A DNA stretch of 64,000 nt from a virus (lineage: Duplodnaviria; Caudoviricetes). The stretch is taken from positions 32,001 to 96,000 of the IMG/VR virus record IMGVR_UViG_3300021399_000118. One strand, given 5' to 3'. Within the stretch, counting starts at the first letter, position 1. The number at the start of each line of letters is the position of its first letter. This document shows positions 1 through 64,000 of this stretch, piece by piece. Position numbers and translations under genes: made by a program. The notes beneath the pieces are model-generated. The model was given only the letters and a program-made list of their open reading frames with translations, ran no database searches and was not told the origin of the DNA.

Positions 1-555
1 GGCTCAGATGCATATGAACTATTTTTTCAGACACAGCTCCACTATAAGAGTTGGCGACTTGGGAGTGCCGACTACAAATCCAAGAGGAGGCGCATGTTAG
101 CTGCTGCTCGGGACTTGTGTGCTCTCTATCCTAAGCGTCCTTACAAATTCGACAAGAAAGCAGACGCAGAAGACAAAGCCTTAAAAGCCGCGGAAGAAGA
201 GGCCAGAATGAAGACGGAAGAAGCGGCACAAAAAGCAGCTATTCAGGCCGAAGCGGAAAGAATCGTCCGAGAGGAAGAGGAAGCCAGACTCAAGGCTGAA
301 CGTGCCGAAAAGGCCCGCGTCGAATGGGAAAAAGCGGAAGCAGAAGCGAAGGCTGAAGAGCAGAGGAAGACAGAAATGCTGAAAGCCGCCGTCGAAGCGG
401 AGCGAGCCAAAGTCAAGCTTGAAAAAACAGAGTATGTTCTGGGCGTTGTTCCTGAAACCGGGTTAATCGAAGAAACAGTTCCCCCGGAGCCCGAGAAACA
501 AACAGGCTTCTTTGCGCGGCTGAGAGACCGGTTTGGAAAGAAGGCTTCAGAATGA
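1..555 (+). CDS. Hypothetical protein with Glu/Ala/Lys-rich coiled coil, probably 5'-truncated by the window edge
   Basis: Frame is open from base 1 through the ATG at 94; low-complexity EAEK-rich helix. Confidence 0.6.
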   Translation, partial: GSDAYELFFQTQLHYKSWRLGSADYKSKRRRMLAAARDLCALYPKRPYKFDKKADAEDKALKAAEEEARMKTEEAAQKAAIQAEAERIVREEEEARLKAERAEKARVEWEKAEAEAKAEEQRKTEMLKAAVEAERAKVKLEKTEYVLGVVPETGLIEETVPPEPEKQTGFFARLRDRFGKKASE

Positions 556-728
556 CGGTAGGAGAATTGATCGAAAGGTTGAAGACTTTACCTCAGGACG
601 CGACGGCTACTTATTTTCACAATGTTTACGGGGTTATTCACATCGACGAGATCGAGGAAAGACCCTGTCAAACACCCGGCGGCCGGGCATTCGACATTAT
701 CGTTTTAAAAGGAGTTAAGGAAGAATGA
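552..728 (+). CDS. Small phage protein (MTVGELIERLKTLPQD...), 58 aa, not in the ORF track
   Basis: ATGA overlaps with both neighbours; same 'MTV.(E/Q)L...L...PQ' start as the gene at 49291-49476. Confidence 0.65.
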   Translation: MTVGELIERLKTLPQDATATYFHNVYGVIHIDEIEERPCQTPGGRAFDIIVLKGVKEE

Positions 729-1069
729 CGTATTACGAGTTTTTTCAAAAGGCAGCTGAAGAAGTTCTTGTTCAGGCCGAGAACGGGTTATGGTATCTGG
801 AGCCCAGCTACCGGACTATTTTAGAGTCAGCTGATATCACCCCGGACAAGGTGAAGGAAGTCAAGTTAAGCTGGGCGTCTGTTCTTGACTGGATGAGCCT
901 CGAAGTCAAGAAGAGGAACACAATCGAAGACAAGATGCCCGTTGTTGTAGAATGGCTGCACAATCTTATTACAGCGACTGTAGAACCGGCTATGCTGGAA
1001 GAAGAAACAGAGTATCTGAAAAATCTGACAGAGTATCTTAATGCAAAGAAAGAAACTTCTGCGATATAA
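725..1069 (+). CDS. Hypothetical protein, 114 aa
   Basis: ORF with AAGGAG/AAGGA upstream, coupled to the previous gene. Confidence 0.65.
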   Translation: MTYYEFFQKAAEEVLVQAENGLWYLEPSYRTILESADITPDKVKEVKLSWASVLDWMSLEVKKRNTIEDKMPVVVEWLHNLITATVEPAMLEEETEYLKNLTEYLNAKKETSAI

Positions 1070-1102
1070 AAAAGACGGGGAGAGCCTTAACCGGCTCTCC
1101 CC
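1068..1102 (-). terminator. Intrinsic terminator for the minus-strand gene 1139-3118
   Basis: GGGGAGAGCC/GGCTCTCCCC 10-bp stem at 1077-1102 with an A-tract at 1068-1073 (U-tract on the minus strand). Confidence 0.75.
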
Positions 1103-1138
1103 ATATTCAGCTACAAGTTATAAGACTGGATAGATTTT

Positions 1139-3118
1139 TTATTCGTTGAATATTCTCCAGCTTTCGCCATATAAATTATGACCACATTTATGGCAAATGA
1201 TTCTTTTTTCTCCTTTAATTTCAAGCATCGAAGGGTCATCGCACAAACAAGATGGACATATTTCATTTCCGTTTTTGTGTTCAAAAGAACCGCCGCAATG
1301 CATACAAATCCAGTAGCCTTCGCTATCCTGATGTTTGCACTCCCGACTGTCAATTATCTGATGGCAATTTATACAAAAATTTAAATACACGTTTTTATCA
1401 TGCTGAAAATCTTTTGTTTCTTCATGTGAGCAATTATATATTGTCGGCGAAACGTATGCCGTAAACTTTTTTGCATATCGAAAATTAGGATGAAAAGAAG
1501 CTCCGCAGCGGCATTTCATATGAGAATAAATTCTGATTATTTGATTGACATAACCTGATAATAAAAATGAATAGTTCCATGGTACTAAATTTGCGTCAGG
1601 GTCACCGTCTTTAATTTCAGCAATGTCTGGGTTATATCTAATGTTAATTAATAAATCTGTGAGCGTAATATCGCCAGGTTTATTTGTTTCTCTGTATTTT
1701 GTGTTTTCGTAAGACATAGTGAAAAAATAGCTGCACGCCTTGCCTTCACATGCGTGATCTTTTTCTCTCGGACAGTATATTCTGTTTATGTTTTTCCATG
1801 GTCTTCCATCGCAAAACAGTTCCGGGTTAATGTAGCTGCCGGATTGGCATTTGTCTAACATTTCACGCAGCGAAGGGGCTATCAGTTTGTTTTTATTAAA
1901 CCATTGAGCGATGTAGTTAACTAAGGTCCAGTGTGCTTTGTAAAAAAAAGCCCGCTTTTCTGTATCTGAGTTTAAAAAATAAATTTGAAGAAAACACATA
2001 ACAACATAAACAATTTCAGAACATCCGTTTTGAAGAAATTTTTGAGGATCAATAAAATAATTCTTATAATAGTCAAGCATTTCCGGATAAGCCGACAAAA
2101 CAAGCAAAGATCTAACCCTGGTTCGCTCAGGAATAAGGTCCCACCAGTAATCAAACAAAAGCTTGCTTTGTATTATTCTGCTCGCTATCTGTCCAAGTGT
2201 TTCGGAAGACGCATATATATCCGCTGTCTTCAGATAACTGACAATATAATTGTTTTGTTTGCAGAATGGTTTATTCCAAGCAAATAAATCAACATTTTCT
2301 CTCATCTGCCTGTTGCTTATATATGGATAAAATCTTGGACTTTTGATCAAAACGTCGAACGGCAAAAACTCAGAGACCTGAGAGACGATGTGTTCGTCTG
2401 TTGTTTTTATTAGTGTTTCCAATTTTTTTTGTACGTCTGGATTGTCGGACTGAAACAGACTTTTGTACGTTTCCCGGTTCAACATCTTTACGATGGCGCT
2501 GTTTTCTATCATGTCCGGGTTTTTTATAAGAATTGGAGCCACATTTAAATCGTTTTTCAAGAAAACATATATCAGTTCTTCTAAGTTCTTGGATGAATCA
2601 TGTTCAAAAGGTATTTCGTCAATATAGGGTTTAATAAACGCTGTTCCTTTTGATTCAATATATTTGATGATTTCTGCGCATAAAGAGCCGGAAATTTCAT
2701 GTTTTAACCACTTTTGATACAAAAGCTTTCGAACTTTTTCAATGGCAAAATCAGCAAAATAATCAGCCCAGTTGTTTTTATAAATATATTCCGGGCATAT
2801 TGATTTTAAACATTCGATTACCTCAGGATTGGCTTTTTGTGTCGAGTTAAGCCAATCAAAAACTTCTTGCGGAGTCAGTTCGTCTGCAAGACATATTACT
2901 TTTACTCTTGGCCTGTCTGATCCAGCATCAGGATCTAATTCGTAAACCGCAAGCGTTCCAACAAAGGATTGTCTATTTTTAGTTGGGTTGAGGCGGCTAT
3001 ATTTTTTAATTGCTGAAAAATGAAAATAAACATCATGAACATACCCAACTGGTCTTACAAATCCATAAGAATGCATCCCGTTGTTTCCGCCATAGTTTAC
3101 GATGCGACCAATATACAT
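1139..3118 (-). CDS. Cold-shock (OB-fold) domain protein with Cys-rich Zn-binding C-terminus; moron-like gene
   Basis: N-terminal RNP1/RNP2-like SYGFVRP...DVYFHFSAI; multiple CxxC pairs at the C-terminus; AT-rich; opposite strand to the tail genes. Confidence 0.75.
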   Translation of the reverse strand: MYIGRIVNYGGNNGMHSYGFVRPVGYVHDVYFHFSAIKKYSRLNPTKNRQSFVGTLAVYELDPDAGSDRPRVKVICLADELTPQEVFDWLNSTQKANPEVIECLKSICPEYIYKNNWADYFADFAIEKVRKLLYQKWLKHEISGSLCAEIIKYIESKGTAFIKPYIDEIPFEHDSSKNLEELIYVFLKNDLNVAPILIKNPDMIENSAIVKMLNRETYKSLFQSDNPDVQKKLETLIKTTDEHIVSQVSEFLPFDVLIKSPRFYPYISNRQMRENVDLFAWNKPFCKQNNYIVSYLKTADIYASSETLGQIASRIIQSKLLFDYWWDLIPERTRVRSLLVLSAYPEMLDYYKNYFIDPQKFLQNGCSEIVYVVMCFLQIYFLNSDTEKRAFFYKAHWTLVNYIAQWFNKNKLIAPSLREMLDKCQSGSYINPELFCDGRPWKNINRIYCPREKDHACEGKACSYFFTMSYENTKYRETNKPGDITLTDLLINIRYNPDIAEIKDGDPDANLVPWNYSFLLSGYVNQIIRIYSHMKCRCGASFHPNFRYAKKFTAYVSPTIYNCSHEETKDFQHDKNVYLNFCINCHQIIDSRECKHQDSEGYWICMHCGGSFEHKNGNEICPSCLCDDPSMLEIKGEKRIICHKCGHNLYGESWRIFNE

Positions 3119-3166
3119 TCTTTCCTCCGTTACAGAACATGACTTTTTCAGCAGATAATCTGCTTT

Positions 3167-3195
3167 ATTATATATTTCTTTTTAACGGAAGTCAA
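3167..3195 (-). promoter_or_regulatory. Sigma-A/70-type promoter for the cold-shock-domain gene
   Basis: Minus strand TTGACT (3195-3190), 17-nt spacer, TATAAT (3172-3167). Confidence 0.7.
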
Positions 3196-3220
3196 ATACA
3201 AGAAGAAGAGGTGAACATAT

Positions 3221-6200
3221 ATGGCAGACGAAATAGAAGTCAGAATAAAAACCATACTAGATGAAACATCTGTTAAAGATACAAAAAAGGTTCTTGAGGA
3301 AGAATATGAGGATCTTGCAGTTTCTCCAAACACAGATCTTGAAAAACGTCTTATGTCTGTCGGGGAGACGCTTCGAGAGAACGATTTTGATGCAATTATT
3401 CCGGAATTTGGAAGACAGTTTGAAACACAGGTTTCCATTATCAGCCAAAATGTTGCAAGGTTGATGGGTTTATATGATAAAATCGGCCAGGCACAAACAA
3501 AATATGATCGTAAAATTGCTGCTGATAACTTTGTCGCAGCTCAAAAAAGAGCGGCTGTTCAAGTCGCTGATCTTGAAACCGCAATTAATTCCGCTCAGGC
3601 ATTTACATCTTCAATGCCTGCGCATTTAGTAAATCCATTTGCTCAGATGTACCGCAAAGAGAGTCCTTCGATGAGGGCAAACTTTGTCCGAATGTCTTCT
3701 TCGAATGGCTCCGGTTTTATGTATGCAAACGGAGATCAGATGGCCAGGGATTTTGCGAAGGCTTTTTCGTCGCGGCAAGCCCAGGTCGGAACAAACGAAG
3801 AGTTAACTCGATTTATCCAAGAGTACGGATATGATCTTGCTGCGGCGCTGATGCCGATTATGTCAACCGGCTTTAATCGAGAAGATCTTGTCGGGTTTTC
3901 TTTTAATAAAAGAAAAGAAAACCCTGGAAGTATCAGACAGCTTTTACCAAAGGCTTTCCAGGGGCTTAGATTAACACAAACACCCGAATACAGAGCTTTT
4001 AATCACACATCTGAAAAGCTGAGCGAAACAGAACTTCAAGATCTGGAATCTTTTATTCTTTCATCTCAGGATCTGATGGAAGAGTTTGAACTGGCCGGCC
4101 TCGCGCAAAGAAAAAATGGGCGAATAAGGATTAATACAAACGCTACGAGAGAAAATATAGACGCCCTTGGCGGAAGACTTGCTTCTCTTTATGAGGCTGG
4201 GGCAAGAGGCATTTCCACGGATCCGAACGCAGAAATAATCGACGTAAATGATCCAAAATACATCCAACGGATCGCATCCAAGAACAATCGGTCGATGGTC
4301 TCCGCAAACAGAGGAATGCGCATTGCGGAAGAGATGTTTCCGTGGATTGTTCCCTCTTACGTTGAAACTCCGAAAACGGCTGCTTATGATAAAGACATTG
4401 GAAAAATCACAGCTTCTCCAAGATATAAAGCTGGATCTTTTACATTGCTTCCATTTGAAAATGAGGGTGAAGTTGAAAATCTTCCTGTTGTAAACAGCCT
4501 GATACAGCAAAGATTAGCAAAACTTCAAGGGGCAGACAAGTTTGTACACAACGGGAAAAACACAAACGAAATCTATATGAAGATGCCAGTAGAGGCTCTT
4601 CAGGATTTTGAAACAACGCCCGAGATGAGGCAGGAACTTGTTCAAAGAATAGCTGCTCAAATCGGAAGCGTACAGCACGCAAACGGATACGATTATGTAT
4701 TTACAGGGTTTACTGGGACCAACGCTGCTTTTACAAGAAAAGACTTGTATGACCAGGCTATTGCGCTTGACCCGAATTTCTTTACAAACGGTGAGAACCG
4801 AAGAAAATTTTCCGGCCAAGGAGCCGGGGCCGCGTTCGGTCATGCTGTGGATTATATGCAAAAGCAGAGAACGGACGGCGAAGACATTCGGGATTTATAC
4901 GGAACGGATCTAAGCGGAGCGAGAGTCATCGTTGCGGATCTAAAAAAGATTACAGGGCTTGATGGACAGAACTGGATATCGAATGACCTTGTCCCTGCGA
5001 CATTTCAAGGAAGAGATGTTTCCGGAAAATCTACATACAGCGTATTTTCCATGGAAGGATTACGGAGAAAATATGCTTCTCTGATTGATCCTGAAACAGG
5101 AGATCTTGTTTTCGACAAAGGCGGAATCGATGGAGGTGAACTCCGAATCCCGAAAGGCGGAAGCGTCATCCTCGAAGACTGGTCCAACATCAAAGCAAAC
5201 AACCAATACGCCGGGCTGTCTCAAGACGAAGTAAACCAGAAAAGAACTGAAATTGTCCGCAGAGACGGGATCTTTGCAAAGACAACAGCAGACGATGCCG
5301 CTACAAGCGCAAGATACATTTCATCTCAGGCGGCCGCAAGCCTTTCGCTTGACGACAAAGCGAGAGAATATTTCAGAAATGTCTATCTCGAACGTCTTGC
5401 CATGCTTCGAAATGAAGACCAGGTTAAAGAGCTTCTGTTCAGCGGACAGGATGGATTATCGAAAGCTGTCATGTCTGGCGAAGTGTCTATGGATGATCCG
5501 GATGTTCAGGCGCGAATTTTATCTTACCGCCGTGCGTTGACACATAATGTCGGAGAGGGAAACTTGCTTTTGCCTGCGCACATCGGCAAATATGCAATGC
5601 TGCAGGCGTGGCTTCCGGATGTGTTTAATCAGCTTGTCGATGAAAAGAAACTGACCGAAGATATGAAAGCTATGGGGCTGGAAGACGAAGCCATAGAGAA
5701 TTTTGATTATAAGCACAAAATAGCTTATTTTGCGAGCAAGGCTGACGAGCTGATGTCTTTCAGAAACCCTGATACGCTAAGCGGAAACCAAGCAGTTATT
5801 AACAGAGGAGCTGAAGATTTTTTTCAGACGCTTGCAGATGATTTAGGTCTTGACAAGCAAGCCTTATACGCAGATCCAAGATCAGCCATTTTAAGAAAGT
5901 GGCAAACAGCTGACGAAGACGGAGATACTGTCTTCATGAGCGCTCTTCGAGGAAACGGTGTTTTCGGAGAGATTATGGCAAGGGTTCTTGCGAAAACAGC
6001 TGAAGATTACAAGAATCTTATTGAAATGTCCGGGAGAACCCAGGAAGAACAAGAAGCCTACGCTCAAAGTCGGGTTCGCAGCACGGAAATTGACGGGAAA
6101 GAATGGAATCTTAACGATCCTCTTGATATGGCAACCTGGTTTTCTCTTCGTCAACAGCCCGGGGCTAAAATGGGCGCTGCTCATGCGGTTACCGTTGGAG

Positions 6201-9200
6201 CAAAGCAATTTCCTTTAAAAGGCACTTTTGCCAGAGCGCAGCTGGAAGCAGAATCACATTACGATAAAGTATCAAACGGAATCTATAAAAATTTCGAAGA
6301 CTGGGATCAAACGCCAGACGAATGGGAAGTTTTAAAGGGCGGTGCTCCGTTTTTTCGGCTGAATGAATGGCGGAACAAGGCGACACACTTAGCAGAGCTT
6401 CATGGTGCAGGGCAAGATGAAACAAAGGAAAAGCATTTTGATCAGGAATCGTTTAACAAAAAGAAAGTTGACTCAGTAAATTTTGCTTCAATCCATGATC
6501 CGCATGCTCTCGTTGCAGATTTTTCTCAATTTATAGCCGGGCAGGAAGATCCAGAATCTCTGCTGTCAAGCGTTCAGGGTGGAAATTGGGATGAAATCTT
6601 TTCAAATCTTCCTGAAGTATCTAAAAATAAAGAGGTCGCAGCGCTTCAAACAAGGCTTCGTGCTCTTCGGCAAGATAAACTTAACGGAAAGTTTTTAGCC
6701 TTTGACGACAGCGTGGTCCGCGAGTTAGGAGCTCTCTCAGCCAACGCATTGCACGCAATAACCGATGAAGTAAACAAGGATCCTCAATTTGACAGCGATG
6801 CAAAACGTACGGCAGAGATTGTGAGACGCTGGCGAGCAGCCGGAGGCGAAGTCCCAGCACATTTAAAAGAATGGGGTTTAACTCGTTCAAACATTGAAAA
6901 GAACCCTGAACTGAAAGCTGAAGTTCAAAAAGCGATTAACGCCTACGGAGAAGATCGCGTTTACGCAAGAAGCGATGCGGATGTTGGATATGTTTATTAT
7001 ACCCCTGAAGAGATTCAGGCTGACAGGGTTCGCAGAGCACACGACGCAGTCGAAAAGAAAAAGGCGGCTCTCGAACAGGCCAAGCTTGAAAAAGCAAAAG
7101 CTGATCAAGCAATAATCAGCGAAAAGAAGGCAGAAGCAGTAAACACAGAAACAGTTCGTGTCGAGGACGAAACACAAGCAGAAGCCAAGGAGTTAACCGC
7201 AAAAACACCGGAGACGAAACCTCAAGCCGTGTTAAACGAAAATGCCAATCCTCCTTTGGTTAATCCTCCTTCCACGCCAATTACCAATCCTCCTTCTCCG
7301 GCTTCCAGTAAACCTGATTCTGGAGATCACTGGCTCTTAGATAATTTAAGGGCAAGAATAGCAACTGCCAGAGAAATGGCCAAAAAATATCCGGACGACG
7401 ATAAATGGATAAAACAACTTGCAGAAGATGAGCGAATGTTAAAGGAAGCAGAGGAGTCCGGTGACAGAGTAAAGTGGGCCGAAGATCATATTCAAAATGC
7501 TACGGATAGATACAGACAGGAAAAGAAAGCTGATGAAGAATCCGAACTTCAGGCTCGCACAAAAAGAAACGGGGACATTGGACCAGTTAAAACGGAAAAC
7601 GAAGAACATTCGAAAGCTAAACGGAATCAAACTAAAGCATCTAAACCTCAAACAGCTGAACCTGAAGAAAATGATGAAAATATTAGAAGATTGGAAGCCG
7701 AGCTTGCTCAAGCGCAGGCTGAAGAAGAAAGGGAAATAAAAGCACAAAAAAATATTGAGGCGTATATGGCTGATCAGGCGGAGTATAATAGAATATATGC
7801 TTCTGCTCAGGATCTTTCGAATCAGTTCCGGATTAATAAAAGTGCAAAGAGAAACAAAATTGAAGGAAGAAGTCTTGCGGAAGGTTATTTTAACAGGAGT
7901 TACTACGGTGAATTTCGGCCACTGGATAGAGAAATAGCAGATTATATTAAAAATCATCCAGAAATGGATCCTAGCCAAACGGTTGCGCTGAATCAATTAA
8001 TCGCCCAAGCCAGGGGTGATATGTTTGAAGATTTTGCCAACAAAGGAACTCTTTTTGCCAAAGAATATGCCGACGATGTCGAAACAGAACTTAAAGGCAT
8101 AACAAATCCCGCGTCTAAACAGAAAAAAGTATTAGACAACTACACGAAGACGGCTGAGGAAGCTCAAAAGTTTATTGAGCAAATCGATAAAGTATTAAGC
8201 GATCCGAAGATAAAAAAAGATGATTCCAGTAGAAAAGCTTTAGAAAAGGCAAAAGAAAATATCAGTGCGTCGATTCAGCAAGGGAGTGCATTTCAGAGAG
8301 AGCTTGCGGAGCAATACAAAAAAGAAAATAACGAAAACGCTCTTTTAAGAACCGAAGATCTGAAGGCGAAATACAATAAGAATTATAAAAAGAGCGGAAA
8401 TTATCAGGCGATTCTTCGGAACAGAGAGATTGACGCGCTTCAAAAAGATTTAGATCAGCAGCAAAGAGAAGGATTGATCGGAGAAGACTCTTACAGCAAA
8501 GCATCTGAAGATCTTTCAAAGATGCGAGCGGATGCTGTTGGCTGGAAAATCGATATGACGGAAGGCCTCCAGAGCGTTGGTAAACTTGCATCGGAAACCG
8601 CTTCGAAAATGGTTCGGCAGTTTGGCCGGCAAATGTGGCAATCTGCGATAAACGAAACCAAGAAGTTTGTTCAGGAATACGACAAGAGCATGACCACTAT
8701 TCAGATGATCACACTTAAGTCGGACGACGAGATAAAGAGTCTTGGAACCGGATTGATCGGAAAAGCCAAGACGATGAAAATGACTGTTGGAGATGTTACG
8801 TCCACGGCAGAAAGTCTGTATCGTCAAGGGCTCACAGATTCTGAGGTAAACAGTCGGCTGGATACGATTCTTAAATTTTCTGCTGTGTCAGGGACTAAAG
8901 CGGAAGACGCCACAAAACTGATTACAACCGCAATGAACACGGGTCTGGTCAGCGGCGCACAAGAAGCAGCAGATATTGTAACTGCCTTGGGAGACAGTGC
9001 CGCTACTAACGCCGCCCAAATAGAGAAAGGCATTGAAAAAGCCGGTGCAGCCGCGGCTGTCGATGGAACGAGTTTTGCTGAGCTTGCGGCGATGCTTACG
9101 GCCATTACCGCAACCACACAGCTGACAGGCAATGTTGCTGGAACAACGATGAACTCTATTTTCGGAAGGATGAATAAAATCGGAACGAATGAGCTCATCG

Positions 9201-12200
9201 AGGACGAAAATGGTAATAAGATCAGCGCTTCTGCTATTGCTACGCTTTTGAGAGAACAGGGGATTCAAACCCATATTAACGGAGAAAAACGATCTTCCTT
9301 CGACATCCTGAAGGAGCTTTCGACCAAATGGCAAAGTTTGTCCGACGCAGAACAGCAACGACTTTCTACGGCCATTGCCGGAACAAGGCAATACTCCAAC
9401 TTCTCAGCTATTATGCTTGGTATGGCAGAAGGAAATATCGATCAATATCTTGATACTGCCGGAGAATCTGAAGGAATCGTTGACAAGAAATATGAAGTTT
9501 ACACAAGAAGCCTCGAAGCCGCATTAAACGATCTGAAAACAACCTGGGACAGCCTTGTTGCAGGAATACAAGAAAACGATATTGCAACCGGACTTGTCGA
9601 CGGACTGACTTCCTTATTGAGTGGTTTTAGCAATATTCAGTCTCAAGCAGGAAGTGTTGTTTCAGCTCTAATTTTAATCGCCGGTGCGATTTCTGCGATT
9701 GGTGTTGCCTCAGCCGCTGCAAAGCTGCCCGGATTTATTCCTAAACTTTTAGGAATTGCAGCAGGCGCAGCCGTCGTTGGCGGCGCAAGCTTGCTTGCGA
9801 ACCAATTTAAAGACATTGGAACTCAAAAAAATAAAAACGATAGTCCAGAAGCACTTATAGAAAAAAATGAAACCTTCAAAGCGAACGCTGCGGATCAAAG
9901 CAAATATTATCAAAACTTAATTGATGAGACAAACATCTTGGCAAAAAAGATAAAAGAGGGCACAGCAACAGGACGAGAAAGCAGCGATTTTGCATCAAAT
10001 GTTAATTTGCTTGGGGCGTCGTTTGAAAGTGTTGGTGCTTCTATTAACAGTGCAACAAGCGCTCTTGAAGGATGGGAATCTGCTTCAAGCCTTGCCCAGA
10101 ACGCTGCAGATGAAATAGCTGAAGCCAATAAAAAGATTATTCGCTCGAACGAAGAAGTTATCAGACAGAATATCAGAGAGAAGGCTCAGAAAGATTTTAA
10201 AGAAGCTTCAGTTAACAACGGATTCTCGAAAACCGGATTGGATCTACTTCAAACTCTTGAGACATACAGGCAAGGAAATGTTGATCGTTTCGAAGTCGAT
10301 GCTCGTTTGAGACAAATGGGCCTGGGTCTTGGGGAAGGCGTGTCCGACGCAAACGCACTAGCGTTCTACGACGTTTACAGTTTTACACAAGGAAACTCCG
10401 ATAATCCGTTCAAAGGAAGAGAATTAACGACAAAAGCTCTTCTTAGCCTTGCTGGCACAATTTTTACAAACAGAGGCGCAAGCGCAATCAGCAAAGCTCT
10501 CGGAGAAGGAGGAGCGACTGAGCTGGGGACGCTGTTTGAAGATTCTGATTCTTTTGTGGCAGCATTTCAAAACGGATTTAAAGACACCGAGCTCTCCTTT
10601 GCGACATATCAAAATCTTATTTCGCTAATTGGATCTATTATATCTGGCAACGCACCAGATGGTATTAAGTCTCTCATAGAGTTGTCGCAAGAAAATCCGG
10701 AAGAAAGAAAAATCATAGAGCGGGCAATCGATGATCAACTGGCAAATACTGATCAATATGCAAGCCTTGGATCCGAGGCAAAAGAGATTATTAGGAAAAA
10801 AGCAAAATCTTACGCGTCTGGCCTGTCTCTTGATGATGCCTATAATTTTGCGATTGGTGACAGGAAAGACCTTGAGGCATTTATCTTAAGTGAATCGAAA
10901 GAAGCTGCGAACAATCCGAATTACGTAGAAGAAGCCAAAAAAACTGGAACATATGTTCCTGTTTCCATTTCGGAATCTGTTGCAGCAGCATATTCTGCAC
11001 TTACGGGAAAGAACAGAAAATACGATACAGAATACCAGGCGCTGCTTTCTGATGTTGTTGCCGCCAGCGCCTCAGAGAACCCGATTGAGGCTTTAAAATC
11101 TTTAGAATCAAGCCGGCATAGTGCGATCGTCGGAAGTGAAGACGCCGAACTGTTAAAGATCTGGAATGATGTAAACGAAAATAATGGCCAAGGCGTTTAC
11201 AGCGTTGGAGATCTCAGAACTTACCTTGAAAACAAGGTATTTAGCTCTACTCCTGCGGCGAGAAAGCAAGGCAATCTGAATACCGCTTACAATCTTTCTC
11301 AGGCGAACGACTTGCTTCAGCGGCTCGCATCCAACGACAGAAGTCACGAAGCCCTGACACAGCTTGCTTCTATGACTGGTCTGGACATCGAACAAGTTCT
11401 CGCGAATCAGGAAAACGCTATTTCTCTTGCACAAGATTTACAGAATCAAAATGTTGAATCTTATCTGTCCAAAATAAGATCTGATGTAGACAAGGAATTC
11501 GGAGAAGAACTGAAAGATCCAAATAAACGCAACAAAGATCTTCAAGACAGAATTAACAAATCGCTTCAAGGAACAGGAGTAAGTCTTAAATCTTTTGACG
11601 AAAACGGAAATCCTGTTTACGAACATGATTTTACTTCTGTTAATCGTCGCGCAGGAGTTATGGATTATTCGACTCAGTACACCAACGCAGAGCTGATGGG
11701 TTATGCTAAACAGCTGGCTGAAAATGGTGGCACCTGGAACGAAATGTTTGCTACAGGCGGAACTTATCATGACTGGTCTAACGAACAGATCAACGCAGTC
11801 GCATCCTACTCCCCTGCCCTTGCCAGATATTTAAAGATGAGCGCCGATCAGAGAGCGTCCGCAGAAGGTCAGGCACTGAAACAGCAATACGAAATTCAGT
11901 TTAAAACAGAGGGCCTTGGAACCCTTGAACAAGCTGGGAACATTCTTCAGGGAACGGCCAGCCTTGTTGAGCGATTAAATCAGAACGGCACGATCAAGCT
12001 TAAAGCAGAATATGAAATAGCAAGTAATGCAACTGAGCGGCTGCAAAGAACTGCCATGCTAAACAACGGATCTTTAGCTGAACAGACTCAAGCCGTTTCT
12101 GAAATTACTGGCAGATCTGCAAGCGAGATTCAAACCAACTTTACGGCCTACAAGCAAGAAGCGCAGGAATACATTGCAGCTGAACGCGCCGCAACAAAGT

Positions 12201-15200
12201 CTTCTTATCAGAATCTTTACGAAAAAGCAGATTCTGAAGACGTACAAGAATACATTAAAAATCAAGCCGCGCGGGAAGGATTCATTTTAGAAGACGATGA
12301 AACCGAAGGAGCGAACGGCAAAAAAGTCTTCGTTGATCGCGGAGCTTCCAATGACTACAACTATCATGAAAATGCATTTCTCGGATCTTCCAGAAGCTAT
12401 ACAGACCTGGAACTTGCAAACGCAAGAAACGATATAATTCATGGTAAATTATCGACCAAGGCTGGAGACTATGAACTATATCGTGCGGCTTCTGCTTCTG
12501 GCGGCCGATATTTCCAGGAATACAACCGGATGCTTGCAGAGAATTCTATCAGTCCGAGGACGTATTCCAGGAAGGAAATGCGAGAAGCTAAGCGCCGGAT
12601 GGTGCAGGAAGAGGAGCTTGCCCGGAGGGACGCGGAAGAATCCCAAGCTCTTGAAGACGCAAAGCTCGCGTCTGGGACGCTTTTCGGAGCTCAGAATTAT
12701 GCAAGAGTTCGCTATGAACAAAACAACAAAACCGGATTGGCTGCGGATGCTGTATACCAAGCGCTCAACAGTGTCGATACGACAGAAGCCACCTGGATTG
12801 AATCTTTAAAAAATGTTTTATCCAATGAAAATAACAAGCAAAATATAATCGATTTAATAAACTCTTCTGACGCGGCTGCAAAAGCGATAGAAGATGCCGG
12901 GATCGCGTTTAATGAAGATGGCTCAATCAACCTTGACAGACTAACTTCTTCTGCGAACGGTGGCGCTTCTACTTTAGCTGCGCTCATGCAGAATGTTGCA
13001 GGCTTAAGCACTGGATACAGCGATCTGCAAGAAGTATTAACAGCTCAAGAAACAGGGAAACGTGCTCAGCAAGCTTTTAATAATCTTCAAAAAGGATACT
13101 TCATTTCTCAAGGAATGGCAGAGCAAGTCTATGATCAGGAAAGAAGGTCCGCAGAAGAAGAAATAAGAAACGAGCTTGCTCGTTCTGATCAATATAAAGA
13201 CAGCAGCGAAGAAGAAATCAATCGGCTTGTTGACGATCAACTTAAAAACAAAGGTCTTGCAAGTCTCAATGATTATCTGGAAAAAGAGCAAAAGGGAATT
13301 CTGGAAGATCAGGATTATGATTACCTGAAGACCGTGCTTGGAGAAGGATTGTCTCAAAAAGCATTGTCTAAAAGTCTCAACGAAGAAGAAACATCTTTAG
13401 CCAACACGCTTCTTGAAAATGCGGCTTACGGCTACAATGGATTGTCTGCCTCGCAAAGACTCGAAGGCATTAAAGAAATCGGGGGCAGGATCGCAAATAA
13501 TACCCTTACCGGCTACAGCTCTTATGCGGCAGATCAATATATGTCCGGCTGGTCTGGATGGCCGAGATTTTCTCAACTTCAGCAACAGCTTGAAGAGAAT
13601 GGAAAACTTGAAGGTGCGGATTTACAAGAGTATCAAGCCTTAAGTGCAGAATTTGAAAATCTTCAGAAAAACGCCGAGATTGAGATTAAGATTCAAGGTC
13701 TTGCAGAGCTCGAGGAAGCCGGGAAAATAATTCAAGGTACAGCTGACACGGTCAAGCAGCTTCAAAAAGGCGGAAGTTTTGAAATTCAAGCAAGGGTTAA
13801 GCTTGTTTCAGACCTTTATTCTGAAGCTCAGCTCGACGCCATGTTAAACAGTGGAAACGCCAATCTTGTTAATCAAGCTGCTCAACAAATAACAGGCGTA
13901 TCCGGAACACAATACAATGAAAACAGAGATTATTGGATCCAGCAAGCTCAGGCTATGCGGTCTACGAGAAGGACTCAAACAGCTGAAAGCTTGATGAAAG
14001 ATTACAATGCTGCTCAGGATAAAGAAGCTTTCCTTGCTTCGCTTGAAGGAGCCGGATGGAGTCTGCAAGGGTCTGTTTTCGATAAAGTTGCAACAGCAAA
14101 TTATCAAGAATCTGGTATTGTTCCGGAAGGATTTACAAGAAGAGGAAACAGATTATATCGTGATCCTGCGTTTGTTTACAATCAGGAAGATTACAAGTTT
14201 GACAATCCCTATGTTAACGCTGAAAAGAACTATACAGACGCTGAGCTCTTGCGGATGCGGAGACAAATTCAGAACGGCACGTTAACTGAAGGTATGACCG
14301 GATACGAAACAGCTTTCCGCAGCGGTGGGACAGAATGGGCTGAGTACCAGAGACTGCTTGCAAATCTTCCAAAGGAAGAGGAACGTACAGAAAAACAAAG
14401 AAAATCTCTCGAGGCTCAAAGGCAGAGAATGCTGCGCGAAGAGAGTCTTTCTGAAAGAGACATCCTGGAAACGGAAGAACTTGAAAACGCCCGGCTCCAA
14501 TCTGGTTCTCTTGGTGGAATGTTCAGTTATGCTCAGCTTCAGTATCAACAGAACAATAGAGCAGGCATGGCGGCCAATGCGCTTTATGAAACCCTGTCCG
14601 GAGCTAAAGTTGAGAGCGTAGATGATTTACTTGGAATCCTTGGAGACGAAAAGAATGCTCAAAACTGGAAGGATCTTATTGAGTCTTCTCCAGAGTTAAC
14701 AAAGAAGTTTAACGATCTCGGGATCACAATGGATAAAAATGGTCAATGGGACGTTTCCGGGCTTCAGGGAAGCGCAGACGCTGCGGCTGGAGCATTGTCT
14801 GCTTTAGCTCAAATTGTGGCCTCTACTTCCGCGGAATACAACAAAAGACAAGAAGTATATTCTACCGGTGAAAAATATTCTATGGCCTCAAGATATCTTT
14901 CTGGAGATATCACAGATGAAGAAGCGCAATATGCCGCACTTGAAGAAGTCATTGGAAATAGCGCTGCCGCTCAGCAGATTCGAAATTATAACGAAGATTA
15001 TACTGCAAGGTCAAACAGATGGCTTGCCGGGTATAACGAGGCTCTGGAATCCAGAGACCCAAATGCTGCTGAAAGATATTTAAGAGAAAATCCAAATCCC
15101 GCCAATGAAGAATATGATCCTTTAAGCGTGTTTAGCCCTGAAGAGCGAAGCGATGTAGAGATGATGATGACCAACGCCAAATATGGCGGGTCGTCTTTGA

Positions 15201-18200
15201 CTGAAGTACAACAATATAATAAACTTCAGGATATTTATGCAGCCGCTCAGAACGGTGGACTCGCGCAATATATGAACGAAGATACACTTGGATTATATAA
15301 TCAAGTCGGATCTTCTATTGAAGGATTTGGAGAGTGGGCTGCCGCAGTTCAAAGCATTCAAGAAGCTGGATTAAGTTTATCTGATTTTTCTGAAAGTTCA
15401 GAAGATTTTAAAACAGCCATTGAAAAATCTGGATCTTCAATGGGGCGCTTTGCTGAAATTAATAAGTCGATGAACGCGGAAATCAGAGCAAGAGGAATTG
15501 AGACCATGCGCAAATATGGGCAATCCTCTTCTGATGTTGCAAATTATCTCCGTGCGATGGCTAAAGGAGGCAAAGAAGCTTCTAATGCGCAGGCTCAGCT
15601 CAGACAAAAATTGTCTCAGTGGAACAACGCTGCGAATGCAATAAAAAAGGCCGAAGGGAAAAGCGGAAAACAGTTAGCAGATAAAGACGTCGCTGATCTT
15701 TCTGCTATCACAGGAGAGGATTCCAATCTGATCAAAGAGATGACAAAAGAACAGATTGAGAATCTAAGACAAAATGCTCAAGGAATTATCGACGAAGGTT
15801 TTGTGAATGAACTTGGTGGAATAATTACTGAGCAGTTAAACCAGCATTTTGCAAATAATCCTGTCGCATTTGATATGGCCGTCAAAGCAGACGTTAATGG
15901 AGACGGAGCGCTTGATTTAAGCGAAATTGCAACTATTGCTCAAGAACTGAGAGATCAAGGCCTGGCAGAGCTTGCTGCTTATGCGGGGTTAATCGGAACA
16001 CTGCTTGTCAACGTTACAAAGAGTGGAAATTCCGCAACGGCAATCGCAGAAGTTGTCGAAGGTTCTGTTAACGGATCCGGCAAGCGAACTGGCGGTGGCG
16101 GCGGAGGAGGCGGTGGCGGTAAGTCCGCAGTCGATCAACTCCTTGAACGCCAAAAACACGAGATAGCTCAACAGCAACATGAAATCAAGATGTCTCAGAT
16201 TCAGGAAGCTCATTATGAGCGACTGAACGATTATGATAACTATCTCAGCTCCCTTGACGAAGAAATTGAAAAGCAAACAGAACTATACAATATATACCAA
16301 CGGCATCTCAAAGAACTAATCGAGATGCAAAATGGTCTGGAAAAATATTCCGATGACTGGTGGAAATTACAGGAGCAAATCAACAGTTCCACAGAAGCCG
16401 CAGAGGAATATCTTGATACTGTTGCAGAAATTAACGCTAAAAAGATTACTGCCACTCAAACCAAGCAGGAAAACGAAGATAAACCCGGCTCTCACAGGAC
16501 AACCATGTTTGAAAAACGTGCCCAGTACTATATGGATAGAGGGCAGTTTGAAAACTATGCGGTGCTCGTCGAGAAGGAAGTTGCCCAGATGCGGGCGGAC
16601 ATTGCCTTAAACGATAAGCAGATCACAGAATGGGAAGGAATGCTTACTCAGTATGAGGAGAATTCCAAGGAATGGATCGAAGTCAGAGATAAGATCTGGG
16701 CAACAAAAGAAGAGAACGCTGACCTGGAGAACCAGGCGTTCGAAAGAATTTCTGAACTTCAACAGCAAAGAATCTCTCAGATCCAAACTGATTATCAGAA
16801 TGGCGTTGCACCGATCGAACATGAGCAGAATATGCTCGGCATCTGGGGAAGCATTTATCAAAACGCCGGCCGGTCTGTATATTACGACGAAGAAGGCAAC
16901 CAGCACACCATGCAGGAAGCCTACAGGAATACCCTGGATCAGGACACCGCTTACAACGAACAGACTCTTACCAGGATCCGGTCAACGATCAAACTTCTTC
17001 AGGAACAAATGGCAACTCTCGATGAAGGGACTGAGGCCTGGTATGCAGCCCGGGACGCGATCTATCAATACGAAGAGCAGGAAGCTCAGCTTGTCGCAAA
17101 GAATCAGGAAAACGACATTGCGAAAGAAGAATCCTACGTTACCGAGCTGACGGATAAACGAGAAGCCCGCACCAAGGAGCTTGAGCATGAGCTCAACATG
17201 ATCGAAACCATCCAGGAAAGATTTGAAAACAGCAACGATTACGAGAACTCTGAGAATATGATGGAGGAGCGGCGGGCCAAGCTCGAAGAAATGAGAGAAC
17301 AGGCTGCCAGGAATCTGGAAGAAGCTCAGGCCCTGTTAAACAGCGGAAAGCTCGATCCAGGCGGAGACAGATATAAAACGGTCCGAGACGACGTTATGCA
17401 GCTGACCGAGGAATACGAGAAGCTGACAAACGAAGTTGAGAACGCCGACCGGAAGATTCAGGAAACCAAACTGGAGCATATCCTGGAGAAGTTCGAAAAT
17501 CAGGACGGGCTGATCCAGCATCAGTTAAAGCTTGTTCAGTATGAACAGACCCGCTACCAGAACAGCGGAGAGTTAACCAACTACGGAACGATGCTGGAAA
17601 TCGAGAACGACCTGCAGAGAGACCGGGCTGAACTGCTGAAAGAACAGATCGGGTTACTGGAGGAACAGCTCGAAGCGGCTGAACCTGGCTCCGACACATA
17701 CCAGAAGATCACCAAAGAAATTTATAAGATGGAAGAGTCCCTGGCCTCTGTCAATAACACGATCGAGAAGAACAACGAAGCGATCCGAAAGAACCAGGAG
17801 AATATTGTCAAGACTCGGAAAGCTTTAATTGACATGATCGATCGCGAGATCAAAACAAGGGTTAAGGAACAGAGAGACCGGCTGAACGCTGAAGTCTCCA
17901 TTCAGAATCAGATCCTCAACATCATCCGCAACAGATATAAACAGGAATGGGCTATCGTCAAAGCTGATATCGACAAGAAAAAGCAGGCCCTTCAGGAGGA
18001 GAAGGCGTTAATCAACGAAAGGCTGAACGCCAGGATCAACGCGGAGAAGGAAGAGGAAAGATACACCAAGCTTTCTGAGCTTCAGAGACAGCTTACCTTA
18101 ATTTCGGCCGATCCTACCAGAACAAAGGACGCGATTGAACTTCAGCGGCAGATCGACGATCTCTTAAAAGAGATTGCCAACGAAACTGCTCAACAAGAGG

Positions 18201-19573
18201 CCAACGCGGCCGGAGAACAGCTGGACGATCAGATCAAAGCCTACGACGCGTATGCTCAATACACCGAGGAAGCTTTGAACGAAATGCTGAAGGACGCCAA
18301 CAGCACAGAACTTTTCGAAGAATTGAACGCTGTTATGGGTGACGAAAGTATGTCCAGGGAAGAGCGGCTTGAAAATTACATGAACTGGATCAAAGAAAAT
18401 GACGATAACTATAAGTTCGGCACCGAAGCCATGCGGCTACAGCTCGAACAGAACAACACGGACTCCTGGAACAAGATGCTTGGATTCGTGGATACTTACT
18501 GGGATCAGGTAGAGGATATCATCAGCGGCGGGGCTCAAAGCATTATTGATTACATGAAGGAAAGCTCCTCTTACATCTGGAATTCCGATGCTGGGCAGAG
18601 GCTGCTTGAACTGCAGTGGAACGATACCTATGATAAATACGTTAAATCTACGATTGACGACGCTGTATTCAACGATATTCACGAGCTTGCGGAATATGCT
18701 TCTCAGCTTCAGGACTATACCTATAAAGTAGAGCTGACGCCGGAATCCATTTACAGGCTTGGGATTTACGACAGCGAGTTAAAGTATCAATACGAGAGAG
18801 ATAAGAGTGTAAGTGATGAAGCTAAGAATTACGATCCGAACGATATGTACAAAGATGTCGGGAAGAAAGTTGTTCCTGTCGCAAATACGGGATATACAGC
18901 TGAGTATTCCAGCAATGTAAACTCAGGAGGAAACGGTGGTTCGAACGGAAAAGGAAAGACAAAATATAACTTTACTTTAACGGACGACGCTTCAGGTCAA
19001 GTGCATCATCTTACGTTAGAGGCATCTTCTCAGTTAGAAGCTCTGGAGAAGATGCAGAGTTATGTTTATGAAATGGCTCAAAAACGCAAAGACGCATCAA
19101 ATCCAGGAACATCGTATACAGGACAACTCACAGACAAAAAATGGAATGGAATCAAAGATACAGAATATACGGCGTTTACCGATTATGAAGCTGCTCTTGC
19201 TTTTGAAAAGAATCTTGAGCGGCTTAAAAGAAGTGGTATGAGCGCCTATGCTTCCGGCGGTCTTGTTGATTACACCGGCCCGGCATGGGTTGACGGAACT
19301 CCTACCAGACCCGAAGCTTTCCTTGACGCAACCGACACAGAAAATATTCGTGCCATGCTGGATGCGCTTAACTATGTGCCAACGATGCCTATGCTCTCCC
19401 CTTCCGAGAAGTTCTTCGGGAACAGCTCTACCGTGGGAGACATCAACATCGTGATCAACCAGGCCGAGCTGAAGAGCGACGCGGATTATAACGAAGTCGC
19501 AAGGAGGGTCGGACAGGCCTTTACCAAGCAGCTTTCCAAGGATGGCTTCCAATTATCAGGATATAACTGGTAA
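3221..19573 (+). CDS. Giant tape measure protein (5450 aa) with an N-terminal YonO/QDE-1-like RNA polymerase domain
   Basis: TP901-type TMP core at ~aa 1815-2110 (EYDKSMTTIQMIT...AESLYRQG); hydrophobic segments ~aa 2145-2195; long coiled coils; TMP-type C-terminus YASGGLVDYTGPAWVDGT..PE; directly followed by Dit and Tal; RNAP motifs including DEDGD at aa 898-902. Confidence 0.92.
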   Translation: MADEIEVRIKTILDETSVKDTKKVLEEEYEDLAVSPNTDLEKRLMSVGETLRENDFDAIIPEFGRQFETQVSIISQNVARLMGLYDKIGQAQTKYDRKIAADNFVAAQKRAAVQVADLETAINSAQAFTSSMPAHLVNPFAQMYRKESPSMRANFVRMSSSNGSGFMYANGDQMARDFAKAFSSRQAQVGTNEELTRFIQEYGYDLAAALMPIMSTGFNREDLVGFSFNKRKENPGSIRQLLPKAFQGLRLTQTPEYRAFNHTSEKLSETELQDLESFILSSQDLMEEFELAGLAQRKNGRIRINTNATRENIDALGGRLASLYEAGARGISTDPNAEIIDVNDPKYIQRIASKNNRSMVSANRGMRIAEEMFPWIVPSYVETPKTAAYDKDIGKITASPRYKAGSFTLLPFENEGEVENLPVVNSLIQQRLAKLQGADKFVHNGKNTNEIYMKMPVEALQDFETTPEMRQELVQRIAAQIGSVQHANGYDYVFTGFTGTNAAFTRKDLYDQAIALDPNFFTNGENRRKFSGQGAGAAFGHAVDYMQKQRTDGEDIRDLYGTDLSGARVIVADLKKITGLDGQNWISNDLVPATFQGRDVSGKSTYSVFSMEGLRRKYASLIDPETGDLVFDKGGIDGGELRIPKGGSVILEDWSNIKANNQYAGLSQDEVNQKRTEIVRRDGIFAKTTADDAATSARYISSQAAASLSLDDKAREYFRNVYLERLAMLRNEDQVKELLFSGQDGLSKAVMSGEVSMDDPDVQARILSYRRALTHNVGEGNLLLPAHIGKYAMLQAWLPDVFNQLVDEKKLTEDMKAMGLEDEAIENFDYKHKIAYFASKADELMSFRNPDTLSGNQAVINRGAEDFFQTLADDLGLDKQALYADPRSAILRKWQTADEDGDTVFMSALRGNGVFGEIMARVLAKTAEDYKNLIEMSGRTQEEQEAYAQSRVRSTEIDGKEWNLNDPLDMATWFSLRQQPGAKMGAAHAVTVGAKQFPLKGTFARAQLEAESHYDKVSNGIYKNFEDWDQTPDEWEVLKGGAPFFRLNEWRNKATHLAELHGAGQDETKEKHFDQESFNKKKVDSVNFASIHDPHALVADFSQFIAGQEDPESLLSSVQGGNWDEIFSNLPEVSKNKEVAALQTRLRALRQDKLNGKFLAFDDSVVRELGALSANALHAITDEVNKDPQFDSDAKRTAEIVRRWRAAGGEVPAHLKEWGLTRSNIEKNPELKAEVQKAINAYGEDRVYARSDADVGYVYYTPEEIQADRVRRAHDAVEKKKAALEQAKLEKAKADQAIISEKKAEAVNTETVRVEDETQAEAKELTAKTPETKPQAVLNENANPPLVNPPSTPITNPPSPASSKPDSGDHWLLDNLRARIATAREMAKKYPDDDKWIKQLAEDERMLKEAEESGDRVKWAEDHIQNATDRYRQEKKADEESELQARTKRNGDIGPVKTENEEHSKAKRNQTKASKPQTAEPEENDENIRRLEAELAQAQAEEEREIKAQKNIEAYMADQAEYNRIYASAQDLSNQFRINKSAKRNKIEGRSLAEGYFNRSYYGEFRPLDREIADYIKNHPEMDPSQTVALNQLIAQARGDMFEDFANKGTLFAKEYADDVETELKGITNPASKQKKVLDNYTKTAEEAQKFIEQIDKVLSDPKIKKDDSSRKALEKAKENISASIQQGSAFQRELAEQYKKENNENALLRTEDLKAKYNKNYKKSGNYQAILRNREIDALQKDLDQQQREGLIGEDSYSKASEDLSKMRADAVGWKIDMTEGLQSVGKLASETASKMVRQFGRQMWQSAINETKKFVQEYDKSMTTIQMITLKSDDEIKSLGTGLIGKAKTMKMTVGDVTSTAESLYRQGLTDSEVNSRLDTILKFSAVSGTKAEDATKLITTAMNTGLVSGAQEAADIVTALGDSAATNAAQIEKGIEKAGAAAAVDGTSFAELAAMLTAITATTQLTGNVAGTTMNSIFGRMNKIGTNELIEDENGNKISASAIATLLREQGIQTHINGEKRSSFDILKELSTKWQSLSDAEQQRLSTAIAGTRQYSNFSAIMLGMAEGNIDQYLDTAGESEGIVDKKYEVYTRSLEAALNDLKTTWDSLVAGIQENDIATGLVDGLTSLLSGFSNIQSQAGSVVSALILIAGAISAIGVASAAAKLPGFIPKLLGIAAGAAVVGGASLLANQFKDIGTQKNKNDSPEALIEKNETFKANAADQSKYYQNLIDETNILAKKIKEGTATGRESSDFASNVNLLGASFESVGASINSATSALEGWESASSLAQNAADEIAEANKKIIRSNEEVIRQNIREKAQKDFKEASVNNGFSKTGLDLLQTLETYRQGNVDRFEVDARLRQMGLGLGEGVSDANALAFYDVYSFTQGNSDNPFKGRELTTKALLSLAGTIFTNRGASAISKALGEGGATELGTLFEDSDSFVAAFQNGFKDTELSFATYQNLISLIGSIISGNAPDGIKSLIELSQENPEERKIIERAIDDQLANTDQYASLGSEAKEIIRKKAKSYASGLSLDDAYNFAIGDRKDLEAFILSESKEAANNPNYVEEAKKTGTYVPVSISESVAAAYSALTGKNRKYDTEYQALLSDVVAASASENPIEALKSLESSRHSAIVGSEDAELLKIWNDVNENNGQGVYSVGDLRTYLENKVFSSTPAARKQGNLNTAYNLSQANDLLQRLASNDRSHEALTQLASMTGLDIEQVLANQENAISLAQDLQNQNVESYLSKIRSDVDKEFGEELKDPNKRNKDLQDRINKSLQGTGVSLKSFDENGNPVYEHDFTSVNRRAGVMDYSTQYTNAELMGYAKQLAENGGTWNEMFATGGTYHDWSNEQINAVASYSPALARYLKMSADQRASAEGQALKQQYEIQFKTEGLGTLEQAGNILQGTASLVERLNQNGTIKLKAEYEIASNATERLQRTAMLNNGSLAEQTQAVSEITGRSASEIQTNFTAYKQEAQEYIAAERAATKSSYQNLYEKADSEDVQEYIKNQAAREGFILEDDETEGANGKKVFVDRGASNDYNYHENAFLGSSRSYTDLELANARNDIIHGKLSTKAGDYELYRAASASGGRYFQEYNRMLAENSISPRTYSRKEMREAKRRMVQEEELARRDAEESQALEDAKLASGTLFGAQNYARVRYEQNNKTGLAADAVYQALNSVDTTEATWIESLKNVLSNENNKQNIIDLINSSDAAAKAIEDAGIAFNEDGSINLDRLTSSANGGASTLAALMQNVAGLSTGYSDLQEVLTAQETGKRAQQAFNNLQKGYFISQGMAEQVYDQERRSAEEEIRNELARSDQYKDSSEEEINRLVDDQLKNKGLASLNDYLEKEQKGILEDQDYDYLKTVLGEGLSQKALSKSLNEEETSLANTLLENAAYGYNGLSASQRLEGIKEIGGRIANNTLTGYSSYAADQYMSGWSGWPRFSQLQQQLEENGKLEGADLQEYQALSAEFENLQKNAEIEIKIQGLAELEEAGKIIQGTADTVKQLQKGGSFEIQARVKLVSDLYSEAQLDAMLNSGNANLVNQAAQQITGVSGTQYNENRDYWIQQAQAMRSTRRTQTAESLMKDYNAAQDKEAFLASLEGAGWSLQGSVFDKVATANYQESGIVPEGFTRRGNRLYRDPAFVYNQEDYKFDNPYVNAEKNYTDAELLRMRRQIQNGTLTEGMTGYETAFRSGGTEWAEYQRLLANLPKEEERTEKQRKSLEAQRQRMLREESLSERDILETEELENARLQSGSLGGMFSYAQLQYQQNNRAGMAANALYETLSGAKVESVDDLLGILGDEKNAQNWKDLIESSPELTKKFNDLGITMDKNGQWDVSGLQGSADAAAGALSALAQIVASTSAEYNKRQEVYSTGEKYSMASRYLSGDITDEEAQYAALEEVIGNSAAAQQIRNYNEDYTARSNRWLAGYNEALESRDPNAAERYLRENPNPANEEYDPLSVFSPEERSDVEMMMTNAKYGGSSLTEVQQYNKLQDIYAAAQNGGLAQYMNEDTLGLYNQVGSSIEGFGEWAAAVQSIQEAGLSLSDFSESSEDFKTAIEKSGSSMGRFAEINKSMNAEIRARGIETMRKYGQSSSDVANYLRAMAKGGKEASNAQAQLRQKLSQWNNAANAIKKAEGKSGKQLADKDVADLSAITGEDSNLIKEMTKEQIENLRQNAQGIIDEGFVNELGGIITEQLNQHFANNPVAFDMAVKADVNGDGALDLSEIATIAQELRDQGLAELAAYAGLIGTLLVNVTKSGNSATAIAEVVEGSVNGSGKRTGGGGGGGGGGKSAVDQLLERQKHEIAQQQHEIKMSQIQEAHYERLNDYDNYLSSLDEEIEKQTELYNIYQRHLKELIEMQNGLEKYSDDWWKLQEQINSSTEAAEEYLDTVAEINAKKITATQTKQENEDKPGSHRTTMFEKRAQYYMDRGQFENYAVLVEKEVAQMRADIALNDKQITEWEGMLTQYEENSKEWIEVRDKIWATKEENADLENQAFERISELQQQRISQIQTDYQNGVAPIEHEQNMLGIWGSIYQNAGRSVYYDEEGNQHTMQEAYRNTLDQDTAYNEQTLTRIRSTIKLLQEQMATLDEGTEAWYAARDAIYQYEEQEAQLVAKNQENDIAKEESYVTELTDKREARTKELEHELNMIETIQERFENSNDYENSENMMEERRAKLEEMREQAARNLEEAQALLNSGKLDPGGDRYKTVRDDVMQLTEEYEKLTNEVENADRKIQETKLEHILEKFENQDGLIQHQLKLVQYEQTRYQNSGELTNYGTMLEIENDLQRDRAELLKEQIGLLEEQLEAAEPGSDTYQKITKEIYKMEESLASVNNTIEKNNEAIRKNQENIVKTRKALIDMIDREIKTRVKEQRDRLNAEVSIQNQILNIIRNRYKQEWAIVKADIDKKKQALQEEKALINERLNARINAEKEEERYTKLSELQRQLTLISADPTRTKDAIELQRQIDDLLKEIANETAQQEANAAGEQLDDQIKAYDAYAQYTEEALNEMLKDANSTELFEELNAVMGDESMSREERLENYMNWIKENDDNYKFGTEAMRLQLEQNNTDSWNKMLGFVDTYWDQVEDIISGGAQSIIDYMKESSSYIWNSDAGQRLLELQWNDTYDKYVKSTIDDAVFNDIHELAEYASQLQDYTYKVELTPESIYRLGIYDSELKYQYERDKSVSDEAKNYDPNDMYKDVGKKVVPVANTGYTAEYSSNVNSGGNGGSNGKGKTKYNFTLTDDASGQVHHLTLEASSQLEALEKMQSYVYEMAQKRKDASNPGTSYTGQLTDKKWNGIKDTEYTAFTDYEAALAFEKNLERLKRSGMSAYASGGLVDYTGPAWVDGTPTRPEAFLDATDTENIRAMLDALNYVPTMPMLSPSEKFFGNSSTVGDINIVINQAELKSDADYNEVARRVGQAFTKQLSKDGFQLSGYNW
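4500..6900 (+). other. Putative double-psi beta-barrel RNA polymerase domain within the TMP (approximate limits)
   Basis: Ordered motifs D581-G (LDGQNWIS), F595QGRDVSGK603, S-N-I-K658, I700SSQ, R848NP, D898EDGD902. Confidence 0.75.
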
Positions 19574-19637
19574 GCTTTTCGGATTGTTATGGTTTCTTTT
19601 CGTATTGTTTAAAATGTAGTTATTCTCAAAACGACGT

Positions 19638-19675
19638 AAAGGGAGAGGGAACCTTTTCGGTTCCCTCTCCTCTTT
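19638..19675 (+). terminator. Hairpin/terminator between TMP and Dit
   Basis: GGAGAGGGAACC-TTTTC-GGTTCCCTCTCC followed by TCTTT. Confidence 0.55.
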
Positions 19676-19702
19676 ATTCAGAACAAGAAGGGTGGTGAAA
19701 CA

Positions 19703-20803
19703 ATGGCTGGCGGATTTACATATCGCGGAATCGACATCGCAACTATCGGGCTGGAATACGCTCCCGAGCTGGAAGACACCTACGTTTACAAAACAGCAAA
19801 ACCCAGAATCCACGAGGAAACCTTTGATGGGCACGACGGCGGGTACTACTACGGCACCTCCAGAGAGCCCAAAGAATTTGTTTTAAGATGCTTTTTTGAA
19901 CAAAGAGACATCGACCGGGGCATTATGGCTCGAATCTATTCTCTCTTCCGGGAAGGCAGCACTGGGCGGCTCATCTTCGACCGAAGACCGTGGTGCTATT
20001 ACTACGCGACCGTGACTGAACTGGACACAACCGGCCTGACCAACTACAACAGTGGCACCATCCGGATTGTTATGAAGGCCTACTATCCTTACGCCCGGGC
20101 TGACCAGATGACGGTCAAACCCCAGGACAAGGACTACTACAGGATACTTGAAAACACCGCATTCTTCGAAAACGAAGAAATGGTTCCTCCTGTCATGTTT
20201 TGCCAGGACGGGCCGATTACGGAAACGACCGAAATCCTTTTGTCCAACCCCGGCTCAGAATACGCACCAGTTGGAATTGAGATCGCCGGAAACGTGGGCA
20301 GAGGAGTGGTCATCACCAATGAAACCACAAACCAGGTCTGCAAGTTTGTCGCTATGTCCGAAGAGGAATTTGATGGAGAGATGAACTTTGTATATCTCGA
20401 CGGGCTGAACGGCAAAACCATGGCGGTCAAGGATGACTTCAAGACAACAGCCTTCCTCTATCACGACGAAGGCTTTATTACTTTGGCTCCCGGATTCCCG
20501 GCCAACCGGAAAATCTTCGTCACAACCTACGACGGAGTTCCCAAAGTAACGGGAAAGATCTACGACCGGTTCAGCACAGACAGAAAGACCGCAGAAGACG
20601 TATACGTCGGACAGCACATCTGGCTTGGCGGCTGGCATGAAATTACAGGCGTTCCGGACGAACAAACCTTTGAACTGAAGACACATCCGGAATATTTCAA
20701 CGGGAAAACCATGATTACCCGGCTCAACAAGATCAAAATCGAGCCGGTATCGGAAATGAAACTTGCACGGCTTAAATTTGTATATAAGCCAACATTCGCA
20801 TAA
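19703..20803 (+). CDS. Distal tail protein (Dit)
   Basis: Follows the TMP; N-terminal GFTYRGI..., DGGYYYG and GRLIFDRRP motifs typical of siphophage Dit. Confidence 0.8.
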   Translation: MAGGFTYRGIDIATIGLEYAPELEDTYVYKTAKPRIHEETFDGHDGGYYYGTSREPKEFVLRCFFEQRDIDRGIMARIYSLFREGSTGRLIFDRRPWCYYYATVTELDTTGLTNYNSGTIRIVMKAYYPYARADQMTVKPQDKDYYRILENTAFFENEEMVPPVMFCQDGPITETTEILLSNPGSEYAPVGIEIAGNVGRGVVITNETTNQVCKFVAMSEEEFDGEMNFVYLDGLNGKTMAVKDDFKTTAFLYHDEGFITLAPGFPANRKIFVTTYDGVPKVTGKIYDRFSTDRKTAEDVYVGQHIWLGGWHEITGVPDEQTFELKTHPEYFNGKTMITRLNKIKIEPVSEMKLARLKFVYKPTFA

Positions 20804-20809
20804 AAGGAG

Positions 20810-23800
20810 GTGAGAGATATGCAGGGCAGAAACCGTAAGCTGCAAATTGACGTATGCGACTATACCAACAAGATTGTATGTCCCATCTATTCCAATCAAA
20901 CGGATGTTTCCGGACAGGCGACGGAAGTCTTCATCAACTATGAACGGAACGGCTGGAAGGAACTGACCTTCAAGCTGCCAACCAGGATCTACACTGAGGA
21001 AGGCGAAGAGGAAAACTTCCGGCTGAGATACATTGTTGCTGACTACCGGATTCGTGTGGTTACGGATTATGAGACGGACTGGTTCCTAATTACCAAGGAC
21101 AGCATACGTCACGAAGCGTTCAGCAAGAACGTGCAGGTTACTGCAGGGCATATCTCCCGGCTTCTGAAAAACAGATCCCTGGATCTGGAGTTTTCAGATG
21201 ATGAAGGAAACAACGTTGGCACAGCCAAGGAACTGGTTGAAACAATCCTGGAAGGAACAGGGTGGAAGGTCGGCAAGGTCGCGGACTTCTACGAGGACGA
21301 CGGAACGACGATCAAGATTCGTTCCCTGAATGCCCCGACCAAGACCGGGGCTTTCCGACTAATTGAGCAGGTTTGCGAACTGTTTGAGGCCAAGCCCGTC
21401 TATCGCGCAGAGGACGAAAACGGAGAGAAATCCGTGGACATCCTCCCGATGAATCCATTCTCCGAACTGGAGCCGGGAGAGATACCAGACGCGGTTTATC
21501 CCGGAGCTGAAGAGAATCAGAAATATCTCGTGGACTCCAAGGTTATCGAGCTGCATTACGACAGGTACATCAAAAACCTGGAAAGAACCACGGATACGGA
21601 GAACATCAGCACAAGATTGTACGGGTACGGTTCCTACGGCGACTATATTACAAAGTACTGCTCCATCCAAACCGCGGAACACAACGAATATATTTTCACT
21701 GTAGATCAGGACTATAACGATTTGACGGAGTTCAAGATCTCGGCCGACGTTACCCGTTATTTCCAGGCATCAGGCTTGAAATCGGGAAACAAGCTGATCT
21801 GGTCCGACATGGACATTAACTCCAGAAGATACGTCTGGAATGAAAACCAGCGCGTTGCTTACAAGATCTATACAGACCATATCTCAGCGGAACCAACCGT
21901 ATTGGAAAGCGAAGCCGAGAAAGTTATGAACTACTTCCCTTTCCTTTCGGACTACACGTATTACGAAAAGGTCGGACTGCTGACGGATGAGATGTTCCAG
22001 GAGGTTGCCGCCTATCAGAGAGATATGGCGGATCATTATAAGAAGTCTATCGAAGCTCAGGCCGTTATCAACGAGACCAACACCGCTCTCTCCTATGTCG
22101 GACTCCCCTACTCCGGTTATTTAAAACTGGATGTGGAACCGATGGATCACGAGGACTCAGTCCTGACAATCAGATGGTCAGATGATTACTCGGACGGGGT
22201 AATCTATAGGTCAGACTACTACAACAAGGAAACCAAGTATTTCCAATGGCACGTTGCTCAAGCTTTAAAAGCTAATGGAGATCCTACCTCCGGGGCCGCG
22301 AGTATCCTCTATGTCTTAAAGAAGAACACCGATCCCATTCAATGGAAGGCGGTGTATTTAAGGGATATTGACGGCCGTGTTCATTCGGAAAACGGCAAGA
22401 CGATCCACGACGGATACGACTATGCTTTAAGTGAGGGCGACCGGCCCAAGGTCATTCAGGTATGGGGCAATGTCCAGATTGAGGAAGGCGACGACGTTTA
22501 TCTGTTCTGCCGGAACAGTTTGAGCGGAAAGCTTGGAGCCAAGATCTCAGAGGACGAAGCGATTCTCGAAAAGCTGGAGGACGTAGCGAAAAAGATTACA
22601 GAATCCAACCCTACGCTGTTTGTAGACCAGGATGAACCCTTACCTCAGGTTACCTTCGCGGGATACGGCTGGTGCTATCAATACAACAGCAAAAACCACA
22701 ACGAGCCCGGGACAATGTACTTTGCCTGGGCTGAACGGGGCGACGTGGATGACAATGGCTACGTTGCGTGGAAGAACGTCTATTATTCGGAGACTGATCC
22801 AGAGCCGGAAAACGGAGCCTATTACTTCAACACGAAATACAGGACATTATGGCATGGTGAAGAAGGTGAATGGTATCACCTAGAGTCTGCGCCAGAGGAA
22901 ACAAAAGTAGCGCAGATGTTCAGCACGATCTTCATGCTTTGCCGGCAGCGGGACAAGGTCTACAAGGGGCTGTATGAAAACTATTATTATACGCCCGATC
23001 AAATCGTTCCCGTAGGAAACTATGCCTTCAAGACCAACTTTGGGTACAACTGGCTATTTTCGACGGATCAGATCGTACAGAAAAGCACGGAGGAAGAGCC
23101 TGTTTCTTTTCGACTGAACACGGTCGACGGGTATGTCTATCAGGACAATAATATTGAGCATATTCGCACGGCAGCCTGCTATCCCTACGACGCTCTGATC
23201 TATCCGGAAGAAAATGATCTGGCGGGAGCGACCTTCCTTCAGGGCTCCATCTACGTTAACGAACCGAACAAGAACGGCACGGACATGACATCGGACAGGG
23301 CTTACAGGTCCAACAATATTCCGATCTGGCCAAACGAGACCTACGAATACAATCTTCCGGCTGACACCTGCTTTATTGTTTTATACGACGCAAACCGAAA
23401 CTATCTTTCCTATATTCCCAATCTGATTTCCGAGGGAACATTTACGACCTCTGTTGAAGCGGAATACAGCGACATTGTCGATCCGGGAAAGTACATCAAA
23501 TACAAAAAGGCCAAGTACATGCGGATCGTTGTACCGAGTTCTGCTGCTACAATCGACGAGCTGAAGAGCACCTATTATGTCCGGCTGAAGGGACACGACA
23601 AGTGCTTCTTCTTTGACGATCAGAAATACACAGTTCTCGAACCGGTTGAACCTTTGGAGACGGACGAGCCTACGGGCATCAACGTATTGCTTCGTAAGTT
23701 CAAGACGCTTACGGACAAGCTTTACTTCGAAGACATCCCGGCATTGGAGGACGCTCAGGAGACAATCAAAAAAGCTAACAACGATCAGGCGGATGTGCTC

Positions 23801-26440
23801 GGGGACATTCTGAGAGAAGGTTACTGGCAGGACGACAGTTATGTTCAGGGAGACGAAGCAAGGTTATACAACGACTGCCTGGATAACCTGAAGAGAGCTG
23901 CCCAACCGGAGATCCAATACTCCTTCGACTTCCTCGATCTTTACGGGTCAAATGTAGAGGACGAATACGGGTTGGAGGAGCTCAGCAATATCGAATGGCC
24001 TGACATTCAGATTACTGATGCAGCCCATCTTATCGACCCAGAAATTGGAGTCAATCAATGGGCTTATATCGACAAGCTGAACAAATGCTACGACCAGCCA
24101 TGGAAAACCACCATCGAAGTCAACACCCAACTGACCTTAATGGGCCAGCATGAATTCAAGGACGTGATGGCAAGAATCGCGGAAGTGGCCAGCGAAACAA
24201 AAGCCAAGCAGCAGGTCTATTCCCGGGCGGCCAACATCTCAACGGAAGGAACCATCTCAGGAGAGAAGGTCGAAGGTGAAATCAACACCAATGACGTTCA
24301 GATTACCGGACAGGGATGGAAGACCGACGAAAAGGGCAACATGATCCTGGAGTCGGCAGACGGGCTGGCGGCGATCAAGTTCAATGGATCGGGGCTGTCC
24401 ATCTCCACGAGAAAGAATACGGACGGAGACTGGATCTGGAAAGAACTTGGCACAGGGTTCGGCATCAGCGCAGATACCATCACCGCAGGGTTCATGAAGG
24501 GTGACCGGATCGAAGCACATACGATTACCGCAGATAAGCTGATGGCCAACGTTGGCAGCGAGCTGGATATCGGGTCCAATAAAGCCCTGAGTCTTTACGC
24601 AACATTAGACGGGCTGAAGCCAAGCGGCTCGATGAAAACCACAGATGGTATTATCGAAATCTATGCCGGAAGCGAAGATCCAAAGGAGCAATGGCAGAGA
24701 TATAAGGAATATCTAACCGGCGCTACAGTTGTTTACGACGACGGAACGCTGGGCAACAAAGATCCGTACTGGGTATGTCTTGAAGAGCACACAAGCGGAG
24801 ACAGCTTTGAGTATTCAAAGTGGAAACAGTACGATGGATATACCCCGGCTGTTATTGGCGTTCGTTCCGGCGGGCAAATTAATCTGATTGCAGACAGCGA
24901 TTCAGAAAACCCGAAGGAAGCGCCAAGTATTAATATCGCAACAGGCGGCTCTATCAACATGGCGGCTGAATCCAATATCAATATGTTGTCAGGGTCAGAT
25001 GTGAATATTGCTTCCGGCTCGAACATTAATATGATTGCTTTTGCGCAGGAGTATGAACCCTGGCTTGCAAACACGGTATATCATGTTGGAGACAAGCGCA
25101 TCCACGGAAATCGGATTTATGCTTGTAAGACAGCGCACACGTCCTCGGATACTTTCTACGAATCCGCTAACGGTACGATTTACTGGGAGCTGGATCCGGA
25201 GTATGAAAGCTTCCAGAGCTCCATTAATTTCGCAGCCGGAAGTCAGATTAACCTGCTCAGCGGTGCGGACATCAACATGGTCTCGGGGGCCAACCTAAAT
25301 ATGGCGGGTTCCAATATCAACATGGAGGCCGGATCTGAATTTAATATTTCAGCAGGAACATTCCGTGTATCGTCGGCTTCCGAACTTTTCATTGACTCCC
25401 CTAACTTTAAAGTTTTTCCTGGTCAGGGCGGCGCAACAAGCACTGTTGAAATCACGACTGTAGGAGGAGCTGTTGGCGGCTGGTATATCGGACCGGACCA
25501 CTTGGGAACAAGCGATAAGTTGGTTGACAGTAAGGTTGGGATGAGAAAATCCGAGGATGATAATACAGTTGTTTTCTGGGCAGGAGACAAAAACAAAAAC
25601 GACTCAAAAACAGATGCGCTGTTTTACGTAACAGCCGGGGGAAAGCTTCATTCTAGCGATGTTGAAATCACAAACGGCTCTATTGTCATTGGAGAAACAT
25701 CCAAGCCTGGCAACTACGTAACGACAATAACTCCAGAAGGTTTAACATCAACAAAGATTACTGTTCCAGCTAATGCTCTTATTCTGACAACCGGAACAGG
25801 ACAACAGACAGTTAACACACCTGCACTGCAGATGCTGACGGACATCAGCGAATTAAAAGAAACAGTTTCCGGAATTACTTCCGGCTCAACCTCCATATCA
25901 AACTTTTCTACAGATGGCTTCACAATCTCGGGAGACTCGTTCGTTATGAACGCAAGTGGAACCATGTCTTTAACAGCGGGATCAAGTCTCATTATGATGG
26001 CAGACGCATCGAATCCGGCAGTCACAATAACCCAGAACGGTTTTACTCTGGCAGGCGGAGCTACGGGTTCCGGGAGCTTTACAGGATCTTTCAGCGGAAC
26101 TATTGAGGCTGACGAACACAGCTCCTTAAACGGATGGACATTGGTTGGCGGATCGCTGTATCGAAGCGGGGTCTTCCTTGCGAATTATGCGAGCGACAGC
26201 CGCGCAGCATCCCCCAGAAACGAAAATGTGGCTGATCCAGACAAGATTTATTATGCGATGTGGATTGGGGCGGACTTCCCTGAAAATGCTCCGCTCAGCA
26301 CGCTTAAAGGTGAAGCCCCGTTCAGCATAGACAGCAAAGGTAATGTTTACGCTAACGGATTCTATCGAAGAGTTTGGAATATAAACGATTCTACAGGATT
26401 GTATGAAGCAACAGACACGCCAGTTTTATTTAACGAGTAA
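20810..26440 (+). CDS. Tail hub/Tal-like protein (prophage tail endopeptidase-like fold) with carbohydrate-binding modules and a beta-helix spike
   Basis: Follows Dit; NGWKELTF and TRLYGYG hub motifs; CBM5/12-like W..(N/Y)..Y..G repeats; 8-residue INM..GS. repeats near the C-terminus. Confidence 0.8.
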   Translation: MRDMQGRNRKLQIDVCDYTNKIVCPIYSNQTDVSGQATEVFINYERNGWKELTFKLPTRIYTEEGEEENFRLRYIVADYRIRVVTDYETDWFLITKDSIRHEAFSKNVQVTAGHISRLLKNRSLDLEFSDDEGNNVGTAKELVETILEGTGWKVGKVADFYEDDGTTIKIRSLNAPTKTGAFRLIEQVCELFEAKPVYRAEDENGEKSVDILPMNPFSELEPGEIPDAVYPGAEENQKYLVDSKVIELHYDRYIKNLERTTDTENISTRLYGYGSYGDYITKYCSIQTAEHNEYIFTVDQDYNDLTEFKISADVTRYFQASGLKSGNKLIWSDMDINSRRYVWNENQRVAYKIYTDHISAEPTVLESEAEKVMNYFPFLSDYTYYEKVGLLTDEMFQEVAAYQRDMADHYKKSIEAQAVINETNTALSYVGLPYSGYLKLDVEPMDHEDSVLTIRWSDDYSDGVIYRSDYYNKETKYFQWHVAQALKANGDPTSGAASILYVLKKNTDPIQWKAVYLRDIDGRVHSENGKTIHDGYDYALSEGDRPKVIQVWGNVQIEEGDDVYLFCRNSLSGKLGAKISEDEAILEKLEDVAKKITESNPTLFVDQDEPLPQVTFAGYGWCYQYNSKNHNEPGTMYFAWAERGDVDDNGYVAWKNVYYSETDPEPENGAYYFNTKYRTLWHGEEGEWYHLESAPEETKVAQMFSTIFMLCRQRDKVYKGLYENYYYTPDQIVPVGNYAFKTNFGYNWLFSTDQIVQKSTEEEPVSFRLNTVDGYVYQDNNIEHIRTAACYPYDALIYPEENDLAGATFLQGSIYVNEPNKNGTDMTSDRAYRSNNIPIWPNETYEYNLPADTCFIVLYDANRNYLSYIPNLISEGTFTTSVEAEYSDIVDPGKYIKYKKAKYMRIVVPSSAATIDELKSTYYVRLKGHDKCFFFDDQKYTVLEPVEPLETDEPTGINVLLRKFKTLTDKLYFEDIPALEDAQETIKKANNDQADVLGDILREGYWQDDSYVQGDEARLYNDCLDNLKRAAQPEIQYSFDFLDLYGSNVEDEYGLEELSNIEWPDIQITDAAHLIDPEIGVNQWAYIDKLNKCYDQPWKTTIEVNTQLTLMGQHEFKDVMARIAEVASETKAKQQVYSRAANISTEGTISGEKVEGEINTNDVQITGQGWKTDEKGNMILESADGLAAIKFNGSGLSISTRKNTDGDWIWKELGTGFGISADTITAGFMKGDRIEAHTITADKLMANVGSELDIGSNKALSLYATLDGLKPSGSMKTTDGIIEIYAGSEDPKEQWQRYKEYLTGATVVYDDGTLGNKDPYWVCLEEHTSGDSFEYSKWKQYDGYTPAVIGVRSGGQINLIADSDSENPKEAPSINIATGGSINMAAESNINMLSGSDVNIASGSNINMIAFAQEYEPWLANTVYHVGDKRIHGNRIYACKTAHTSSDTFYESANGTIYWELDPEYESFQSSINFAAGSQINLLSGADINMVSGANLNMAGSNINMEAGSEFNISAGTFRVSSASELFIDSPNFKVFPGQGGATSTVEITTVGGAVGGWYIGPDHLGTSDKLVDSKVGMRKSEDDNTVVFWAGDKNKNDSKTDALFYVTAGGKLHSSDVEITNGSIVIGETSKPGNYVTTITPEGLTSTKITVPANALILTTGTGQQTVNTPALQMLTDISELKETVSGITSGSTSISNFSTDGFTISGDSFVMNASGTMSLTAGSSLIMMADASNPAVTITQNGFTLAGGATGSGSFTGSFSGTIEADEHSSLNGWTLVGGSLYRSGVFLANYASDSRAASPRNENVADPDKIYYAMWIGADFPENAPLSTLKGEAPFSIDSKGNVYANGFYRRVWNINDSTGLYEATDTPVLFNE

Positions 26441-26453
26441 GAGGTAAAACAAA

Positions 26454-26816
26454 ATGATTAATATTGAACAGAGAGGCGCAGTCAGCGCCTATTTTGTTTT
26501 CGAAGATATCTACAAGCAAAAAATGAAACCAGCTATTGCGCTTCAGATCTTTCATTTAAGACAGCTGTTAAAAAAACAGTACGACTTTCAGATTGAAAGA
26601 GAGAAGCAAATCATTCAGGACTATCGAGGCGAAATGAAGCCCGACGGAAGTGTGTCCTTCCCGGATCAGGGCACAGTGGATCAGGTTCAGAATGAGCTGG
26701 ACGAACTCGCGAAAAGCATCGTGTCAATCGCGGCCGAGCCTATCGACCTGATGAAGGAAGACATTTTAATTAGTCCTGAAAACATCGAAAAAATCAGACC
26801 CTTTATCATTTTGTAA
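26454..26816 (+). CDS. Phage tail-region protein (DUF1617-like)
   Basis: 120 aa helical protein directly after Tal; RBS GAGG. Confidence 0.55.
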   Translation: MINIEQRGAVSAYFVFEDIYKQKMKPAIALQIFHLRQLLKKQYDFQIEREKQIIQDYRGEMKPDGSVSFPDQGTVDQVQNELDELAKSIVSIAAEPIDLMKEDILISPENIEKIRPFIIL

Positions 26817-26828
26817 GCACGAAAGGAA

Positions 26829-27302
26829 GTGATTTTCATGAGAAGGTGTTCATTTCATCCAGGAGACACAGTTGTGTTCGATCTTACGATCCCTTTCGCC
26901 AAAGAAGACTTAGAAGCGGTTGAGGTTTCCTTTCGGAACAACAACGCTGTTGTGTTCGAAGTGGAGATCACTTCCTTTCAGGCGAAAGGCGACAAAACAA
27001 GAATCGGATTCACGATGACTCAGGAAGAGTCTCTCCTGTTTAACGAAAACGATATTTACAGAATGCAGCTCAATGTTTACGGAGCTAACGGTTCCAGGTC
27101 TGCGTCTAAGGAATATGACGTATGCACGCTGTCTCAGCAGATTCCGGAGCCAAGAAGAAGTCAGGTTACAACTTCTTCGATGGATTACAATGCTCTTGCA
27201 AACAAGCCGCAGATCAACAGCGTTGAGCTGGCCGGAAACAGAGCTCTGCCTGAGACTGCTATCACTTCCCAGCAAATTGAAGATATTATTTCTTCAACAT
27301 GA
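26829..27302 (+). CDS. BppU-like baseplate/fibre adaptor
   Basis: Beta-sandwich with TQEESL; DYNALANKPQINSVELAG motif; C-terminal ITSQQIEDI. Confidence 0.6.
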   Translation: MIFMRRCSFHPGDTVVFDLTIPFAKEDLEAVEVSFRNNNAVVFEVEITSFQAKGDKTRIGFTMTQEESLLFNENDIYRMQLNVYGANGSRSASKEYDVCTLSQQIPEPRRSQVTTSSMDYNALANKPQINSVELAGNRALPETAITSQQIEDIISST

Positions 27303-27317
27303 AAGGAGAGGTGACAT

Positions 27318-28877
27318 ATGGCATTAATTGAAAACTTCGATGTGGATTTTGAAGATTATATTATTTTCCACAGGGGTATTTCTGAAGTCAAGGTCATGGG
27401 TGACAACCATATGCATGTTATCTATCAGGATGGGTACGACCAGGACCTTGGGGATCCATACGGAGACGACGTAAGAAAATATTTCAGAGACGCGGAAGCC
27501 GCGAAAAATGCGGCTCTGGCTGCACAGCAGGGAGCAGAGCAGGCAAAGAATGATGCCAACGGGTGTGTAACTCAGATTACAACCAAACTGTCTGAAATTG
27601 GCGACTTCTGGGATAAAATCGCGGAAGCGCAGGAAAAATATGAAGGTATGAAGCAAGCGCTAAGCGACGCGAAAACCGCAGCGGATGAGGCAGTCGGACA
27701 AGTTCAAGCCCAGGCTAAGCGGGCAGAAGACGCAGCAGATGCAGCGGAAAACACCTCCAACAGCATTGTATACGAAGCGGAAGCCTGGGCTCAGGGCACA
27801 AGAGGCGGAGTGCCCGTTCCGGATGAAGATCCAATCAAAACTCAAAACGCCAAATATTATGCGAATACCGTAGAAATACGGGCTGAAGTCTGGGCTACAG
27901 GGCAAATGAACGGAGTTGATGTTCCGGATTCAGATGATCATTCTGCCCCGGATATTAACAACAATGCCAAATACTATAAGGTTAAAGCAGACGAGAACAG
28001 GGCAAGAGCTGCCTATTATGCAGTTGGAGGAATTCAATCCTATACAGGAATTCACCATACGCCAACAACTCCAGAACTTCATGTTATTTCTCAAGATAAA
28101 ATTTCGTGGACAAACTCAGCAGGAAATCAAACAAACGTTGAAATGTCTGCAAAAAAGTTTGCCGAGTTAGCAAAGCAGGAAGCAACATATTCTGCAGAAA
28201 GCGCGACAAATGCAAATAATATATTAGCTGAAGTAAACAACGTTGCCCAAGAATATGTTAAACCGTTAGACCAGCTTGACGGGATTACGAAAGACGAAGA
28301 AACAGGAAATTATAGTATTGACCCCATTCCGAATGAGTATATTGATATGTATTTTGCGCTGCTCAATCCTTCTCTTGTATCAGGCACAGAATACTATATG
28401 CTGACAAAGAACATCGCAGATTTCTCAGGCGAATATGAAATCTATTATAACGATGTGATTCCTAAATATCAGGAAGCCTACGACGAAATGGCAGGGCAAG
28501 CATCAAGCGGAAGTCTGACGCCGGAAGAGCAAAGAGCATTGGAAGAAGAGATTGAAAATCTCCAAGAATGGTTCTCTTCTCATGCTCCGATTAGAATTGT
28601 GGATCAGCCGCAAGATCAAGCTGTCGCGCTGTATGAAAGCGCAAGATTTTTTGTTACAGCAGAGAATGTACTTTCTTATACCTGGCAGGAATCTATGGAT
28701 GGCACTTCTTGGTATTCAAATGATTTTCAAGGCAATGAGTGTGTAAAGAAAGCGACTGAAGAAAACTATGGTTTAATGCTTAAATGCGTCTTAACAGGAT
28801 ATGGCGGGCAAACATTGGAAACAGACATTGCAACTCTTTTAGAACCTGAAGAGCAGGAGGCTGAGACAAATGAGTAA
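27318..28877 (+). CDS. Tail fibre/shaft protein with coiled coil and C-terminal Ig-like domain
   Basis: Repeated AE.WA.G and NAKYY motifs; C-terminal IVDQPQD...YTWQ...YG..LKC Ig-like pattern. Confidence 0.65.
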   Translation: MALIENFDVDFEDYIIFHRGISEVKVMGDNHMHVIYQDGYDQDLGDPYGDDVRKYFRDAEAAKNAALAAQQGAEQAKNDANGCVTQITTKLSEIGDFWDKIAEAQEKYEGMKQALSDAKTAADEAVGQVQAQAKRAEDAADAAENTSNSIVYEAEAWAQGTRGGVPVPDEDPIKTQNAKYYANTVEIRAEVWATGQMNGVDVPDSDDHSAPDINNNAKYYKVKADENRARAAYYAVGGIQSYTGIHHTPTTPELHVISQDKISWTNSAGNQTNVEMSAKKFAELAKQEATYSAESATNANNILAEVNNVAQEYVKPLDQLDGITKDEETGNYSIDPIPNEYIDMYFALLNPSLVSGTEYYMLTKNIADFSGEYEIYYNDVIPKYQEAYDEMAGQASSGSLTPEEQRALEEEIENLQEWFSSHAPIRIVDQPQDQAVALYESARFFVTAENVLSYTWQESMDGTSWYSNDFQGNECVKKATEENYGLMLKCVLTGYGGQTLETDIATLLEPEEQEAETNE

Positions 28878-29058
28878 TTATTTAGATGAGCAAGGCCTTG
28901 CTCTTTTATGGAACAAGATCGTTGCAAGATTCAATTCTTATGTTCCAAATATTCCGAGTCTTAACGCGGACGAAATCGACACTGTTTTCGATCAGTCTGT
29001 TTATCCAGCCGCAGACAACAACCAAGAAAACGATACTTCAGAAAACGATGAACCTTAA
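28870..29058 (+). CDS. 62-aa connector peptide carrying both fibre docking motifs
   Basis: YLDEQGLALLWNKI at the N-terminus and LNADEIDTVF internally; RBS GGAGG. Confidence 0.65.
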   Translation: MSNYLDEQGLALLWNKIVARFNSYVPNIPSLNADEIDTVFDQSVYPAADNNQENDTSENDEP

Positions 29059-29075
29059 GAAAGGAGGCGCAGATT

Positions 29076-29399
29076 ATGGGCTTTTTAAATGAATCCGGAT
29101 TGGGACATCTTATTTATAAATTTAAAACTGTGCTTCTTGGACAGCCAAACGGAGTTGCGCCTCTGGATTCCAGCAGAAAAGTTCCTGTTCAAAATTTACC
29201 GTATATGACAGGGACAAACGGAAGTTCTCTCGGCTTATCCGGCATCGTTCCAACTCCAAACCCCGGAGATGAGGTTAAGTTTCTGCGAGGAGATGGAACG
29301 TGGGCCGGAATGCCGGTTGTCTATACTGCCTCAGACGTTAGCGATCCCGGGACCTATCCCAACGGAACAATCTGGTTGAAGCAGAAGGCTTCGAGTTGA
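29076..29399 (+). CDS. Short tail fibre segment
   Basis: FLNESGL..L, GVAPLDSSRKVP, FLRGDGTW and GTIWLK motifs common in phage fibres. Confidence 0.7.
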   Translation: MGFLNESGLGHLIYKFKTVLLGQPNGVAPLDSSRKVPVQNLPYMTGTNGSSLGLSGIVPTPNPGDEVKFLRGDGTWAGMPVVYTASDVSDPGTYPNGTIWLKQKASS

Positions 29400-29412
29400 G
29401 GGGTGGGATAAT

Positions 29413-30582
29413 ATGGCAACTGAAATTATCGCAGGACTTGGAGATGCGGCAGCTGGGTATATTAGCCAAGGAGTTCATAACATTTGGAACTGGGCAGGCG
29501 CATCAGGCACAGTAACGCTCGCTTCAAATCAATATCCAACAAAAATACAAATTTTTCATAATAATTCAGCTGTTGGTGGAAGTTTATATGATGCTGAGAG
29601 CCCCGGCAAAGTGTGGAATAACGCTTCCGGCACGGAAACGACTCGAGTTGCAAATTTATTTTTAACGAGCAGTGGAAACGCCAGTGAATCTTATCGAATT
29701 GGACAATGGTACACACAAGTTCACGATTATCCAGTGTCAACCAGTTCAGGAGCCACTCAAGTAAAAATAAATCGTCAATTTGATTATAATGGCGCTGAAG
29801 CAACAATCAGTAACGGAAAAGCTCTCGCAGGAAAAACACTTGCTATATATTTTACAGGCTCTCTCGATGTTATTTTTCAATATTCGGCAAAAATCAAAAT
29901 CACGTTAGGGACGTTGTATTCTGTTACGCCAAGTCAAACAACAGGCGGAACTATTAAGGTTAACAATGGCACAAGTGCTGTTTATATGACTGCTGGAGAG
30001 CAAGTTACGTTAAGCGCCACCCCAGCTTCAGGATATGAATTTGTCCGTTGGAACGTCAGCCCTTCTGCAACCATTTCTGGCAACACATTAACTGTTCCAA
30101 GCAGCAACGTTACTGTTTCCGCTACGTTTCAACTAATTCACACACTTAAATGGGCAACTCCAAATTCGTTAACCGTAGCGCAAAATGATTATAAATTGAC
30201 CGCAAAGTTAACCGGTCATGCTACAGACACACGAAGCCACACAATAACTTATAAGCTTTATGGATACAACGGTGCAGGACAAAGAATTTTTAACGAAACA
30301 TTTGGTGCTGAGTCCAATAACGTCAGAACAGTTCAAATTCCAATAACTGACGCAAACATCGGCGTGCAATATACTTTTAAGGCTTATGCGGTTTGCAGCG
30401 CAGACAGTGCCGAAGGGCCTCCATATACTATTACACCAAAAAATGTCCATAAAACAGTTCAATATCGTGTGAACGGCCAATGGGTTGAGTGTATTCCCTA
30501 TTACAGAATCAACGACAGATGGCAAGAAGTAGAACCATACTATCGAAACGAAGGGATATGGATTCCCTGTTCCAAAACTTAA
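29413..30582 (+). CDS. Putative adhesin with InlB B-repeat-like domain; paralog of 44418-45653
   Basis: GEQVTLSATPASGYEFVRW repeat; C-terminal Y.(I/V)NG.W repeats. Confidence 0.65.
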   Translation: MATEIIAGLGDAAAGYISQGVHNIWNWAGASGTVTLASNQYPTKIQIFHNNSAVGGSLYDAESPGKVWNNASGTETTRVANLFLTSSGNASESYRIGQWYTQVHDYPVSTSSGATQVKINRQFDYNGAEATISNGKALAGKTLAIYFTGSLDVIFQYSAKIKITLGTLYSVTPSQTTGGTIKVNNGTSAVYMTAGEQVTLSATPASGYEFVRWNVSPSATISGNTLTVPSSNVTVSATFQLIHTLKWATPNSLTVAQNDYKLTAKLTGHATDTRSHTITYKLYGYNGAGQRIFNETFGAESNNVRTVQIPITDANIGVQYTFKAYAVCSADSAEGPPYTITPKNVHKTVQYRVNGQWVECIPYYRINDRWQEVEPYYRNEGIWIPCSKT

Positions 30583-30594
30583 ACGAAAGGAGGA

Positions 30595-33500
30595 GTGCCA
30601 ACTATGCCCATTACAGACGACAAAGGTCAGAAAAAGTTTCTTGACTCAGACGGGCTAAGTTCAATTTTAATCAAGCTTAAAACCTATATCCAGGATTCCA
30701 TCCAGACTGAGTCGGATGAGACACAGGTCAAGCTTAACAGCAAACTCAACAAACCAAACGAGGCTGGATACGAAGGCCAGGTTTTGAAAGTCGGGCAGGA
30801 TGGAAATCCTACCTGGGCGACACAGCAGTCACCTTCCGACAGTCAAGTCAGGGTGGCTGTTTATTCTTATCTGGAAAGCCATCCAACTATTCCGGCAGAA
30901 GTCGAAGACGGCTCTGTTACACAAGCCAAGCTAAGCACCGATCTTCAGCAAAAAATCGGAAACATCGCTACGCTCAGCACAAACGTCACAAATCTTCAAA
31001 CAAAAGCAGATGAGCTTGACGATGACTTAACGGCGGCCGAAGAAAGCATTACTACGCTTCAGAGCAAGGTTTCAACACTTGAAACCGGAGCTCAGACATT
31101 TACTTCTGATATCAGCGACATTCAGGACGATATTGCCGGTATTCAGGAAATCATTCCGAACTACAGCACAACCGCCCAGATGACAGCCGCAATCGAAAAC
31201 TATCTCGAGAGCGACATTGCGGACAGGTTTGATTCCGAAAAGGTCTACCTTGAAGGAGATTACGCTGTTCACGACGGCAAGCTTGTTGTCGCAAAAGAGA
31301 CTTTGTCTCCCGGAGAATGGAACGCGGAAAACTGGGAAGAGATCAAGATCGTCGATCTGATCGAGCTTCTCTCGACGGACATTCAGAACATCTCGACCGC
31401 GGCTCAGAACCATGTAAGCATTCTGCCGGAACAAGGTTTGACTTCTGAAGAAAAGACCGCAGCCCGGGCGAATATTGACGCTGCAAGCACGACGGATGTG
31501 ACAGCAGTACAAGGATCTGTCCAGGATTTACAGCAGGATTTAGAGGCGTTTGAGGACGAGGTCTCTGGTCTTATTGAACAAGGCGTTGGCCAGAGCATCC
31601 GGTACGATCAAGCTCAGACGTTGACGGACGAACAGAAGACTCAGGCCAGGGCTAATGCCGGCGCGGCCAGCTCGGCTGAAGTCGCAAACGTCCGGTCTGC
31701 AGTCGGAGACATTCAAACCCAAATTTCCCAGATGGGAGACCGGGTTACCGAAGTTGAAGCTGTTGAAGGCGGCATCCAGGTCACCTATGGAAACGGAGAC
31801 ACATCCAACATCCCGATCGAAGCGGGATCAGAACTGAACTCTGTCAGCTACGACGAAAACTACTATCTGCATTTCTACGACAAAAATGGAGATGAGTTGT
31901 ATGACGGACCGTTCTTTATTCAGGGTGGAGGCGGCGGAGGCGGCACCTCCGGCGGCATGGCAACCATTACCAGAATCACAGGAACTCCGCTGGACTGTGT
32001 GTACCAGATGCCCGCCTTGATTCGCTTTACTTTCACTGCGACAGACAGCAGCGGAGACGCGGCTGGAAACGGCGTAGGAACCTGGTCTATCGGCGGCGTA
32101 ACTGTCGCCAGGAACATTCCGATCGTACAAGGCGAGAACAGCTTTGATATTAGTCCCTATCTGAACGCAGGCGAAAACAATGTGCGGCTGAGCGTCAGTG
32201 TGGACACAGGCGGAGACACCGAAACAATCGCAAGAAAAACGTGGACAGTCAACGCTGTCAACATGCGGTTTAACTGGACTTACAACGACAGCCAAATCAA
32301 CGAGACCGACTTCCTTGACAGCTGGACGGTGTACGGCGATATCGCCAAAACGACCCATACCTCCATCGACGGAGAAGAAATCGACACGATTACCACTTCC
32401 CGATCCAACGTGACCCAGAGCATCCGGATTCCCATGCTGACGCACGGGGCGCATCAGGTTGAAAGATGGATTACCGCGACAATCGGAGAAGACGCTCAGA
32501 GCACGGAACACCAGTATCACGAGATGATCTTTGTGGAAGATGGAGACATGACGCCGATCATTGCCATCTCCATGAAGAACATCAGCATGAATCAATACGA
32601 TACGATCCGGATCCCGGTTGTGGTGTACAACCCGGCTTCCCTGCTGGCTGACGCTACGCTTTCCGTGGACGGACAGCCGGCCGGTGAATGGAGCAAGATC
32701 GACCGCTCCTTAAGATACTGGAACTACACACCATCCACTGCAGGCGATCATACACTGACGATCACCTGTGGAGAAGTATCCAGAAGCATTTCTGTTGAGG
32801 TGGAGTCCATTAATCTGGACGTTGAGGAAGTTGCCGGATATTCCTTCCGGTTTAAGTCTTCTGAGTTCGCCACCAATGAAGCAGTTCGGAACTGGACTTC
32901 CAACGGAATCAACGCCACCTTCTCCGACAACTTCAACTGGATTAACGGCGGCCTGCAAACAGAAACAGACGCAAATGGAAACCTCCAGCAGTATCTGTGC
33001 ATCAAGGCCGGGGACAGTATGACGATCAACCACAAGTTGTTTGCGACTGACCCTAAAGCCAACGGCATGACCTTCAAGATTATCTTTAAGGTTCGGAACT
33101 GCCGGAATTACGACGCACAGATCGGGCACTGCTTCTCCAATGTAGGATTGCAGATGTACGCTCACAACGCTGTCTTCAGCTCCTCCGGAATGTCGGTCAA
33201 CGTCCCCTACGGCGAAGACGAATACATCGAGCTGGAGTTCGATGTCTATCCTGCGCCGAGGCAGGAGAACGACGGAAACGTGAGATATATGATGGCCTGG
33301 ATCGACGGCGTGATTACAACCTGCCGGGTGTACGGCGAGACGGACAACTTCGTGCAGCCGGTCGCCACGCAGGAAGGAATCGTGCTTGGGTCTGAGGACT
33401 GTGATCTGTATCTCTACATGGTGAAAGCCTATCCCATGCTGGACAAGGCCAACAATTTTGACAACCACATTTCCAATTTCATCATGGATGCTCCAAACGC

Positions 33501-36500
33501 CGCGGAAATGGCGGCCCGCTACAGCCGTAATAACATTCTGGACGAAAGCGGAGACATCGACTACACAAAGCTGATGACCCAGAATCCTGACTGCCGTGTA
33601 TGGCTTTGGGATATGCCTTATATGACAATCGACAAGGACGACAAGGTCAAGAACTGTGCTTTCAACCAGTTCTGGACAAACGGCGACCGGTACTATCAAA
33701 TGAGCGGTACCGGTACGGTAAAGGTTCAGGGCACGTCTTCTGTGAAATACGTGATGGGCGCAGCCAACACCGACATGAGCTTCAAGACGCTCGAGGACGG
33801 ATACGGCAACGATCTTCTCGCGAACGCCGTTGTCAACGAAGATCTGTATGGCAACAACTACTTCCTGGCGGACGAAGAAGACCCGGAACAAGTCCGGGTA
33901 TTTACAGCGGAACAGGCCAGAACTTACGCAAAGATTGGCGCGGCTGATCCTTTAGGCCCGGAGTGGGTTGTCATCGAAAGAGATGAAAACCGCAATCCGA
34001 CCAAATACATTATGGCAATGGGTATGAAACTGAACGATGATTCCTGCCCCATTACCTATTCCAACACCAAGGTTAACTTCGCATCCTGCGAACAGGTCAA
34101 CAACATGTGCAACGCTGTGTGGTATCAGAGATACAATCCGTATCCCAGCCTGACAGCGAGAGACTGCATGGAGTTCAACATGGGCGTGCAGTTCATTAAG
34201 GACAGCGGGAATGTTCCCGACGACAACCACTTTGTGCTGTGGGGCGACAACAAGTATCACATGTACTCCATTGCCAATATGGGCACATCCAAGAAGAACG
34301 TTCACCTGTTCCACGATCTTTCGAATCCGAAGGAAGTCTGCATCGAAGTTAACGACAACGATAAAGACCAGATGCGGATGGTCAGCGATGATCTTTCCGA
34401 AGAGGACTGGAGCGGCAAGAAGTTCTTCGGGATGCGCTACCCGGACACCAAGAATCCTTCCCAGGAAGTACGGGATGCCTGGCAGCGGCTGGTTACCTGG
34501 ATGGCGACGAGCAATCCCAACGCTCATACGGACGAACAGCTTGCAGCTCCTGAAACCTACGATGTATATACCTTCAAGGGACACGACAGGCCGGGAACAC
34601 AGGTTCTTCGTGGAACGGTTGTGACGCAGTACGCGGGAACATACACCCACGATACGTTTGAACGCCGGATGGCGAAGATGCTGAGCGAGTGCGAAGACTA
34701 CATGGTGATGGACTCCTTTGTGTATCACTTTGTGTATCTCGAGCGGCACACCATGGTGGATAACGTTTCCAAGAACAACTTCTGGTCTTCGACAGACCTC
34801 CTGCATTGGGATCTGTCCAAGGCCTACGATATGGACACCTCCGACGGCAACAACAACCAGGGCCAGTTAGTGTTCGACTACGGCCTGGAGTTCGACGACG
34901 TCAATCCTACGGATCTGAAGACCGTTTTCAACGGCAGCGACAGCGTATGGTTTGTGTTTGTCGGAAACCTGTATGAAGCCTGCCGGACCATGTTTACCAA
35001 CCGGGAAGCCGCAGGAGCCTGGTCTGCCTCGGCCTACCATAACTTCCTTCTTTCTGAACAGCGGAAAGTTCCGGAAAGGTGCTGGGTGCAATGCTACTGG
35101 TACGACTATCTGAGAACCTACGAACAGAAGATCTCCTCCGAATGGATGAGCTTCCTGGACGGCGGGCAGAAGACGCACCAGCGTAATCACTACGAAACCT
35201 ACGAGGAACTTTACGATAGTTCCAAGTATCGCGGAATCGCCAGCGTGAGCCAGAACGTAAACCTGCGAGCTTACACTCCCTCTCAATGGGGCGGCGTAGT
35301 TGTCGGCAACGGACAGATTCGCGCAAAGGCATCCACGACCTCGGCTCTGGTTACAACTGTTCCTGAAGGAGAAGTTGTCTACATTACAAAGAAGGCCAAC
35401 AATACCTGGCGTGAAGTCACTTACGGAAGCTATACGGGATATATGCTGCTCAGCAATATCTCTGCGCTTGAACCCAAGGGCGAGCTGACCGTCACGATGT
35501 ACAACAAGATGTACATCAGCGTGGATGTAGGTACAACAGCTCTTCCGCCCGTCAAAGCGGAGAGAGGCGTGCCTTATGTCATCACATTTGACCAGGGCGG
35601 GCTGACCTCCAACACAGTTATTTCCATCAACACGGCTCCCATGATTCAGGCGATCAGCGGACTGGAACAGCTTTATCCTGATACCTGTGTATTCAGCGCG
35701 GCTGTGCGGTTAAGGGAACTGACACTCGGTTCCGCTGCGAAGGGATATGTGAACACCAACCTGAGAAGTCTGGCTCTGGATAATAACGTGATGCTGGAAA
35801 GGCTGTATGTGCAGAATCAACCTAACGCCAACTCTGTGTTAAATCTGAGCAACTGCCCTTCCCTTGTGTATCTGGACGCCACCGGTTCCGGATTTACCGG
35901 ATACGAGTTTGCGGACGGTGGCCTGCTTGAGACAGCCATTGTCAGCGCTCCTGTTTCCCTGAACCTCCGCAATCTGGCGAATCTGACACCCGGAAACTTC
36001 CGGATCGAGGACTATTCCAAGCTGAGTTCGCTCTGGCTGGAAAACACGCCCGGCGTGGATTCCCTGGATATGGTTACCCAGGCGATCAATCTTCAGGTTG
36101 CAAGAATTATCGGCATCGACTGGACACTTTCCAGCGACGCTACGCTGAACAACCTTCTTGATCTGCAGGGCTACGATGAGAACGGTATTACGATCGCTCA
36201 GTCGGTTCTTGCCGGCGACGCATTTGTTCCCAACGTCCGCATCCGGACGCTGAACCTTTATAACACAGCGTGGCCTGATCTTGATGTTACCTACAACAGC
36301 ATTGTTGAGCAGTACGCAGTTCACTTCGTGGACGATGAAGGCAATCCCGTTCCGGACAAACATGGAGAAGATTATGTTCAGTACATCGACAGAGGCCAGG
36401 CGGCCTACGATCCTATCGAAGCTGAAGAGATCAACACACCCGTCAAGGAAGCGGACGCTCAGTATACCTATACTTTCAGCGGTTGGACCAACCTGGATGG

Positions 36501-38241
36501 TATTGTTCTGGCGGACAAAACCGTTACAGCTCAGTTTACCTCTACAGTCCGGACCTATACGGTGCGGTGGTTCGCTCAACCTGGCGTGATGCTGAAATCC
36601 AAGGAAGTTACCTACGGAACTGAAGCGCTTTATGACGACGATGAGACGGTGTTCCCGACAAAGACGGACGAAGAAGGCGCACTTTATTACAACGTATTCT
36701 CCGGCTGGGATAAATCCACGGGATTTATTACACAGGATATCGATGTTTATGCGGTCTGGGAACGGGCTCCCCTGCCCAACCCCGGCGAGCTTGAGCTGAA
36801 CGAAATGAACGTTGCTCAGATTTCCGGCGTAGCCAAATCCTTCAATGTCAACAACTACTGGGATATTGAAGACTATGTGGACATTCCGCTTGGAAGAGAC
36901 TTCAACTTCTCCAATGTGACTTCCGAAGTGCTCGCAACAGACCTCGTTCTTACCAAGACCAATCTTGTGGACACAGGAAAGAAGCTGTTTGCTGCTGATG
37001 CTCCCTCCTTTACGCTGGCGATCGACTACGAGTTCCTCGATGAAACAACCGAAGGAACTCTCGTTGCTTGCTATGGAGCAAGCGGAGCGGAAGGTTTCCG
37101 GCTTTGCTACCGGAACGGCGCTCCGACCTTAGTCTGGGGCGACAAGAGCATTACGGTTGGCAACTATGGAATGAAGAGAGGTATGCTTGTTCTTCTCCAT
37201 ATTAAAGGCTCCAACAACCTTTTTGTTGCATCAAATAACAACCTGAATTATGACAACCTGCTTTACGCAGACAATCTGTTTACAACAGAAATTGTCCGCA
37301 CTACTTCCACCCAGACAGATGCAACACTGGTCTTTGGCGGAACTGCAAGGATTAACGGCAACATCATCTATCCGGCCGCAGGAATGATTAACTGGTGTAA
37401 AGTATGGTACGGGCATCTTGGCCTGACCGCAATTAAGCAGCTTGCCAACTGGCCCCACGAAACCATCCGGATGAAATACGTCGGGACAAACAGAGTTTAT
37501 CCATCGGATGGATCCGGCTATGCAGTCGGAGCTTCCTTTGTTTCCAACTCTCCCCTTTCCGGGCAAAGAAATATGGAACCCAACGCTCCTGGGTGGGACG
37601 GAACCAATACTTATGCCTTCCTGAACAATCGGGTTTTCAAAGCCCTTCCTTATGGATGGCAGCAGATTATCAAATCTGTAAATCTGCCCGTGCTGAAATT
37701 TAACGATAACAACACGCAGAACCAAACGCTCGTGCCGACCAAGGTTTATATGCCAGCCTATATGGAAATTGATCCGGACGCGACAAATTGGATTTCGGGC
37801 GCGTTCAGCTATGAAGGATCGACATTTGCATATATAACCAGAGAAACGGCCCGCAGAAGCCGGCTTTGGTTTGCCGGGATTACAATTCCTGAGGATGCAG
37901 AATATTACTCGACCAACGCTGATCCTTCTTCCTCTTCCGTGCTTTATAACGTCAAGGAAGGGGATATCTGGATTCATACCGGAAGCCAGAACAGAGGATA
38001 CATTTATGTCAGCGCGGCTACGGCGGCGAAGCATATGTATTTCGGCTATCAGCGGAAAAATGCAGCGGACAATATTCAGGCGGCCGATGGAGGCTTGTGG
38101 GTTTCCGCGTCCCATGTCTGGACCAGAACACATTATCAGGCCGGAAACAGTCCATACTATTATTCCGCTACTCCAACTGGTACAACCAACTTCATCTACA
38201 GCACAGATTATCTTACAACTCTTATTATGTTCTCGGTGTAA
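30595..38241 (+). CDS. Giant multidomain virion protein (2548 aa): CotH-kinase-like, SH3, LRR, B-repeats, LamG-like and C-type-lectin-like (DUF6273-like) C-terminus
   Basis: VQGTSS, VDNVSKN and YDMDTSDG kinase-like motifs; SH3b-like segment ~35300-35460; LxxLxL repeats; FSGW repeats; C-terminal VWTRT. Confidence 0.7.
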   Translation: MPTMPITDDKGQKKFLDSDGLSSILIKLKTYIQDSIQTESDETQVKLNSKLNKPNEAGYEGQVLKVGQDGNPTWATQQSPSDSQVRVAVYSYLESHPTIPAEVEDGSVTQAKLSTDLQQKIGNIATLSTNVTNLQTKADELDDDLTAAEESITTLQSKVSTLETGAQTFTSDISDIQDDIAGIQEIIPNYSTTAQMTAAIENYLESDIADRFDSEKVYLEGDYAVHDGKLVVAKETLSPGEWNAENWEEIKIVDLIELLSTDIQNISTAAQNHVSILPEQGLTSEEKTAARANIDAASTTDVTAVQGSVQDLQQDLEAFEDEVSGLIEQGVGQSIRYDQAQTLTDEQKTQARANAGAASSAEVANVRSAVGDIQTQISQMGDRVTEVEAVEGGIQVTYGNGDTSNIPIEAGSELNSVSYDENYYLHFYDKNGDELYDGPFFIQGGGGGGGTSGGMATITRITGTPLDCVYQMPALIRFTFTATDSSGDAAGNGVGTWSIGGVTVARNIPIVQGENSFDISPYLNAGENNVRLSVSVDTGGDTETIARKTWTVNAVNMRFNWTYNDSQINETDFLDSWTVYGDIAKTTHTSIDGEEIDTITTSRSNVTQSIRIPMLTHGAHQVERWITATIGEDAQSTEHQYHEMIFVEDGDMTPIIAISMKNISMNQYDTIRIPVVVYNPASLLADATLSVDGQPAGEWSKIDRSLRYWNYTPSTAGDHTLTITCGEVSRSISVEVESINLDVEEVAGYSFRFKSSEFATNEAVRNWTSNGINATFSDNFNWINGGLQTETDANGNLQQYLCIKAGDSMTINHKLFATDPKANGMTFKIIFKVRNCRNYDAQIGHCFSNVGLQMYAHNAVFSSSGMSVNVPYGEDEYIELEFDVYPAPRQENDGNVRYMMAWIDGVITTCRVYGETDNFVQPVATQEGIVLGSEDCDLYLYMVKAYPMLDKANNFDNHISNFIMDAPNAAEMAARYSRNNILDESGDIDYTKLMTQNPDCRVWLWDMPYMTIDKDDKVKNCAFNQFWTNGDRYYQMSGTGTVKVQGTSSVKYVMGAANTDMSFKTLEDGYGNDLLANAVVNEDLYGNNYFLADEEDPEQVRVFTAEQARTYAKIGAADPLGPEWVVIERDENRNPTKYIMAMGMKLNDDSCPITYSNTKVNFASCEQVNNMCNAVWYQRYNPYPSLTARDCMEFNMGVQFIKDSGNVPDDNHFVLWGDNKYHMYSIANMGTSKKNVHLFHDLSNPKEVCIEVNDNDKDQMRMVSDDLSEEDWSGKKFFGMRYPDTKNPSQEVRDAWQRLVTWMATSNPNAHTDEQLAAPETYDVYTFKGHDRPGTQVLRGTVVTQYAGTYTHDTFERRMAKMLSECEDYMVMDSFVYHFVYLERHTMVDNVSKNNFWSSTDLLHWDLSKAYDMDTSDGNNNQGQLVFDYGLEFDDVNPTDLKTVFNGSDSVWFVFVGNLYEACRTMFTNREAAGAWSASAYHNFLLSEQRKVPERCWVQCYWYDYLRTYEQKISSEWMSFLDGGQKTHQRNHYETYEELYDSSKYRGIASVSQNVNLRAYTPSQWGGVVVGNGQIRAKASTTSALVTTVPEGEVVYITKKANNTWREVTYGSYTGYMLLSNISALEPKGELTVTMYNKMYISVDVGTTALPPVKAERGVPYVITFDQGGLTSNTVISINTAPMIQAISGLEQLYPDTCVFSAAVRLRELTLGSAAKGYVNTNLRSLALDNNVMLERLYVQNQPNANSVLNLSNCPSLVYLDATGSGFTGYEFADGGLLETAIVSAPVSLNLRNLANLTPGNFRIEDYSKLSSLWLENTPGVDSLDMVTQAINLQVARIIGIDWTLSSDATLNNLLDLQGYDENGITIAQSVLAGDAFVPNVRIRTLNLYNTAWPDLDVTYNSIVEQYAVHFVDDEGNPVPDKHGEDYVQYIDRGQAAYDPIEAEEINTPVKEADAQYTYTFSGWTNLDGIVLADKTVTAQFTSTVRTYTVRWFAQPGVMLKSKEVTYGTEALYDDDETVFPTKTDEEGALYYNVFSGWDKSTGFITQDIDVYAVWERAPLPNPGELELNEMNVAQISGVAKSFNVNNYWDIEDYVDIPLGRDFNFSNVTSEVLATDLVLTKTNLVDTGKKLFAADAPSFTLAIDYEFLDETTEGTLVACYGASGAEGFRLCYRNGAPTLVWGDKSITVGNYGMKRGMLVLLHIKGSNNLFVASNNNLNYDNLLYADNLFTTEIVRTTSTQTDATLVFGGTARINGNIIYPAAGMINWCKVWYGHLGLTAIKQLANWPHETIRMKYVGTNRVYPSDGSGYAVGASFVSNSPLSGQRNMEPNAPGWDGTNTYAFLNNRVFKALPYGWQQIIKSVNLPVLKFNDNNTQNQTLVPTKVYMPAYMEIDPDATNWISGAFSYEGSTFAYITRETARRSRLWFAGITIPEDAEYYSTNADPSSSSVLYNVKEGDIWIHTGSQNRGYIYVSAATAAKHMYFGYQRKNAADNIQAADGGLWVSASHVWTRTHYQAGNSPYYYSATPTGTTNFIYSTDYLTTLIMFSV

Positions 38242-38256
38242 GGAAGGTGAAGCAGC

Positions 38257-38682
38257 ATGACATACTTTAAAGCTATTCAAAACGGCACGGTTGTCGATGT
38301 CGGCTCTGTCTTCCTGAAATGGAACGAAAAGAGAAAGAAGTTCTATATCTGCAACGTGGAAGAAGCCGAACTTGCGGAAGGCTCCAATGGGTTGTACAGA
38401 GACTACTGGCTGAAGGCTTCCGACAAGGAAGCGGAGGATGCCTCTGTAGTCGTCATTGACCGGGCAGAATACGACGAAATCCGGGCTCTTCTGGAGGACG
38501 GAGAAGAAGTCCCTGCCCCGCCGGAGACGCCTGAATTGGAGCAGATAACGCCGGCCACACCGGGCGTTATCGAGGATAAACCTTTAACGATTTCCCAAAT
38601 GCGGGAAATGATCATTTCACAGCAGGAACAGATTGAGATCCTGAAAGAAAAAATACAGGAAATGAATGACAGTTTACTTTAA
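38257..38682 (+). CDS. Hypothetical tail-associated protein
   Basis: 141 aa, RBS GGTGA, followed by a terminator. Confidence 0.65.
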   Translation: MTYFKAIQNGTVVDVGSVFLKWNEKRKKFYICNVEEAELAEGSNGLYRDYWLKASDKEAEDASVVVIDRAEYDEIRALLEDGEEVPAPPETPELEQITPATPGVIEDKPLTISQMREMIISQQEQIEILKEKIQEMNDSLL

Positions 38683-38688
38683 GGAACC

Positions 38689-38727
38689 GTCCCGGGGAGA
38701 AATCCCCGGGACTTCCCTTTTATTTTT
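38689..38727 (+). terminator. Intrinsic terminator
   Basis: GTCCCGGGGA-GAAA-TCCCCGGGAC followed by a T-rich tract. Confidence 0.7.
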
Positions 38728-38740
38728 GTGAGAAAGGAGG

Positions 38741-39370
38741 TTGATGGTTTTGCGGATTGCAATGCCAAGAGGAGATCTCAAGTGGCAGCGGTTTAAAATA
38801 TCAACCCCGGAAGGTCAACCTTCCGAGCTGGATTTTACCAACATTTACTTTACCGTGAAAAAGAGACCGACTGACAAGCAGTTTCTTATTCAAAAATCAT
38901 ATAAGCGCAAAGAGATTTACAAGCTTGGTCCGGGCGACTATCAGTTAAAGATAGACCCGGCTGACACCAATCATCTGAACGTTGGAGAATATTTCTTTGA
39001 TATTCAGATATCCTACAAAAACCTTTTAAAGGAATCTTTTGTTGGATCTTTTGTATTAAAGAACGAGATTACCTATTACGAAAACGAAGACGGCGAAGAC
39101 CCGGAGATACCGTTTAATCTTCCGGATTCTTCCGACGATACAACCATGGTTCTGGTCGTCCCGGACTACCATGAATTGGAACTGGAAACTCCCGCACCAG
39201 TAGTCATCCCTGTAGATGTTGTAGATTATGAATATCTTACAAATCTGCCTAAGATCAACGGAGTTACGCTGAAAGGAGATACCTCGTTAGAAGAGCTTGG
39301 TATTGATCCTTCCGGATCCGTTGCCTCTGAACCCCTTACGACAGAAGAACTTGACAGAATTCTCGTGTAA
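38741..39370 (+). CDS. BppU-like adaptor; shares motifs with 26829-27302
   Basis: RGD start, FTVK, IDPADT..L..G.Y..DIQ; DYEYLTNLPKINGVTLKG; C-terminal LTTEELDRIL. Confidence 0.65.
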   Translation: MMVLRIAMPRGDLKWQRFKISTPEGQPSELDFTNIYFTVKKRPTDKQFLIQKSYKRKEIYKLGPGDYQLKIDPADTNHLNVGEYFFDIQISYKNLLKESFVGSFVLKNEITYYENEDGEDPEIPFNLPDSSDDTTMVLVVPDYHELELETPAPVVIPVDVVDYEYLTNLPKINGVTLKGDTSLEELGIDPSGSVASEPLTTEELDRILV

Positions 39371-39386
39371 AAGGAGATGACAACCT

Positions 39387-40313
39387 ATGGCTTACGAGAA
39401 CATTGAAAATAAAAAGTTTCTCGACAGCGCCGGCACGGGTTACTTATGGGAGAAAATCAAGCAAAGATATGACTCCAAGCTGGACAGCGTAGTTGCTGCC
39501 GATGAATCCGTTGCCGTTACCAATAACAACAGAATTTCCGTGCAGATCAGCCCGCAGGCTGGCAATGCCCTTCAACTGATTCCTACTGGAAATGACAAGG
39601 GTCTTTATGTGTCCGCCAGCCAGAGCGCGGAAACTTATCAGATTGTCCGGGACGATAATCCCGGAGATTACGCGGCTGTGTATCACCTGCAGAAGTTCCC
39701 GAACGGATCTTCCACAGGCACCAATATGGGAGTTGACATCAACATCCCCAAGGACATGGTGGTGCAGAGCGGTGTCGTTCAGACCTATACCACATCCGGC
39801 GACTGGGGCAATCCCGGTACTTACATTGTGCTGACCCTTGCCAATGCCACCAATACCACCCTGTATATCCCGGCTGACACACTCGTCGAGTATGTTACAT
39901 CCGGATCTCAGACCGGGGATATGGTGATGATCACTATCGATCCCACCACTCACCAGGTAACGGCTTCCATTTCAGATGGAACCATTACAGAAGCGAAGCT
40001 GGACACGGTGCTGAAATCCAAACTGGCTTCGGCTGTGAGCGCTGTGCAGGTAATCAGCGAAGGTTCCACGAACGGCACAATCTCCGTTGATGGAACAGAT
40101 GTTGCGGTACATGGTCTTGGAAGCGCGGCCTATGCCAATGCCAACGCTTTCGATCCTTCCGGAGCGGCCAGTACCGTTCTGGGAACTGACACAGACACAG
40201 CCGCTACCGCTACGGTATATGGCGTCAAGAAATATGCCTCCGATGTGTACGCTTCCATTATCCCCCTGACGACAGTTGAAATCGACGCTGCGATCGCGGC
40301 TGCGAATGCGTAA
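39387..40313 (+). CDS. Tail fibre segment with N- and C-terminal docking motifs
   Basis: KKFLDSAGTGYLWEKIK; INIPKDMVV; C-terminal LTTVEIDAAI. Confidence 0.7.
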   Translation: MAYENIENKKFLDSAGTGYLWEKIKQRYDSKLDSVVAADESVAVTNNNRISVQISPQAGNALQLIPTGNDKGLYVSASQSAETYQIVRDDNPGDYAAVYHLQKFPNGSSTGTNMGVDINIPKDMVVQSGVVQTYTTSGDWGNPGTYIVLTLANATNTTLYIPADTLVEYVTSGSQTGDMVMITIDPTTHQVTASISDGTITEAKLDTVLKSKLASAVSAVQVISEGSTNGTISVDGTDVAVHGLGSAAYANANAFDPSGAASTVLGTDTDTAATATVYGVKKYASDVYASIIPLTTVEIDAAIAAANA

Positions 40314-40362
40314 GGTTGGGAGAGCTTTGCTCTTCCTCCGTCTGAATAAAGGGGGGTAATCG

Positions 40363-40845
40363 ATGCCGAACGCATATGAAACCACAACAACCAAGAAGTT
40401 TCTGGATGCGGCCGGGCTGACTTACTTCTCTACAAAGCTCAACAACTATCCTACAAATGACGTCATCGAGGCCGTCATTGAAGGAACTCAGGACGCCTTG
40501 AACGAGAAAGCAGACCGCATTCGCTACGGAAGCAAAGAGCACTGGCAATCCCAGATTTCTGAGATTCCGGCAGCCGGGGAAATCATCATTTATACCAACA
40601 AGGACACTATTCTGGACGAGGACGAAAACGAGATTCCGGTTCCGGGGATCAAGGTTGGAGATGGGATGGCTTATCTCGCTGACCTTCCTTTCCTTGGAGA
40701 CGAAGTCCTTGAAAGTATTATTGCCCGGCTCAGCAGCCACGAAAACAACACAGACATACACACAAGTCTTGCAGAAAAAACTTTCTGGAATAACAAGCTT
40801 AATCTCCAGTTATCCGGAGAAACTCTGACTTTAAATCGAAATTAA
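40363..40845 (+). CDS. Tail fibre segment (hyaluronidase/Mtd N-terminal-like domain)
   Basis: KKFLDAAGLTYF; P..GEIIIY...IKVGDG...LADLPF; H..EK..WNNK. Confidence 0.65.
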   Translation: MPNAYETTTTKKFLDAAGLTYFSTKLNNYPTNDVIEAVIEGTQDALNEKADRIRYGSKEHWQSQISEIPAAGEIIIYTNKDTILDEDENEIPVPGIKVGDGMAYLADLPFLGDEVLESIIARLSSHENNTDIHTSLAEKTFWNNKLNLQLSGETLTLNRN

Positions 40846-40861
40846 AGGACGGTGAATTAAT

Positions 40862-42226
40862 ATGGCAGATATTTCCAAGATTATGTTGCCTTCCGGTACT
40901 GAGGCCTACAATCTTAAGGACGAATGGGCACGTACTCACATTGAAACCATTGAAGGCGCTATTGCCGGCGGCGTGGTTTTCCGCGGCGTTACGACAACCG
41001 CTCTGACGGATCTTTCGACAACGACCAGCTATCAAATCGGCGAAGCTACGCGTACCGCTCAGAATGGTGATTTGGTCGTCTACAACAAAAAGGAATTCCT
41101 GTTTGCTGATACCGACAACAAGTGGCATGAAATGGGCGACAACAGCGCTTTCAAGGCGCTGGCTTATAAGGACAGTGCGACTGGGTCTGTGACCGCGGCT
41201 GGTAACGTTTCCGCTCCTACTTTTACAGGAACCTCCACGAACGTGACCATTACCACGGCTGACAGCACTACCGGCAACTATCAACCCAAAGGTACAATCT
41301 CTGCGCCTGCGTTCACAGGTGCTTCCATGACCTCTACTGGTAAGTTCACTCCTGGCGGAAGCGTGACCGTTACCACGAACACCACGGAAAACAAGACCGC
41401 TACAGTTTCCTCTACAACTGGTACAGCAACATATACGCCCGCCGGAACCGTTGCGGCTCCTACTTTCACTGGAACAGCCGCAACCATTTCCGGAAGCGGC
41501 ACGTTTACGCCTGAAGGATCCATTTCTTTCTCGAACAGCAACCAGACAACAACTGTTTCCAAGGCCGCTTCCGGTACAGCTACTTACACGCCTGAGGGAA
41601 GCGTCGCCGCTCCTGTCATCAGCGTAGCAACTGCCGGTGCGACTGCGACAATCAAGAATCCGACGAGTGTTACGGTTGCTAAGACGCTTGCGACAGCTGC
41701 TCCTGGCTCTACAGCTCCCGCGAACGCCGTTACTTACGCTACCGTATCAAATGAGACTTTGAACCTGTATCAGCTTGGATATACAACCGGCGCTTCCATT
41801 ACAACCACCAACGTCACAGTTAAGACAGGGGACGCGTCTTATTCTGCGACCGCTCCCGCCTTTACAGGAACCGGAGCCAGGCTGGTTACCGGAAACATTT
41901 CTGTTCCTTCCAGCGCAACCTTTACGGGAGATGCGGGCGACATCTCCACAACGGCTTCCTATACACCTGCCGGAACTAACAGCGCTCCCGCCTTTACGGG
42001 CACTGGAGCTCGGCTGGTTACCGGAAACATTGCCGTTCCGAAGACTTATACCGGATCTTTTGCCGGAACGGAGGGCAACGTCAGCGTGACAGGCACCACG
42101 ACAGGTTCCGTCGCCGCCCCGACCTTCACCGGTACAAAGGTGCAGATCAGCGGTACAAACACTGCCGCCGGTACTGTTTCTGCTCCGACCTTCACAGGTA
42201 CTGCGGTCAACGTTACCGTATCCTAA
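40862..42226 (+). CDS. Thr/Ala/Gly-rich repetitive fibre protein
   Basis: Many (Y/F)TP.G.(V/I).AP.FTG repeats; near-identical DNA blocks at ~41851-41900 and ~41983-42031. Confidence 0.75.
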   Translation: MADISKIMLPSGTEAYNLKDEWARTHIETIEGAIAGGVVFRGVTTTALTDLSTTTSYQIGEATRTAQNGDLVVYNKKEFLFADTDNKWHEMGDNSAFKALAYKDSATGSVTAAGNVSAPTFTGTSTNVTITTADSTTGNYQPKGTISAPAFTGASMTSTGKFTPGGSVTVTTNTTENKTATVSSTTGTATYTPAGTVAAPTFTGTAATISGSGTFTPEGSISFSNSNQTTTVSKAASGTATYTPEGSVAAPVISVATAGATATIKNPTSVTVAKTLATAAPGSTAPANAVTYATVSNETLNLYQLGYTTGASITTTNVTVKTGDASYSATAPAFTGTGARLVTGNISVPSSATFTGDAGDISTTASYTPAGTNSAPAFTGTGARLVTGNIAVPKTYTGSFAGTEGNVSVTGTTTGSVAAPTFTGTKVQISGTNTAAGTVSAPTFTGTAVNVTVS

Positions 42227-42267
42227 TCGCGATACTCTCCTTTATGCCAGCTGAGTATTGCTTAAAT

Positions 42268-42294
42268 CCGGGAGGGGCTTTACGCCCCTCCCGG
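42268..42294 (+). terminator. GC-rich hairpin, possible terminator or processing signal
   Basis: CCGGGAGGGGC-TTTAC-GCCCCTCCCGG; weak U-tract. Confidence 0.45.
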
Positions 42295-42346
42295 TATGTT
42301 TACGGCTGGCACTTATTATATCTCAACACGAAAGGAGAGATTGCTC

Positions 42347-44404
42347 ATGCCTGACATCAGTCAAATCAAAACACCTGATGGCACTACTTATAATCTGAAA
42401 GATTCGCGGCTGGATCCAATTCTTGATGAAACTTATAGCGGATATTATGCCACAGCCAATACAGATGCTCAGAAATATTTTTTCTTTCTGAAGGTTGTTC
42501 GAAGCAACTATAATACCTTATGGCGCGTCAAGATGAAAGTCGAGTTTACGGTTCCGAGTCATCCTGAATACGCTTACACGTTGTGGGATGCAGATATCGT
42601 AGGATTTCAGAGCGCCATAAAAGCTTATTATATCAAGACCAACCACGGCCAGAACAGGGCTTGCAGATATTTTGCTTCAGCTTTTCCTAAAACTACGACT
42701 GCTAATGAAATCTATCTTGGAGGCAACATTTATGCTGACCTCAGTTATAACAGCAGCGACTACGCAAGGACTATCCATGTAACCGTGACAGAAACTTATA
42801 ACTGTGAAGTTGTCGCTTTAGACAACTTTTTTAAACTTGCAGACGGCATTGTCACGACGACAAACTTTACACTCGCAACTACCGACTTAAATAGCGTGGG
42901 CCTTCAGGAAACCGGAGACGCAAACACAACCTATTCCATCTTTAACTCTATTGGACACGGAAACGGAAGCTTTGTTGCGGATAGCGCTATTTATCGGTAT
43001 CAGTTACTTTTTCACACAACAGAAGACAAGCTGACACCGTTAAATAATGTAGACAATGGTTATAACAGCACAAGTAAAGCAATATTAACCAACGTTGAAT
43101 TTGATCCGTTCTCTGAAATTTTTTATTACATCTCCACGACAAACTACGCAGCAAATGCTGCTGTTCCTGCAGCTAATCTTGCAACCGAATACGGATCTGT
43201 CGATTTGAGGTACAGCTTAAATATCAGTGCAAGCGTTAACGCTTTAACGGCGCATAAAGATGTGTATATGAAGGTTATTCCTCAGTCTAACGGCAAGGTG
43301 AAACTTGCGGCTGCCTTCCCTCTTGTTCAGGCTCTGCCGGTTTTAAACGACGGATATTGGTATATCTACCTGGGAAGGGCTTATTCGACTTATCAGATGG
43401 CTTTATATCCGCATCATGAAGTGTATTATCACAATGGGACGGCAGTCGTGCAAAAGCTTCCTCCAAACACCAATGCAGGCTTAGTCAACGGACACACCGT
43501 AAACTCAGATGTTCCAAGTGGAGCGAAGTTTACAGACACAACCTATTCTGCCGGCACAGGTCTGAGTTTGAGCGGAACTACTTTTAACCACAGCAGTTCT
43601 ATTACAGCAGGCACAGCCGGAACATCTTCCGCGACAAGCGGTTCCACACTCGCCGTTCCGTATGTTACTTATAACGCACAGGGACATATTACCGCGGCCG
43701 GAACGCATACGCATACAATCAGCGGTTTTCTTACATCTCATCAAACAATCAAGCAGGATGGAATTACCGGAGCAGTAATCAATAGATACGGTGTGTGCTC
43801 CACAGCTTCCGATACCGCCGCAAAAGAAGTTTCCATCTCCGACGGAACATTTTCCCTTGAAGATGGCGCACGGGTTTCTGTTATGTTTGCCTACCCGAAC
43901 GCAGCGACCAACCCAACCTTGAATGTAAACGGGACCGGAACCATGAATATATATTTTGCGCCGAACTTATCCTCCACGAGTGGCGGAACATATATATTTG
44001 AAAACGGGCAACAAAACCTTTTATCAGGGTTGTGTGATTTCATCTATGATTCGGAATACGGATGGGTTCTTGTATCCAGCGGAGAAACGATGAGGAATGA
44101 AGTTGTTTATTCTACGACTACGCCAAGCACAGATATCAGAGGGACGCTTTGGGTTAAGCCAGCTTCCGCTACTGTGGAAGAGCTGAAATGTCTTGTTGTC
44201 GCAAGCGGAGCTATCAGTTCTTTGCCGACAACGATTTCAGATTCTCGCATTGCGTCCGATATGGTTGTCATTAACCAAACGGTATCCAATCCTGCGGCTC
44301 AGGTAGGAAATTGGACGTGGTCAACAACGGACGGAAGCATTACATTAAGCGGATCTATCTCAGGTTCAACTTATGTGACATTCTATTTGCTTAAATCCAG
44401 ATAA
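42347..44404 (+). CDS. Tail fibre protein; start reassigned from 42296 to 42347
   Basis: RBS AAGGAG before ATG 42347; N-terminus MPDISQIKTPDGTTYNLKD matches MADISKIMLPSGTEAYNLKD of 40862; TDTTYSAGTGLSLSGTTF and YGVCSTA..TAAK fibre motifs. Confidence 0.75.
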   Translation: MPDISQIKTPDGTTYNLKDSRLDPILDETYSGYYATANTDAQKYFFFLKVVRSNYNTLWRVKMKVEFTVPSHPEYAYTLWDADIVGFQSAIKAYYIKTNHGQNRACRYFASAFPKTTTANEIYLGGNIYADLSYNSSDYARTIHVTVTETYNCEVVALDNFFKLADGIVTTTNFTLATTDLNSVGLQETGDANTTYSIFNSIGHGNGSFVADSAIYRYQLLFHTTEDKLTPLNNVDNGYNSTSKAILTNVEFDPFSEIFYYISTTNYAANAAVPAANLATEYGSVDLRYSLNISASVNALTAHKDVYMKVIPQSNGKVKLAAAFPLVQALPVLNDGYWYIYLGRAYSTYQMALYPHHEVYYHNGTAVVQKLPPNTNAGLVNGHTVNSDVPSGAKFTDTTYSAGTGLSLSGTTFNHSSSITAGTAGTSSATSGSTLAVPYVTYNAQGHITAAGTHTHTISGFLTSHQTIKQDGITGAVINRYGVCSTASDTAAKEVSISDGTFSLEDGARVSVMFAYPNAATNPTLNVNGTGTMNIYFAPNLSSTSGGTYIFENGQQNLLSGLCDFIYDSEYGWVLVSSGETMRNEVVYSTTTPSTDIRGTLWVKPASATVEELKCLVVASGAISSLPTTISDSRIASDMVVINQTVSNPAAQVGNWTWSTTDGSITLSGSISGSTYVTFYLLKSR

Positions 44405-44417
44405 GGAGGAGAGATAA

Positions 44418-45653
44418 GTGGCAAGTTATTCTAAAACAATAGGCCAATCGGGCGTTGGAACAGGTCAAGGAGTAAAATCCCTTAACCTGACGATGGCATC
44501 GGACGAATATCCTACCAAAGTAGCCTGGGGCAGTGTAGCTGTATATGTTCCAACGACAGCGGGAGCTTCTCTCGGTTTCATGTTGTGTAACACAAGCGGG
44601 GGAAACGCCATTCAGTTGATGAATGACACATATTACTCTCAAGGACAAGGCGTTATCAACTCCGGTTCTAAAACGGTATCCGGATCTGCGTTAAAAGGAA
44701 AAGCACTTGCTATCAGTGTTGACTTCCTTAACTCGGCAACATTCAGCAATACCTGGTCATTTACGATTACAACCACTTATTCAACATATTCGATCACAAT
44801 TATTAACTCCACGGGCGGAACAGTCAGTGCAAGCGCCACATCTGGTATTCGCGCCGGAACAACCATCTATTTATCCAGAAGTGCTTCTACTGGATATCAG
44901 TTTTCTGCATGGAACCACAGCCCATCTTCTGTTTCAATCAGCAGTTCATATACGTTCACAATGCCGGCGTCAAACATGACGATTTCGCCGACGTGGACAA
45001 AGATTAATTACGCAATAACAAAAGCAGTCAGCCCAAGCGGAGCAGGAACCATTACTTCGCCAAGCGGATCTACTTCAACTTATGGAACAACTATCACACT
45101 TGCTCAGACTCCTGTTTCACCGTATGTTTTTGATCACTGGAATGTGTCCTCCATTGGAAACATATACAGCAACTCATTTACCATGCCGGCCCAGGCAGTA
45201 ACCATCACTGCGTATTACACACTTTCAGAACGGACTCTAACGTGGGACGACTACGGGGATATAACGCTCAATTTGAGTGGAAGAATACTCACAGTGACAA
45301 TGACCGGGCACGCGACCGACAGCTATGGCGAAGCGGTGTCTTATTATCTTCTTAAAAATGAAGTTGAGGTCGCTCCGTTCATAGGAAATGTTGCAATTAT
45401 CACATTAGACGAATCTGATTACGGCGTGACAAACTCATATAGTATTTTGGCTAAAGTTGATGACATAGCTGCCATTGGGCTTGGCACAACGGCGATGTAT
45501 ATATTTCCAATTACCAGTTATGTGCCTGGCGGCTATTATAATGGTTCAACATTTTTGCCAGGGGAACTGTATTATTATAACGGTTCCAATTTTGTTCTAT
45601 GCGAAGCAAAATACTGGAATGGAACATCGTGGGTTGATGTATCCACGTTTTAA
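44418..45653 (+). CDS. Putative adhesin with B-repeat-like domains; paralog of 29413-30582
   Basis: Shares YPTK, L.GK.LAI, TGGT and TGHATD blocks with 29413; C-terminal YYNG/YWNG repeats. Confidence 0.65.
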   Translation: MASYSKTIGQSGVGTGQGVKSLNLTMASDEYPTKVAWGSVAVYVPTTAGASLGFMLCNTSGGNAIQLMNDTYYSQGQGVINSGSKTVSGSALKGKALAISVDFLNSATFSNTWSFTITTTYSTYSITIINSTGGTVSASATSGIRAGTTIYLSRSASTGYQFSAWNHSPSSVSISSSYTFTMPASNMTISPTWTKINYAITKAVSPSGAGTITSPSGSTSTYGTTITLAQTPVSPYVFDHWNVSSIGNIYSNSFTMPAQAVTITAYYTLSERTLTWDDYGDITLNLSGRILTVTMTGHATDSYGEAVSYYLLKNEVEVAPFIGNVAIITLDESDYGVTNSYSILAKVDDIAAIGLGTTAMYIFPITSYVPGGYYNGSTFLPGELYYYNGSNFVLCEAKYWNGTSWVDVSTF

Positions 45654-45665
45654 AGAGGTGAGATT

Positions 45666-45914
45666 ATGTTAAAAACAACTTTCTATACAACCATTGAAAA
45701 CCAAGTAAGAACCGACGGAAGCAAAGGGCTTCTCTACGATCATTTTGACAACGAGAATCAAGCTTACGCCAAGTACTATACGATCTGCGCTGCGGCTGCG
45801 ATCAGCGAGATCCCTTATCATTCCGCGGCTATCATCCGGAGCGACGGAATTATGATTGAAGGCAAGGTTTTCGACAGAAGAACAAACGAAGCCGAACCAG
45901 AGGAGGAAGAATAA
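45666..45914 (+). CDS. Small phage tail-region protein
   Basis: E.Q...DG; A.AKY.TI.AAAA.S..P.H.A pattern resembling small proteins encoded after fibre genes; RBS GAGGTG. Confidence 0.7.
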   Translation: MLKTTFYTTIENQVRTDGSKGLLYDHFDNENQAYAKYYTICAAAAISEIPYHSAAIIRSDGIMIEGKVFDRRTNEAEPEEEE

Positions 45915-45915
45915 T

Positions 45916-45975
45916 ATGATTAAACTGGTTACTAACCCTCCCCCAGAAAATACATTGGAGGAGGTCAGAGGCTGA
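45916..45975 (+). CDS. Putative leader peptide MIKLVTNPPPENTLEEVRG (19 aa)
   Basis: AGGAGGA 8 nt upstream; PPP motif; SD-like GGAGGAGG just before its stop. Confidence 0.4.
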   Translation: MIKLVTNPPPENTLEEVRG

Positions 45976-45989
45976 CTGAGGAAACTCAG

Positions 45990-46483
45990 ATGACTGATTG
46001 GGAGGTGACTCCCTAAATGGCAGAAGGAAGTTTAACAAAATCGTTTACGAAATCCGAAATAGTGAATTTAATTTATCCTGTAGGCGCAGTATACATTAGT
46101 CTAAGCAGCACCAGTCCTGCGACTTTATTCGGCGGAACGTGGGAGAAGATCAGCGGAAGATTTTTGCTTGCAACAGGAACGTGCGCTGCAAACAGCGACA
46201 ACTATTTCGGTTCTATAAAAGCTACTAACACATGGAATCCGGGACTTGGAAGCACAGGCGGAGAAGATTATCATACGTTAACGACTTCTGAAATGCCGCA
46301 ACATTCACACCAGATTCCATATGGATACGGAACAGCAGGCAACGGAACTGGTAATTCCTATTATACATATTTATATGGCGGTACAGATACGTGGACGTAC
46401 CAGACAGGAAGCGGAACCCGTCATAATAACATGCCGCCTTATTTAGCTGTCAACATGTGGAAACGCACAGCCTAATCAGTCAT
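45990..46483. repeat. 13-bp inverted repeat (one G-U pair) flanking gene 46017-46475
   Basis: ATGACTGATTGGG (45990-46002) pairs with CCTAATCAGTCAT (46471-46483). Confidence 0.7.
46017..46475 (+). CDS. Tail collar / Gp10 C-terminal-like fibre-tip cassette
   Basis: YPVGAVYIS...PATLFGGTWE; GGE..HTLT..EMP.HSH; HNNMPPYLAVNMWKRTA. Confidence 0.8.
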   Translation: MAEGSLTKSFTKSEIVNLIYPVGAVYISLSSTSPATLFGGTWEKISGRFLLATGTCAANSDNYFGSIKATNTWNPGLGSTGGEDYHTLTTSEMPQHSHQIPYGYGTAGNGTGNSYYTYLYGGTDTWTYQTGSGTRHNNMPPYLAVNMWKRTA

Positions 46484-46921
46484 ATGCCGAAATATAAAAT
46501 GGCAACTGGAATTATTACACCTTCCTATCCTGAAATCGAGATTTTTGACGGGACTACTTTGTCCGACTGGTATGAACCATACTCCGGCTATGAGATCATG
46601 AATCTCTCCACAACGCCTTCAAACGCAACTTTGCGGCGTATAACTCCCAATATTTTTCATCTCTATATGGCTGTACTGGGGAATTTTACTGATCACAATA
46701 CCGTTACTATCGGGAAGTTCAAATCTAGTTTCTTTGGCAATCATCCCGTCAGCGGATACATTCCGGCGGTTGTCGGAGGTACATCCAACGCGCAATATGC
46801 TTCGACCGCAAGAATCTCTGGTACCGCCGGAACTCTCTCTATCTGTCCCGGCGGAACAGTAAGCTACTGCTACATTCATGGGTTCTTCTTGTTAAGGAGC
46901 AACCAAACCCTTACGTATTAA
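46484..46921 (+). CDS. Putative receptor-binding cassette; start at 46484 or 46499 (MATGII...)
   Basis: Beta-rich ~140 aa; no recognisable SD upstream of either ATG. Confidence 0.55.
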   Translation: MPKYKMATGIITPSYPEIEIFDGTTLSDWYEPYSGYEIMNLSTTPSNATLRRITPNIFHLYMAVLGNFTDHNTVTIGKFKSSFFGNHPVSGYIPAVVGGTSNAQYASTARISGTAGTLSICPGGTVSYCYIHGFFLLRSNQTLTY

Positions 46922-46927
46922 AACGAG

Positions 46928-47686
46928 GTGATGTCTATGCTTGATATAAGCAAAATGATATCCTCTGCAGAAGAGTCTTTAGGCTGGCCTTACGTCAGCC
47001 CAGGGACAAACGACCGGAATGGCATCGACTGTTCCGGTCTTTTTGTAAAGATTTACCAAGACCAAGGCGCTTCAATTTACCACGGAAGCAACAAAATCTT
47101 CCGGAAATACTGTTCTGAAACCGGCCGGCTGAATCACGCATCTCAGTTGATTCCAGGCATGGCGGTATTCAAATGGCAAGAAGGTAAGGTCAAAGGATAT
47201 AAAGACGATCTTGGAGACTTTCATCATATCGGACTTGTTGTCAGCGTCAATCCTTTAAAAATCATTCACGCAAGCTCAGCCGCAGGAGAAGTCACAACTG
47301 ACTTCAAGATCAACAAATGGGCTTACTGGGGCAAATTAAAGGATGTGGACTACGGGTCTGAGAAAGGAGTTGATATTATGAACGCGATTGTTTTTGCCGA
47401 AAGCGGATCCTCCGTTAAGATGCGGGGAGCGCCCAAGACATCCAGCAGCTTTTACATTGATGTTCCGATTGGAAGCTCAGTCACTGTTTTAGAAAAAGGA
47501 CCTGAATGGAGTCATATTTCCTATGGTGGAAAGAGCGGGTATATGATGTCCAAGTTTCTCAAATTCGAAGACGATCCTACGGCTATCTCTGAAACTGCCG
47601 CTTCTGACGAGATGATTCCTGTCCGCAGAGCGGAGCTTGAAAAGGCTTACGATATTATTGGAGACTTATTAGGTTTGAGAGGTTGA
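46928..47686 (+). CDS. Endolysin: NlpC/P60 peptidase plus SH3 cell-wall-binding domain
   Basis: GIDCSGL catalytic Cys; HHIGL and IIHAS His motifs; C-terminal SH3b (W..I.Y.GK.GY). Confidence 0.88.
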   Translation: MMSMLDISKMISSAEESLGWPYVSPGTNDRNGIDCSGLFVKIYQDQGASIYHGSNKIFRKYCSETGRLNHASQLIPGMAVFKWQEGKVKGYKDDLGDFHHIGLVVSVNPLKIIHASSAAGEVTTDFKINKWAYWGKLKDVDYGSEKGVDIMNAIVFAESGSSVKMRGAPKTSSSFYIDVPIGSSVTVLEKGPEWSHISYGGKSGYMMSKFLKFEDDPTAISETAASDEMIPVRRAELEKAYDIIGDLLGLRG

Positions 47687-47964
47687 TATTTATGCCAGCT
47701 ACTGTTTTGTATGATAAAGCGCATCTTATGTCTGCTCCTTCCGATGCGGCATCCCATATCCTGGACATAGGAAAAGGAACGTGTATCAATGTAGAAGAAG
47801 AAACAAATAAGTTATGGTGGAAAGTTACTTACAGTGGTTATACAGGTTATGTAAAAACTAAATTTTTAAAAAGCGAAAACGACAACGTAGATTTTATTAT
47901 GATCAGTATTCCACGGGATGTTGCTGTAGAGTTGTATGAGGCGTTGAAGTTCTCGCTTAATTAA
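47683..47964 (+). CDS. Stand-alone SH3b-domain protein
   Basis: WWKVTYSGYTGYVKTKFL. Confidence 0.75.
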   Translation: MIFMPATVLYDKAHLMSAPSDAASHILDIGKGTCINVEEETNKLWWKVTYSGYTGYVKTKFLKSENDNVDFIMISIPRDVAVELYEALKFSLN

Positions 47965-47971
47965 GCGAGGA

Positions 47972-48565
47972 GTGAATCCCATGGGAGAAATATCTAAAGC
48001 AGTCGGCCAATGGATTGTGGGAAACCTGGGTTGGACTGCTATTATTATTTTATTTATCTTATCCGGAGTTTTTAAAATTGCCAAGATCGAGATCAACCCG
48101 TTAGGATGGGTGGTCACCTGGCTTGGCAACGCCTTCACAAAGGGCGTAAGAGCTGATATTGCCGAACTCAAGAACGACACCGAGACCAAGATCGCGGAAC
48201 TTCGGGCTGATCTGGATTCCTTTGAAGACCGGACCAATCGGAGTATCGACGGAATGAAAAACGGCACGAGTATGAACTGTGAGCTGTTGAAGGCCCGGCT
48301 GGACGAAATGGAAAAGTCAAACGACATGCAGACAGCCCGACAAATTAAGGCGCATGTTTTAGACTTTGCCAACTCATGCCTGAACAAACGCCGGCATACG
48401 AAGAAGGAGTTCGACAATATTATTCGGGAAAACGAAGAATACGAAGCTCTGGTGAAAAAGTATAATCTTGTGAACAACGTTTATACGGAAGACTACAACT
48501 TCATTATGAAGCTCTATCACAAATGCCAGGACGAAAACAGTTTCCTTAGAGACGAAGAGGCTTAA
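47972..48565 (+). CDS. Lysis-module membrane protein with coiled coil (holin-associated)
   Basis: N-terminal TM helix; IEINPLGW; DFANSC...HTKKEF. Confidence 0.65.
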   Translation: MNPMGEISKAVGQWIVGNLGWTAIIILFILSGVFKIAKIEINPLGWVVTWLGNAFTKGVRADIAELKNDTETKIAELRADLDSFEDRTNRSIDGMKNGTSMNCELLKARLDEMEKSNDMQTARQIKAHVLDFANSCLNKRRHTKKEFDNIIRENEEYEALVKKYNLVNNVYTEDYNFIMKLYHKCQDENSFLRDEEA

Positions 48566-48602
48566 CTTTCATAGAACCTTTAGCGAAAGGAAGTGAGTCG
48601 CC

Positions 48603-48893
48603 GTGGCAACACGTAAGAAGAAAACACAGGAAAAGCCTTTTGTTCAGTTCAGCAAGAAGCTCATTACTTTTGTGATGATTTTCTGGGGGCTGATCAGAAT
48701 TACTTCTGTGATTTCAGTCATTATCAATCCAGATTCCGGCACAACCATGGCGGCTATCGTTCGAGGTGTAGACGACATTGCAATGATCAATGTCTTGGCT
48801 TACACAGGAAACTCGGTAAGCGAGAAGATCGCCTTAGGGTATTTTCAAATGAAGGCCGGAGAAAAAGAAGAAGACGAAGAATCAAATGGATAA
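48603..48893 (+). CDS. Putative holin/membrane protein
   Basis: FSKKLI followed by a TM helix; Y...S..EK motif. Confidence 0.6.
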   Translation: MATRKKKTQEKPFVQFSKKLITFVMIFWGLIRITSVISVIINPDSGTTMAAIVRGVDDIAMINVLAYTGNSVSEKIALGYFQMKAGEKEEDEESNG

Positions 48894-48906
48894 GGAGTGA
48901 AGGTTT

Positions 48907-49227
48907 ATGACTATCGATATGACTAAGATTGTTTTAGCAGTTATTGGTTTACTTGCTGCTATTGTTACCAAGTTTTTGATTCCTCTGCTGCAGACTAAGC
49001 TTAAGCTTGACAAGAGCAAGCTGACGGAGAACCAGGCTTACCTGCTTAGACTGGCAATTTCAACAGCTGTTACGGCGGCTGAGCAGCTCTATAAGTCCGA
49101 AGAAGGCCAGAAAAAGAAGGCTTATGTTTTAGCCCAGCTTGAATCTCAGGGCTACAAAGTTGACGGGGCCGCGATTGATGCTGCGATCGAAGCAGCTGTG
49201 TTTGAACTGCATAACGAATTGAAATAA
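48907..49227 (+). CDS. Holin, LL-H family-like
   Basis: N-terminal TM; AV.AAEQ...G..KK; IDAAIEAAV..L. Confidence 0.85.
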   Translation: MTIDMTKIVLAVIGLLAAIVTKFLIPLLQTKLKLDKSKLTENQAYLLRLAISTAVTAAEQLYKSEEGQKKKAYVLAQLESQGYKVDGAAIDAAIEAAVFELHNELK

Positions 49228-49282
49228 AAAAAGGGGTTATCTCCAAGATCTAAAATGATCTAAAGAGGTAACCCCTTTTTTT
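49226..49282. terminator. Bidirectional terminator between convergent late and accessory genes
   Basis: AAAAAAAGGGGTTA...TAACCCCTTTTTTT. Confidence 0.8.
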
Positions 49283-49290
49283 GTGCGCTT

Positions 49291-49476
49291 TTATGTAAGG
49301 TCTACAAATTCAAAGTCAGGTTTGTCGTAAGGCCAGTTTCCATGAACCCAGGTTTTGATCTTTACTTCAATCCACCTTGGGTCATCTTTCGTTGTCCAGT
49401 CAATATCCCCGAAGGTAGCAACGGGCATTTCCTGCGGGAACTCTGAAAGTACATCTGTTAGCTGTTTAACAGTCAT
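49291..49476 (-). CDS. Small hypothetical protein (MTVKQLTDVL...)
   Basis: Start reassigned to ATG 49476 with GAGG upstream. Confidence 0.55.
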   Translation of the reverse strand: MTVKQLTDVLSEFPQEMPVATFGDIDWTTKDDPRWIEVKIKTWVHGNWPYDKPDFEFVDLT

Positions 49477-49768
49477 ATTCTTTTTCCTCAATGCTATCGA
49501 TGAATTTTTTGCAATAATCGTCGTATCCGAGATGTCCGCATAAAGCCATCTTGTTTGGAAGTTCTTCCAAAGCTTCTTCAAACTGCTGTTTGTACTTTTT
49601 TCTAATGGAGCAGTAGACAATACAGTATTCATCTTTCGGTTTGTCGTAAGTTTGCAGAAATCTTACAGGGATTTCTCTTTTATAAAATAAAGAGTCTGCA
49701 AGATAATCACGAGTGTCTACATATAGATAATAGTAACGGAACCATCCATCAAAACTTATATAATGCAT
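49466..49768 (-). CDS. Hypothetical protein (MHYISFDGW...)
   Basis: Start reassigned to ATG 49768 with AAGGAG RBS. Confidence 0.6.
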   Translation of the reverse strand: MHYISFDGWFRYYYLYVDTRDYLADSLFYKREIPVRFLQTYDKPKDEYCIVYCSIRKKYKQQFEEALEELPNKMALCGHLGYDDYCKKFIDSIEEKEYDC

Positions 49769-49897
49769 AGGTTTCTCCTTTCGAAAACTTCCAATATACA
49801 AAAGGCGGCCATATTTGGTCGCCTTCTGTATTTTAGAAATCTTATAACAAAATAGAGCAGGATTCATTATTTTTGTATATTTATGCGTTATTTTTAG

Positions 49898-49941
49898 GTT
49901 GACATCGTGGGGGTCATAGGTTCGAGTCCTACTAATCCCAC
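49898..49941 (+). mobile_element. attP core: 3' half of tRNA-Val(GAC)
   Basis: GTTGACATCGTGGGGGTCATAGGTTCGAGTCCTACTAATCCCAC gives anticodon loop, T-arm and acceptor 3' strand with no 5' half; 115 bp from the integrase stop. Confidence 0.8.
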
Positions 49942-49943
49942 AG

Positions 49944-49980
49944 ACCCGGAAGCGTTGAAAATAAAGCGTTTCCGGGTTTT
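49944..49980 (+). terminator. Terminator after the tRNA fragment
   Basis: ACCCGGAAGCG...CGTTTCCGGGT followed by TTT. Confidence 0.7.
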
Positions 49981-50012
49981 CTTATACCCGGAGCTTTTTG
50001 TTTTTGTCCACG

Positions 50013-50087
50013 CTGGAACCGGCCTGGATCCATTTTGAACCCTGGAACCGTTGATTTATAAGGCTTCTGAGGTTTCTTCCTGGAACC
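50013..50087 (+). repeat. Putative integrase arm-type sites
   Basis: CTGGAACC at 50013, 50042 and 50080; CTGGATCC at 50024. Confidence 0.55.
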
Positions 50088-51294
50088 ATTTGTTCAGGCT
50101 ATTGATTGCATATTTATGCTTCATTATGCCTTCGTGTCTTGTCGGTGCATAAGTTGTTTCGACCATACGGGTATCTGCGTGTCCCATCAGGTCTGCAAGC
50201 TGAGCCGAAGACATTCCTGCTTCTTTGAGCTGTGTTCCGAAAGTAGCACGCCAGTCATGATTATCCCAGCCCTTAATATTCAACGCATTAAAGGCTTTTG
50301 AATACGTTCTTTTCAACGTTGATATTGGCGCTGGCTGACTCGGGTCTTTTCCGTGGATGATGTACCCGGAATCCCGTGCGCATGGCTCCAGGATAGAGGC
50401 CAAAGCTTCAGGAATTACAAACTCTCGGGTCGATTTTTTTGTTTTTGTCTGGTTCCGGATCACCGTCTTTTTCCCGTCCGGGTAGACAACAGTGCGGCAA
50501 ACCTCTCCGTAACGCTCTTTTAAATGAATGTGTTCCCAGCCGATTCCGGCGATTTCCTCTCTTCTCATACCGGTGTAGACCAGCAGCCCCATATAAAGTC
50601 TTTGCTGTTCGTCCTCGAGGTTTTGAAGTTCCTTTTTGACACGCAGCACGTCTTTGTCCGGAAGCGCCTTATGATGTTCAGAAACTTTTCCTTCATTTAT
50701 CAATAGCGTTTTTTTGATCGGAGAATCTGAAACAAGATTCATTTCGATCGCGATCCGATAAACACGACTAAGAAAACCGCTTACCCGGCGGATTGTGTCA
50801 GCTCTCAGGTTCATCCGGCAGCCGTGCTTCTTTGCGTTCGCCATCCAGTCATACAGATTCTGAATATCCTGCACGCTGATCTGGTCCAAATGCTTCTCAC
50901 CAAGATTAGGAAGAATGTATCGATCCAGATAAATATTGTAGTTTGCGACTGTTGTCGGAGACAAATTACGCATAAATGTTTTCCTGTAGGTGTTGTTGAT
51001 AAAATCTTTTAGCAGCGGAGCTGTTGACTTCATTCTCTCCTGAAGAAAGAGCATGAATTTCCTATCCGTATCCTTCTTGGAAAAGCCTGAGATCCTTGTT
51101 GAAGTAATCGTGCCATCCTTTTCCGTAAAGTAATATGTCTCCCGATAGTTGCTTGGCATTTCTTCTCCCCTTCTACCCTGCTCTATTTTATTATCAAGGT
51201 GCAAAAGAGAAGCAACTGCCTTTTCAGCGGCAAGTCTTGCCACCTCTTCGAGTTGATTTGGAGTATACGGTGCTTTCGGTGGATTGTCAAACAT
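50056..51294 (-). CDS. int: Tyrosine integrase
   Basis: TGMRREE (R), HDWR (HxxR), MGHAD and TTY catalytic motifs; SAM-like N-terminal domain; adjacent to attP. Confidence 0.93.
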   Translation of the reverse strand: MFDNPPKAPYTPNQLEEVARLAAEKAVASLLHLDNKIEQGRRGEEMPSNYRETYYFTEKDGTITSTRISGFSKKDTDRKFMLFLQERMKSTAPLLKDFINNTYRKTFMRNLSPTTVANYNIYLDRYILPNLGEKHLDQISVQDIQNLYDWMANAKKHGCRMNLRADTIRRVSGFLSRVYRIAIEMNLVSDSPIKKTLLINEGKVSEHHKALPDKDVLRVKKELQNLEDEQQRLYMGLLVYTGMRREEIAGIGWEHIHLKERYGEVCRTVVYPDGKKTVIRNQTKTKKSTREFVIPEALASILEPCARDSGYIIHGKDPSQPAPISTLKRTYSKAFNALNIKGWDNHDWRATFGTQLKEAGMSSAQLADLMGHADTRMVETTYAPTRHEGIMKHKYAINSLNKWFQEETSEAL

Positions 51295-51311
51295 ATTGTT
51301 TCCCTCCGAAT

Positions 51312-51356
51312 AAAAAAAAATAAATCTCCGGCCGCCCTGACGGCGACCGGAGATTT
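51312..51356 (-). terminator. Intrinsic terminator upstream of int
   Basis: AAATCTCCGG...CCGGAGATTT stem plus A9 tract. Confidence 0.7.
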
Positions 51357-51361
51357 TCAGA

Positions 51362-51694
51362 TTATTCTTTTTCGATAACGGGCTGCTCGAACGATTCTAT
51401 TGCCCGGGCAATCCGTGTCATCGTTTCAATATCGTCAAACGCATGGGCTCCAACGTAGGCCATTTTGAGGTAGTTCATAATCTGTTCTGCCGGACTCTTC
51501 TCAGTATCTTCATTTCCAAGATACTCTAAAATTCTCCGTGCGTCATCTGCTGTAAATGTTACCCACCAGCGATCCTTCTCAGGATCCGGACCGCATAGCT
51601 TCAGCTGATCTTTTATAACTTGCTTTATGCGTTCTTTCTCTGTCATTCTGACGGCATCCTTATCTCTACTTCTTCTGCTTTCTTGATCCAGCAC
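51362..51694 (-). CDS. Hypothetical protein; true start probably MTEKER at 51646
   Basis: ORF in the minus-strand operon. Confidence 0.55.
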   Translation of the reverse strand: MLDQESRRSRDKDAVRMTEKERIKQVIKDQLKLCGPDPEKDRWWVTFTADDARRILEYLGNEDTEKSPAEQIMNYLKMAYVGAHAFDDIETMTRIARAIESFEQPVIEKE

Positions 51695-51852
51695 GGACCA
51701 TCTTCATAATGTTCTTGGCAATAGCGATCGAAATCACCAATAAGCTGATTGAACTTGTCCACAAAATCGTCTTTGCTTGTGGCAAGGATGACAACGCGCT
51801 CTTCGTTGTCGGGGTCAAGGTATGTAATCAGATAACTTCTTATGCCTTTCAT
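51643..51852 (-). CDS. Hypothetical protein
   Basis: RBS AAGGAG, 69 aa. Confidence 0.6.
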   Translation of the reverse strand: MKGIRSYLITYLDPDNEERVVILATSKDDFVDKFNQLIGDFDRYCQEHYEDGPCWIKKAEEVEIRMPSE

Positions 51853-51923
51853 GTTGTTTCTCCTTATTGCTTGCGTCGATTTCGGACGGTATGTTCCATT
51901 CCGATCAGTTTGACCGCCTGTCC

Positions 51924-52961
51924 TTATTCGTTTTTCAACAGGTATTTGTTGCTGACAGCTTTCATTGACAGCGGCCCGCCGATTGTTTCATTGTAGATGT
52001 TATCGACAGCCCGGATTACGATGCCTTCTTTCGGGCCACCATTCGGATATTCTCCCTCGGCCCGGGCAAGAATCGCTTCAACTGCTGGATAACGTTCAGG
52101 CAGGTCATCCCCGACTTCTTCGATCGGGACAGACTCAGCACCAATCATGCTTGCGATCATCTGCATTTTTAGCATATTCACCCGGGTTCCATTGATTCTT
52201 ACCGTGAAAACATACCATTCCGGCTTTGTCAGCTTCAGGCGATTCTTCTGGATGCCGGGAGCGCAGAACTCGCCCTGGATCGTCAGGGTCTTCAGCTCCT
52301 CAGCTTTTACATAGGCTTCCATCTTTTCCCGGAAACCCATCTTCTTGACAAACTCGTAGAAAGCGCAGGATCCGTCATCTTTATATTCGTAGTTATGTCC
52401 GCAGACATGGAATCCATTCTCGTCGATAGAGATGGAGTGGGACGAGCCATCCATCTTTGTGCTGATATAATACGGAATACCTTTGAAGGCTTCCGCAAAC
52501 TCCGGGAAGTTCTGCACCCGGATCTCGTCAGTATGGGGCACGTCGTAAGGCAGAAGTCCGATTACTGTTCCTCCGGTTGTGGCCTTCTCTTCAATCTCCC
52601 ACTTTCTCACCTTCAGAAGCTCGGTCACGTCCTGTCCAAGCTCCGGAGATTCAATTTCCGGAAAATCAGACAACGGCAGAAGCAAGCCCTGGGAAACGAC
52701 ACCCCTCAGCTTCAGTGTTTTCAGCCGGAAACCCTCTCCCATAATGTCTGTGTTTTTGTAGCTGGTCTTTCTCAGAAACTCAAACCTTTCGTCGATTGGA
52801 AGAAAAGAGTCGATCTCGAAATAGACAGCCAGGTCCATCGGCTGGAACTGTCCCTTCGGAACTACGCAGACCCAGCCTTCGACATAGGCTTTTTCCAGCC
52901 TGTCGGCTCCATCAATAGGTTCGATCTTCCAAATCTTTTGTATGCTTGCGAGTTTTCTCAT
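51924..52961 (-). CDS. ATP-dependent RNA ligase (DRB0094/Rnl2-like family)
   Basis: MRKLASIQ..PI.GAD.LE N-terminal domain; motif I TKMDGSS; QGEFC.PGIQKN; EGIVIR; SMKAVSNKYL. Confidence 0.88.
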   Translation of the reverse strand: MRKLASIQKIWKIEPIDGADRLEKAYVEGWVCVVPKGQFQPMDLAVYFEIDSFLPIDERFEFLRKTSYKNTDIMGEGFRLKTLKLRGVVSQGLLLPLSDFPEIESPELGQDVTELLKVRKWEIEEKATTGGTVIGLLPYDVPHTDEIRVQNFPEFAEAFKGIPYYISTKMDGSSHSISIDENGFHVCGHNYEYKDDGSCAFYEFVKKMGFREKMEAYVKAEELKTLTIQGEFCAPGIQKNRLKLTKPEWYVFTVRINGTRVNMLKMQMIASMIGAESVPIEEVGDDLPERYPAVEAILARAEGEYPNGGPKEGIVIRAVDNIYNETIGGPLSMKAVSNKYLLKNE

Positions 52962-53142
52962 GCAAGTCCTCCTCGATTTCGATGTTGCAGCTTCCATTCA
53001 CGCGGATGATATTGTCTGCCCAGTTGGAAAGCTGCTGAATTGATCCTTTTGCTGTCAGTATTCTTCCTCCGCGAATAATCGCTTTTCCGAAATACTCAGT
53101 ATCATCCATAAACCTCGTTCTCCTTGACATAAAAATAACCAA
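52912..53142 (-). CDS. Hypothetical protein; start probably at 53109
   Basis: ORF with RBS, overlapping the ligase start. Confidence 0.45.
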   Translation of the reverse strand: MVIFMSRRTRFMDDTEYFGKAIIRGGRILTAKGSIQQLSNWADNIIRVNGSCNIEIEEDLHEKTRKHTKDLEDRTY

Positions 53143-53277
53143 TCAGCTCCTGCGCAGCGATTGGTGTGTATTTATTCATTTAATAAAAGAACGCTTAATT
53201 CAGTCGTTTTACTCCGTTCACTTCGTCTGTTATCGACAAAGTTTGCTAAGGACATTTATGTCCCTTGCAAACGATAT

Positions 53278-53436
53278 TCACCTGTCCCAGATAACGAATA
53301 TAAAGCCGTATGCTCCGGGAGTTTTCTGAAAGTCTGCAAGCAGCCGCGATCCGACTTTCCTCCATCTTGCTTTCCTGTACGACTTTCTGTGAAACTGCCA
53401 TTGCACAGTTCCGTCTTTTTCTACTTTGATAATCAT
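53278..53436 (-). CDS. Small basic protein (MIIKVEKDG..., 52 aa), not in the ORF track
   Basis: ATGA overlap with the upstream gene. Confidence 0.4.
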   Translation of the reverse strand: MIIKVEKDGTVQWQFHRKSYRKARWRKVGSRLLADFQKTPGAYGFIFVIWDR

Positions 53437-53969
53437 GACAGATCCCTCAACCATTTAAGATTATAGAGCTCAATCTCTTCGTCTGTCAGCTTGCAGTCCC
53501 GGAACAGGACACGAATTGCCTGCTCGCTGTCCGAGCCTGACATCAGCGATTCGGCGACTGTATTTAGAATCTTTGCGACACGAGGCGTCGCAGAAAGATC
53601 TGAGGTCGGAAGCTCGGATTCGTAATAGGACTGCTCCCATTCTTCTTCCCATTTGCCATTCTTGAAGACGGCAAATCCATCTCCTTCGTCGCTCCAGTAA
53701 GAGATATGACCCAACTTAACGTAAGGATTAAAGGGCTCGATCGTATCTATTACATCCTCGAGCCACCAGTTACCATCGAACTCAATATAGCACATTGTTC
53801 CATTTATGCTTATCGTTCTGAAGGTTTCATTCGCGGCATCGACAAGCTCTTTCGGGAGATGCCCTTTTAAATCCATCTCTATAGTTCCTGACGCTAAAAC
53901 GCTCATGTCGTTTTCCCTTCTTTGTTCTGTTTGAATCTGATGCAGGTTTCTGCAATCGCTTCCCGGCAA
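53433..53969 (-). CDS. Hypothetical protein; start probably MSVLAS at 53906
   Basis: ORF in operon. Confidence 0.55.
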   Translation of the reverse strand: MPGSDCRNLHQIQTEQRRENDMSVLASGTIEMDLKGHLPKELVDAANETFRTISINGTMCYIEFDGNWWLEDVIDTIEPFNPYVKLGHISYWSDEGDGFAVFKNGKWEEEWEQSYYESELPTSDLSATPRVAKILNTVAESLMSGSDSEQAIRVLFRDCKLTDEEIELYNLKWLRDLS

Positions 53970-54268
53970 AGCCGCCAGAGAATTTCAGTGATGTTATCGT
54001 TCTCGTCCAGCCATTCACGAAGCTTTTTAGCCGCACATTCCATCATGTCTTTATCTTCCAGCATTTGCCGAAGATCTGACATGGGAATCTTTTCCCCTTC
54101 AAGATTAACTGTTTCGTTGTCCTTCAGTTCGTATGTACAGCTCAACAGCTCAGTTTCAATATCTTGAATGTCATAGTTATGCTGTTCTTCCAAATAGGTT
54201 TTCCGGCGCTCTTCGAAGGTCAGTTCGAAGCTGAATGTTGTGCCGCCGAACTCTCTTTCTATTCTCAT
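53903..54268 (-). CDS. Hypothetical protein
   Basis: RBS GAGG, 121 aa. Confidence 0.6.
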   Translation of the reverse strand: MRIEREFGGTTFSFELTFEERRKTYLEEQHNYDIQDIETELLSCTYELKDNETVNLEGEKIPMSDLRQMLEDKDMMECAAKKLREWLDENDNITEILWRLCREAIAETCIRFKQNKEGKTT

Positions 54269-54281
54269 TTTTACCTCACAT

Positions 54282-54716
54282 TTATACAGGGGTAAACATT
54301 ATTCCCTTTTCCTCGGCCCAGTTGTAGAGCCATTTCCGGATGTCTGATTTTTCATAACTATTGGCGTCAGCGGCTCTCCAATCGTTGCGAAAACGAGCCC
54401 TTCCAACCGAATCTTTGCAAATCGCAAGCGTGTCGTTCAACACGACCCATATGCAGTCAGCAAACTCAAACCTGTTTCCGCGGTTAAGACTAAAAGATTT
54501 CAAGTTTCCTATTAAAACTGGACGAACATGTAAAAAGGAGCAGTCGAGATATGGAATATTGTAGCATGAGCCGTTGAGATTCACACAAGGCACATAGTTC
54601 TGATTGTTATCATACGTTCGCAGCCACCAATTCTCAGGAATAAATGGGATGACGTATCTATTCTCCTTGTATTCTTTGTCTGACAAAAGTGTAATATTGT
54701 TAAATTCTAACTTCAT
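54282..54716 (-). CDS. DUF6273-like protein; paralog of 59701-60213
   Basis: ITLLS..EY, WWLRT, VRP and N.YEKSDIR.W motifs. Confidence 0.7.
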   Translation of the reverse strand: MKLEFNNITLLSDKEYKENRYVIPFIPENWWLRTYDNNQNYVPCVNLNGSCYNIPYLDCSFLHVRPVLIGNLKSFSLNRGNRFEFADCIWVVLNDTLAICKDSVGRARFRNDWRAADANSYEKSDIRKWLYNWAEEKGIMFTPV

Positions 54717-54770
54717 TCTTTGCTCCAGCTAATTCTATTTTTGTTTCAGTGAAGTGCGTTGAAGTTAACT

Positions 54771-54974
54771 TCAATCAACTTCAAAAGCCTCTTTCTTTAT
54801 TTTGCTTTCAAGAACTTTTACTTCGCACCTTGCGTGGCAGGCCATGCTTACGCCGATGCAGGCAATAGATCTGTCATTTTGTCCGTTGCAGGCGTCAATC
54901 ATGGCAAGAACAAAGAAGACTATTCCAAAGACAAGCCAGGCTGTCGCAAAGAAATTTTCATAAAATACTTTCAT
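54771..54974 (-). CDS. Small membrane protein
   Basis: Hydrophobic helix; RBS GAGG. Confidence 0.5.
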   Translation of the reverse strand: MKVFYENFFATAWLVFGIVFFVLAMIDACNGQNDRSIACIGVSMACHARCEVKVLESKIKKEAFEVD

Positions 54975-55248
54975 TTCTGTACCTCATTTCACTTTCAAAG
55001 TATCGCACGATCTTTCGTGTCACGCCGCTCATGCTTACCAGGCATTCGAAAGGAACCATATTGTTCATTTGCTTCTCCTGGATATTTCAAGTTCAACCCG
55101 TTCGATTGCATCCAATAGTCGATCATCCAGCCAATTTACAAATCTCCATCCAATTCGATGGTTTGCAAGCAAAAATCTCCAGGTTGCTCTTCTGAACACC
55201 CAGAGCATTTTCAATAACGCGTTCATTTCCGCTTCACCTTTCTTCCGC

Positions 55249-55443
55249 TTAAGGAATTCCCTGAGTTACATCCCAGCAATCCAGGATCGTTTCATGAGCT
55301 TTCCCGATCCATCTGTCGATATAATCACTTGCTTCGCCTTTTGTTCTTCCGGTAAAAGGAGGCAGCGGCCAATCAGAGAATTCTCTTATATCTCTAATCA
55401 TTTCAAGTTGCTTTTCTGTTGCCGGATCGTCGCGCCAACTCAT
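55249..55443 (-). CDS. Small protein (MSWRDDPATEKQ...)
   Basis: Starts at the repeated junction motif; domain shared with the C-terminus of 61692-62111. Confidence 0.6.
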   Translation of the reverse strand: MSWRDDPATEKQLEMIRDIREFSDWPLPPFTGRTKGEASDYIDRWIGKAHETILDCWDVTQGIP

Positions 55444-55468
55444 TCCCATTTCACCGCCCTTCCGGACT

Positions 55469-55630
55469 TTAAGCAACATCCTTTTTTCTTAAACAAACAT
55501 AAAAATGCCATCCAATCCAAACAAAGAAAACAAAAAATTGCTCTTCATTTGATTTAAGCAATGGGTGGTAAAACCACTTAAATTCTCTTGCATATTTTCT
55601 TATGCCGAAGCCAAAGCGCCCTATTGTCAT
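55469..55630 (-). CDS. Small hypothetical protein (MTIGRFGFGIR...)
   Basis: Starts at the junction repeat. Confidence 0.5.
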   Translation of the reverse strand: MTIGRFGFGIRKYAREFKWFYHPLLKSNEEQFFVFFVWIGWHFYVCLRKKDVA

Positions 55631-55971
55631 TCCCATTTCACCGCCTGTCTCTGTTCGTCTGTCGGCTTGCCAGTCCAAATACGACATACGCCGTCAACCG
55701 CATACATGATGATTTTCTGTAAGTCAAAATTGTTTAATCTAATCGGGCAATCATTGTCTTTAAACTCAACGTATATTTCTGTTAGTTCGTCCAGCGTCAT
55801 CACACGCGGTTCCTGTTGTTTTGGATCCAACTTCTTCAGGAAGACCAGCGCATCTTTCATTACCTGGGCTCTGCATCCATATACTCCATCATATGGGCAT
55901 TCTTTACATCTGAACTGATCTTGACCTACACAGACTGAAATACCCTTGATTACGTTATCAAGACTTGGCAT
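55627..55971 (-). CDS. Small Cys-containing phage protein ending in QAVKWE
   Basis: VIKG..C, C..CPY and WT.KPT.EQR.AVKWE. Confidence 0.65.
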   Translation of the reverse strand: MPSLDNVIKGISVCVGQDQFRCKECPYDGVYGCRAQVMKDALVFLKKLDPKQQEPRVMTLDELTEIYVEFKDNDCPIRLNNFDLQKIIMYAVDGVCRIWTGKPTDEQRQAVKWE

Positions 55972-55972
55972 T

Positions 55973-56200
55973 TTATTTTGTCTCCTTTTCCCTCAGGAGA
56001 TCCTTGAGCCGATCATTTTCCACAATCAGCTCCCAGATCCGTTGATTCCGGTCTTTTATCAACGCCAGAGCATCGCGCATCATTGGCTTCCTGCAGTCCA
56101 TTGTGCTATAACAGCCTTTAACTTTATACCCGCAGTCCATGCAATTTCCATGACCAAGACAGATGTTGAGCGCATTGATCACTTTCATCATATCAATCAT
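55973..56200 (-). CDS. Small Cys-containing protein
   Basis: VINAL..C..C..C.Y; DALALIK. Confidence 0.55.
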   Translation of the reverse strand: MIDMMKVINALNICLGHGNCMDCGYKVKGCYSTMDCRKPMMRDALALIKDRNQRIWELIVENDRLKDLLREKETK

Positions 56201-56510
56201 TAAATTCCACCGTCTCTCCATCCATCTTTGCTCCGCAATGCGGACAAAACAACGACAGCTTCTTTTTCATAGGATAATACGGAAATACTTTCACATGACA
56301 TTCAGAGCAATAAACGCCGGCATTAGAACATTTTTGAAGATCTATCCAATGCCCATGTTTCGGCTCTTTCAGCAGAGCGAAAATGTCATTTTTTAATTCG
56401 TCTGTGCATTCATGATTTTGATAGTACGGACAATCGTTTTCGTAACAAGCGTCTGAAACACCAAAGGCACAATGTTCAAGTCCTTTGATTGCCTTCTCCA
56501 GGTCAGCCAT
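56193..56510 (-). CDS. Zn-ribbon protein
   Basis: CSEC...FCPHCGAKMD. Confidence 0.7.
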   Translation of the reverse strand: MADLEKAIKGLEHCAFGVSDACYENDCPYYQNHECTDELKNDIFALLKEPKHGHWIDLQKCSNAGVYCSECHVKVFPYYPMKKKLSLFCPHCGAKMDGETVEFND

Positions 56511-56516
56511 CCCACT

Positions 56517-56672
56517 TCACCGCCTTATCCATCCGTTGAATGTTGATATCTCAAGTAATGCTTTTATGTTGTCTGCAATCACTGATAATGTATCGTCCGG
56601 TTCCATGCTGTTTTCAACGGCATAATCGCATATTTCTGTTATGACATGTGTCATAAACTCTTCTTCAGACAT
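56517..56672 (-). CDS. Small protein (MSEEEFMTHVITEICDY..., 51 aa), not in the ORF track
   Basis: Bounded by two junction repeats. Confidence 0.6.
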   Translation of the reverse strand: MSEEEFMTHVITEICDYAVENSMEPDDTLSVIADNIKALLEISTFNGWIRR

Positions 56673-56678
56673 CCTACT

Positions 56679-57005
56679 TCACCGCCTTTCCTGTTCTGCA
56701 TATTTTTTGTGGCGTGTTTCCCATCTCCCGTAATATTCCTCGCTGTCGATTTCTCCCTTGTGCAAAGCAATTAAGTCATCAGCGCAGTCAATACAGTCAT
56801 GAATCAGGAATGGTTCTCTATCGCAGAACCCTCGTTCAGATAAGGTGAAGTCTCCCTTGCTGATCGGTGCTTCGCAATAAACGCACTTCGTATCCTTCCG
56901 AACTTTGACGAGGTGGCTGTGCCAATTTCTGATGTCCGTGTCCATATCATCAGACGGCATTTCCAAATCATCATATTCAGCAATCGGATATTTGTTGGTC
57001 TTCAT
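56679..57005 (-). CDS. Zn-binding small protein (MKTNKYP...)
   Basis: KVRK...C.YC...I.KG...C..C. Confidence 0.65.
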   Translation of the reverse strand: MKTNKYPIAEYDDLEMPSDDMDTDIRNWHSHLVKVRKDTKCVYCEAPISKGDFTLSERGFCDREPFLIHDCIDCADDLIALHKGEIDSEEYYGRWETRHKKYAEQERR

Positions 57006-57268
57006 TCCCACTTCACCGCCTGTCCGCATTGATCACAATACATTTGCTTTTTAAAGAGAAAGCACTTATGACACTTTGGACACCTATAAAGACGGTAGGT
57101 TCCCATCTCTTCTACTTTCGGCTCGACCGCTTCTTGCTCTTTCAGCAGGGCGATAATTTCTTTTGCTTGCCCCTGAGTCAGTATAAGCAGCTCATCGTCG
57201 GCTGCATATTTCTGCAAGTCATCAAGTTGAAGCTCCAACTGTCTAACAACCTTTCCTGCGTTAATCAT
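57002..57268 (-). CDS. Zn-ribbon protein ending in CGQAVKWE
   Basis: ALLKEQEAVEPK; CPKC...YCDQCG. Confidence 0.7.
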   Translation of the reverse strand: MINAGKVVRQLELQLDDLQKYAADDELLILTQGQAKEIIALLKEQEAVEPKVEEMGTYRLYRCPKCHKCFLFKKQMYCDQCGQAVKWE

Positions 57269-57500
57269 TCCATTCCACCTTCCGTCCGCATTTCGAGCAA
57301 TAGTTATCCCGCCAACTGTTGGAAATAATTACAAGATGCTTTCCGCAGTTTCCGCAGGCATATCTTGTTACAAGCCCGTCCACAAGCTGTTTCGGCTCAA
57401 CAGGTTCATGTTCTTTCAGCAAAGCCCTGAGCCGGTCATTCTCTGCCTGCAGATCCCATATACAGTTTTCCAGTTTCATAACGATTGGTTCCCAGACCAA
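57261..57500 (-). CDS. Zn-ribbon protein ending in CGRKVEWND
   Basis: CGNCG...YCSKCG. Confidence 0.65.
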   Translation of the reverse strand: MVWEPIVMKLENCIWDLQAENDRLRALLKEHEPVEPKQLVDGLVTRYACGNCGKHLVIISNSWRDNYCSKCGRKVEWND

Positions 57501-57537
57501 TTATTTCGCCTCCTCAATCTATTCATGCTATTTGTAG

Positions 57538-57610
57538 TACTACCGCCCGGATTCGAACCGGGAATCTTCGGCTTATAAGGCCGCGGCTCTGACCCTTGAG
57601 CTACGGTAGC
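57538..57610 (-). tRNA. trnI: tRNA-Ile(UAU)
   Basis: GCTACCG-TA-GCTC..GAGC-C-GCGGC-CT TAT AA-GCCGA-AGATT-CCCGG-TTCGAAT-CCGGG-CGGTAGT-A; CCA not encoded. Confidence 0.85.
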
Positions 57611-57617
57611 ATATTCA

Positions 57618-57797
57618 GTGAGGTGCGCCATAACTGCGACACCTCACCTACTCCTGCTAATCACATCGTGCCGGACACTACTCCGCCTTGATATGCAACC
57701 TCGGAGACGGCAGAGGCATGGTCGCGTACTTCAACCTTGTCCTTGATCCGTTGGTGAGACGGACTGTAACAAGGCGGCTCCGTGTTTCGCTTGCCGG
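57618..57797 (-). ncRNA. Unidentified structured RNA between the two tRNAs
   Basis: Nested stems CCGG/CCGG, ACAC/GTGT and CCGCCTTG/CAAGGCGG enclosing hairpins; separate GTGAGGTG/CACCTCAC hairpin. Confidence 0.45.
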
Positions 57798-57805
57798 TTA
57801 TAGAT

Positions 57806-57879
57806 TGGCAGGATGACTGTGAATCGAACACAGGCCTGCGGTTTTGGAGACCGCCGTTCTGCCACTAAACTATCATCCT
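57806..57879 (-). tRNA. trnW: tRNA-Trp(CCA)
   Basis: AGGATGA...GCGGT-CT CCA AA-ACCGC...CTGTG-TTCGATT-CACAG-TCATCCT-G-CCA. Confidence 0.92.
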
Positions 57880-57886
57880 TAATTAA

Positions 57887-58007
57887 ATGCGGGTAAGGAT
57901 TTGCACCTTACATAACAGGATAACGGACTCCCTGTCTCCCTATTCACGCTCCATTTTGCCGAAGGTTTGGCGTTTTCGGTCAGCGTATACCTTTTCCGCC
58001 ACCGCAT
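57887..58007 (-). ncRNA. tRNA-like RNA A (121 nt, no canonical anticodon arm)
   Basis: ATGCGG-TG-GCGGAAAAGGTATACGC D-arm; GTAAGG-TGCAAAT-CCTTAC T-arm; CCGCAT; ends 7 nt upstream of tRNA-Trp. Confidence 0.65.
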
Positions 58008-58346
58008 ATGTCATTCTTTAATCACATAGCTTTGTTATGATTGCGCCTGTCAGAACTCCTATGCAAAGAATCAAAACTGCCATTTGTCCATCCATGCGTT
58101 CGCCCGTCCTTTAAGTCACTTCGTTTTCTACCTCGTTTAATGTTGCCATTATGTTAATATAGAGCATATTTAAGTTACATCCACGGTCTATTCCCAATGA
58201 CCGCTTGCGCTTCCTCGTAGCACAAAATTCTGAACCACTCCCATTTGCTGAAAATCCGGTCGAACTTTTTGTGGCGAATGATAAACCTAAGAACACCTCG
58301 AATGTATTTGTGCATTGATCTCACCTCGTGTTATTCCTGCCATTGT

Positions 58347-58535
58347 TTAATTATATCCCACCCATCCGCAATCGCATTCATATTGACTTTGTGGAGGATA
58401 TGAAGCAAGAATAATATCGGTTCTTACATAAATTTTCTTTCCGCATTTGGGACAATCGATATCTGTTATTTTTCTTTTTGAATTATTGATGTAATATTCT
58501 TTTAGGCTCATTTTCTCAAATTCTTCCCAAGTCAT
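58347..58535 (-). CDS. Zn-ribbon protein
   Basis: CPKCG...L.SYPP...Y.C.CGW. Confidence 0.7.
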   Translation of the reverse strand: MTWEEFEKMSLKEYYINNSKRKITDIDCPKCGKKIYVRTDIILASYPPQSQYECDCGWVGYN

Positions 58536-58698
58536 TATTAAATCCTCCCAACTTCACCTTCTGACCACATTTAGGGCAATAATGTAAGTCATCATCGTCT
58601 CCCATCATCCATGTACATTCACACTTTGGGCAAAGCACAACGGTACCATAATACTCATCCACCCAGTTTCTTACTTGTAAAGCTTCGTCATTACTCAT
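58516..58698 (-). CDS. Zn-ribbon protein; start reassigned to MSNDEAL
   Basis: RBS AGGAGG before ATG 58698; CPKC...YCPKCGQKV. Confidence 0.65.
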   Translation of the reverse strand: MSNDEALQVRNWVDEYYGTVVLCPKCECTWMMGDDDDLHYCPKCGQKVKLGGFNNDLGRI

Positions 58699-58717
58699 TC
58701 CTGTATCTCCTCCTAAA

Positions 58718-58908
58718 ATGCGGGTAGGGATTTGCACCCTACATAACAGACTGTGTACCGTTCGGCTGCTCCGTCTGCCTCGTGTTCGGCTCTGCCTAGC
58801 GTCTACTTTAGCCGTGACCTGCGCCCCTGTAGTCAGGTGTACTTGGATGAGAGTCACGCCCTTATCTACTCTCCGCAGGAATGATGGCAATCTATTCCGC
58901 CACCGCAT
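58718..58908 (-). ncRNA. tRNA-like RNA B (191 nt, ~80-nt structured insert in the D-loop)
   Basis: Same ends as element A with a compensatory T-stem change (GTAGGG/CCCTAC); lies between two CDS. Confidence 0.65.
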
Positions 58909-58912
58909 TAAG

Positions 58913-59116
58913 TTATTCATACCATTCACACCCGTCACAATCGTGAGTGCAACAGGGTTTCTTGTTGTTCTTTGTGTAGTACGTACAGAACTTCTTTTCT
59001 TCTCCGATCAGGGCCTCAATCGCCATATTCAGCGCTTTTCTGTACGTTCCGTTCAGATAGTCATGATGCAGCCTCATGTCGTTGCGGATCATGTCTGCCG
59101 CTTCCTGTTTTGTCAT
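58913..59116 (-). CDS. Small protein with Cys-rich C-terminus
   Basis: MTKQEA...ALNMAIEAL; RBS GGAGG. Confidence 0.65.
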   Translation of the reverse strand: MTKQEAADMIRNDMRLHHDYLNGTYRKALNMAIEALIGEEKKFCTYYTKNNKKPCCTHDCDGCEWYE

Positions 59117-59126
59117 TTGCAGCCTC

Positions 59127-59354
59127 CTATATGTTTAGAATTCCATATCCAAGCAGGAAGGTAAAACCTGCAAATAGCGCTGTTGCAACAAGAAGCGTGA
59201 GGCCGCCGAGCATCAGCCGCCAATTTCCTTTCGCTCCGTCCCGGAAATAACAAAACGACATCCAAAGCCCAAAGGCGCAGGCGGCTGAATAAAAAATGAT
59301 GATTGCCCAGGCCAATATCTTGATTAGAGTCAGTGCGAACTCTTCGAAAATCAT
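59127..59354 (-). CDS. Two-TM membrane protein
   Basis: Two hydrophobic helices; ATGA overlap with the upstream gene. Confidence 0.55.
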   Translation of the reverse strand: MIFEEFALTLIKILAWAIIIFYSAACAFGLWMSFCYFRDGAKGNWRLMLGGLTLLVATALFAGFTFLLGYGILNI

Positions 59355-59683
59355 GCTTCTGCTCCTTCATCGTGATCTTCTTCAAGCCAGGAGATCATAT
59401 ACATTCTTGTGTCTGTGCACATTTTTCCTTTTGTGTACTCCACTTCCTTCAGTTTGTCGTAGAACTCCTGCTCTGAAAGTGTAGCCAGCCAGTCTTTGTT
59501 TTTCATTGGCTTTGCCTCGTCATTCCACCAATGCGGACAGCGGGGAAAGTATCTTGAAGCGCAGCTTTCCAAACATTTCTGATAACCGCAGGAGCCCAGC
59601 CAACAGTTCGTCCCTGGCAGGACTTCGCACAGAATGGAGCCGTCAAAGCCGAAGGTCTTTATAAATCTCTCTTTGTTTGTCAT
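59351..59683 (-). CDS. Hypothetical protein (MTNKERFIKTFG...)
   Basis: RBS AAGGAG; Cys cluster. Confidence 0.65.
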   Translation of the reverse strand: MTNKERFIKTFGFDGSILCEVLPGTNCWLGSCGYQKCLESCASRYFPRCPHWWNDEAKPMKNKDWLATLSEQEFYDKLKEVEYTKGKMCTDTRMYMISWLEEDHDEGAEA

Positions 59684-59700
59684 CGCTGTCTCCTTTTGAG

Positions 59701-60213
59701 TCAGAAGGGTAATTCGTCAGCTTCGACAGGGACAAATGGCTTGGTTTTATATCCGCCGTCATTAAATTTAATCAGATTCATATTAGCCCAAGCATAAATC
59801 CATCTTCTGATGTCAGACTTTTCGTAATCATTTTTGTCGGAAGCATCACTATCCTCTCTGAAAAACGAAGTTCCAACAATTTGATCGCATAGTGCAATGT
59901 TTTCAGAAAGAATCGTCCATGTATATCCTGCTATCTCTACTTTATTACTTCTCTTTAATCCTGCAGATCCAAAGGACCCGATTAAAGCAGGCCGAACTCC
60001 TCCCTCGGCGCTATGCGGCCTATTATATTCGAGAGTCGCATACAAAGTAACATAATATTGGCCGTTTTCTTCAGAGCGCAGCCACCACCATCTATTTGAT
60101 TTGTGGATTATTTCTTCATGTTTTAAATACTCTTCTATCGAAAGAAGAGTGATGTCAGTTAGATTTAAACTAATATGCTTCTTTTTACGAAAGAAGAGCT
60201 GTTTTGCATCCAT
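59701..60213 (-). CDS. DUF6273-like protein
   Basis: ITLLSIEEY, WWWLRS, GVRPAL and NDYEKSDIR; acidic ELPF tail. Confidence 0.7.
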   Translation of the reverse strand: MDAKQLFFRKKKHISLNLTDITLLSIEEYLKHEEIIHKSNRWWWLRSEENGQYYVTLYATLEYNRPHSAEGGVRPALIGSFGSAGLKRSNKVEIAGYTWTILSENIALCDQIVGTSFFREDSDASDKNDYEKSDIRRWIYAWANMNLIKFNDGGYKTKPFVPVEADELPF

Positions 60214-60232
60214 TTGAACCGTTCCTCCAAAG

Positions 60233-60796
60233 CTATATTCCGTCTATTTTTGAAACCAACATATCCGCCTGATGAGTCCAAAGTACGTTGGGATATTTGC
60301 GAATCGCCCGATCAAAGCCCTTCCAGTCATTGGTTTCGTAGGCTCCCATGTGATACCGTATGCAGAGAACCTCTTCCTCTGTCAGAGACATATACTGGGA
60401 CAGAATCATAATTGATTTGGTTCCGTGTCCCTCCAGCAGAAGATCTTCATTGCGCTCATACTTCTTTGGCTCTTCGCCTTTGAGCGCTGCCATCGTATCG
60501 AAAGGGATCTCGATATACTGGTCGCACTTGCAGAGATCATGGAACATCCCCACAACGAACGGGCTGCAGTCTCTCTTCCAGGTAAGATGATTATCCAAGG
60601 TTATGTCTGCCAGCCGGGTGTATACGGTAAGGGAGTGATCAAAGAGGCCTCCCTCGTAGGCTCCGTGGAATCTTGTGGAAGCCGGAGCCGTAAAGAAGCC
60701 AAGCTCCTCAAGCTGGTCGGCGGAAACGGTAACTTCCGGATATTTCAATTTAATCTTGTCATACAGTTCCTTGCGGTATTTCAGCGTCATCGGCAT
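60233..60796 (-). CDS. HD-domain phosphohydrolase
   Basis: FFTAPAS..FHG...GGL..HS; FHDLCK; GHG.KS; IRYHMG; H.AD. Confidence 0.88.
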   Translation of the reverse strand: MPMTLKYRKELYDKIKLKYPEVTVSADQLEELGFFTAPASTRFHGAYEGGLFDHSLTVYTRLADITLDNHLTWKRDCSPFVVGMFHDLCKCDQYIEIPFDTMAALKGEEPKKYERNEDLLLEGHGTKSIMILSQYMSLTEEEVLCIRYHMGAYETNDWKGFDRAIRKYPNVLWTHQADMLVSKIDGI

Positions 60797-60953
60797 GATT
60801 TGTATTCTCCTTTGTAATTCTGTTCAGCGGGCAGAGATCTTTAAGAAATTCCCGGGTTGTCCAGCTATGTAATCCAAAGCCGCTGATGTTGATTTTATTG
60901 CGAATGCAGTTGATTACTTCACACTCGTCCGCGCAGTACGCTAAGTCATTCAT
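60759..60953 (-). CDS. Small Cys-containing protein
   Basis: DLAYC...C....C.RN. Confidence 0.5.
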   Translation of the reverse strand: MNDLAYCADECEVINCIRNKINISGFGLHSWTTREFLKDLCPLNRITKENTNHADDAEIPQGTV

Positions 60954-61206
60954 GTTCTTCTCCTGTCCGGATCAGAAGTACGTTGCGCTCGTTTGTGGCG
61001 TATTCTGTTCCATCCTGTGAAGTGATGACAATCCAGCCGCTGGAAATCCGCTGATATTCTGCAACCTGGAACACCAGTTTCTGTCCGTTTCCGTAAGAAA
61101 GCACACAGCTTACGGGGCTCTGAGGCTCTTGTTCAATCTTCGGTGCACAACCGACAAGAAGAACCATACTGAATAAAATCAAAAGAATAAAAGCTAACTT
61201 CTTCAT
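60946..61206 (-). CDS. Lipoprotein; start reassigned to MKKLAF
   Basis: Signal peptide with lipobox LLVG-C. Confidence 0.7.
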   Translation of the reverse strand: MKKLAFILLILFSMVLLVGCAPKIEQEPQSPVSCVLSYGNGQKLVFQVAEYQRISSGWIVITSQDGTEYATNERNVLLIRTGEEHE

Positions 61207-61216
61207 ATTCGTCCTT

Positions 61217-61711
61217 TCAGCCTCCCCAATCCTCAAAAGCGTAGGGGCAGGCGATATCTGAATTATAATCATCCAGAGGAACGATGGTTTCCAGCAGCTT
61301 ATACAGCTTGCATTTCCGACATTCCTCCCCGTCCAGGGTGCAGAATTTGCACTTTTCCCGGGCGCAGTCAATCATCTCGGTCATATCCTGTTTCTGGACC
61401 GCGATGGAGGAGCTTTCCGGCGTCATCTTTGGGACCAGCCGGATTTCGTAATCCATGGCGCTGTTCCGAAGAGCTTTGCGCTGCTTGTCGGAAACTGTTC
61501 CAAGGAGATCCTTGAAGAGGCTGTTGATGCCGCCGAGAACCATGTTCATTCTGGATTTTCCGTTGGGGATAATGCCAAGTCTTCTGCTTAAATCCTCTTT
61601 CGCGTAGGTCACTTCGCTTGCCAGCACCAGGACCAGCCGCAGAGAGGCCATCTCATTTCTTGTGAGGCGTTCACACTGATCCTCCGGCAGTTCAAACGCT
61701 TGCTTTGCCAT
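61217..61711 (-). CDS. Conserved phage protein with C-terminal Cys cluster
   Basis: C.FC......C.KC.L.... Confidence 0.65.
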   Translation of the reverse strand: MAKQAFELPEDQCERLTRNEMASLRLVLVLASEVTYAKEDLSRRLGIIPNGKSRMNMVLGGINSLFKDLLGTVSDKQRKALRNSAMDYEIRLVPKMTPESSSIAVQKQDMTEMIDCAREKCKFCTLDGEECRKCKLYKLLETIVPLDDYNSDIACPYAFEDWGG

Positions 61712-62111
61712 ATTTCACATACCTTCTCTTGTGCTCGTCGATCCAGTCGGCGGCCTGTCCCCTCGTTCTGCCCTTGAAGGGAGGGATCTTCAGATCCTCC
61801 CGGATGGCAGCAATATAAGCCCATTGGCTTTTCGTAACCGGCTCGGATCTCCAGGCTTCTCCGGAAACTTCTTTCATTTCTTTCTCCACTTCCTGGCCGA
61901 CCAGCCGAACGTGCCTGATCTTTCTTTCCTCGGCTGTCACCGGATCTCTGTCGAACAAGGGACAGGCATTTACCTGATAGGTAACGCCTTCGGGCTTTAC
62001 GATTCTTTCCGCATCCCAGCCTTTCACCGGAGTGAAATTGGCAGACCAGGAGCAGGCCCCTATTGCGTTGGTGCAATCCCAACACAGGGTTTGCTTATAT
62101 ATCATTGCCAT
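61692..62111 (-). CDS. Cys-rich protein (TLCWDC..A.G.CSW) with a C-terminal domain shared with 55249-55443
   Basis: Start reassigned to MAMIYK; motif-level similarity. Confidence 0.6.
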   Translation of the reverse strand: MAMIYKQTLCWDCTNAIGACSWSANFTPVKGWDAERIVKPEGVTYQVNACPLFDRDPVTAEERKIRHVRLVGQEVEKEMKEVSGEAWRSEPVTKSQWAYIAAIREDLKIPPFKGRTRGQAADWIDEHKRRYVKYGKASV

Positions 62112-62112
62112 G

Positions 62113-62382
62113 TTACAGATAACTCTTTCCGAAGAGCTTTCGAAACTCTTCTCTCGTATGTGTTTCCTCGAATTTACGCTGACACACTTCCTGCAGATAA
62201 CGGTCCAGGTTTTTGTCCTGGTCGTGTAACCGCATATGGATATCGTGCCGGAGCCAGACCCAGCAGCCGTACTTATCCGCAATCTTCCGGTTCGCGGTGC
62301 CGTGATAGATGTGGTGGCGGTCGAGCTGCGTTTCGCTGCCGGTAATAAAGCATTTTTTCTCAGACTGGAGTATTGAATCCAT
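62113..62382 (-). CDS. HNH-like phage nuclease (Ref/NinG-like)
   Basis: SILQ...CFITG...L.RHHIY.G..NR......G.WV.L...H; F...FGKSYL. Confidence 0.7.
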   Translation of the reverse strand: MDSILQSEKKCFITGSETQLDRHHIYHGTANRKIADKYGCWVWLRHDIHMRLHDQDKNLDRYLQEVCQRKFEETHTREEFRKLFGKSYL

Positions 62383-62386
62383 ACGC

Positions 62387-62773
62387 TTACCACACAATCC
62401 AGTTGTAGTCGTATTCCTTCTGATAGCCGGACTTAGAAGGAGCACAAACGGATTCAAGATCTTCCTCGATCTTTACGTTTTTGTATCTGGCACGGATTTT
62501 GTTGTTTGTTTCTGACTTTGCATATTTCCGGCGACCGGAAAGATAGAATCTCTGCCAGTAATAGTACCCGCCATTTCTGGGGTCAGGGTTCATGTCCCAT
62601 TCGAGCCATTCGTCGTACCGCCTTTTGCACTCTTCCTCGGACACATAGCCGTAGGTTTTAGTATAGGCTTTCTTCATCATCTTCTTGTGGTGAAGCTTCC
62701 TCTCGCGGCGATTCATTCTCATTCGTATCCACTTCCTTCTTCTTTCTTCCCCAGATCTCCAGAGATTTCTCAA
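62387..62773 (-). CDS. Basic hypothetical protein; start probably at ~62716
   Basis: MNRRER-type start. Confidence 0.5.
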   Translation of the reverse strand: MRNLWRSGEERRRKWIRMRMNRRERKLHHKKMMKKAYTKTYGYVSEEECKRRYDEWLEWDMNPDPRNGGYYYWQRFYLSGRRKYAKSETNNKIRARYKNVKIEEDLESVCAPSKSGYQKEYDYNWIVW

Positions 62774-63263
62774 TCTCCTGCTGGGTTGGAGTAGGAATAC
62801 CGAGCGCCGTGGCGTCCTGAATCAGGGAATCAATCAAGGCGCTCATCTGCTTTGAGTCGTAAACAGAGCTGCCGTAGTAGAGCGTCACATTGGTACAGCC
62901 CCGAAGCCGGGAGGGAGACAGCTCAACCTGCCATCCCTGTCCATGCTCCGTCCATCCATTTGTCAGCTTTTCCACGGCATAATCCCGAACACAAACAACA
63001 TCCGAGACACCGCCGATGTCCCGGATTGCGTTTTTGTACACTTCGGATTTCTTAAGATTTGTTTTTTCGGCAATTTTGTCGATGATATACCAGCACAGGG
63101 CATTGGCATCCAGGGACCTTCTCTTCGAGAGCTTCTTGATTTCCACGGAGACGTCCTTCCCCTGCAGTTCGTCGAAGAGTTCCCCGACATTGGTGTTAAA
63201 AGTAATTCTAAGGTCCTGAGAGCCGTCCAGATTCAGGGAGATATCCTTCAGCCTTCCTGTCAT
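62658..63263 (-). CDS. NinB/Orf-like recombination accessory protein
   Basis: KRRSLDANA..W...KIA; GSS.YDSKQMS.LID..IQDA..LGIPT. Confidence 0.8.
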   Translation of the reverse strand: MTGRLKDISLNLDGSQDLRITFNTNVGELFDELQGKDVSVEIKKLSKRRSLDANALCWYIIDKIAEKTNLKKSEVYKNAIRDIGGVSDVVCVRDYAVEKLTNGWTEHGQGWQVELSPSRLRGCTNVTLYYGSSVYDSKQMSALIDSLIQDATALGIPTPTQQEIEKSLEIWGRKKKEVDTNENESPREEASPQEDDEESLY

Positions 63264-63556
63264 TCAGCATCCCCCTTTGTAAGAATGTTCACAAACTCCT
63301 CTTCCGTCAGCGGCACAACCAGGAGATTCTGAATGGACTTATAGAATCTTTTCGCCATTTTCTCCATTTCTATTTTTATAATATCTTCACACATGCTGAG
63401 AATTTCAGACTTTGTATCTGGTCTCCGTATCGTCGCCGTATCCGTTTTCCATTCCAGATACGGGTCCCAGCCGAGAGTTGTGCCATTTGTCCAATGATAA
63501 TTGTTTGTTGTTGTGGTTGTATAAACTCCGGCTGTTCCGTCAATATGGGTTGGCAT
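63260..63556 (-). CDS. Hypothetical protein
   Basis: RBS GGAG; coupled to the NinB-like gene. Confidence 0.55.
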   Translation of the reverse strand: MPTHIDGTAGVYTTTTTNNYHWTNGTTLGWDPYLEWKTDTATIRRPDTKSEILSMCEDIIKIEMEKMAKRFYKSIQNLLVVPLTEEEFVNILTKGDAE

Positions 63557-63558
63557 TG

Positions 63559-63798
63559 TTACAGTTCTCCTTCACTGTCCGCCAGGTTGTTGTCGACAGA
63601 AACCACGCTGTAGTTTTCTTTCTTTGTCCAGAGCGGAAGAATATCTGTCAGCCGGTTGCCGACAAGCTTATACTTCCCTCCGTCGGTTGTGTGGAGCATG
63701 GTTCCATCTATCATTTTTACATAGCTAACCCGGATAATGCTTTCCAGCGGAATCAGATGCACATTTCCGGAGCTTTCGTTGATCCTGAGGATTGTCAT
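63559..63798 (-). CDS. Hypothetical protein; start at MTILRIN
   Basis: RBS GAGGAGG upstream of ATG 63798. Confidence 0.5.
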   Translation of the reverse strand: MTILRINESSGNVHLIPLESIIRVSYVKMIDGTMLHTTDGGKYKLVGNRLTDILPLWTKKENYSVVSVDNNLADSEGEL

Positions 63799-63916
63799 GT
63801 TTTCCTCCTCTCGGTTCAAAGCATGAATGGCATTCCCTTGCGTCGCATTCACAGTGCCATTTTTTGCAATAGTCGTAATACCATTCATAGCATTCGCAGT
63901 TGTCGCAGTTCTTCAT
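63725..63916 (-). CDS. Small Cys-rich protein
   Basis: C..C.........C..W......C..FEP pattern. Confidence 0.45.
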   Translation of the reverse strand: MKNCDNCECYEWYYDYCKKWHCECDARECHSCFEPRGGKHDNPQDQRKLRKCASDSAGKHYPG

Positions 63917-63925
63917 TGTTTATGG

Positions 63926-63956
63926 AAAAGGGAGCCGCTTAAGCGCGGCTCCCCTT
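63926..63956 (-). terminator. Hairpin/terminator
   Basis: GGGAGCCGC..GCGGCTCCC with a TTTT tract on the minus strand. Confidence 0.55.
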
Positions 63957-64000
63957 GAAGATGTCGATGGTTTTGCAGATGGTATCAATCTGATCCTTCA

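What the first reader, a model, noticed from the sequence alone, without database searches (positions are those of the whole stretch)
3221..9800. Tape measure protein fused to a YonO/QDE-1-type single-subunit RNA polymerase: candidate tail-delivered virion RNAP
Seen in sequence: upstream of a clear TP901-type TMP core (~aa 1815-2110) is a ~1250-aa globular region, set off by a Pro-rich linker (~aa 1340-1366). It contains, in order: LDGQNWIS (D581), TFQGRDVSGK (K603), WSNIK (K658), YISSQAAASL (Q703), GNLLLP, FRNPDT (R848), ADEDGDTV (D898/D900/D902, nt 5912-5926) and KMG..H. Established: cellular RdRPs (QDE-1 family) and SPbeta YonO have the collinear series DGxGxIS, FQxRxxxxKG, SxxK, LNxQ, RxP, DxDGD, with RxP roughly 45-50 aa before the metal-binding DxDGD; here the distance is 50 aa. 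crAss-like phages and N4 inject virion RNAPs as separate proteins, and TMPs are ejected at infection and can span the membrane. Inference: this temperate siphophage packs an RNAP on its TMP and delivers it with the DNA for early transcription or transcription-driven genome entry. I do not know of a characterised TMP-RNAP fusion.
Basis: partly seen in the sequence, partly recalled or inferred. Interest (0 to 1): 0.95.

Follow-up and report, generated by a model that had tools for sequence, protein, structure and literature searches.

The report
RNA polymerase fused to tape measure
The first 1,250 residues of this ruminant-gut phage's giant 5,450-residue tail tape measure protein fold as a complete cell-type (two-barrel) RNA polymerase, so the phage probably injects its own transcription enzyme; this strategy is already proven in Thermus phage P23-45, but here it sits in an unrelated sequence family.

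Summary
The ORF is far longer than reported: 3221-19573, 5,450 aa.

An AlphaFold model of aa 130-1260 (pLDDT 85) matches only two-barrel RNA polymerases. These are QDE-1 (Foldseek E 7e-12; Z 16), plant RDR2, Thermus-phage gp62/gp64 and gp96, and crAss-like gp66. A TP901-type tape measure core (TIGR01760, aa 1819-2161) and two membrane-like segments follow, then Dit and Tal genes.

P23-45 gp96 is exactly that (Chaban et al. 2024, PMC10770324).

What is new here:
- The family (about 67 clusters, 31 of them giants of 3,700-6,000 aa) has no detectable sequence similarity to gp96.
- Its nearest relative is a free YonO-like gene in the same genome (hhalign E 3e-5).
- The genome and its relatives carry two free YonO-like polymerases as well, making three in all.

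Virion presence and enzyme activity are untested. This scan has noted TMP-linked polymerases on other DNA before. Verdict: a real feature and a new variant of a known kind.

The parts
3221..19573 (+). Single ORF of 5,450 aa: giant tape measure protein with an N-terminal RNA polymerase
   Evidence: uninterrupted frame; 31 homologues of 3,695-6,027 aa share this architecture; an independent sheep-gut contig is colinear over nt 4379-8352.
3221..3934 (+). N-terminal helical region (aa 1-238), modelled with low confidence over aa 130-238; function unknown
   Evidence: model residues 1-109 have pLDDT 33-72 and are mostly helices. Aa 1-129 were not modelled.
3935..6976 (+). Two-barrel single-chain RNA polymerase domain (aa ~239-1252)
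   Evidence: pLDDT mostly 85-97. Foldseek QDE-1 E 7e-12. Z 16.2 to RDR2, 16.1 to P74 gp62, 16.0 to QDE-1 and 12.0 to P23-45 gp96; hhalign E 3.3e-5 to the co-resident YonO-like Y848.
4922..5287 (+). First barrel region (DPBB-B-like, aa ~568-689) with D581-G582, R598, K603 and K658
   Evidence: beta strands at model residues 439-560. G582, R598, K603 and K658 invariant. R598, K603 and K658 align to R243, K248 and K295 of Y848. The barrel assignment rests on motif order and strand content, not on coordinates.
5582..5947 (+). Second barrel (DPBB-A, aa ~788-909) with R848-x-P850 and the metal-binding loop
   Evidence: many isolated DPBB domains and beta-prime/Rpb1 barrels align to model residues 659-780 (Z 6-7.6). 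R848, P850, D898, D900 and D902 invariant.
5912..5926 (+). Catalytic Asp triad D898-E-D900-G-D902 (family consensus Q-G-[AE]-D-F-D-G-D)
   Evidence: It aligns in register with DYDGD of Y848, DWDGD of Y940, DFDGD 779-783 of gp96 and DYDGD 326-330 of gp64.
7238..7318 (+). Pro-rich linker (aa ~1340-1366) between the polymerase and the tape measure body
   Evidence: sequence; a bovine-gut contig has an in-frame 24-nt deletion at 7278, as expected of a tolerant linker.
8675..9703 (+). TP901-type tape measure core (aa 1819-2161)
   Evidence: TIGR01760 E 2.8e-25. PF10145 E 1.8e-22; nine PHROG tape-measure families.
9635..9802 (+). Two hydrophobic membrane-like segments (aa 2139-2169 and 2175-2194)
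   Evidence: Kyte-Doolittle window means of 2.3 and 1.7.
9803..19573 (+). Long ruler part of the tape measure protein (aa 2195-5450), with a Gly run, coiled-coil-rich stretches and a conserved C-terminal end
   Evidence: sequence. E+K+Q fraction of 0.28-0.33 over aa 4251-5000; the C-terminal columns are conserved among the giant homologues.
19703..20803 (+). Distal tail protein (Dit), the next gene downstream
   Evidence: phrog_33 E 4e-17. PF05709.
20810..26440 (+). Tail-associated lysin or tip protein (Tal-like, 1,876 aa) with an SPbeta YomG-type N-terminus
   Evidence: PF24049 YOMG_N and PF06605 Prophage_tail; phrog_6211.

Best explanation
ORF 3221-19573 encodes a 5,450-aa tail tape measure protein. 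Its N-terminal ~1,250 residues are a catalytically intact, single-chain two-barrel DNA-dependent RNA polymerase of the YonO/QDE-1 clade. The protein is built into the tail. On infection it is ejected ahead of the DNA, and its membrane-like segments help form the entry channel. The polymerase end then meets the leading end of the genome and transcribes the first-entering (pre-early) genes without host RNA polymerase. This may also help draw the DNA in. The two free YonO-like polymerases in the same genome (848 aa and 940 aa, both outside the window) would then take over later gene classes. Shown here: the fold, conservation of the catalytic residues, the fusion architecture and its conservation, the tail-module context, and the paralogy signal to the free YonO-like gene. 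Inferred by analogy with P23-45 gp96: presence in virions, enzyme activity, ejection, template and timing.
For: The fold model has pLDDT 85.2 and pTM 0.79. All Foldseek PDB hits below E 0.01 are two-barrel RNAPs: QDE-1 at 7e-12, RDR2, P74 gp62, P32 gp64 and phi14:2 gp66. The independent aligner gives Z 16.2, 16.1 and 16.0 to RDR2, gp62 and QDE-1 over 435-534 residues, and Z 12.0 to the TMP-fused gp96 polymerase. The best BFVD hits are phage 'RdRP' proteins (2e-13) and P23-45 gp64. The catalytic D898/D900/D902, R848-x-P, R598, K603, K658 and Q703 are invariant in 37 sequences down to 22% identity. The family profile against the co-resident YonO-like Y848 gives E 3.3e-5, with all eight of these residues aligned to identical residues. 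Against the Y940 family profile it gives E 6e-5. The tape measure identity rests on TIGR01760, PF10145 and PHROG hits, two membrane-like segments, and Dit and Tal immediately downstream. The fusion is conserved: 31 of 38 long homologues are 3,695-6,027 aa with the domain at the same N-terminal position. An independent sheep-gut contig is colinear from the active site through the linker. By my own count of the 37 in-ORF variant positions printed (a hand count, not a tool output), 33 fall at the third codon position, which indicates purifying selection. For the precedent, gp96 of P23-45 is in virions, is active in vitro, and binds and transcribes pre-early genes (PMC10770324).
Against: There is no direct evidence that the protein is in virions or is active. 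Pfam RdRP (PF05183), PHROGs, NCBIfam and PDB sequence searches do not recognise the domain, so homology rests on fold and profile-profile alignment. No repeated promoter-like motif was found, and the record is only 86% complete. How a ~115-kDa folded domain would sit in or pass through a tail tube is unknown.
Confidence: 0.8

Rival explanations
1. The polymerase is virion-borne but works only after release. A protease cuts at or near the Pro-rich linker during tail maturation or after ejection, and the free ~150-kDa enzyme transcribes early genes in the cytoplasm, uncoupled from the entry pore.
For: There is a distinct Pro-rich linker plus ~450 aa of charged coiled coil between the polymerase and the TMP core. 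The linker tolerates an in-frame 8-codon deletion. Many tape measure proteins are processed (established knowledge).
Against: In P23-45 the polymerase domain is found in virions as part of full-length gp96 (PMC10770324). No protease domain was found in this protein.
Confidence: 0.12
2. The domain is an exapted, non-catalytic remnant of a polymerase. It would serve a structural or assembly role in the tail, for example as a plug, a chaperone-binding module or a DNA-end binder.
For: The domain is too diverged for Pfam RdRP. Its N-terminal position in the TMP is where assembly chaperones act in other siphophages (established knowledge).
Against: Every residue needed for catalysis is invariant over sequences that are otherwise 22-58% identical: the three Asp, R-x-P and the basic residues of the other barrel. 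That pattern is not expected of a scaffold. The variants printed lie mostly at the third codon position.
Confidence: 0.04
3. The enzyme makes RNA for a purpose other than gene expression. Examples are priming of phage DNA replication, RNA-templated synthesis as in QDE-1/RDR2, or a decoy or anti-defence RNA.
For: The best structural matches are RNA-dependent enzymes (QDE-1, RDR2), and QDE-1 uses both DNA and RNA templates (the PDB titles listed show complexes with each). The genome also encodes a reverse transcriptase next to Y940.
Against: All characterised phage members of this clade are DNA-dependent transcriptases: YonO (PMC5467207), gp96 and gp64 (PMC10770324) and, by its PDB title, phi14:2 gp66. 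The genome has its own primase-helicase and Pol III alpha.
Confidence: 0.04

Closest known systems
Thermus phage P23-45 gp96 (with P74-26, G20c and TSP4 homologues): tape-measure-fused virion RNA polymerase (Chaban et al., Nat Commun 2024, PMC10770324; PDB 8h2m/8h2n)
   Same: Both are giant tape measure proteins (5,002 vs 5,450 aa) with a single-chain two-barrel RNAP at the N-terminus. The DxDGD loop is at a similar position (aa 779 vs 898), with about 350 further residues to the end of the polymerase. Membrane segments follow in the TMP body. Free paralogous RNAP gene(s) lie in the same genome. Structural match Z 12.0 over 378 residues.
   Different: No sequence similarity is detectable (HMM against PDB finds nothing; hhalign E 0.04; no BLASTP match of the TMP bodies). 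No metallopeptidase domain was found here. This genome has two free paralogues rather than one. The habitat is the mesophilic ruminant gut and the phage is SPbeta-like, rather than a thermophilic Oshimavirus. Whether it shares the clamp-less flat shape was not tested.
Bacillus prophage SPbeta YonO and YonO-like proteins (Pfam PF05183 RdRP, phrog_8308), including the two free copies in this genome
   Same: These are the nearest detectable relatives: hhalign E 3.3e-5 to Y848 and 6e-5 to the Y940 family. The motif order is the same (DG, R..K, K, S.Q, RxP, DxDGD) and the spacing is near-identical (DG to R 17-18 residues, R to K 5). YonO itself is a proven DNA-dependent RNAP for late genes (PMC5467207).
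   Different: YonO-like proteins are free 800-950-aa proteins, and YonO acts on late genes and is not described as a tail component. The TMP-fused domain is not recognised by PF05183 or phrog_8308. It has an RxP to DxDGD spacing of 50 rather than 41-43, and extra N-terminal structure.
Eukaryotic RNA-silencing polymerases QDE-1 and RDR2
   Same: These are the best fold matches (Foldseek E 7e-12; Z 16.0-16.2 over 511-534 residues).
   Different: Sequence identity is 10-11%. They are eukaryotic cellular enzymes working on RNA or single-stranded DNA, with no link to a virion structure.
crAss-like phage phi14:2 gp66 virion RNA polymerase (PDB 6vr4)
   Same: It is a virion-packaged two-barrel RNAP embedded in a very large protein and ejected into the host.
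   Different: The structural match is weak (Foldseek E 9e-3; Z 7.7). gp66 is a podovirus cargo protein, not a tape measure.

Membership tests
Two-barrel (double-psi beta-barrel) RNA polymerase superfamily, single-subunit phage/plasmid/RdRP clade | Overall fold with two DPBB domains, matching solved members | tested here: met
   QDE-1 E 7e-12; Z 16 to RDR2, gp62 and QDE-1; isolated DPBB domains hit model residues 659-780.
Two-barrel (double-psi beta-barrel) RNA polymerase superfamily, single-subunit phage/plasmid/RdRP clade | DxDxD metal-binding loop, conserved in homologues | tested here: met
   D898, D900 and D902 are invariant in 37 sequences and lie in register with the triads of Y848, Y940, gp96 and gp64.
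Two-barrel (double-psi beta-barrel) RNA polymerase superfamily, single-subunit phage/plasmid/RdRP clade | [RK]xP 20-100 residues before DxDxD (the filter used by Chaban et al., Supplementary Data 4) and conserved basic residues in the other barrel | tested here: met
   R848-N-P850 lies 50 residues before D898. R598, K603 and K658 are invariant.
Two-barrel (double-psi beta-barrel) RNA polymerase superfamily, single-subunit phage/plasmid/RdRP clade | Conserved residues converge on one active site in three dimensions | not testable with these tools
   Model coordinates are not exposed to scripts (one search lists the /data folder).
Two-barrel (double-psi beta-barrel) RNA polymerase superfamily, single-subunit phage/plasmid/RdRP clade | Template-dependent RNA synthesis | not testable with these tools
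   This needs a biochemical assay.
Pfam PF05183 RdRP / phrog_8308 (YonO-like sequence family) | Match to the family HMM above its cut-off | tested here: not met
   There was no Pfam or PHROG hit in aa 1-1400 at E <= 0.1 or 0.01. Y848 and Y940 of the same genome do match both. Only profile-profile alignment links them.
P23-45 gp96-type tape-measure-fused virion RNAP | RNAP domain and tape measure in one polypeptide within the tail module | tested here: met
P23-45 gp96-type tape-measure-fused virion RNAP | Sequence homology to gp96 | tested here: inconclusive
   hhalign gives E 0.042 with RxP and DxDGD in register. HMM against PDB sequences finds nothing. BLASTP finds nothing significant between the whole proteins.
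P23-45 gp96-type tape-measure-fused virion RNAP | A paralogous non-virion RNAP encoded in the same genome | tested here: met
   Y848 and Y940. Orthologues of both are present in related phages.
P23-45 gp96-type tape-measure-fused virion RNAP | Presence in virions and transcription of pre-early genes | not testable with these tools
   This needs virion proteomics, ChIP-seq or RNA-seq on an isolate.
P23-45 gp96-type tape-measure-fused virion RNAP | Clamp-less flat architecture | not tested
   No coordinates were available to measure the shape.
TP901-type phage tail tape measure protein | TIGR01760 / PF10145 core, hydrophobic segments after it, and a gene position directly before Dit and Tal | tested here: met

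The most novel reading that the evidence does not exclude
The tape-measure-RNAP fusion arose here independently of the Thermus-phage one, by duplication of a YonO-like gene inside an SPbeta-like lineage. These ruminant-gut phages would then run a three-polymerase relay (one injected on the tape measure, two made after entry) that frees the whole infection cycle from host RNA polymerase. On this reading, fusing a polymerase to the tape measure is a recurrent, convergent solution for long-tailed phages.
Probability: 0.45. Interest if true: 0.65.

Novelty: new variant of a known kind. Interest (0 to 1): 0.55.

Why it matters
The one proven case of a polymerase riding on a tape measure could be read as an oddity of thermophilic phages. 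This family shows the same arrangement in mesophilic gut phages with a different sequence lineage. It therefore argues that tail-delivered transcription is a general strategy. It also offers a second system for testing whether transcription is coupled to DNA entry, and how a ~115-kDa enzyme is stored in or passed through a tail tube. The conserved trio of polymerases suggests a temporal relay that could be dissected. For annotation, giant 'tape measure' genes should be checked for hidden polymerases that Pfam and PHROGs miss.

Tried and rejected
- Sequence searches with the N-terminal 1,400 aa found no family: Pfam, PHROGs, NCBIfam, phmmer against PDB, and an HMM of 7 homologues against PDB.
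- tblastn against 50,697 GenBank phage records found no match.
- hhalign of a 7-sequence profile against single Y940 and Y848 with default settings was not significant. A 37-sequence profile with local, low-mact settings was needed.
A trimmed alignment, A3, was used instead.
- A scan of 185,579 species genomes for prophage copies found none. The scan depends on a short peptide pattern, so this is weak evidence against lysogeny.
- A search for repeated intergenic 10-mers as candidate phage promoters found nothing above 3-4 copies. The record is incomplete, so this says little.
- No RNA holder was listed among the sequencing runs, so expression could not be examined.
- Self-BLAST of the protein gave no internal repeat at E <= 1e-5, although two ~40-aa stretches look similar by eye.
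- An assembly or gene-call artefact (two genes read as one) was considered and rejected. The fusion recurs in 31 giant homologues, and an independent contig is colinear across the junction.


Full report
**What is there.** The window is bases 32,001-96,000 of a 120,915-bp IMG/VR virus record estimated to be 86% complete. The finding lies in one uninterrupted ORF, 3221-19573 on the + strand, of 5,450 aa. The tape measure identity is solid. PF10145 matches aa 1840-2054 at E 2e-22, TIGR01760 (tape_meas_TP901) matches aa 1819-2161 at E 3e-25, and nine PHROG tape-measure families hit the same region. Two hydrophobic segments follow at aa 2139-2194. The next genes are a distal tail protein and a 1,876-aa tip protein with an SPbeta YomG-type N-terminus. 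Terminase, portal and head genes lie upstream in the genome.

**Is the N-terminal region a polymerase?** Sequence libraries say nothing. Pfam, PHROGs, NCBIfam and PDB sequences give no hit for aa 1-1400. An exhaustive phmmer search of 1.84 billion cluster representatives found 67 relatives. Of the 38 longest, 31 are giants of 3,695-6,027 aa with the matching region at the same N-terminal position. In alignments of 37 of these (22-58% identity to the query), the following are invariant: G582, R598, K603, K658, Q703, G780, P785, R848, P850, N861, D878, D898, D900 and D902. The family consensus around the triad is Q-G-[AE]-D-F-D-G-D.

An AlphaFold2 model of aa 130-1260, built on a 21-sequence alignment, has mean pLDDT 85.2 and pTM 0.79. 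Foldseek against the PDB returns only two-barrel RNA polymerases below E 0.01: QDE-1 (7e-12), plant RDR2, Thermus-phage P74 gp62 and P32 gp64, and the crAss-like phi14:2 virion polymerase. An aligner that does not depend on Foldseek gives these matches:

| Target | Z | Aligned residues |
|---|---|---|
| RDR2 | 16.2 | 511 |
| P74 gp62 | 16.1 | 435 |
| QDE-1 | 16.0 | 534 |
| P23-45 gp96 | 12.0 | 378 |
| phi14:2 gp66 | 7.7 | 539 |

Below these comes a long tail of isolated DPBB domains and beta-prime/Rpb1 barrels, all on model residues 659-780, the barrel that carries the Asp triad. Among viral predicted structures the best hits are phage proteins labelled 'RdRP' (2e-13) and P23-45 gp64.

**It is not an assembly artefact.** Besides the 31 giant homologues, a contig from an independent sheep-gut study is colinear with nt 4379-8352, with 129 substitutions and no gaps. 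It runs from before the first barrel through the linker. A bovine-gut contig carries an in-frame 24-nt deletion at 7278, inside the Pro-rich linker. I counted the variant positions printed in that call by hand, not with a tool: of the 37 that lie within the ORF, 33 fall on the third codon position, which is the signature of a translated gene under purifying selection. The stretch is held at shares of 0.22-0.42 in sheep and bovine gut runs from four studies other than the likely source.

**What is already known.** Chaban et al. (Nat Commun 2024, PMC10770324) showed the following for P23-45 gp96:
- It is present in virions as part of the full-length protein.
- Fragments of 1,200 aa or more extend RNA in vitro.
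- It occupies and transcribes a 9-kb pre-early region that includes the gene for a second, non-virion polymerase, gp64.

They propose that the enzyme sits at the TMP pore and transcribes as the DNA enters. Their survey lists gp96-type proteins only in Thermus phages. A full-text search for later papers found no report of such fusions elsewhere.

**How this one differs.** I fetched P23-45 and compared the families directly. BLASTP finds nothing significant between the two giant proteins, and an HMM of this family does not find gp96, gp62/64 or QDE-1 among PDB sequences. The phage genome also encodes two free YonO-like proteins outside the window:
- Y848, at genome 14369-16915 on the minus strand
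- Y940, at genome 112632-115454 on the minus strand

Both match Pfam RdRP PF05183 and phrog_8308. They share the same motif order and almost the same spacing as the TMP domain: DG to R is 17-18 residues, R to K is 5, and RxP to DxDGD is 41, 43 and 50.

In a like-for-like test, the 37-sequence profile was aligned against single sequences:

| Target | E-value | Residues in register |
|---|---|---|
| Y848 | 3.3e-5 | R, K, K, Q, R, D, D, D all identical |
| Y940 | 0.045 | D, R, K, Q, R and the Asp triad identical |
| gp96 N-terminus | 0.042 | RxP and DxDGD |
| gp64 | 0.07 | RxP arginine, the second lysine and the Asp triad |

Against the 41-sequence Y940-family profile the value is 6e-5 over 743 columns. 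As an internal control, gp96 and gp64 pair with each other at E 0.0017, as published. Four related viral contigs carry orthologues of Y848 (54-62% identity) and/or Y940 (57-59%). The set of one fused and two free polymerases is therefore a lineage feature.

The simplest reading is that the fused domain descends from a YonO-like duplication within this SPbeta-like group, in parallel with the gp96/gp64 duplication in Thermus phages. That would make the fusion convergent. This is an inference. Tape measure bodies evolve fast, the Thermus side is represented by single sequences, and an ancient common fusion cannot be excluded.

**Mechanism proposed.**
- Shown: a conserved, apparently catalytically intact two-barrel polymerase is covalently joined, through a Pro-rich linker and ~450 aa of charged helix, to a TP901-type tape measure with membrane segments, in a siphovirus tail module.
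- Inferred from gp96 and from general tape measure biology: the protein is assembled in the tail and leaves it first on infection. Its hydrophobic part helps form the channel. The N-terminal polymerase, which lies at the head-proximal end next to the DNA terminus, engages the first DNA to enter and transcribes pre-early genes independently of the host enzyme. One or both free YonO-like enzymes then transcribe later classes, as YonO does for SPbeta late genes (PMC5467207).
- Also inferred: at about 1.5 Å per residue, a ~4,100-aa ruler part implies a tail of roughly 600 nm.

Rivals, each with low weight, are release of the polymerase by cleavage at the linker, a non-catalytic structural remnant, and a role other than transcription.

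**Limits.** No isolate, proteome or transcriptome exists for this phage, and model coordinates could not be inspected. No promoter motif was found. 'Temperate' rests on one integrase hit, against no prophage copy in 185,579 species genomes.

**Relation to earlier notes of this scan.** The same stretch was also read in an overlapping window (e1-5885107). Tail-module or TMP-fused polymerases have been noted on other DNA in at least 67 genomes, including an SPbeta-like sheep-gut phage (e1-5844185). None is a close sequence relative of this one.

**Verdict.** The kind is known, but this is a distinct variant: a different sequence family nearest to YonO, a three-polymerase set, and a mesophilic gut habitat.

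Noticed in passing
window 1139-3118 (minus strand): A 659-aa antisense ORF sits between a small tail-chaperone-position gene (725-1069) and the tape measure gene, in a low-GC patch (0.38). It has no Pfam, PHROG or NCBIfam family. Its N-terminus resembles a cold-shock domain (Pfam CSD E 0.005; Atlas structure TM 0.74-0.79 by the target). It may be a moron or a regulator inserted in the tail operon.
   Followed up: partly
genome 14369-16915 (-) = L007:14369-16915 and genome 112632-115454 (-) = L010:8632-11454, both outside the window: Two free YonO-like RNA polymerases (848 and 940 aa, 25% identical to each other, with DYDGD and DWDGD loops). Orthologues of both are found in related phages. Y940 has a Cys-rich C-terminal tail (CxxC motifs).
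   Followed up: partly
L020:697-6153: A family member (P0011, 1,818 aa) translates to the database protein only if TAG is read as Gln, so some relatives of this phage group may use a recoded stop codon.
   Followed up: no
genome 115751-116887 (-) = L010:11751-12887: A reverse transcriptase gene (PF00078, E 4e-23) lies just upstream of the Y940 gene on the minus strand, separated from it by a ~300-bp intergenic region. Another reader of this scan noted a retron-like RNA there.
   Followed up: no
window 7278 (aa ~1352): A bovine-gut contig carries an in-frame 24-nt deletion inside the Pro-rich linker, so linker length varies between strains.
   Followed up: no
window 30595-38241: A second giant tail-region protein (2,548 aa) has SH3_3 and DUF6273 domains and a strong match to phrog_14959 (E 2e-62, unknown function).
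   Followed up: no
window 57537-57879 (minus strand): tRNA-Ile (anticodon TAT) and tRNA-Trp genes lie within a 1.1-kb stretch free of ORFs.
   Followed up: no
whole genome: Among 64 further ORFs scanned, one each matches Phage_integrase, ThiF (E1-like), RNase H, RNA ligase, SSB and a PD-(D/E)XK nuclease. The genome also has Pol III alpha and a primase-helicase, an SPbeta-like replication set.
   Followed up: partly

Follow-up and report, generated by a model that had tools for sequence, protein, structure and literature searches.

The analysed stretch of phage DNA (64,000 nucleotides, hereafter the window) contains two elements, A and B, that are very probably members of a conserved family of non-decoding tRNA-like RNAs (Table 1). 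The family is large, occurs in phages of Bacillota and is apparently undescribed. Its members retain of a class II tRNA: the 7-bp acceptor, U8, G9, a Leu-type D-arm, U48 and a T-arm with a 6-bp stem. The anticodon arm and the variable arm are replaced by a linker together with a helical domain specific to the lineage, and having no anticodon the RNA should be unable to read codons. The explanation that we prefer, tentatively and on the basis of sequence comparison, is that of a non-decoding tRNA shell that would be excised by tRNA-processing enzymes and would display a lineage-specific RNA domain.

Table 1. Elements A and B with their parts, neighbouring genes in the window, and the family members in two cultured phages. 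Positions are those of the window unless an accession is given.
Feature	Position	Strand	Length	Evidence or remark
Element A, whole tRNA-like RNA	57886-58008	minus	123 nt	77 bits, E 4e-18 with model R1 (A in training set)
A acceptor, 5' strand (N1-G7)	58002-58008	minus		partner strand 57886-57892; family covariation at 1:72 and 2:71
A D-arm, tRNA-Leu-type (GCGGAAAAGGUAUACGC)	57983-57999	minus		family D-stem pairing
A variable centre	57912-57982	minus	71 nt	predicted fold
A T-arm, 6-bp stem GUAAGG/CCUUAC, loop UGCAAAU	57893-57911	minus		family pairing
Element B, whole tRNA-like RNA	58717-58909	minus	193 nt	58.3 bits, E 4e-13 with model R1 (B outside training set)
B D-loop insert, structured, between G18 and G19	58807-58891	minus	85 nt	conserved in related phage
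B variable centre, D-arm to T-arm	58743-58798	minus	56 nt	predicted fold
B T-arm, GUAGGG/CCCUAC, loop UGCAAAU	58724-58742	minus		sequence and family pairing
tRNA-Trp(CCA)	57806-57879	minus		ARAGORN and Rfam, 66 bits; begins 6 nt past the last base of A, a tRNA-array-like spacing
tRNA-Ile(TAT)	57537-57610	minus		ARAGORN and Rfam; 195 nt further downstream, same strand as tRNA-Trp
RNA ligase	51924-52997	same strand block as the elements		phrog_968, E 4e-67
phi3T element	KY030782:50192-50326			member in a cultured B. subtilis phage
Goe3 element	KY368640:31448-31590			member in a cultured B. subtilis phage

The first-pass annotation had described A and B as paralogous tRNA-shaped RNAs without an anticodon arm or an encoded CCA, and this description holds for both. 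The 5' motif that it had pointed out, ATGCGG-TG-GCGGAA, occurs exactly twice in the window (57994-58007 and 58895-58908); when up to two mismatches are allowed there are three matches against 0.29 expected, a number reached in none of 100 shuffles. The other parts reported as shared were likewise recovered in both elements: the D-arm closure GTA(T/G)ACGCT, the common 3' end CTGTTAT-GTA(A/G)GG-TGCAAAT-CC(T/C)TAC-CCGCAT, and the compensatory change from A:T to G:C in the T-stem. The insert in the D-loop of B, which had been put at about 80 nt, measures 85 nt and contains the announced stems CCTGCG/CGCAGG and GAGAGT/ACTCTC; of the two elements only B has this second domain. The proposed 6/6 division between acceptor and T-stem stood for the T-stem (6 bp) and had to be revised for the acceptor, which by the covariation of N1 and N72 has 7 bp. 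Because this pair lies outside the coordinates given earlier, both elements extend to the ends listed in Table 1 and the stacked helix comprises 7 + 6 bp. The outer pair is a U-U mismatch in A and A-U in B. Alternatively, the division is 6/6 with the discriminator pairing to position -1, and the data fit both equally. Folds constrained by the family pairing have free energies of -32.7 kcal/mol for A and -59.2 kcal/mol for B. The centre of A is predicted to form a hairpin CCGAA/UUCGG with an 11-nt loop, followed by a longer hairpin that closes just 5' of UAU and the T-arm, and no similar insert was found among the fetched loci. The centre of B is unlike that of A and also unlike that of its relative in locus L006.

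The match between A and B goes far beyond chance, since their architecture is found again in hundreds of further sequences from phages. Across 54 sequences 98% of the cells were paired, compared to 88% in shuffles, and pairing dropped to 35-49% after sliding the partners. Double-sided changes were found at 8 pairs (91 cells), which none of 500 shuffles reached. The one-sided changes were all G-U and never A-C, which points to selection on an RNA read from this strand. Helix by helix, the results were as follows: the acceptor pairs 1-7 were paired in 95.8%, with covariation at 1:72 and 2:71, as expected of the 7-bp acceptor of a tRNA (97 of 127 elements have a Watson-Crick pair at N1:N72, where 45 were expected); the D-stem pairs 10:26, 11:25 and 12:24 were paired in 100%, with double changes from C-G to U-A; and the 6-bp T-stem was paired in 99.7%, with double changes at four of the six pairs. 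A14, A15, G18, G19 and the U before the T-stem are invariant (set A2), in agreement with the D-arm and the Levitt pair 15:48 of tRNAs. The T-arm departs from the canonical 5-bp form with the loop U54-U55-C56-R57-A58: its loop reads UGCAAAU in 112 of 127 elements and has a G at position 55. The constancy of acceptor pairs 3-7 was rejected as a sign of sequence-specific recognition, since it is imposed by both search motifs; array neighbours carry other acceptor sequences. The D-arm is conserved also in the 3'-anchored set, and D-arm and T-loop are near-invariant in samples that are free of forcing by the search pattern.

The same patterns leave the idea of decayed tRNA pseudogenes, of a small protein gene or of a site acting at the DNA level (att or cos) scarcely credible. 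Element A does contain a 42-codon frame from ATG to TAA (57879-58007), and integrase genes, terminase genes or contig ends are close to some of the elements. Against decay and a DNA site stand the compensatory changes in all three helices and the restriction of one-sided changes to G-U. The maintenance of the family in hundreds of phages, virulent ones included, is a further point against these ideas. Protein coding was rejected, because the reading frame is not common to A and B, which differ in frame across their common 3' block; in addition, element lengths have no 3-nt periodicity.

The likeness to class II tRNA-Leu (RF00005) is extensive and includes: the 7-bp acceptor, U8, an almost identical D-arm (GGCGGAAUAGGUAGACGC), A14, A15:U48, G18G19, the T-loop bases U54, C56 and A58, and a tRNA-like spacing inside tRNA arrays. 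The elements differ from it in that they lack an anticodon arm, encode no CCA and do not conserve the discriminator, and in that the T-stem has 6 bp rather than 5, the acceptor/T helix 13 bp, and position 55 a G instead of a U. No anticodon arm (5-bp stem, 7-nt loop) can be drawn in the family folds. As predicted in the first-pass annotation, ARAGORN called neither A nor B, its only calls being tRNA-Trp and tRNA-Ile(TAT), and neither ARAGORN nor RF00005 gave a call even on the shortest family members (73-87 nt). These observations bear on the proposal of an interrupted tRNA gene, in which the centre would be an intron or other removable insert and splicing would yield a decoding tRNA-Leu. The D-arm is indeed of the tRNA-Leu type, and bacterial and phage tRNA genes may carry group I introns. 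We nevertheless consider the proposal very improbable: there is no exon sequence able to form a 5-bp/7-nt anticodon arm, most of the inserts (about 20 to 175 nt) are below group I intron size, no Rfam intron family matched at E ≤ 10, and the shortest members still fail RF00005 and have the 6-bp T-stem. A group I intron-containing tRNA was rejected on the same grounds. None of the outcomes named beforehand as counting against the elements (a known Rfam family, an intron-containing tRNA, decayed pseudogenes) was borne out.

At a threshold as loose as E ≤ 10, Rfam 15 gave no match to either element, and several known RNAs resemble the elements in part. The tRNA-Sec, which was not matched at this threshold either, also has a 13-bp acceptor/T helix, with an 8/5 division, a 6-bp D-stem and a UCA anticodon where the elements have 7/6, 3-4 bp and none. 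The tRNA-like domain of tmRNA, which is matured by tRNA-processing enzymes, likewise consists of a tRNA top half without anticodon arm and has a long helix at the class II variable-arm site; in the elements, unlike in tmRNA, the pair 3:70 is U:A and not G3:U70, the D-arm forms a genuine stem-loop, the centre is far shorter, and there is no tag reading frame and no pseudoknot. No tmRNA was reported at A or B by ARAGORN or by Rfam at E ≤ 10. The T4 stable RNAs C and D (species 1 and 2; rnaC, rnaD) are also small non-tRNA RNAs, encoded at the end of a phage tRNA cluster and on its strand, and rnaC ends in a tRNA-type T-arm as the elements do, but rnaC has the canonical UUCGAAU loop and no Leu-type D-arm, and the host phylum differs. 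Model R1, the provisional family model (acceptor, Leu-type D-arm, 6-bp T-arm, variable centre) that A and B match over their full length, had no match in the whole T4 genome, and the sequences of rnaC and rnaD are unlike the elements, so that the analogy is one of position only. Mitochondrial punctuation, the plant t-elements and mascRNA share a non-decoding tRNA-like fold and are recognised by RNase P and RNase Z, but they have no lineage-specific conserved inserts and no tandem arrays with varied centres. The Y RNAs of bacteria and phages (YrlA), ligands of Ro60/Rsr, are reported to carry a tRNA-mimicking module and to occur in phages too (PMC4201824). YrlA RNAs end in the Ro-binding stem and have a tRNA-like part whose acceptor side is closed, whereas the ends of the elements form the acceptor stem. 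No Ro60 (TROVE) gene was matched in the phage record (86% complete), and no Y RNA in Rfam at E ≤ 10.

The phage under study has four copies of the element. In IMG/VR the exact 3' motif was found on 53 contigs and the 5' motif, by motif scan, on more than 119; motif scans also retrieved about 45 species genomes with the family, nearly all of Bacillota, and the cultured phages phi3T, Goe3 and SBSphiJ. The hosts of the family phages are Gram-positive (Bacillota) bacteria, and the carriers include virulent phages. Model R1 also recognised sequences from outside its training set: B (58 bits), phi3T (70 bits) and Goe3 (61 bits). In INPHARED, 96 records were matched at the lax threshold of E ≤ 1, many of them ordinary tRNA-Leu genes (including 27 Synechococcus records), and only phi3T and Goe3 were confirmed by model R1. 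A divergent relative occurs in the tRNA cluster of P100-like phages; the P100 relative has no GG in the D-loop. Very abundant transcripts, unannotated and near the tRNA genes, are reported for a P100-like phage of Listeria (PMC12282133) and could conceivably represent the same RNA as this relative. A literature search by sequence motif and keywords returned no account of the present family. A published list of candidate RNAs from phages runs into the thousands and includes tRNA-like ones (PMC10690425); none of those it names could be tied to the family.

Indications for a displayed domain come from the inserts. Among 161 elements 113 non-redundant central inserts were distinguished. The temperate Spbetavirus phi3T and the virulent Goe3 (Herelleviridae) are unrelated B. 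subtilis phages and share about 90% of their insert; compensatory changes separate their acceptor, D and T stems, which are less conserved than the insert. The D-loop insert of B recurs in a related phage (L006:3737-3929; 79% identity over 84 nt, E 8e-10), where the hairpin GAGAGU/ACUCUC is replaced by GGUAGU/GUUACC with the 13-nt loop AGAUAAGGGCGUG unchanged, and in one insert subfamily of rumen phages single-stranded blocks are kept. By these comparisons, namely the sharing between phi3T and Goe3 and the compensatory changes in the D-loop of B, the inserts are under selection, and of the readings put forward in the first-pass annotation the scaffold with cargo is the one that is most supported. 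The sequence conservation of D-arm and T-loop, on the other hand, is tighter than a mere shell needs, which counts against the preferred explanation and speaks for a partner that recognises the core itself. When the inserts of all four copies were compared as antisense to the whole phage genome, nothing rose above chance (longest exact match 13 nt, E about 0.3), and the Bacillus insert matched only itself in its host genome, without a second copy. Enrichment of 6-mers uncovered no common motif across the 113 non-redundant inserts. Beyond the words at the junctions, TAAGA/G behind the D-arm and YCAT ahead of the T-arm, it returned only GTTCGA, which occurs now and then inside inserts, and CTGAAA as a weak signal.

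A core-reading partner is what a decoy or sponge would require: the conserved tRNA core would occupy a host factor that reads the elbow or the acceptor end, and the centre would be a tolerated arm. Proposed targets are: an anti-phage toxin that acts on tRNA acceptor ends or class II tRNAs, LeuRS, or a tRNA-processing or -modifying enzyme. The near-invariance of D-arm and T-loop would fit, and the missing anticodon and the 13-bp acceptor/T helix would bar such a decoy from translation. For the LeuRS of E. coli the anticodon and the variable arm are dispensable, which is in line with this explanation, and T4-type RNA ligases have a role in tRNA repair, so that the RNA ligase of the phage would fit a pressure from tRNA-damaging defences. 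This ligase is no usual neighbour, however: the surroundings of 161 elements contained a single weak match. The base that follows N72 is T in 48%, A in 35%, G in 9% and C in 8%, so that only about 35% carry A73, the identity base of tRNA-Leu. Moreover, the divergent P100 relative lacks the D-loop GG, and a neutral arm would not be held tighter than the stems as it is in phi3T and Goe3. We regard a decoy as rather unlikely.

The genomic surroundings would suit RNAs that are matured together with tRNAs. A same-strand tRNA begins 0-10 nt past N72 for 14 of 161 elements, in two arrays immediately after it, and for 6 of 161 a same-strand tRNA ends 1-8 nt before N1. Tandem arrays of two or three elements, with gaps mostly of 4-8 nt and up to about 40 nt, were found in five loci (L012, L181, L224, L085 and L018), and their units carry different inserts. 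From this spacing a tRNA-type processing by RNase P and RNase Z may be inferred. With the discriminator unconserved and the next tRNA directly after N72 in two arrays, the mature 3' end is uncertain. Approximately 80% of the elements have the same orientation as both flanking ORFs. The distance to the upstream ORF is no more than 15 nt in a quarter of the elements, and in a quarter an ORF downstream starts within about 50 nt. Under strict criteria neither own promoters (3 of 131; control, 1 of 131) nor own terminators (2 of 131, against 2 of 131) were enriched. A few clear single cases of an own promoter or terminator do occur.

Such an arrangement could also serve as processing punctuation, in which the element would be a tRNA-shaped cleavage signal in cis for RNase P and RNase Z that sets the mRNA ends and stability of a polycistronic transcript, as in mitochondrial tRNA punctuation, plant t-elements and mascRNA, and the excised RNA would be a by-product. 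The common orientation, the close spacing to ORFs on both sides and the rarity of recognisable own promoters agree with this, as do the position of B, which ends 18 nt before the next start codon with the Shine-Dalgarno GGAGGAG in between, and an enrichment just upstream, on the same strand, of the packaging genes for HNH, terminase small subunit and terminase large subunit (clusters in 14, 16 and 13 loci). A cleavage signal would, however, need neither conserved inserts nor a special T-loop nor tandem arrays with different inserts; ordinary tRNAs in the arrays already supply cut sites, and the downstream genes are highly diverse. Punctuation is for us an unlikely explanation, less probable than a decoy. 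A role as leader of one gene family was rejected, since the first downstream ORFs fall in tiny clusters.

For the preferred shell with a displayed domain the following course can be envisaged: the element RNA would be transcribed along with neighbouring genes and tRNAs; the host enzymes that mature tRNAs would excise it, with RNase P making the 5' end and with the 3' end left to RNase Z, to exonucleases or to the RNase P cut of the next tRNA; the compact tRNA core would then be a stable shell that presents the variable domain, and this domain would be the working part, acting in trans on a host- or lineage-specific partner. Comparable constructs have been made by man: engineered tRNA scaffolds and polycistronic tRNA-guide arrays rely on host tRNA processing and stability, their units being released by RNase P and RNase Z. 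By analogy, the elements resemble them in the tRNA shell, the replacement of the anticodon arm by cargo RNA and the tandem units, and differ in being natural, in having a Leu-type class II shell and in having two insert sites (centre and D-loop). One may go a step further, to a natural modular tRNA-scaffold platform of Bacillota phages in which effector RNA domains would be swapped at the two insertion sites of a leucine-tRNA shell, the shell owing both its release and its stability to tRNA-processing enzymes of the host; the domains, often in tandem arrays, could be aptamers, antisense loops or protein-binding modules, each aimed at a host-specific or competitor-specific target. We consider this extension possible, though doubtful. 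If correct, it would add a new class of trans-acting phage RNA and a natural counterpart to the engineered scaffolds and tRNA-guide arrays.

If the shell interpretation is true, nature may have reached the tRNA-scaffold trick of RNA engineering, and many Bacillota phages, including the laboratory models phi3T and, among the SPO1-like phages, Goe3 and SBSphiJ, carry an unannotated class of RNA gene on a tRNA shell. The conserved, host-linked inserts suggest a new layer of phage-host interaction, and since some members belong to cultured phages of B. subtilis, the function is open to direct testing. For annotation, the family represents anticodon-less tRNA-Leu-like genes that are missed by tRNA finders and Rfam; in GenBank records the genes are left blank or are overlain by short "hypothetical proteins".

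The alignments show A and B, the two tRNA-Leu-like elements of the window, to represent a conserved RNA: its core is of the tRNA type, an anticodon arm is lacking, and the inserts are preserved within host-linked lineages. As the first-pass annotation had described, apart from the outermost N and U, both contain the 5' start N-AUGCGG-UG-GCGGAA, the D-arm closure GUA(U/G)ACGCU (GTA(T/G)ACGCT in the DNA) and the 3' end CUGUUAU-GUA(A/G)GG-UGCAAAU-CC(U/C)UAC-CCGCAU-U. The 14-nt 5' motif has two exact copies in the window (three matches with ≤ 2 mismatches, against 0.29 expected), and the parent IMG/VR virus record (120.9 kb) holds four copies of the element, all on the minus strand. ARAGORN called only tRNA-Trp(CCA) and tRNA-Ile(TAT) in the window, and the absence of a canonical call for A and B had been anticipated. 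At the gathering score Rfam 15 recovered the same two tRNAs and nothing else; the match to a known family that would have spoken against a new RNA was absent for A and B even at E ≤ 10. A contains a 42-codon frame; a protein gene was rejected, because the frame in which the shared 3' block is read is not the same in A as in B.

The acceptor, D and T helices were tested in an alignment of 54 members with non-redundant centres (the centre or insert being the variable stretch between D-arm and T-arm). Pairing cells amounted to 98.0% (88.1% in shuffles), both-side changes were found in 8 pairs (91 cells), a level reached by 0 of 500 shuffles, and pairing fell to 35-49% when the partners were slid by 1-3 columns. 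All one-sided changes were G-U, which argues for selection on the RNA of this strand and not on the DNA. Structure, covariation and frame tests together disfavour an interrupted tRNA, a pseudogene, a coding sequence or a DNA site, and the pairing and both-side changes count in particular against the decayed tRNA pseudogene that had been named as a possible refutation. Of the 6/6 acceptor/T split proposed initially, the 6-bp T-stem was retained (double changes in 4 of its pairs), whereas the acceptor gains a pair: N1:N72, the outermost acceptor pair in tRNA-style numbering, is Watson-Crick in 97 of 127 elements versus 45 expected, the pair outside it is weakly enriched and the one further out is not. 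This covariation points to an acceptor/T helix of 7 + 6 = 13 bp or, as the alternative, of 6 + 6 bp plus a discriminator paired to base -1. Two arrays have a tRNA that begins directly after N72, which makes the last base of the mature RNA ambiguous. Invariant positions are A14, its neighbour A15, G18, G19 and the U that precedes the T-stem as partner to A15, and the T-loop reads UGCAAAU in 112 of the 127 elements (5'-anchored sample, T-loop not forced); acceptor pairs 3-7 are constant in the samples because both search motifs contain them. This tight sequence conservation of D-arm and T-loop would also suit a decoy role, in which the RNA occupies a factor that recognises the tRNA core, an explanation we consider rather unlikely. 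Folds constrained to the family structure lie 4-8 kcal/mol above the unconstrained optimum, a modelled cost that we take as usual for tRNA D-arms.

The covariance model R1, the construction of which had been suggested, was built from the same 54 members; its E-values are rough. It matched A (77 bits, in the training set) and, outside the training set, B (58 bits), the elements of the phages phi3T (70 bits) and Goe3 (61 bits) and two Patescibacteria tRNA-Leu genes with the same 5' half (45-51 bits); the T4 genome, likewise outside the training set, gave no match. Homologs in phage metagenomes were found by motif, the 21-nt 3' motif being exact in 53 IMG/VR contigs and the 19-nt 5' motif present in more than 119 among the matches listed, a lower bound. 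Within species genomes the 5' motif occurs in 66 contigs, ~45 of which are family members, almost all Bacillota (including Bacillus, Paenibacillus, Cohnella, Levilactobacillus, Oscillospiraceae, Lachnospiraceae, Ruminococcus and Christensenella), and true tRNA-Leu genes with the same 5' end were seen in that scan in Patescibacteria only. Among deposited phages, phi3T and Goe3 carry members confirmed by R1, and in their records the site is either blank or overlapped by a short "hypothetical protein". BLAST (E ≤ 1; 96 records, many of them ordinary tRNA-Leu genes) gave partial-element matches in further phages, which are candidate carriers: SBSphiJ and relatives, Enterococcus phage phiSHEF16, Lactobacillus phages, a Geobacillus phage and D6E. 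Pattern-based extraction yielded 161 distinct elements of 73-227 nt; the element samples are motif-anchored.

A 5-bp/7-nt anticodon arm between D-arm and T-arm was found in no member, in line with the earlier view that the anticodon region is replaced. In many members a short linker follows the D-arm and frequently contains a TAAGR word and a mini-hairpin of 4-5 bp (CUUAU/AUAAG, CUUAA/UUAAG). The helical domain after it differs greatly in length and sequence between members and closes two or three bases (YAU) short of the T-stem, as a class II variable arm does. The non-redundant centres (113 of the 161 elements) have no motif in common. A few members (B and those of the fetched loci L012, L018 and L028) have a second insert in the D-loop, between the two G's. 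That of B, put at ~80 nt by the first-pass annotation, measures 85 nt and recurs in a second element (L006), from a related phage of 124.6 kb, in which the hairpin GAGAGU/ACUCUC is kept by compensatory change as GGUAGU/GUUACC around the same 13-nt loop AGAUAAGGGCGUG. The canonical T-arm motif GGTTCGAWTCC lies within the inserts of L038, L062, L065, L067, L080, L092, L097, L127, L135, L153, L192, L206, L217 and L225, which gives these elements two T-arm-like hairpins; perhaps they hold a nested or duplicated tRNA-like module.

The temperate Spbetavirus phi3T and the virulent Herelleviridae phage Goe3 are unrelated apart from their common host, B. subtilis. The centres of their elements are almost identical base for base, one loop excepted, while compensatory changes separate the acceptors (AAUGCGG to UGUGUGG), D-stems (GCG/CGC to GUG/CAC) and T-stems (GGGAGG to GCUAGG). 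A neutral spacer would be expected to diverge no more slowly than the stems; on the comparison of the two sequences, this centre is under selection. Single-stranded blocks of the centre are also kept in one rumen-phage subfamily. The reading we favour, tentatively and at somewhat less than even chance, is that tRNA-processing enzymes release the RNA and that the core is a shell for a working insert: RNase P with RNase Z or exonucleases would cut it out, as in tRNA arrays, and the released core would be stable. No antisense match of the inserts was found in the window's phage, nor a copy of the Bacillus insert in the host genome.

About 80% of the elements are oriented like both flanking ORFs, and a same-strand tRNA starts 0-10 nt downstream in 14 of the 161 elements or ends 1-8 nt upstream in 6; own promoters or terminators were not enriched. 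The co-orientation with and closeness to neighbouring genes would fit a processing signal acting in cis, which seems improbable to us. Tandem arrays of 2-3 elements, with gaps of mostly 4-8 nt (up to ~40 nt) and centres that are all different, occur in several phages. Array neighbours have other acceptor sequences, some with the canonical UUCAAAU T-loop, which suggests a superfamily wider than the motif-anchored sample. Same-strand HNH endonuclease and terminase genes tend to follow the element closely in temperate phages; apart from these, the genes immediately downstream are diverse. About 1.2 kb downstream of its element, the phi3T record also has an Rfam match to DUF3800-VIII RNA that exceeds the gathering score (44.7 bits). 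Three rumen phages with a family element carry CTA-anticodon tRNAs, labelled Pyl by ARAGORN, that are probably amber-suppressor tRNAs of TAG-recoding phages.

Class II tRNA-Leu is the closest relative in shape, from which the family differs in lacking the anticodon arm and the 5-bp T-stem and in being missed by the tRNA model. T4 rnaC and rnaD, the tRNA-like domain of tmRNA, Y RNAs, tRNA-shaped processing signals and engineered tRNA scaffolds are analogues, not relatives, and no description of the family was found in the literature searched. Listeria phage P100 contains a divergent relative (R1 31 bits) in a tRNA cluster, immediately upstream of tRNA-Asn, with a 7/6 helix, the acceptor AUACUCG/CGAGUAU, the T-loop UGAAAAU and a D-loop without GG; 40 records of Listeria phages contain it, flanks included, at ≥ 99% identity. 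Very abundant unannotated transcripts adjoining tRNA genes have been reported for a P100-like sister phage (PMC12282133); the common ground is the location near tRNA genes, and the same RNA is not implied.

Coordinates of the elements and of features in their surroundings
Feature	Position	Strand	Remark
Element A	57886-58008	minus	tRNA-like RNA
Element B	58717-58909	minus	tRNA-like RNA
D-loop insert of B	58807-58891		
Third copy	C1:9937-10052	minus	61 nt after tRNA-Thr
Fourth copy	C1:1291-1398	minus	
tRNA-Leu(TAA)	G000:C1:322-395		outside window; ~900 nt downstream of fourth copy
tRNA-Trp(CCA)	57806-57879	minus	ARAGORN and Rfam; six bases after A
tRNA-Trp/tRNA-Ile spacer	57611-57805	minus	195 nt, non-coding
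tRNA-Ile(TAT)	57537-57610	minus	ARAGORN and Rfam
Integrase	50056-51294	minus	phrog_1, E 4e-46; block of A and B
RNA ligase	51924-52997	minus	phrog_968, E 4e-67; block of A and B
HD-type metal-dependent phosphohydrolase	60233-60796	minus	E 4e-28; block of A and B
Two small genes, ~60 aa each	58516-58698, 58347-58535	minus	directly after B
Element with the D-loop insert of B, 124.6-kb phage	L006:3737-3929		
Tandem arrays	L012:3559-3925, L181:4148-4556, L224:7368-7783, L085:11363-11737, L018:2079-2425		two or three units each
DUF3800-VIII RNA match, phi3T	L226:4363-4428		
CTA-anticodon tRNAs	L017:5784-5872, L049:7779-7870, L053:2031-2120		
Divergent relative, Listeria phage P100	L234:1501-1641 = NC_007610:126403-126543	minus	

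The RNA ligase in the strand block of A and B may mean that the window's phage repairs RNA or tRNA; it was not found as a regular neighbour of family elements in other phages. The two small genes after B encode paired CxxC motifs (CPKC...CPKC) that give their products the look of zinc-ribbon proteins; 18 nt separate B from the start of the first gene, which is preceded by a Shine-Dalgarno sequence GGAGGAG. The spacer between tRNA-Trp and tRNA-Ile, without a match in Rfam, folds at -66.7 kcal/mol (z -1.9) with a strong terminal 9-bp hairpin GUGAGGUG.../...CACCUCAC directly before tRNA-Ile, and could be another small RNA. The tRNA-Leu(TAA) of the parent record has a class I length (74 nt), hence no long variable arm. 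The tRNA-Ile with its TAT anticodon, by which AUA is read directly, is an unusual tRNA that is also present in the related loci L006, L016, L017, L018, L034, L036, L037, L049 and L053.
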